From Methanoregula sp. (GTDB taxonomy: Archaea > Halobacteriota > Methanomicrobia > Methanomicrobiales > Methanospirillaceae): 29,215 bases of DNA. Numbering within the stretch: position 1 is the stretch's first letter; every line of letters begins with the position of its first letter. The stretch lies in NCBI GenBank assembly GCA_039698055.1, contig JBDKTL010000012.1, positions 1 through 29,215 on the forward strand, written 5' to 3'. The position numbers and the translations under genes are program-made. Positions 1 to 29,215 of the stretch are shown in pieces. The notes beneath the pieces were generated by a model that was not told the origin of the DNA, did no database searches, and saw only the letters and a program-made list of their open reading frames with translations.

Positions 1-2642
<2,642 letters not shown>

Positions 2643-2765
2643 ATTCTAGTACTCTTTGATGTTGAACCCATTTAACGTCCAGAGTGCTAAACCATTACAC
2701 GGCATCGTCAGGTCATTAACCTTCAGCCCTTCCCGGGAGATTCACATCTCCAGGTGCATCGAAAG

Positions 2766-2838
2766 TGGACTCAATAGGATTTGAACCTATGGCCTCCACC
2801 CCACAAGGGTGGCGCTCTTCCAACTGAGCTATGAGCCC
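2766..2838 (-). tRNA. Spacer tRNA with tRNA-Ala body but anticodon TGT (Thr) in the canonical register
   Basis: GGGCTCA TA GCTC AGTTGGAA GAGC G CCACC CTTGTGG GGTGG AGGCC ATAGG TTCAAAT CCTAT TGAGTCC A. It is 73 nt with all four stems paired, G3:U70 and discriminator A73, and sits at the 16S-23S spacer position where Euryarchaeota carry tRNA-Ala(UGC). The anticodon at 2803-2805 reads TGT. Confidence 0.95.
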
Positions 2839-2899
2839 TCTGCTTTATTGACACTGGCTATTTTGTGTTCTGTTCAGCAACTGCCAAATCCAATTCATT

Positions 2900-4366
<1,467 letters not shown>

Positions 4367-4416
4367 TCTAAATTGTACACTTGTACGCACACTAAATATC
4401 TGAACCTTATATTCGA

Positions 4417-4460
4417 GGAATTAGCGGTTACTAAACAAATTTCCGCATTGCCAGTATCAA
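4417..4460 (-). other. 5' arm of the pre-16S processing stem (pairs with 2848-2891)
   Basis: Leader TTGATACTGGC...TTTGTTTAGTAACCGCTAATTCC is complementary (with G-U pairs) to trailer GGATTTGGCAGTTGCTGAACAGA...GCCAGTGTCAA. A central internal loop resembles an imperfect bulge-helix-bulge motif. Confidence 0.8.
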
Positions 4461-4526
4461 CGTCAGAACCAACTCCGGTCAAGCCGGGTCGCGTTGGATC
4501 TCCATCAAAGAAAATTCTTGTAATCG

Positions 4527-4845
4527 TTCGTCGTGTTTTTCACTTAAACACGGGCTAATAACATATGATTCAAGGATATTTATACCTTGTTACTTGCTGA
4601 TTTTCCCATCAGAACCAGAACCGTAAAACCGGTTTTCCTGGTTCTTCATCGAGGGTCGCTTTATGTGAACTTCGTCGTGTTTTTACACGCATTCACGGGC
4701 TTACAATGTAGGTTCCGGTATTATTTATACCTTGTTGCCTGCACTGTTTTACCTCGAAACCGACACCAGTCCCGTGGACTGTTTTCGTCGGTTTGTCATC
4801 AGAAATTGTGGATCTACATATAGCATAGTCAACCATTTAAACATT
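4527..4845 (-). promoter_or_regulatory. Three tandem rRNA promoter units
   Basis: AACAAGGTATAAATA (TATA at 4577-4584 and 4722-4729) and ACAATGTTTAAATG (4834-4841). Each TATA lies 50-51 bp from a shared TTCGTCG motif (+ strand starts 4527, 4671, 4784). Units 1 and 2 also share CACGGGCT. Confidence 0.8.
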
Positions 4846-5384
4846 GTCCATGATGCAAAGCCCATTTCTCCCCTGTATTTTATTATCCGGAAACTATTTT
4901 TCCGCATCATAAAGACAGAACTGGTTCAGAATACGGTTTCTGCCCCGGATTCTGGTTGTATGCATCATTTTTGCCGTACTGCGCGAACCGGCCCGGAAAC
5001 CTTTCGGACTCATTCTTTTTTGTGCCGGAGTGGTATGAGCGCATTTTGGGGATTACCTGCATTTACGTCATGGATGCGGTGATCTGCAAAAAATCCGTCC
5101 GGATGCTTGCCGCAATCGCGCATTGCCGGAATACTCCGGAACCGTACGTCCCGGCTAACGTTGGTGTAACGATGTAGGGTCGGGTCCTTGCTTTTGTGCA
5201 CGATCTTCCGGGCTGGGACATGCGAAAGGAGAATGAGGCAGCACAGTCCTACCTGCACTTCATTTGTACCCATGCGACCCCCTCCAACAAATCTGTCCAT
5301 CAGAATTACCATTATTTTACAAAGTAAACGTCGTAATTGTTCATCATTTTCCATGAAAAATCGGGCTAAATGCTCAGGGTGTCT

Positions 5385-5602
5385 GGGGGGGTCGCATGGG
5401 TACAAATGAGATTTGGGCAACCTGTCGCGCCTGCAAAAATCCTGAAAACAACCGGGACTGACAATTATTTTCATGACGGAGATTTTTAAAAATACCTGAG
5501 CGAAACGACATCCCAGGGGCAGCGTGTTATAATAAAAAATGTACCTGCCCGACCCCCTCCCTTCGCCCTTCGGGCTAACCACCAAGGATTTATCGACCCC
5601 CC
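5385..5602. other. Structured non-coding element (nested imperfect inverted repeats); candidate ncRNA, ssDNA hairpin or non-autonomous element
   Basis: Five nested stems: 5387-5404/5540-5557, 5414-5417/5512-5515, 5423-5430/5500-5510, 5435-5441/5481-5487 and 5443-5451/5465-5473. These are followed by GCCC-TTC-GGGC (5565-5575) and a second CGACCCCCC (5594-5602). Confidence 0.55.
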
Positions 5603-5723
5603 GCATTCTTCCTTATCATACCGGATACCTGCCTCCATCTCCCTTGTATATAGTATAAGAGATGAGACCGGGCAGGAACAACGGCCACAAAGACCGATGC
5701 AGATACTCAAATAGAGATTCACC

Positions 5724-6230
5724 ATGACACAATTTCGCCAGAGAGAGGGGACAAAAAGTTCTGTCCTCCAGCTGAAAAAACCATTTCCGGAGATCAGGGC
5801 ATTTACCGCGGTTGTCCGGTCATTCATCCTGAAAAACCCGCTTGGCTGCACCTCGTACCGGAGTGCGACAAAGAACCATCTCCCTGTTCTGCGAGTGCGG
5901 GAACTGTATACGGCAAAATTCGTGTATGAGAACGCTGCTGGCAAACGGGTGGGAAGCGCGTCCGAGGTATACGACTCGGTGGAAGGCTACGAAACGGGCA
6001 TTGCTGCCGTGATCTCGAACATGGCAAATATCGCCTCCCACCATGGGAAAGTAAAACATCTTCCAGCTGCCGACCTCTTCTCCATTACGCTGAAATGCCA
6101 TGACCCAAACGGAGAGGTGTACTTTCTGAGTATTGCACGGGACCGGATGACACTCTCATCCTATAGTGATGATACGATCCGGCTCAGGGCCGAAGCCTGG
6201 GCTGACAGGGTGTTGGGGACACGGGTATAG
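5724..6230 (+). CDS. Hypothetical protein, 168 aa (resembles a multicopy Methanomicrobiales family of unknown function)
   Basis: ATG start, TATA-like TATATAGTATAAG at 5647-5659, and globular composition. Motifs NPLGCTSY, YTAKFVY, LKCHDPNGE and SSYSDD..R..E.WAD match my recollection of a Methanoregula/Methanoculleus paralog family (unverified). Confidence 0.8.
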   Translation: MTQFRQREGTKSSVLQLKKPFPEIRAFTAVVRSFILKNPLGCTSYRSATKNHLPVLRVRELYTAKFVYENAAGKRVGSASEVYDSVEGYETGIAAVISNMANIASHHGKVKHLPAADLFSITLKCHDPNGEVYFLSIARDRMTLSSYSDDTIRLRAEAWADRVLGTRV

Positions 6231-6365
6231 GCGACACCAAAACCGGTGTAATAATAGTAATGAGGATCGGCAGGATTCCGGCAGACCGTAAAAAACGGTT
6301 ACCGGTGATACAATTCCTATATACAAAAATTGATGTGCCTTCCTCATGAAGAGCGGTGATTTTAT

Positions 6366-7265
6366 TTAAGTGTCCACCCGGCAGATCTGCACGTAAATAT
6401 CCCCAAAGAACTCTTCCTGCCGCAGCGAACACCTCCCATCCAGCGCAAGGAACAGGAGCGGGATGTAGACTTCGGGGATGCCCCACCCCATCTTCCCGCA
6501 TAACTCAGTGAGCGTCATCTCCGCGTCGATATCCAGCCCTTCAAGATACTCTTCCAGCCGGATCAACGATGATTCCTGGTACCCCTCGTCATGGGCGATG
6601 CTGACAACATCATCCGCATCCGGCTCGTATGAATCCGCCGGGGGAAGCCGCCGGCGGCGACGCTCCTCTTTCTCGATATTCTTGAGTTCGATGATCAGTT
6701 CAAAGAGCGTGAAGGGGCGCTTACGCATATTCTTCCGGTCAAGCCGGCGCTGGATCTCCCGTTCGAGCCGCTCGATGGGGCCAAGCCGTCCCTCGCCGGT
6801 AAAATCCTCATCTCCCAGACCGTCGTAATCGTCACCGGAGAAACCCTCATCGTCGCCATCATCGCTCCCATCAGCGGAGAGCAGCTCAAGATGCTCGGAT
6901 TTCATGCGCAGGAGCGTTGCCGCAAAAAACAGTGTCCGCCCGGAGATCCTGAGGTTGAGCTGCCGGCGCCGGTCCAGTTCCCGGAGGAAGCGATCCGTCA
7001 CTTCCATAATATCGATGTTCCACGGGTCGATCTCCCCGCGTTCGGCCATGCCGACCAGAATTTCAACCGGATCTTCCATCTCACCGGATAGGGCCGGACC
7101 ATCTGCTGCACTACCCTCCCGGGCAGGGGGGGTTTCCCCGGGTGCCATCAACCCGTTTTCCTCGCGGAGCAGGCTCCCCGTATCGGCACCTTCCGGGCTC
7201 TCCGTAGGAACAATACGGGGGTCAGGCGCCGGTGCCTTATCCTTGCCAGCCGGCACTTTAGTCAT
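6366..7265 (-). CDS. scpA: Segregation and condensation protein A (kleisin)
   Basis: DPVEILVGMAERGEIDPWNIDI...ATLLRMKS N-terminal kleisin motif and YIPLLFLA...LRQEEFFGDIYV C-terminal motif. Start overlaps the smc stop. Carries a ~60-aa Pro/Ala/Glu-rich N-terminal extension. Confidence 0.95.
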   Translation of the reverse strand: MTKVPAGKDKAPAPDPRIVPTESPEGADTGSLLREENGLMAPGETPPAREGSAADGPALSGEMEDPVEILVGMAERGEIDPWNIDIMEVTDRFLRELDRRRQLNLRISGRTLFFAATLLRMKSEHLELLSADGSDDGDDEGFSGDDYDGLGDEDFTGEGRLGPIERLEREIQRRLDRKNMRKRPFTLFELIIELKNIEKEERRRRRLPPADSYEPDADDVVSIAHDEGYQESSLIRLEEYLEGLDIDAEMTLTELCGKMGWGIPEVYIPLLFLALDGRCSLRQEEFFGDIYVQICRVDT

Positions 7266-10200
7266 GCGCCTTTACCCCGGTAACAAGTGTGGTCTTATCC
7301 GGACGCAGGGTCACACCCATAATCCGCTGTGCTTCATCGATCATCGGCTTACGCAACGACACAATCACAAACTGCGACGTATCGGAAAGCTCTTTTATCA
7401 TCGCTGCGATGCGCTCCACGTTCGATCCGTCAAGGGACATGTCCACTTCGTCAAACGCGTAGAACGGTGCCGGGATATGGTGCTGGATCGAGAAGATAAA
7501 TGCAAGCGTTGTCAGGGACTTTTCCCCGCCCGAAAGGGACGAGAGCAGGTGGACTTTTTTGTCCCGGGGCTGGACGGCAAACGTCATCCCGCCGGTAAAG
7601 GGGTCTTCCTCGTTTTCAAGGACCAAATGGCCGCTCCCGCTCGTCAGCCGGGCAAAGATCTGGCGGAAGTTTGCATCGATTGCTTTAAACGCCGTGGTGA
7701 ATGCCTCGAACTTCATCTGTTCAAACTGTTCGATGCGTTCGATCAGGTTTGCCCGCTCGTTGCTCAGCGTCTCCTTTCGCCCGGTGCGTTCCTCAACCTG
7801 CCGCTGCACTTTATCGTATTCCTCAATGGCGAGCATGTTCACCGCACCGATCTTCCGGATCATGCCATCGGCTTCTGCGATCTTTCCTTCAATCTCGGTG
7901 ATGCCAAGGTCGGTTGTTGTTTCACCCACCAGCTCCTTGAGCTGCTCCACTTCACTACCAAGGGCAGTTGCCCGGTCCCCGAATGCATTTATCTGGATCG
8001 TAAGGCGTTCCTTGTCAGAATCAAACTTCATCAGTTTTGATTCCGAATCATGGATGCCCTGTGATATGAGCCCGCGCTTGCCCCGCAGCTCATCGAGTTC
8101 CCCGGAGAATTCCTTTTGTTTCTCTTCAAGCTCGCCAATCCGGGTTTTATTGACCGCGATCTGGTCATTTGCTGCGGCAATATCCGCGTCAATCTCCCTG
8201 GTGCGGTCGTCTTTGGTAGTGCGTTCTTTCCCGAGCTCTTCGATCCGCAGGTTAAAGTGCTGGCGTTCACGGGAGCTGTCGTTGATATCGGCTTCCTTGT
8301 TGCGCAGGCGCCGTTCCGACTCCTCGATCTCCTTTTTCTTCTTCTCCATCTGCACGGTAAGAGCGGGGATGTTGGTATCGTCAAGGCGTTTTTTGATCTC
8401 ATCGATCCGGGCTGTGATGGCACCGATCTCTTCGGTGGTCTTGTCAAGCCGGCCTTCAAGTTCTGAGAGTTCTGCCGCACCCTTGCCGGTCTCTTCTTTC
8501 TGGCGCACAACCGCTGCTTCGATGGTCTGTTTTTCAACGGTGATCGCGTCGAAACGGCGGGTATACTCTTCGGTGAACACGCCATACCGGGCAATATTCT
8601 GGTCGATCTCGCTGCGCATGGCCCGCTTTGCATCCACTTCTTCGGTCATGCGCTTGACGCCCGCTTCAAGGGTGGCAGCTTCCCCCGCAAGTTCGGACAG
8701 GTGAGCCCGTATGCGGACAACCTCGTCGTCCACCGCGGCGCCAAAACCCCGTGCCGGTTTTTTTGCTGCGCCGCCGGTCATTGCCCCGCTCTTTTCGAGC
8801 AGTTCGCCATCACGGGTGACCATCCGGTATTTGCCGATGAGTTTACGTGCCCGCTCAAGCGTGTCAACGACCACCGTACCGCCAAGAGCGACGGAAAACG
8901 CCCGGTCATATGCCGGGTCGTACTCAAGGAGGTTGACGGCATAGTCGATCACGCCGGGCTCTTTTACCGGGGGGAGTGCCGGAGGACGGAGTTTGTTGAG
9001 CGGCAAAAACGTCACCCGCCCGAGCCGTTCGTCCTTTAGGTACCGGATCGCATCTGCCGCGATCTGGTCGGTATCGCAGATCACAAAATGGAGTTTGTTG
9101 CCGGCCGCCACGTTGAGTGCCGTTGCATACTCGGGAGGCACCTTTCCCAGTTCCCCGATGGTCCCATGAACGCCTTCCATTGCCATGACGGCTTCAATGG
9201 CCCGGCCGCCGGACTCGCCCCGTGCCTGCTGGGCGGTTTCAAGACGGATTGCGTCCTGTTCGGTATCCCGCATTTCCGTCCGGATGCGTTCAAGGGATGA
9301 CCGCTGGGCAAACAGCCGGCTTTCCAGTTCGGACAAGGTTCGGTCGAGCTCTTTTTTCTGGACTGCAAGGTCTTCCCCGCCTTTCTCGCTGTCGCCGAGC
9401 TGCCCCTGTTTTGCCGCAAACTCCTCGTCCAGCTGGGCAAGAAGAGATGTCAGGCGTTCGAGCTCGGTGGTGCGCATACGGCTCTTCTCGATGAGCATGT
9501 CCTGCTCGTGAAGGATAGAAGACCGCTCACCCTTTTTCTCCTCGGCTTCCTGCAGGAGTGCGAAAAGCTTGTCCCGTGCGCCTGCCGTATCATCGGAATG
9601 AGCCTTGATATCGTTCTCGATCTTTTCGAGAAGCGCTTTTTCCGTGGCAACTTCCATGGCGATATTGGTGCGATCGATCGTAAGGGCACGGATCTGCTCG
9701 GAAAGCTCGGCTACCCGTGTTTCGGCACGCTTCGTGTCAAGGTAGATGCGGTTGATCGTCTCAAGGGTTTCCTCTTTATCCTTCCGGAGCCGGACAATCG
9801 TCTGTTCCGCAAGCCGTATCCCCCCTTTTGCCTCTTCCAGGTCCGCGATCAGCTTCAGGTAGTCAGAACCGCTCTTTTTGCTGATCAGGTCATCGATGTC
9901 CCTGAGGTCCGCGTTTAAGTAGGCCAGCTCGTTTTCCTCAAGGCTCCGGTCCGCATCGATCCGGGAACACTTAATCTTGAGTTCCTCGGCTGATTGCAGG
10001 AGGCTTGCGAGTTCTTTTTCCTTCGCGTGAAGCTGTGCTGCCGCCCGGCACCCCTGGTAGAACGCAAGGTCTTTTTGCCACTTCTGGAACTCCAGTGCAT
10101 GTTCCCGCTCCTTTTTTAGTTCGCTGACCCGCTTTGAGAGCTCGAGGAGCAGGAGCTCCTCACGTTCGATGCGTGCCCGCACGATATCGAGTTCGGAGAG

Positions 10201-10698
10201 CGCCTGCTGTTTCTTGGCATCGAACTCGGAAACCCCGGCAATCTCGTCGATGATCTTGCGGCGCTCGAAATCGCTCATCTCCATGATCCGCGTGACATCA
10301 CCCTGCATCACGACATTGTAGCCGTGCGGGATAATACCGGATTTCGCCAGGAGGTTGACGATATCGCTCTGTTTGCAGAGCCGGTCATTCAGGTAATTAT
10401 AGCTGTAATACCCGTTGCTGGTCCGCTTGATCCGGCGCCGGATCTTCGTCCCATCGGAGAACTCGATGGCAACTTCGGCGGTATTCCTGCCGGAATCGTG
10501 GTTGATCAGGTCGGTGAGTTTTTCGGCCCGGAGGTTGCGGGAGCTGGACAGCGCAAGCACGAACAGGATCGAATCGATGATATTGCTCTTCCCGGACCCG
10601 TTCGGTCCGGATATAACCGTAAAACCCTCTAAAAATGGAATTTTTGTCTTTTTTGAAAAAGACTTGAAATTATCGATCTCCAGCTCTGTGATATGCAA
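7258..10698 (-). CDS. smc: Chromosome segregation protein SMC
   Basis: NFKSF, Walker A GPNGSGKSN, Q-loop VMQG, hinge GRVTFLPL and GAMTGG, signature LSGGEKS, Walker B FDEVD, and long coiled coils. TTG start with GGAG upstream. Confidence 0.99.
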   Translation of the reverse strand: MHITELEIDNFKSFSKKTKIPFLEGFTVISGPNGSGKSNIIDSILFVLALSSSRNLRAEKLTDLINHDSGRNTAEVAIEFSDGTKIRRRIKRTSNGYYSYNYLNDRLCKQSDIVNLLAKSGIIPHGYNVVMQGDVTRIMEMSDFERRKIIDEIAGVSEFDAKKQQALSELDIVRARIEREELLLLELSKRVSELKKEREHALEFQKWQKDLAFYQGCRAAAQLHAKEKELASLLQSAEELKIKCSRIDADRSLEENELAYLNADLRDIDDLISKKSGSDYLKLIADLEEAKGGIRLAEQTIVRLRKDKEETLETINRIYLDTKRAETRVAELSEQIRALTIDRTNIAMEVATEKALLEKIENDIKAHSDDTAGARDKLFALLQEAEEKKGERSSILHEQDMLIEKSRMRTTELERLTSLLAQLDEEFAAKQGQLGDSEKGGEDLAVQKKELDRTLSELESRLFAQRSSLERIRTEMRDTEQDAIRLETAQQARGESGGRAIEAVMAMEGVHGTIGELGKVPPEYATALNVAAGNKLHFVICDTDQIAADAIRYLKDERLGRVTFLPLNKLRPPALPPVKEPGVIDYAVNLLEYDPAYDRAFSVALGGTVVVDTLERARKLIGKYRMVTRDGELLEKSGAMTGGAAKKPARGFGAAVDDEVVRIRAHLSELAGEAATLEAGVKRMTEEVDAKRAMRSEIDQNIARYGVFTEEYTRRFDAITVEKQTIEAAVVRQKEETGKGAAELSELEGRLDKTTEEIGAITARIDEIKKRLDDTNIPALTVQMEKKKKEIEESERRLRNKEADINDSSRERQHFNLRIEELGKERTTKDDRTREIDADIAAANDQIAVNKTRIGELEEKQKEFSGELDELRGKRGLISQGIHDSESKLMKFDSDKERLTIQINAFGDRATALGSEVEQLKELVGETTTDLGITEIEGKIAEADGMIRKIGAVNMLAIEEYDKVQRQVEERTGRKETLSNERANLIERIEQFEQMKFEAFTTAFKAIDANFRQIFARLTSGSGHLVLENEEDPFTGGMTFAVQPRDKKVHLLSSLSGGEKSLTTLAFIFSIQHHIPAPFYAFDEVDMSLDGSNVERIAAMIKELSDTSQFVIVSLRKPMIDEAQRIMGVTLRPDKTTLVTGVKAHD

Positions 10699-10710
10699 AG
10701 ATCCGGCTCC

Positions 10711-11271
10711 TTATTTTTTTGAAGAGTCGGTTTTTTCTTCCTCGGCAGCGTAGATAAGATCGCTCTGTTTGGCCTTGACAGATATACCCTTCTTGTTGCG
10801 CCCGTATCCGGCTGAAGCGACGATATAGTTCTTGTCACCCCGCCGCTCTTCCATCTTCATGGTGCCGTCGGGCTGCATGATCATATCCATGGCCGGTGGC
10901 ACAGGTGCTGCCGGGGCTGCAGGTTCTGCCTGCCGGCTCCCTTTTCGCATGATGACGGTGCTGCCGCTGCCGGATTCTATACCGGGAGTCACTCCCTGCA
11001 CGACCGGCTGCATCCTCTTAAGCTCCTGGCGGCTGCGTTCCTCGGTCTGCTTGGACATCTTCATCGCTATGGACTTAAGATCTAAAAGCTCCTGCGTGAG
11101 ACCCTTCACGAGTGCTTCCATATCCCTGACCTTATTCTCCAGCGCTGCAACGCGGTCCTCGCCTGCAGCACCGCTCCCTGAACTTTCCATCATCGTAACC
11201 AGTTTCTCCTTTTCATTGAGCTCAAACTCAAGGTACCTGATCTTTGCATCCGGTTGCGCCATTATTCGCAT
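10711..11271 (-). CDS. Hypothetical coiled-coil protein, first gene of the smc operon (start may be 11262)
   Basis: Heptad segment RVAALENKVRDMEALVKGLTQELLDLK, then a low-complexity linker and MIMQPDGTMKME. Stops 12 bp before smc. TTTATAA box at about 11303-11309 (minus strand). Confidence 0.9.
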   Translation of the reverse strand: MRIMAQPDAKIRYLEFELNEKEKLVTMMESSGSGAAGEDRVAALENKVRDMEALVKGLTQELLDLKSIAMKMSKQTEERSRQELKRMQPVVQGVTPGIESGSGSTVIMRKGSRQAEPAAPAAPVPPAMDMIMQPDGTMKMEERRGDKNYIVASAGYGRNKKGISVKAKQSDLIYAAEEEKTDSSKK

Positions 11272-11522
11272 GCCTTATATTATATAATGGTGAGGTTCTC
11301 CCCTTATAAATAATATTACTGATCATCACACCAGAAAAAAAGGTTTGTGCCTGCCTTTTTGCGGCACAGCGGTTCCGGGTCTTCATTTTTGGTATACCGG
11401 TCTGGTTCATGCGCTTTTAACCGGAACTATCGTATCCAGCGGGGCACCCGGGCGTCCGGCGGCACGCAATTGCTGAAAGTTTAAGAAAAGGTATTACCTC
11501 TTAAAGACGAACCCTTCTGCAT

Positions 11523-12761
11523 ATGTCGTATCTTTCCCAAACTGATCCAGAAATTGCAGATATCATTGAGAAGGAACGGCTCCGCCAGACAAACGGTCTC
11601 GAACTCATTGCGTCCGAGAACCTTGTCAGCCACGCGGTGCTCGAGGCGATGGGGTCAATCATGACCAACAAGTACGCCGAAGGCTACCCCGGCAAGCGCT
11701 ATTATGGCGGGTGCGAGTTCCACGATATGGCGGAGAACCTTGCCCGTGACCGGCTCAAAAAGTTGTTTGGAGCCGAACATGCAAACGTCCAGCCCCACTC
11801 AGGTACCCAGGCGAACATGGCAGTCTATTTTGCGTACATGAAGCTGGGAGATAAGATCCTGAGCATGAAGCTCAACCAGGGCGGCCACCTTTCTCACGGT
11901 TCGCCGGTCAGCTTTACCGGGAAATTTTACCAGGTAGCCCAATACGGCGTTGACCCGAAGACTGAAATGCTCGATTACGGTGCAGTCGAAGAGATGGCCC
12001 GGGCAGAAAAGCCCCAGATCATCGTCTGCGGTGCGTCGGCTTACCCGCGGACCATTGATTTCAAGGCGTTCCAGGAGATCGCCGATGGTGTCGGGGCGTA
12101 CTGTATGGCAGATATCGCCCATATTGCCGGGCTCTGTGCCACGGGGGTTCACCCGACCTCGGTCGGTGTTGTGAACTTTACCACGACCACCACCCACAAG
12201 ACCCTTCGCGGACCCCGTGGCGGCGCTATCATGTGCAACAGCGAGTATGCAGCGGCGATTGACAAGGCAGTCTTCCCGGGTATGCAGGGCGGTCCCCTGA
12301 TGCACACGATCACGGCAAAGGCTGTATGTTTTGAGGAGGCGCTCAAGCCTTCATTCAGGGAATACAATAAGCAGATTGTGAAGAATGCAAAAGTTCTCGC
12401 AGAGACCCTGATGACCAACGGCCTGCGACTTGTATCGGGCGGTACCGATAACCACCTGATGCTCATCGACCTGACCAACCAGCACCTGACCGGTCTTGAA
12501 GCCGAGGTAGCTCTTGGCAAAGCCGGGATTACCGTGAACAAGAACACAATCCCGAATGAAACCAAGAGCCCGTTTGTGACCAGCGGTCTCCGGGTCGGCA
12601 CGCCGGCTGTGACATCACGGGGCATGAAAGAGGCAGACATGCGCCTGATCGGCAACTGGATCTCGCGGGTGATTAAAGACATCCAGAGCGAGGCCACCAT
12701 CGCCAAAGTCCACGCTGAAGTCACCGAGATGGCAAAGAAATTCCCGATCTACCCCTCGTAA
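11523..12761 (+). CDS. glyA: Serine hydroxymethyltransferase (bacterial/THF type)
   Basis: [31 protein letters not shown]-lysine motif [19 protein letters not shown]. Confidence 0.99.
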
Positions 12762-12783
12762 GGGCATGCTAAAGGATATGGCC

Positions 12784-13629
12784 ATGGGTATCATTCTCGA
12801 CGGAAAAAAGGTATCGGAAACACGGCTCGGGCGCTTAAAGGAAGCGATTGGTGCGTCCGGGCTGCACCCCCGGCTTGCAACCGTGATCGCAGGGAGCGAT
12901 CCTGCTTCCCGGATGTACGTGCGAATGAAACACCGGGCCTGCGAGCGGGTTGGCATCGGATCGGTGGGCATCGAACTGCCGGCTGATGCAACAACGCAGG
13001 TAGTGACCGATTCTATCGCCCGGCTCAACGAGGACCCGGATATCGATGGCATCCTCGTCCAGCTCCCCCTCCCAAAACCAATCGATACGGATCGCGTGAT
13101 TGCATCCGTGCAGACACACAAGGATGTCGACGGGTTTCACCCGGAAAACCTCGGGCTCCTTTTTTCCGGCAGGCCACGGTTCGCACCCTGTACTCCGCTT
13201 GGGATCATGACCCTGCTTGCGGAATACGATATCAGGCCGGCCGGTGCCCGTGTGGTTGTCCTCGGGCGGAGCATCGATGTCGGCCGGCCGATGGCGGCAC
13301 TCCTGACCAATGCGGACGCAACGGTGACAACCTGCCACAGCAAAACCAAAAATCTCACTGAAGAGATACAACGGGCAGACATCCTCGTGTCAGCGATAGG
13401 TAAACCCCTTTTTGTCAAAGTGGCGAGGGTAAAACCCGGTGCCGTTGTCATCGATGTCGGCATCAACCAGCTGAACGGGAAACTGGTCGGCGACGTGGAT
13501 TTTGATGCGGTCAAAGAGATCGCGTCTGCCATCACGCCGGTTCCGGGCGGGGTTGGCCCGATGACCATCGCAACGCTCATGGAGAACACGTTCACTGCGG
13601 CGAAGTTGAGATCATGCAACCCTGCCTGA
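12784..13629 (+). CDS. folD: Methylene-THF dehydrogenase/cyclohydrolase (alternative starts 12766, 12778)
   Basis: [46 protein letters not shown]. Confidence 0.98.
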
Positions 13630-14426
13630 TTAACAAAATAGCGGTCGGGGGTTCTGCTCCCGTACGCCTCATGGGTGTCATCAACTGCAGCCCGGAATCG
13701 TTCTATACCGACTCGTTTGTCCCCACCAATGAAGTCCATAAAAAGGCCGTGGAGATGATCGAGCAGGGTGCAGATATGGTCGATATCGGCGCCCGGAGCA
13801 CAGCACCGAACGCTCAGGCGATCAGTGGGAGCGAAGAGGGCTCCCGTATGGAAGCCGCGTTAAAGGAGCTCGATGGGAGCGGTATCACTGTATCGGTGGA
13901 CACGATGCACCCGGGCGTGCTGGATATCTGCTTACGACATGAGATCCACGCGATCAATGATATTGCCGGGCTGATGTCCCCGGCATATGCAAAAAAGGCC
14001 GGGGATTCCGGGCTGCCGGCGTTTGTAATGGCATCCCGGGCACAGCCGGGCGATGCCGTGGGCGTTGACGAGACCCGTGCGGCCCTTGAACTGGTCATGC
14101 GGCGGTGCGAAGAGGCAGGAGTGAACGAATACGTGCTCGATCCCGGAATCGGGATGTGGACTCCTGCCCGTTCACCGGACAATGACTGGGACCTGTGCCG
14201 GCATTTCGAAACGTTTCAGGCTTTGGATCGCCCGCTTCTTGCGGCAGTATCACGCAAGACGTTTATCGGCGAACTGCTCAAACGGGAGCCGATCGACCGT
14301 CTGTATGGATCTATTGGCGTCACGATGATGATCCTGGAGAAAGGTGCATGCATCGTGCGGACGCATGACGTCAAAGAGACAAAAGATGCGATCCGGGTGT
14401 TCGAGCGCATGGGAAAGACCCCATGA
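13614..14426 (+). CDS. folP: Dihydropteroate synthase
   Basis: [45 protein letters not shown]. Overlaps folD. Confidence 0.95.
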
Positions 14427-15199
14427 AAAGCTCCTTTTCAGTATTCGGGCTTCCGACCGGCATTATCACCTCAGGGGAGTCCATCGCCGGGCGGGTCGTC
14501 AAAGCAGCCCTGCGGGAATGCGGGGGATTTGAAGACGACGATATTCTGGTGCTCGCAGAGACTGCGGTAGCGACAGCGGAAGGAAATATCGTCCGGCTTT
14601 CCACGATTACACCCTCGAGTCGGGCACAGGAACTGGCGGAGAAATACCAGATGGACCCCCGGACGGCTGAGGTCGTCCTCAAAGAGAGCGATTCCATTGT
14701 CGGGGGCATCCCCGGTTTCCTGCTGAGCATGAAAAACGGCACCCTGCTCCCGAACGCCGGCGTCGATGCCTCAAATGCCCCACTGGGGTGCGTTACGCCC
14801 CTGCCGGTGGATCCGGACCTGAGCGCAGTTACCATCAGGGATAAGGTAAAAGAGCTGACCGGCAAAACAATCGCAGTGATTATTGCCGACAGCCGCACTC
14901 ATGCGATGCGCCTTGGGTGCAGCGGTGTTGCAATCGGCTGTGCCGGGATCCCGTCAGTCCTCGATGACCGGGGCAGGAGCGACCTGTTCGGGCGCAAACT
15001 TGAGGTGACAAAACGGGCAGTTGCCGACAATATCGCATCGGCTGCCGAACTGGTTATGGGTGAAGCGGATGAGTGCACACCTGCCGCGATTGTACGGGGG
15101 CTCGGGCTTCCTCTCGGGGATCATACCGGTGTCGAGACGATTGACGCAACGGAATGCCTGTTCATGGGTGTGTTCCGGAACAGCCGGGCTGACTGGTAA
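14423..15199 (+). CDS. cofE: CofE-family gamma-glutamyl ligase (F420-0:glutamate ligase or folylpolyglutamate synthase-like paralog)
   Basis: NAGVDASN, PVDPD, IIADS, DDRGRSDLFGRKL, VADNIASAAELVMGEADE..P. ATGA overlap with folP. Confidence 0.9.
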   Translation: MKSSFSVFGLPTGIITSGESIAGRVVKAALRECGGFEDDDILVLAETAVATAEGNIVRLSTITPSSRAQELAEKYQMDPRTAEVVLKESDSIVGGIPGFLLSMKNGTLLPNAGVDASNAPLGCVTPLPVDPDLSAVTIRDKVKELTGKTIAVIIADSRTHAMRLGCSGVAIGCAGIPSVLDDRGRSDLFGRKLEVTKRAVADNIASAAELVMGEADECTPAAIVRGLGLPLGDHTGVETIDATECLFMGVFRNSRADW

Positions 15200-15203
15200 G
15201 GGA

Positions 15204-15211
15204 TTTTTTTT
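15204..15211 (+). terminator. Oligo-T archaeal terminator of the glyA-folD-folP-cofE operon
   Basis: T8 run 4 bp after the cofE stop codon. Confidence 0.5.
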
Positions 15212-15336
15212 AGGAAAACTTTGTTTTCAGGCAATTTCCCTTTCGCGTCTTTAATAGGATCTAGAAAATGATATCATTCAGATTTGCCGTGGGATGTGGA
15301 AATGAAAATTAATCGATACGGATAATTGTCCTCCAA

Positions 15337-15477
15337 CTACGCAATTACCTTCACCACCGCCCCAGCCAGCCGCCCCTGCATTCCCACCCTTTCTTTCAGT
15401 TGTGATTCAAGGGCATCGCACAACGCCATAAGCGCATCAACCTTCGCAACGATGTGGTGGTGTTCGGCGAGCGGGGG
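15337..15477 (-). pseudogene. hsdS: 3' remnant of type I R-M specificity subunit (copy 1)
   Basis: Translates PPLAEHHHIVAKVDALMALCDALESQLKERVGMQGRLAGAVVKVIA*, the HsdS conserved PPLxEQxxIV helix. There is no upstream target-recognition domain. Confidence 0.85.
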
Positions 15478-15605
15478 TTGGCAGGAGTTTTTATGTTGTG
15501 CACACTAATAATATTGCATAAAGAAGGGTTCTGCCAGACGGAACCTGTTGGAATGAAACAAGGGTGAAATTACGATATAAATTTCATCAGTCTCTATGAG
15601 AATTT

Positions 15606-15695
15606 GCAAAAACTTTATAAGATTTTGAATGAATGTATATGTGTTATACCCGCTACCGTCCTGACACTTCTTGGGACGGTAGTTTCTTCTTCTTA
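15606..15695 (+). promoter_or_regulatory. BRE/TATA promoter of the NYN gene plus leader hairpin and pyrimidine tract
   Basis: GCAAAAAC-TTTATAA (15606-15620). Stem CTACCGTCC (15653-15661)/GGACGGTAG (15674-15682) is followed by TTTCTTCTTCTT. Confidence 0.65.
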
Positions 15696-15714
15696 GGTTG
15701 TTTATTGTAAATTA

Positions 15715-16242
15715 ATGACTGGCCGCGTCGCTGTTTTTATTGATAATGGTTATTTATCAAAGGCCCTGAATGATGGTATAAAAATCGACTTCGTAAAATT
15801 TTGTGATACTGTCTGTGGTGATAAAGAACGCCTCAGGACATATTTTTACGACTGTAAACCGTACAAAAGTGAACCCCCGACGGAAGAAGAAAAAATCAAA
15901 TCCAGCCAGTATGATAAATTTGCCAATAAGATAGAAGCTCTTCCACGGTTCCAGATGCGGTTTGGTAAATTGCGCAAGAACAGAGATGGGACATACGAAC
16001 AGAAGCGTGTCGATATCCTTCTCGCCGTAGAGTTAGTCCGGTTGAGCTGGTCAGGCCAGATACAATATGCAGTCATTGTAACCGGCGACAGCGATTTTGT
16101 TCCGGCAATTGAGGCTGCGAAAGATGCAGGGGTTATAACGAAATTGTATTATTCCCGTCGATCTGTTCATGACGAACTCCTTTCTGCTGTGGATGAGCGA
16201 TGCGAAATGGATCAGGCTTTCTTTGACATGGTCAAGCGGTGA
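15715..16242 (+). CDS. NYN-domain (LabA/DUF88, PIN-like) putative ribonuclease
   Basis: VFIDNGYL, EQKRVDILLAVE and VTGDSDFVPAI acidic motifs. Visibly AT-richer than the flanking genes. Confidence 0.93.
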   Translation: MTGRVAVFIDNGYLSKALNDGIKIDFVKFCDTVCGDKERLRTYFYDCKPYKSEPPTEEEKIKSSQYDKFANKIEALPRFQMRFGKLRKNRDGTYEQKRVDILLAVELVRLSWSGQIQYAVIVTGDSDFVPAIEAAKDAGVITKLYYSRRSVHDELLSAVDERCEMDQAFFDMVKR

Positions 16243-16318
16243 AAACGGAATCATCGAATAAAAATCACTCGAAATAATCTATTTTTTTAGAGACCCGCAT
16301 ATGCCACTCTTTATATCC

Positions 16319-16499
16319 CCCCACCTGCTTCACCACCGCCCCCGCCAGCCGCCCCTGCACTCCCGCCCTTTCTTTCAGTTGTGATTCAAGGGCATCGCAC
16401 AACGCCATAAGCGCATCAACCTTCGCGACGATCCGGTACTGTTCTGCAAGAGGGGGGAGGGAAACCGGGATTGTTAAGAGATCGTTTTGGGAAATGCTC
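16319..16499 (-). pseudogene. hsdS: 3' remnant of type I R-M specificity subunit (copy 2)
   Basis: Translates SISQNDLLTIPVSLPPLAEQYRIVAKVDALMALCDALESQLKERAGVQGRLAGAVVKQVG. It is immediately preceded by an in-frame TAG and has no TRD. Confidence 0.88.
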
Positions 16500-16632
16500 T
16501 ATAATAATATTCGTTAGATACGTGGCTTTAAACCCCAAGTATCAGTTCTAGCAAGACTTTGGGTGAAGAATGGGGTTTTAGGTGCAAAGCCCCTTCACCA
16601 AGAATCCATCCCTTTGTAAAAAAAAGATCTCT

Positions 16633-17007
16633 CTAATTTTCCGTTGTAACCGTGTAGCTTGAGTTATACTGGCAGTCGAGATCGGAAAATTCTGAAAACG
16701 ACCACCGTTCAATCCGTTTTTCCACGGGGTTCATGACCGGGATATCGATCGTTGTGGACTGGGGATGGCAGTAAAGGGTCAGGGGGAGCAGGTTTACCGT
16801 CAGTTCGACATTGTAAAAGGTCGTATTGGTGGGGTTTTCCACACGGAAATCAGCGGTATAGACATCGAACGAGCCCGCGGTCACGGTCGTGATATCGCCG
16901 ACATCGGGCTCAGTGATCTTGATATTGGTATTCTGTGTTTTTGACACGCAGCCGGCACAAACCAGCAGCATAACCAGTACTACCAGGAGAGCGGAGACAT
17001 ATTTCAT
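16633..17007 (-). CDS. Hypothetical exported lipoprotein
   Basis: Signal peptide MKYVSALLVVLVMLLVCAGC with lipobox-like AGC. The mature part is beta-rich with two further Cys. Confidence 0.85.
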   Translation of the reverse strand: MKYVSALLVVLVMLLVCAGCVSKTQNTNIKITEPDVGDITTVTAGSFDVYTADFRVENPTNTTFYNVELTVNLLPLTLYCHPQSTTIDIPVMNPVEKRIERWSFSEFSDLDCQYNSSYTVTTEN

Positions 17008-17111
17008 TGCATCGCGCCAGCATGAGGGTTTGGATCGTTATAGAGCATTTTTTTCACCAGCGGTTAATCAAAGGGCCGCGTATCCCCGCAGGCAATGACA
17101 CCGGCAGCCGG

Positions 17112-17546
17112 TCACTTGACGACCAGCACCTTGCACTGCGCTGACCGTATCACCGACTCTGCGACGCTCCCGAGCAGCAGGCGCTCCAGCCCTTTTTTCC
17201 CATGGGAGCCGATCACGAGCAGGTCGACCTTTTTTTCATGCGCCAGTTTCACGATCTCTGGTGCGGGGGTGCCTTCAAGAACCGACATTTCCACCGCCAC
17301 ATCCCCGGCGAGGGCCTTCACCCGCGACAGCGCCTGGCTGCCCTCTTCCTGGAGCATGTGGTAGGTATCCCCCAGCGGGAGTTCCCCCGACGTCGAAGAG
17401 AACGCGCTCATATCGATAACGTACACCGCATAGACAGTTGACCCGCACGCACGGGCGATCCGAAGTCCCTCATCCAGAGCGGACCGGTTTTTCTCTGAAC
17501 CGTCCGTAGCTATCAGGATTTTCCCAAACAACGCCTTTTCCGTCAT
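17112..17546 (-). CDS. Universal stress protein
   Basis: KILIATDGS, G.PAPEI, DLLVIGSHGKKG..RLLLGSVAESV. GAGGTG ribosome-binding site before the ATG at 17546. Confidence 0.97.
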   Translation of the reverse strand: MTEKALFGKILIATDGSEKNRSALDEGLRIARACGSTVYAVYVIDMSAFSSTSGELPLGDTYHMLQEEGSQALSRVKALAGDVAVEMSVLEGTPAPEIVKLAHEKKVDLLVIGSHGKKGLERLLLGSVAESVIRSAQCKVLVVK

Positions 17547-17578
17547 AGATTCACACCTCTGCACGGGGCATATACATC

Positions 17579-19369
17579 CTACTTTGCATGCTCTCCCGAT
17601 ACCTGTTGCGATCCGGCAGCGGGACGGCGATCCTTCTCTGCCCCGTCAAGTTCTTGCACGTACTTCTCTCCCCGCATCATGCAGAACAGCGCCGCAACAA
17701 ACGAGAGTCCCGCACCGATGTAAAACGAGAGGGCAAGTGACGGCATGAATGCCTGTGCAAGCATCGTCGGGAACCAGATGCTCCCGGTCAGCGTTGCAAG
17801 GGTAGCCGGGGCGACCGCAACCAGCAGAGCCGGCGACATTCCGGAAAGGATCATCTGGACCGGGTTATAGCCAAGGAACGCGGCAAACAGCGCACCGGTG
17901 GGGGATATGGTGCTCATCGCGGGGACAAGCTGGACTGCCCCGGCGCTTGTCAGGCCTGCTGAAAGTGCGTGGGGAAACTCACGGGTGAGGCCAAACACAA
18001 TGATCGTAAAGAACATGCCCATACTCAGGACAAACCCGGAGTTCATCAGCGTCGACATCATGCCGGAAGTGACACCACGCTCGGCAGGGGGAACAGAGTT
18101 CATGATCGCCGCAGCATTTGGCGAACTGAACATGCCGTTTCCAAGGCCCATGATCAGGAGCGCGAGTGCAAAGGGCAGGTAGTCGAAATTGTAGGGAAGA
18201 ATCGCAAGGATCAGGAACGATATCCCGACGAGCACCATCCCGAATGTGCTTATCCAGCGGGCACCATACCGGTCGGAAATGATGCCGGAGAGCGGGCCCA
18301 TGATCACAAACCCGATGGTCAAAGGCAGCATGTAGACGCCGGCCCAGAACGGTGTCGATTCAAAGCTGTAGCCATGCAGCGGCAGCCAGATCCCCTGCAG
18401 GAGAATGATGAGGATGACCATCACCCCGCCCCGGGCAAGGGCAGAGAGAAAACCGGCCGCGTTCCCGTAGGCAAAATTCCGGATTTTAAAAAGGTCAATC
18501 CGGAACATCGGGTTCTGTACCCTGCTCTCGATAAGGGGAAATGCAGCAAGGAGTATGACCCCGGCGACCAGCGATGCGATGACAAGGGGATTGCCCCATC
18601 CCATGGAAGAGTCGCCGTACGGCACCAGTGCGTACGTGATGCCGATCAGCAGGATCGTCAGGCCGCCAATGAAGGTGATATTGCCCCAGATGTCGATCTT
18701 CTGTGGCCGTCTCTCAAAGGCGGGCTCTTTAAGTTTGAGAAATGCCCAGATGGTGCCAATTACCCCAAACGGCACGCTGATAAGAAACACGTACCGCCAG
18801 TGGAAGACAGCGAGGATGCCCCCAATCAGCAGGCCGATAAACTGGCCCGAGAGCGCGGCAACCTGGTTGAGCCCGAGCGCCTTTCCCCGCTCATCCGGCG
18901 GGAAGGCATCGGTGAGGATCGCGGCGCTGTTGGAGAAGATGAACGCCGCCCCGATTGCCTGGATGATACGGAATATAATCAACTCGATGGCGCCGGTATT
19001 GCCGGTATCGGGCGTGAGAAAGAGGAGAAGAGAGCCAACAGTAAAGATCCCAAACCCGATGTTGTACAGCCTTACTCTCCCGTACATGTCCGAGAGCCGG
19101 CCGAAACTGAGCAGGAGCGTGGCAGTAACAATCCCGTACCCCATCAGGATCCAGAGCAGGTACTGGAATGAGGTGAGCGGGTCGATATGGATGCCATTAA
19201 AGATTGCCGGGAGAGAGATGAGGATGATGCTCCCGTTGACGGCGGCCATGAACATGGCAATTGTCGTGTTCGAGAGCGCCACCCATTTGTAACTGGTGCT
19301 TTTGCCTTCGGGTCCTGCGGCACCGCCGGCCTGAGTCTCATGGGATGTTGTCGTTTCCAAGATAATCAC
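17579..19369 (-). CDS. MFS transporter, DHA2/EmrB-like (14 TM)
   Basis: Motif [10 protein letters not shown] and [35 protein letters not shown], and many hydrophobic helices. The start codon is uncertain. Confidence 0.95.
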
Positions 19370-19582
19370 CGGATAGAATGGTCAAGGATAAAAATACTGC
19401 GGGCACATCCCACACCACGTGAGATGGTTCCCGGTTGGTTTTCTTAGATCATTGCAGATGTACTAGTATTTGGACTCTTTTGGCAATAACAGGAACCGTA
19501 AAAAAATGCAGGAGTCAATAAAAAAAACAGGTCTTTTTCATAAAGACAGTGAGGGGAGGATAACTGACGACGATTTCACGGG

Positions 19583-20230
19583 TTACGGGGCGGCAGTGCC
19601 CGGGTGGTTTTTCCTCTCAATACCCACCCGCCCTTTTTCAACCACAAGGGCGCACCCGAGTTCTTCGAGATATTTCCTGCTCTTTCCCGATCCATGGATC
19701 AGGAGCTCCGCCAGGTCTTCTTTTTCGTCGATGTCGGTGTGCAGCCGGAATGAATCTATCACTTCGCAGGAAAGCCCGGCTTCCTCTGCGATCTTCATGT
19801 GCCGCGCAAAACTCGTGCCGTAATATTCCACGTGGAACCGGGCAGGATCCTTAATGAAAATTACGTTCGTCCCGCCGCCCCGTCCCGGGACGATTGCCAT
19901 ATCGCTTTCCGTTTTTATGACACGCCGTATCGCATCGCCCGTCGCAAGGGGCAGGTCGGCCATCAGGATCAGGGTTGGTCCCGTTGCCTGCGGGAGGATC
20001 TCATTGAGCGACTGGTTTAAGTCTGCATCGGCAATCGTCACCTGGATAAGATCGCTGTCAAAAAGATCCGTTGCCACGATAACCGGACTACAGTTCGCAT
20101 CTTTTACCGCATCCACGACATCGTCGAGCATGGCCCGGGCAAGAGTCTCACGCTCGTCCTGGCTGAACAGGCAGGACAGGCGGGTCTTGGGGTTGGCAGG
20201 TTTATAGGGGATCAGCGCGTGAGGACACAT
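19583..20230 (-). CDS. cofC: 2-phospho-L-lactate/PEP guanylyltransferase
   Basis: IPYK..NPKTRLS, AMLDDV, MADLPL, PGRGGGTN, YYGTSFARH, DIDEKEDL. Confidence 0.95.
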   Translation of the reverse strand: MCPHALIPYKPANPKTRLSCLFSQDERETLARAMLDDVVDAVKDANCSPVIVATDLFDSDLIQVTIADADLNQSLNEILPQATGPTLILMADLPLATGDAIRRVIKTESDMAIVPGRGGGTNVIFIKDPARFHVEYYGTSFARHMKIAEEAGLSCEVIDSFRLHTDIDEKEDLAELLIHGSGKSRKYLEELGCALVVEKGRVGIERKNHPGTAAP

Positions 20231-20330
20231 GACACACCGTGGTATGCGTGATAATCAAAAAAAGATGCTGATAAGTACATGGGGAAAAAAACCCTGCATT
20301 TAACATCTCCGGCATGAAAAATTAAAAGCA

Positions 20331-20810
20331 ATGGAAGACCTGACCTTCACGATACAGGAAATGCCGGAGAAGACCGTTATGGGTATCGGGCGCCGGACCT
20401 GCAATGCCGACGGCAAAAGTGTTGAGGACATACCTGCCTGCTGGCAGGAGTTCCTTGCCACAAAAGCGGCAGCAAAAATCCGGCATCGCGCCATGCCGCC
20501 ATCGATGTTAGCGGTCTATTCACACTATGACAGCGACTGGAAGGGCGAATATTCGTATCTTATCGGGTGCGGGGTAACAAAGGTGGACGGGGTCCCAAAA
20601 GGCATGACCGTTGAAAAGATCCCGGCCCAGAAATATGCGGTGTTCCCTGCACGGGGCCCCATGCCGGACGCCGTTATTGGCGTCTGGGCGACCATCTGGG
20701 GATCGGACCTGCCCCGCACGTATAGTGCCGATTTCGAAGTATATGATTCCCGGTTCACCCATAAAACCAACCCGGAAGTGGACGTTTACGTCGGGGTCAG
20801 GGACGAATAA
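20331..20810 (+). CDS. GyrI-like (Cass2/AraC effector-binding) small-molecule-binding protein
   Basis: GIGRRTCN, IPACWQEF, AVYSHYDSD..GEYSYLIG, IPAQKYAVF, WATIW, RTYSADFEVY. Has no HTH. Confidence 0.9.
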   Translation: MEDLTFTIQEMPEKTVMGIGRRTCNADGKSVEDIPACWQEFLATKAAAKIRHRAMPPSMLAVYSHYDSDWKGEYSYLIGCGVTKVDGVPKGMTVEKIPAQKYAVFPARGPMPDAVIGVWATIWGSDLPRTYSADFEVYDSRFTHKTNPEVDVYVGVRDE

Positions 20811-20832
20811 TTTTTAGGAAAAATCGTTTTTC

Positions 20833-21864
20833 TTAGCGCCGGAAATAGTCCGGAGGTATCCGAAGTTCGAACCGGGCACCGGTACCGGGTGTGCCGGTTT
20901 CGGTCAGGGTGATACCGGTAACGGCGAGGATTTCCCGTGCAAGGAATAACCCCCACCCGGTATTTTCGCCAAACCCCCGGTCGAAAATCTTTTCTTTGTT
21001 CTCCGCAGCGATGCCGACACCGTCGTCTTCTACGACAAGCACCGGGGCACCGGGTTCTTCTTTTAAAAACAGATGAACCACGGTTGCTTTTCCCCCAAAC
21101 CGGATCGTGTTGTCGATCATGGACGCGATCGCTTTTTCAAACAGGAGATCGGCAAACACCGCAGCTTCGCCGCAGGAATCTTCAATCCGGATCGATTTGA
21201 GGTCGTACGTATCAATGGCCCGGTGGATAACGGAGCTGATCTTCTGCCACTGGGGCGGCTCGGTCCCAATGTTCTGGTAATCCTTGGCATACTGGAACTT
21301 CAGGCGTATCTTGTTAAGTGCAGCGCGTTCCTTGTCGATAAACGACCGTTCCTTGGGGTCTGTGACCGTCATTTCCAGAAGCTCGGTATAGCCGACGACT
21401 GCCGTCAGCTGGTTCTGGACATCGTGGCGGGTGACGCCGCCGACTATTTCGAGTTTTTTCTCAAGAAACAGAACCTTCTGGTCCATAAAGCTCGCTGCTA
21501 TGGTTCTTTCGATAACCCGGTGCAGCACCGGATACCAACCCTGGACAGGCCCGGTGATTGAAAGGTAAACGGGGCGGGGGTGTTCGAGGATCGCTGCCGC
21601 CACCAGCGGATCGGCGATTTCTGCGACAACGATCACCGGGATATCTGTCCCCTGCGCTTCAAGCGAGGCGATAAGTGCGAGCCCGCTCTGCCCGTGTGCG
21701 TCATCAAAAAGAACAATGGCATCGGGTTTTTGCAGGGTCATATCGCCGGGGGACGGCCCGGGCCCGTCAGACACACGCACATGGTACCCTCCGGTGGTAC
21801 TCAGATACCGTTCTGTTCCGGTGCGCCGCCCGGTGTCAGGGTCAATAAGGAATACCGAAGTCAT
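20833..21864 (-). CDS. Histidine kinase with N-terminal degenerate receiver domain
   Basis: H-box TRHDVQNQLT, N-box IDNTIRFG, G1 EDDGVGI, F/G2 IFDRGFGENTGWGL. The N-terminal region has REC-like spacing (FLIDPD...PDAIVLF...DIPVIVV). Confidence 0.9.
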   Translation of the reverse strand: MTSVFLIDPDTGRRTGTERYLSTTGGYHVRVSDGPGPSPGDMTLQKPDAIVLFDDAHGQSGLALIASLEAQGTDIPVIVVAEIADPLVAAAILEHPRPVYLSITGPVQGWYPVLHRVIERTIAASFMDQKVLFLEKKLEIVGGVTRHDVQNQLTAVVGYTELLEMTVTDPKERSFIDKERAALNKIRLKFQYAKDYQNIGTEPPQWQKISSVIHRAIDTYDLKSIRIEDSCGEAAVFADLLFEKAIASMIDNTIRFGGKATVVHLFLKEEPGAPVLVVEDDGVGIAAENKEKIFDRGFGENTGWGLFLAREILAVTGITLTETGTPGTGARFELRIPPDYFRR

Positions 21865-21997
21865 GCAAGGTCAGGCCAATGTGCAATCTGATTTTATCTT
21901 TTTTCTTCATCCTTAAAAAATCCATGCGCCCGATTTTTTTTTTAATCGTCCCGTAAGTATCGCCATCTTTTAACAGGTACAGCAGATACATTTAGGC

Positions 21998-22987
21998 ATG
22001 CAGCCCCGGGTGATTACTTATTCCCGCAACGTGTTTTTGCCGCTTACCACCGTCTGCCGGAACCGGTGCGGGTACTGCTCATTCCGCACACCCGTACAGG
22101 AGGGATGCGTCATGCCCCAGACCGAGGTGGAGCAGACCCTAAAGAATGGCGCAATAATGCGGTGCACCGAGGCGCTCTTTACGTTTGGCGAACACCCACA
22201 AGACGAGCCCGGGTTTGACGCATACCTGCACAAGACGGGCTATACCACCATCCTCGATTACTGCATGGCAATGTGTAAAAAAAGCATCGGATACGGCATC
22301 CTCCCCCACACAAATGCCGGCATCCTCACCTATAATGAGATGAAGAGGCTCCAGCCCGTGAATGCAAGTATGGGCCTGATGCTTGAAACAACTGCCGACA
22401 TTCCGGCACATGCAACATCGAAAGGCAAGGACCCCGAAGTGCGGATCGCCATGATGGAAGATGCCGGAAAACTCCGGATCCCTTTTACCACCGGTCTCCT
22501 GCTGGGGATCGGGGAGACCCGGGCAGACCGGGAAGATTCGCTTTTTGCGATCCGCGACATCCACCGCAGGTACGGGCATATCCAGGAAGTCATTCTCCAG
22601 AACTTCTGCCCAAAACCCGGCACACAGATGGCGGCGTTTCACGTCCCGACCACCGAAGAGATTGGTGCTACGATACGGATGGCGCGGGACATCCTGCAAA
22701 AGGATATTGCCATCCAGATCGCCCCAAACCTGATCGACGCTTCGCTCCTCATCGACTGCGGGGTGGACGATCTGGGTGGGGTGTCGCCACTCACGATCGA
22801 TTATGTGAACCCCGAACACCCGTGGCCAGCGATTGATGACCTCAAAAAGATTGTGGGAAACAATACCCTCCGGGAACGGCTCTGCATCTACCCGCAGTTT
22901 ATTGAGAAGGGCTGGTACCACCCCGATTTGCAACCCCTAATAAACCGGCTCGCACAAACAATAAAGGCAGGGAGCAGTTCACCGTGA
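21998..22987 (+). CDS. cofG: FO synthase subunit 1 (radical SAM)
   Basis: ITYSRNVFLPLT, CRNRCGYC, LPHTNAG, NASMGLMLE, PFTTGLLLGIGE, GHIQEVILQNF, DDLGGVSP.T.DYVNPE, RERLCIYP. Confidence 0.98.
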   Translation: MQPRVITYSRNVFLPLTTVCRNRCGYCSFRTPVQEGCVMPQTEVEQTLKNGAIMRCTEALFTFGEHPQDEPGFDAYLHKTGYTTILDYCMAMCKKSIGYGILPHTNAGILTYNEMKRLQPVNASMGLMLETTADIPAHATSKGKDPEVRIAMMEDAGKLRIPFTTGLLLGIGETRADREDSLFAIRDIHRRYGHIQEVILQNFCPKPGTQMAAFHVPTTEEIGATIRMARDILQKDIAIQIAPNLIDASLLIDCGVDDLGGVSPLTIDYVNPEHPWPAIDDLKKIVGNNTLRERLCIYPQFIEKGWYHPDLQPLINRLAQTIKAGSSSP

Positions 22988-23694
22988 AACAGAAAGATCT
23001 CCTGTACACAGGCAAAGCCAAATCGGTTTACCGGACCGATGCAAAAGACCGTCTCATCGTCGAATTCCGCGATGACATCACCGCATTTGACGGCGGGAAA
23101 AAGGATGTCCTGAAAAACAAGGGAAGTTATAACGCGGAAGTGTCTGCGTTTATCTTTGAATACCTTGCAAAAAACGGCATAAAGACCCATTTTATGGGGA
23201 TGCTGGATAAAAAGAGGATGATCGTCCGCCATCTTGAAATGATCCCGCTCGAAGTGATCGTGCGAAACGTCGCGGCAGGATCGCTTGTCCGCAATTACCC
23301 GATCAAAGAGGGCACGCCCCTTAACCCGCCGATCATTGTCATCGACTTCAAGGACGATTCACGGCACGACCCGATGCTCAACGACGAGATCATTGTTGCC
23401 CTGGGTATCGCGACGGTAAAAGAACTCAAAAAAATCAAAACTGTCGCGCTGGAAGTCAACCGGCTTCTTGCAGCGATGATGGCGGCGCAGGGCATCACGC
23501 TCGTGGACTTCAAGATGGAGTTCGGGCGCGGGAAAAAGACGATCTACCTTGGCGACGAGATCAGCATGGACTCGATGCGGCTGTGGGATAAAAAGACCGG
23601 CGAATCGCTCGATAAGGACGTGTACCGGTTTGAAAAAGGCGATGTGATGGCAACCTACGACCGGGTCGCCCGCCGGATCACAAAATTACCCTGA
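22984..23694 (+). CDS. purC: SAICAR synthetase
   Basis: LYTGKAKSVY, FRDDITAFDG, PLEVIVRN.AAGS, LVDFKMEFG, DEIS.DS.RLWD, LDKDVYR. GTGA overlap with cofG. Confidence 0.98.
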   Translation: MKQKDLLYTGKAKSVYRTDAKDRLIVEFRDDITAFDGGKKDVLKNKGSYNAEVSAFIFEYLAKNGIKTHFMGMLDKKRMIVRHLEMIPLEVIVRNVAAGSLVRNYPIKEGTPLNPPIIVIDFKDDSRHDPMLNDEIIVALGIATVKELKKIKTVALEVNRLLAAMMAAQGITLVDFKMEFGRGKKTIYLGDEISMDSMRLWDKKTGESLDKDVYRFEKGDVMATYDRVARRITKLP

Positions 23695-23830
23695 TAAAAA
23701 GGGTAACAGGTACACGGGCTCGGGAAATGGGATCGTTAACCCTGCTGGTACCAGCATGATTAAACGCAAAAGAATAACGTGTCCTGTGAAAAACTATCGT
23801 ATCACCCCCATATGATCGTAAGGCTGTATC

Positions 23831-24115
23831 ATGATGACCGATGAAAAAACTGCTGAAGCGGATATGCTGAAATGGGCAAAAGGAGTTGCGCACAAGCATA
23901 ACTGGATTGTCAACCCTGACGAGAAACATCTCGGTATCGTAATCCGGGGACTGGTGCGGAACCAGGAGAAATTCGGGAGACCCTACTGCCCATGCCGGCT
24001 CCGGAGCGGCGACGAGGAAAAAGATCGCGCAATCGAGTGTCCCTGTATTTACCACAAGGACGAGATCGAGAACGAAGGGCACTGCCACTGCGAACTCTAT
24101 TTTAAGCCTGAATAA
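23831..24115 (+). CDS. Ferredoxin:thioredoxin reductase catalytic-subunit-like protein
   Basis: CPC...CPC...CHC motif set (YCPCR, ECPC, GHCHCELY). Confidence 0.93.
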   Translation: MMTDEKTAEADMLKWAKGVAHKHNWIVNPDEKHLGIVIRGLVRNQEKFGRPYCPCRLRSGDEEKDRAIECPCIYHKDEIENEGHCHCELYFKPE

Positions 24116-24142
24116 ACGATCCTTGATTTTTTTTTTGTGCCG

Positions 24143-24661
24143 ATGACCACCACACCCGTATCGCCGGCCTCCCAACGGGATACTGGTCTTGCACCAGTGA
24201 CGGGCGAATCGCCGGGCGTCCTTATCCTTGGCAGTTTTCCCGGTCGCCGATCATTGCAGAAATCCGAGTACTATGGCAACCCGCAGAACCATTTCTGGAA
24301 GATCATCGAAGAACTCTATGGTATCGATCATACTCTTCCCTACCCGGTACGGGCAGATCGCCTCGTATCAGAGCATGTTGCGCTCTGGGACGTGATTGCC
24401 TCATGCCGGCGTGAAGGGAGTACCGATGCCCGTATCCGGGACCCGATCTTCAATGATCTCGCAGGATTTCTCAAGGCTCACCCGTCATGCCGTTGTATCG
24501 GGCTCAACGGCACTGCCGCAGGAAAATACTATCACGCGATACAGGATCCTGACCTTGCCCGTATTCCTGTATTCCTTTTGCCATCGACCAGCCCGGCAAA
24601 TACCCGTTTTGTGCTGGCTGAAAAGGTCCACCGCTGGGAAGTAATCCGCATACCGCGGTAA
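24143..24661 (+). CDS. DNA-deoxyinosine (hypoxanthine) glycosylase, UDG superfamily family 6 (alternative GTG start 24137)
   Basis: LILGSFPG..SL, YYGNPQNHFW, LWDVI, LNG, LPSTSPAN. Confidence 0.92.
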   Translation: MTTTPVSPASQRDTGLAPVTGESPGVLILGSFPGRRSLQKSEYYGNPQNHFWKIIEELYGIDHTLPYPVRADRLVSEHVALWDVIASCRREGSTDARIRDPIFNDLAGFLKAHPSCRCIGLNGTAAGKYYHAIQDPDLARIPVFLLPSTSPANTRFVLAEKVHRWEVIRIPR

Positions 24662-24687
24662 AAAAGAGATAAAAACGTTGGTTATTA

Positions 24688-26349
24688 TTATCGTTCAAGC
24701 CTGAATTTCAGGAATATCACGTGATATATCGCATAGAAACCGCAGAGCACGGCAGCGGTATACCCAAGGATTGCAACCCACATGATCTCTTTTGGCAGGC
24801 TGAGCGGTGACGAAAGGAGGACAAGCGATGACCCGACAACAAGCGCCGCAACGACAAGCCCGATCATGACCTTGTCGCTTGCCCGGTCAAGCGCCATCTG
24901 GAGCTTCTGGAGGTCCGTATCGACAATTTCAAGCTTGAATGTCCCCGTGGAGAGCCGGCGCAGCATCAGGTTGAAGTTGCGGGGAAGATCGAACATCACG
25001 TCAACGGCTTCCATCATCGAGTTTGTCGCCCGCTTCAGGTACGCGGCAGAGAGCGTGTTGGTATCGGCAAGCTTCTTGAGGTAGGGCGTGATCTCCTCGC
25101 CAAAATTGAACTTCGGATCGAGCTTCACACCGATATCGAGCACCATGACAAACACTTTTAAAAGGAGCATCAGGTTCATGGGCACTTTGAGGTTGTACAC
25201 TCTCATGGCCTCGGTAAGTTCTGTCACCACAAGACCAAAATTGAACTGCGAGACATCGTCGCCCCCGGCCCCGAGGTCATGCATCATGATGTAGAGGTCG
25301 TCCCTGAGAGATTCCCGGTGTTCCTCAGCGATGACAATCCCGAACCCTTCAAGGGATTTGAGCATCATGTCGATATCTTCAGTTGTCATTGCAAAGAGCA
25401 GGTTGATGAACAACTGCCTTTTTTCAGGGCGGAGCACCCCGACTATGCCAAAATCGAGGAACACAACGTCCCCGTTTTTTGTCACCAGCAGGTTGCCCGC
25501 ATGCGGGTCGCCGTGATAGAACCCGTCTTCGAAGATCATCTTCAGGTATGCATGGAAGCCGTTGACGCCAATCTCGTGGGGGTCGATACCCATCGCGGCA
25601 ATCTCTTCAGGACTGTCAATCCGGACACCTTCGATATATTCCATGACAAGCATGTGGGGAGAAGACAACTGCGGGTAGATCTTCGGGAAATGAATACCGG
25701 GCACATTACGGAAGTTGCGCGCCATCCGTTCAGCGTTACGGCCATCGCGGGAGAAATCCAGTTCTTTTCGGATCTGGTGGGAAAAATCCTCTACCATGCC
25801 CGTGGGGTTGTACACCCGTGCTTCGGGAAATACTGCCTCTATGCGTTCCGCCATCGACTGTAAAATACCCAGATCGTTCTCAATGACCTCGGAGATACCC
25901 GGGCGCTGTATCTTAAGAGCAACCGCAGTCCCGTCCTTGAGTATCGCACGGTGTACCTGCCCGATAGAGGCGGAGGCGACGGGGATCTCATCGATCTCGC
26001 AGAACCATGCATCAGGATCGGGGCAGCATTCCTCGATCACTTTGCGGACTTCAGAAAACGGGAGGGGTTTTACATGATCCTGCAGTTTTTTGAGTTCATT
26101 GATCAGGTCGGGCGGCAGCAGTTCGGTCCTGGTGCTCATGATCTGCCCGAACTTGACAAATGTCGGGCCAAGTTCTTCGAGCGTTAACCGCATCCGCTCA
26201 TAGATCGTGGAGGATTCCGCGACTTTCCCGCCAACGCCGGGAAGCCGGAACCCTGCCCTGCCGGGGAATATTTTTTCCAAACCGATACCAAAACCGTATT
26301 TCCCTAAGATATCAATGATCTGCGCATACCGCCCGATACGGGTGACCAT
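24688..26349 (-). CDS. UbiB/ABC1/AarF-family atypical kinase
   Basis: LGPTFVKFGQ, SASIGQVH, KIQRP, HGDPHAGN, DFG, and two C-terminal TM helices. Confidence 0.96.
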   Translation of the reverse strand: MVTRIGRYAQIIDILGKYGFGIGLEKIFPGRAGFRLPGVGGKVAESSTIYERMRLTLEELGPTFVKFGQIMSTRTELLPPDLINELKKLQDHVKPLPFSEVRKVIEECCPDPDAWFCEIDEIPVASASIGQVHRAILKDGTAVALKIQRPGISEVIENDLGILQSMAERIEAVFPEARVYNPTGMVEDFSHQIRKELDFSRDGRNAERMARNFRNVPGIHFPKIYPQLSSPHMLVMEYIEGVRIDSPEEIAAMGIDPHEIGVNGFHAYLKMIFEDGFYHGDPHAGNLLVTKNGDVVFLDFGIVGVLRPEKRQLFINLLFAMTTEDIDMMLKSLEGFGIVIAEEHRESLRDDLYIMMHDLGAGGDDVSQFNFGLVVTELTEAMRVYNLKVPMNLMLLLKVFVMVLDIGVKLDPKFNFGEEITPYLKKLADTNTLSAAYLKRATNSMMEAVDVMFDLPRNFNLMLRRLSTGTFKLEIVDTDLQKLQMALDRASDKVMIGLVVAALVVGSSLVLLSSPLSLPKEIMWVAILGYTAAVLCGFYAIYHVIFLKFRLER

Positions 26350-26406
26350 GGATAGTGGTAGGTCTTTGGAATACTAAAACACTGCCTTTTTATACCTTTT
26401 AGACGG

Positions 26407-27642
26407 TCAGGAATTTTTCCTGAACAGGACAATCCGGTTGGTATTGGTACCGGACAGCATGTTGTCCACACCCCAGATGTTTGCCGTTTTGGTAAAGGTC
26501 TGCTGGTTGATGCAGATCCCCACACAGGAAAAACCGGCGTTTACCCCGAGGGGCACCACATGCTCATCAAGCCGCACGGTCTTTTTGCGCACTTCGCCGA
26601 CTTCAAATGCCACATATCCCCCGGGGCGTGTGATGCGGAACAGCTCGAAAAAGACGTCGCCCATCACCGCCTCCCAGTCCCGGACCGTCCGTGCCATGGT
26701 GATTGTTTTCCCAATCGCTTCCCCGTCCAACCCGTTAAACCAGCACCGGAGCCAGTTGTCAGCACGGTACTGTACAATATCAAGGAACGGGGGAGAAGTG
26801 ACCGTAAGCTGGACGGATGCATCCAAAATCCCGGGCATGGAACGGGCGTCGCCGCAGAGGAAACGGGCCGTTTTTCCCGCGCCGGAAAGGTTGCTTTTTT
26901 CAAGAGGCGTTACGCGGGAGAGCAGGCTTTTTGTTTTCCGCAGGATAAGCGCGTGGGTATCCCGGTAGCCGGGCACCTGGCTGCGTTTTTGGTTAATCCG
27001 GGCCTGGCTCTCCGGGGATACTGCCTGGTTGGGGGGGAGAGTATATACGGAAAAAAAGCCGCTTGAGTGCCCCGTGAGCCGGTTGGTGGCGACCATCGCA
27101 ATCCAGCCATCGGTCGTGTCTTTGGTTCCCTCATCTTCTCGTTTGTGCAGGTACTCCCGCATTGCAACGATCTCCCGTTCGGTATCCGGGTGATAGAACA
27201 TGGAGAGATCGATCTCCGCACGTTCTCCGTCACGCGGAATTCCGGCAAGCCGTTCTGCGACTTCATCCAGCTCCGGGGGGAAGAACCGGGGCATGGTCAA
27301 TATGCCCGAGAGCGGGTTGGTATCGTTGGCGATGACCTGCCTCCCGCACAACCCGGCTTCGATAACCGTCGTCCCCCGCCCGGAAAACGGGTCGTACACG
27401 ATGTCGCCCGGGCGTGTGAGGGATTCAATAAAGAAACGGGGCAGCTGCGGCTTAAAGCAGGCCCGGTACGAGATCTCGTGGATCGACGATGCCTGCCGCT
27501 GCCGTGCCGTCCAGAACTCGTTGGTGAACCTGTCCACTTCAAGGGAACCGATAAGGGTTTTTTCAGCCAGCGTATGCTGTCCGTTATGGCTCGTGAAGTT
27601 CTCAAGCAGGCGCTGGACGGTGAGTGTATCCGCATGTCCCAT
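26407..27642 (-). CDS. Orphan amino (N4-C/N6-A) DNA methyltransferase
   Basis: SAM-binding YDPFSGRGTT in the N-terminal part and catalytic-type TSPPF in the C-terminal part, plus CGDAR and RITRPGG. No adjacent endonuclease. Confidence 0.88.
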   Translation of the reverse strand: MGHADTLTVQRLLENFTSHNGQHTLAEKTLIGSLEVDRFTNEFWTARQRQASSIHEISYRACFKPQLPRFFIESLTRPGDIVYDPFSGRGTTVIEAGLCGRQVIANDTNPLSGILTMPRFFPPELDEVAERLAGIPRDGERAEIDLSMFYHPDTEREIVAMREYLHKREDEGTKDTTDGWIAMVATNRLTGHSSGFFSVYTLPPNQAVSPESQARINQKRSQVPGYRDTHALILRKTKSLLSRVTPLEKSNLSGAGKTARFLCGDARSMPGILDASVQLTVTSPPFLDIVQYRADNWLRCWFNGLDGEAIGKTITMARTVRDWEAVMGDVFFELFRITRPGGYVAFEVGEVRKKTVRLDEHVVPLGVNAGFSCVGICINQQTFTKTANIWGVDNMLSGTNTNRIVLFRKNS

Positions 27643-27733
27643 GGATAAAAGGGCCCTCTTATCTACCCGTTGGAGCGGCAGGTGTATATCAGCTGTGCTG
27701 CACGGGATTCCTGCTTTTTTTAAAAAGGGATGA

Positions 27734-28264
27734 TCAGTTCTCCATGATTGAACTCAGCGCCGGGTGGTACCGCACCATTCCCCCGACGCCATCGAGTGCG
27801 CCGGGCACAAGGGACAGCGCCATGAGCGCTTCATCCGGGCAGGGGAACTCTACGCTGATACCCTGCTCCCGTCCGGACATGAACCCGAAATGCGGGTAGT
27901 AGAGGGGGTGGCCAACGACGATACAGATCCGGTTCCCGAGGCGCCGGCATTCCCTGAGGCCTTCCTCGACAAGAGCCGAGCCGATGCCCTGCCCCTGGAA
28001 ATCGGGATGGACTGACAGGAGGGCAAGCGCAAGGGCGGGCACATCGCCATCCGGGGACTCAATCGTCACCGGGGGAAACAGGATGTGGCCGATGACCGTA
28101 TCGTTATGATCCGCAACAATCGAGAGGGCGGGATCGAAAGCGCCGCTGTCCCGCAGGGTATTGATAAGCCGTGCTTCTTCGTCCTCGCCAAACGCCTGGA
28201 CATTCACGTCAAAGATCTGGGAATGATCCACCGGGAGTTCGGAACGGACAATATAGGAAGCCAT
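27734..28264 (-). CDS. GNAT N-acetyltransferase (YhbS-like)
   Basis: AF...EEARLI..LR, IGHILF, SVHPDFQGQGIGSAL, VVGHPLYY.HFGF. The start is taken at 28264 because the longer ORF overlaps the neighbouring gene. Confidence 0.92.
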   Translation of the reverse strand: MASYIVRSELPVDHSQIFDVNVQAFGEDEEARLINTLRDSGAFDPALSIVADHNDTVIGHILFPPVTIESPDGDVPALALALLSVHPDFQGQGIGSALVEEGLRECRRLGNRICIVVGHPLYYPHFGFMSGREQGISVEFPCPDEALMALSLVPGALDGVGGMVRYHPALSSIMEN

Positions 28265-28331
28265 CCTCCAGTATACGCAGGCAGAGTAGAAAAGGAGGTG
28301 GTTTGGCCACATCCCCATAAAAAAGGGAGAT

Positions 28332-28898
28332 TTATGCCGAAAGAATCGCGCTGACTTTTTTTGCCATAAACCCGGCAACAACAGCGGCAAGCCCCATGAC
28401 GATCATGAACGCGCCGGCGATTAAAGGAAGGAGTGCTGCGGCGATAAACGGGTATACGAGCAGCAGGATACCAAATATCAGGCTGATAAGCCCCAGCACA
28501 CCGTTTCCGGCATCTTTTGTTTTAAACGCGTGGTACAGGTGGGAAATACCGATAAAGCAGCCCCAGAACCCGATGAAAATAACAAAGAACGCGAGTAAAA
28601 AGAGCGTGCTGAACAGCGGATAGAGCAGGATGACAACACCGGCAAGGATGTTGATGATCGCAAGGAACAGCTTCAGGCCCCAGTTGGACTTGTCCACGAC
28701 AAGGCTCGCGATAGAAAACAGGCCTCCGACCAGCCAGAAAGCGCCAATAAGCGTGATAAAGAGAATCGTCGTGATGCCCGGCGTCGTAAGGAACATAATC
28801 CCGATAACAACGGAAAGGATCCCCCAGAGAAGGATTACCCACCATGGCATAATGCTTGAACACATCATTTTTTCCGGATTTGCAACAACGTCTGTCAT
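28332..28898 (-). CDS. HdeD/DUF308 membrane protein
   Basis: WW..LL.GILS..IG pattern and three repeated helix-pair units (about 6 TM). GAGGT ribosome-binding site upstream. Confidence 0.92.
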   Translation of the reverse strand: MTDVVANPEKMMCSSIMPWWVILLWGILSVVIGIMFLTTPGITTILFITLIGAFWLVGGLFSIASLVVDKSNWGLKLFLAIINILAGVVILLYPLFSTLFLLAFFVIFIGFWGCFIGISHLYHAFKTKDAGNGVLGLISLIFGILLLVYPFIAAALLPLIAGAFMIVMGLAAVVAGFMAKKVSAILSA

Positions 28899-29169
28899 TA
28901 TTACCTCAACTTGTTTTTGAGGTCTTATGTATTTCGATCATTTTTTTATTTTTTTACCAACACCTGCCACGTGAAATCGTGCAAAAGAGAAATCCCATAA
29001 GTCAAGCGGCGGAAGAACGGGGCACGCCATCAAAGAGAGTTCCCGCTATCAGGGATCATCGCTGCCACAAAATCCGGACATATCCCGGAAGGTAGTGTAC
29101 ACGAAGTGCTGTAAAAAGTGAAGATGCCCTGTATCCAACAGTGAATTGGAAACAAAGAGGAACAGGGCA

Positions 29170-29215
29170 ATGAATCTAAGCGACATCATACTAAATTACC
29201 TTACCGATAACGAAA
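29170..29215 (+). CDS. Possible 5' end of a gene running off the window (MNLSDIILNYLTDNE...)
   Basis: ATG preceded by AGAGGA, and the frame is open to the window edge. Too short to assign. Confidence 0.35.
   Translation, partial: MNLSDIILNYLTDNE

Follow-up and report, generated by a model that had tools for sequence, protein, structure and literature searches.

A spacer tRNA of Methanosphaerula rRNA operons combines alanine identity marks with a threonine anticodon and may be retained for its shape

The spacer between the 16S and 23S rRNA genes of Methanosphaerula carries a tRNA gene in which the identity marks of tRNA-Ala are combined with the threonine anticodon UGU. This UGU spacer tRNA is neither an assembly error nor a private degenerate copy. 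Comparison across the order makes it somewhat probable that the gene is a redundant former decoder, retained in the pre-rRNA spacer for its tRNA shape and poor at decoding. We analysed it in a stretch of 29,215 nucleotides (the window; contig JBDKTL010000012.1, positions 1 to 29,215) from a genome bin assigned to Methanoregula sp. (G000), where the rRNA genes, the spacer and the tRNA are placed as follows.

2900..4366, minus strand: 16S rRNA gene (RF01959, 1565.5 bits)
2839..2899, minus strand: spacer from the 16S 3' end to the tRNA
2766..2838, minus strand: spacer tRNA, an intact cloverleaf with G3:U70, A73 and anticodon UGU; CCA is not encoded
2801..2807, minus strand: anticodon loop CUUGUGG (positions 32-38), with U34 G35 U36 at window 2805..2803
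2655..2765, minus strand: spacer from the tRNA 3' end to the 23S 5' end, aligned with relatives
1..2654, minus strand: 23S rRNA gene (RF02540, 2598.1 bits), covering 1-2714 of the 2987 model positions and cut by the contig end

ARAGORN detects a single tRNA in the window (2765-2838, minus strand, anticodon tgt). The Rfam model RF00005 matches 2766-2838 on the same strand with 68.6 bits (gathering threshold 29, E 3.4e-13), which places the gene in the tRNA family, and the neighbouring matches are archaeal SSU and LSU rRNA genes, all on the minus strand. As read from the sequence, the acceptor strands GGGCUCA and UGAGUCC make pair 3-70 a G:U, and the discriminator is A73. The G3:U70 wobble pair and A73 are the identity marks of AlaRS, and because both are intact the spacer tRNA is predicted to accept alanine still, as it probably does. 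The anticodon arm is CCACC-CUUGUGG-GGUGG, the bases of the tertiary interactions and the T loop are all intact, and the predicted minimum free energy of -30.7 kcal/mol (z -3.24) is equalled by none of 200 shuffled sequences. An earlier note on this DNA, made from the letters alone, had described alanine identity marks, a UGU anticodon and intact stems, and these are borne out by the ARAGORN cloverleaf, the Rfam score, the fold and the reading of the sequence.

The gene thus shares features with more than one class of tRNA-like sequence. It has the G3:U70 and A73 of tRNA-Ala, on an acceptor stem that is the same as in normal spacer tRNA-Ala genes, and it lacks the NGC anticodon that reads GCN codons. 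It has the anticodon of tRNA-Thr(UGU) and lacks the body of that tRNA, with GGG, A73 and G37 in place of the GCC start, U73 and the A37 beside U36. It also has an acceptor stem and a T arm within a longer precursor, which are the features of a t-element. Annotation pipelines label this alanine-type spacer gene tRNA-Thr.

The variant is present in both complete genomes of genus g16 (Methanosphaerula), one of which is Methanosphaerula subterraneus. The complete genome G192, a single contig, has the 74 tRNA bases of the window unchanged in each of its three rRNA operons. A 441-base spacer query (window 2560-3000) is 100% identical in all three operons of G257, the second g16 genome, which is likewise complete in one contig. 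Contigs of X4 and X5 (DNA) and of X15 (RNA) cover 2766-2838 with no differing letter. An RNA contig of X18 departs from the window by six substitutions and by a deletion at 2641, a set that agrees in number and position with the differences between G192 and the window; all of the G192 differences fall outside the tRNA. An assembly or consensus error in a collapsed rRNA operon, with tRNA-Ala(UGC) as the true loop, would be in keeping with a contig that is otherwise mosaic and with another tRNA gene pair of G000 that looks recombined, but the identical loop in six operon copies of two complete genomes and in independent DNA and RNA contigs leaves it a negligible probability. The same agreement disposes of the idea that the change is private to one operon copy, which the earlier note had allowed for along with doubt about the loop letters; the contigs of X4, X5 and X15 have the loop as written. 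Editing after transcription, another option raised there, is unsupported, since the X15 RNA contig has the letters of the DNA, though an edited form of low frequency would not show in contigs.

Among 151 genomes of the order searched with an alanine-type tRNA pattern, the CTTGTGG loop occurs only in G000 and, three times, in G192. A stricter full-length pattern gave one match in the species collection, Methanosphaerula subterraneus strain EG, in a collection from which records near the window may be missing. Two scans of metagenome contigs gave no match to the variant, and near records may be missing there too, so we draw no conclusion from them. Words of the spacer are present in at least 21 runs of 14 studies among the matches listed. 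Only two g16 species are in our collection, and between them there are no differences in the tRNA against about five in the other 172 spacer positions, a comparison without power (P 0.17). We found no mention of the tRNA in the literature on Methanosphaerula tRNAs, on Methanosphaerula subterraneus, on isotype/anticodon mismatch or on Methanomicrobiales spacer tRNA-Ala, where supplementary mismatch tables could list it; the portions available to us of the genome note PMC4645200, on a Methanosphaerula type strain whose complete genome has three rRNA operons, and of the tRNAscan-SE 2.0 paper likewise make no mention of a UGU spacer tRNA.

Because the contig of the window is probably an assembly mosaic of two genera, the tRNA is best regarded as a trait of a Methanosphaerula-like organism and not of the window's genome. 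Two further features of the window bear on this.

2985..3256: switch zone in a 150-base identity profile, with Methanosphaerula-like sequence on the side of the lower coordinates and other sequence on that of the higher ones
4367..29215: sequence of genus-g1 type (16S leader and coding flank), with synteny to the region beside a g1 rRNA operon

In 150-base steps, identity of the window to G257 is approximately 100% between 1060 and about 3255. Over 3256-4081 both g1 and g16 match it at 94-96%, and over 4082-4381 the window is nearer g1 (96-97%) than G257 (88-91%); positions 1-1180 are just 96.4% identical to G257. The 16S gene is itself a mosaic, with a Methanosphaerula-like 3' part that reaches to about 3255 and a 5' end whose 300 bases are nearer g1. 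From 3256 on, the contigs of X4, X5, X15 and X18 depart from the window at the same sites. Beside the rRNA operon, window 4400-24300 aligns in long syntenic blocks with three complete g1 genomes (G020, G091 and G093) at 73-76% identity, compared with only 67-75% in short blocks for G192 and G257. An assembler join inside the conserved 16S is the simpler reading of this pattern, and a very recent transfer of the rRNA segment could conceivably have produced it instead.

By their identities, the rRNA sequences in the G000 bin come from at least two organisms. Besides the 23S of C12, the bin contains another 23S piece (C39:1-1772, model 1148-2973, followed by tRNA-Cys), which is approximately 80% identical to that of C12 over a 1516-base overlap and 81-82% identical to those of g1 and g16. 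We considered this piece as G000's own 23S, and with 80-82% identity to all three it is no help in placement. A second candidate was set aside as well, in which G000 was a basal g1 genome with a transitional spacer tRNA; an rRNA tree had put the window's rRNA sister to 25 g1 sequences, and the mosaic overturned this. The earlier note did not notice the probable mosaic, and users of this genome bin should be warned that its rRNA contig probably mixes two genera.

In five other families of the order and in most genera of its own family, the normal spacer tRNA-Ala has the loop UUUGCGA or UUUGCAA, which agrees with the expectation in the earlier note that relatives carry a spacer tRNA-Ala(UGC). 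Since related families have these loops, G37 is ancestral, and the real changes are U32C, C36U and A38G. The earlier description as three adjacent transitions therefore holds for their number and kind and fails for their adjacency, and G37 is not among the changes. The spacer tRNA is identical at 65 of 73 positions to that of genus g37, which is the sister of g16 in the rRNA tree (FastTree topology, support values uninspected). Three of the eight differences lie within the 7-base loop and one in the T loop, and the four stem differences form two compensatory pairs (29-41 and 51-63). The excess of differences in the loop has a hypergeometric P of 0.025. By this comparison the stems have been retained and the loop has not; further, the acceptor and the D arm are identical to those of functional spacer tRNA-Ala genes of relatives.

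Compared with the euryarchaeal spacer tRNA-Ala(UGC), the gene keeps the place between 16S and 23S, the acceptor, the D arm, the variable region and the T loop. It differs in having UGU for UGC and C32/G38 for U32/A38, and in that a stand-alone gene does the decoding. We further note that in genus g35 the spacer tRNA-Ala(UGC) of G247 (L153:1699-1771, minus strand) has G38 and the anticodon stem CCACC/GGUGG as in g16, and that only positions 32 and 36 differ between the two loops. Despite these shared features, g35 is not adjacent to g16 in the rRNA tree.

The spacer tRNA is surplus, because G192 owns both a stand-alone tRNA-Ala(UGC) and a canonical tRNA-Thr(UGU). ARAGORN, applied to all 51 Rfam tRNA matches of this genome, yields a complete set, in which the three spacer tRNAs are joined by Ala UGC, CGC and GGC and by Thr UGU, GGU and CGU. 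All three canonical Thr tRNAs have a GCC start, U73 and A37, and the one with anticodon UGU has the loop UUUGUAA. The stand-alone tRNA-Ala(UGC) is also present in G000 (C7:191-262) and in both g16 genomes. Thus a further decoder of GCA codons, the need for which had been pointed out in the earlier note, does exist, as does, in G192, the normal tRNA-Thr(UGU) that it proposed looking for. The stand-alone gene lies 200-550 bases from a near-identical tRNA-Ala(CGC) (L122:18-367 in G192; L050, L052, L059, L063 and L064 in g1), and it probably arose by duplication and a C34U change.

This gene set bears on the proposal that the spacer gene is a genuine tRNA-Thr(UGU) charged by ThrRS. The anticodon itself suggests it, and no other canonical tRNA-Thr(UGU) was found in the G000 assembly. 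We consider it very improbable, as the GCC start, U73 and A37 of the G192 Thr tRNAs, which are presumed marks for ThrRS, are all absent, G3:U70 is present, and G192 has its own canonical tRNA-Thr(UGU). The missing gene of G000, a bin of 93% completeness, is likely an assembly gap, because the gene of its relatives sits at contig ends beside repeats. It is present in 45 of 60 g1 relatives, often at contig ends, and at L097-L108 often within about 1 kb of the end. In G004 it adjoins a repeat that matches the ends of at least 10 G000 contigs and that probably represents an insertion sequence or a hot spot for integration. With the gene repeat-flanked, the bin 93% complete and the spacer tRNA probably foreign to it, we rejected the gap in G000 as proof that the spacer tRNA is a Thr decoder.

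Family f1 is the only one among the 151 genomes in which the stand-alone Ala(UGC) type is found, and g42, g35, g37 and g40 also have it. The deep-branching g39 has no stand-alone Ala(UGC) and four normal spacer copies. All matches listed in families f2-f6 and in g39 have a TTGCGA or TTGCAA loop, in a pattern-based survey of f2-f6 that aberrant spacers outside the pattern would escape and in which many genomes gave no match. Aberrant spacers are found only in genera with the stand-alone copy, as UGU in g16, as an 8-base loop in g42 and as a D-armless element in g1 and g12. ARAGORN finds among 27 spacer loci of the clade with the stand-alone copy 19 normal Ala(UGC), two UGU (both g16), one 8-base loop and five loci without a tRNA, which are four g1/g12 loci and one partial locus. 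These observations suggest that the decay of the spacer tRNA goes together with the stand-alone tRNA-Ala(UGC), in few independent events as counted on the FastTree rRNA topology with its support values uninspected. The 8-base anticodon loop, UUUGCUUG, belongs to a spacer tRNA of alanine identity in G270 (g42; L155:1698-1772, minus strand; 'tgct' in ARAGORN); it is known from this one draft genome and could be an error.

Spacer tRNAs are usually viewed as ordinary decoders that are merely co-transcribed with rRNA. The family appears to hold a natural series that leads from the normal tRNA-Ala(UGC) through the dead or shifted anticodon of Methanosphaerula to the D-armless mini fold of g1 and g12, and all of the altered forms follow the appearance of the stand-alone gene. 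In genus g1, no tRNA was found in any of 29 spacer loci, and an element of 51-58 bases stands where the tRNA would be.

L068-L096, L167-L169 and L171: mini element loci of genus g1, and of G125 in g12; the T loop is conserved, and the acceptor, hairpin and T stems covary

The mini element combines an acceptor stem in which pair 3 is not G:U with one variable-loop hairpin and a T arm that has the loop GGUUCGAAUCC. Covariation was scored in 28 distinct sequences, one duplicate of the 29 having been dropped. In this set 94.1% of cells are paired, compared with 80.4% in shuffles, and 65 cells have double changes, compared with 20.7 in shuffles; neither value is reached in any of 500 shuffles. Related sequences can beat shuffles without structure; the slid controls, with 68% paired at most, and the three helices agree, however. 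In Rfam the element scores best with the mascRNA model, at a level expected by chance (16.5 bits, E 0.5, gathering threshold 42.5), which does not indicate homology, and no tRNA match was found at a loose Rfam threshold. The covariation of the g1 element suggests that this family selects for a tRNA-like spacer shape, even where decoding is impossible.

The compensated stems and the mini element both bear on the proposal that the UGU spacer tRNA is a young neutral pseudo-tRNA, without a role and undecayed so far, whose three copies are kept alike by gene conversion. Redundancy with the stand-alone gene is what this proposal would expect, and so is the occurrence of the variant in just two closely related species, between which the absence of differences is not significant; there is also a weak hint that processing stems, and probably not the tRNA, release the rRNAs. 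Yet both stem changes relative to g37 are compensated, and g1 and g12, where decay has gone further, still retain an acceptor and T-arm fold with strong covariation over 28 distinct sequences. We regard a neutral relic as quite improbable.

The reading that we prefer, a surplus decoder kept for its shape, would run as follows. The ancestral state would be a spacer tRNA-Ala(UGC) that decoded GCA and GCG. In the clade that holds g16 and g1, a stand-alone tRNA-Ala(UGC) gene would have taken over the decoding, and the spacer copy, so freed, would have acquired U32C, C36U and A38G in its loop while compensatory changes preserved its stems. It would continue to be transcribed within pre-rRNA, from every operon, and the tRNA shape may be retained as a substrate of RNase P and tRNase Z, which would trim or clear the spacer piece after excision of 16S and 23S. 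A non-decoding tRNA retained in pre-rRNA was among the options of the earlier note, and it is the best fit to the comparative evidence, to the degree of being somewhat more probable than an even chance. A second, shape-dependent role of spacer tRNAs thereby becomes testable in a cultivable methanogen.

Archaeal 16S and 23S rRNAs are released at processing stems, and the 16S is then circularised. Release therefore need not depend on the tRNA, and its role is less obvious than in bacteria. In both X15 and X18, RNA contigs terminate at 2862/2863, and one X18 contig links 4367 to 2863 across 60 other letters. This is a weak hint that the 16S processing stem is probably cut at 2862/2863 and that the joined sequence is a circular pre-16S form. 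The putative cut lies 24 bases upstream of the spacer tRNA, which would be left on the remaining spacer piece.

Like t-elements (the element upstream of 5S in Haloferax volcanii, which is cut by tRNase Z, and mascRNA, which is cut from MALAT1 by RNase P and RNase Z), the window's element has a tRNA-shaped fold within a longer precursor that is unneeded for decoding. It differs from them in being a full cloverleaf with alanine marks, and its cleavage is putative, as is that of the mini element. The mini element resembles t-elements in that it comprises an acceptor stem, one hairpin and a T arm only. A comparable case is Haloferax, in which tRNase Z matures the 5' end of 5S rRNA, according to the available part of one report (PMC7714728).

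The other role that the sequence invites is that of an active mistranslator, matured, charged with alanine and placing it at ACA and ACG at a low rate in competition with the canonical tRNA-Thr(UGU). The intact G3:U70 and A73, the acceptor and D arm shared with functional spacer tRNA-Ala of relatives, the intact tertiary-interaction bases and T loop and the presence of the gene in every rRNA operon would all suit such a tRNA. Its anticodon would be no obstacle to charging, because AlaRS ignores the anticodon, which is established and is also stated in the available part of a yeast study (bioRxiv 10.1101/2022.11.23.517754). Against it, C32:G38 together with G37 beside U36 is a combination that the remaining tRNAs of G192 lack, and the genome has retained a canonical tRNA-Thr(UGU). 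Indeed, C32 with G38 occurs in only the three spacer tRNAs among 50 tRNAs of G192, and the 12 other U36 tRNAs of this genome have A37 in every case. A37 is the site of t6A, which steadies the A1-U36 pair. Closing pair 32-38 gains 3.6 kcal/mol in the spacer tRNA against 1.6 in normal arms; normal U32-A38 arms also close in silico, which makes the difference one of degree. Given the possible C32-G38 pair and the replacement of A37 by G37, the spacer tRNA is expected to read ACA and ACG poorly.

Codon usage gives a second view of the same question. In 60 ORF pairs of G192 and G000, ACA aligns with Thr at 69 of 134 sites and with Ala at 13 of 134, and ACC aligns with Thr at 368 of 612 and with Ala at 41 of 612. 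Alanine is nominally more frequent at ACA than at ACC sites (9.7% vs 6.7%), an excess that is not significant (Fisher P 0.27), and ACA stands at conserved Thr sites about like other Thr codons. Of all Thr codons 12% are ACA, a share that lies in the range seen for other NNA codons. By these counts ACA means Thr and is not avoided, and the idea that ACA might align to conserved Ala columns finds no support; the counts show the intended amino acid, and a low error rate is invisible to them. We regard low-rate mistranslation as possible but unlikely.

Among known systems, Pachysolen tRNA-Ala(CAG) is reportedly a natural anticodon variant of tRNA-Ala that mistranslates. The spacer tRNA shares with such variants, including those of the yeast library, an alanine body with G3:U70 and a non-alanine anticodon. 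It differs in being natural, fixed, present in every rRNA operon and furnished with an extra C32:G38, and no reassignment is apparent from the codon statistics. Yeast grew more slowly with a tRNA-Ala bearing the GGU (Thr) anticodon and was minimally affected by the remaining three Thr anticodons; the authors propose that A/U-rich anticodon variants are weakened by the missing modification at position 37, as given in the part of the study available to us (10.1101/2022.11.23.517754). By analogy, tolerance of an alanine-type tRNA with a Thr anticodon is plausible. A stronger version holds that an alanine-accepting reader of ACA and ACG, made from all three operons, results in a growth-coupled and tolerated Thr-to-Ala statistical proteome whose error rate is tuned by the loop changes. 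We consider this distinctly unlikely; if true, it would be a natural statistical Thr-to-Ala proteome in a free-living archaeon, in step with ribosome synthesis. The same cultivable methanogen makes it possible to ask whether mistranslation results from a natural tRNA that unites alanine identity with a threonine anticodon.

Two observations on other tRNA genes were made in the course of these comparisons. G000 has two tRNA-Thr(GGU) genes (C27:139517-139591, minus strand, and C37:64268-64339, plus strand), and in each of them one or two of the acceptor pairs 5-68 and 6-67 are mismatched. Their cores are identical, and the acceptor strands match fully once the 5' strand of either gene is combined with the 3' strand of its partner. 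It looks as if the halves had been exchanged, either in assembly or through recombination at a tRNA attachment site. In G192, eight tRNA-Cys(GCA) genes are found (L120, L128, L133, L134, L136 and L137), three of them after rRNA operons and five elsewhere.
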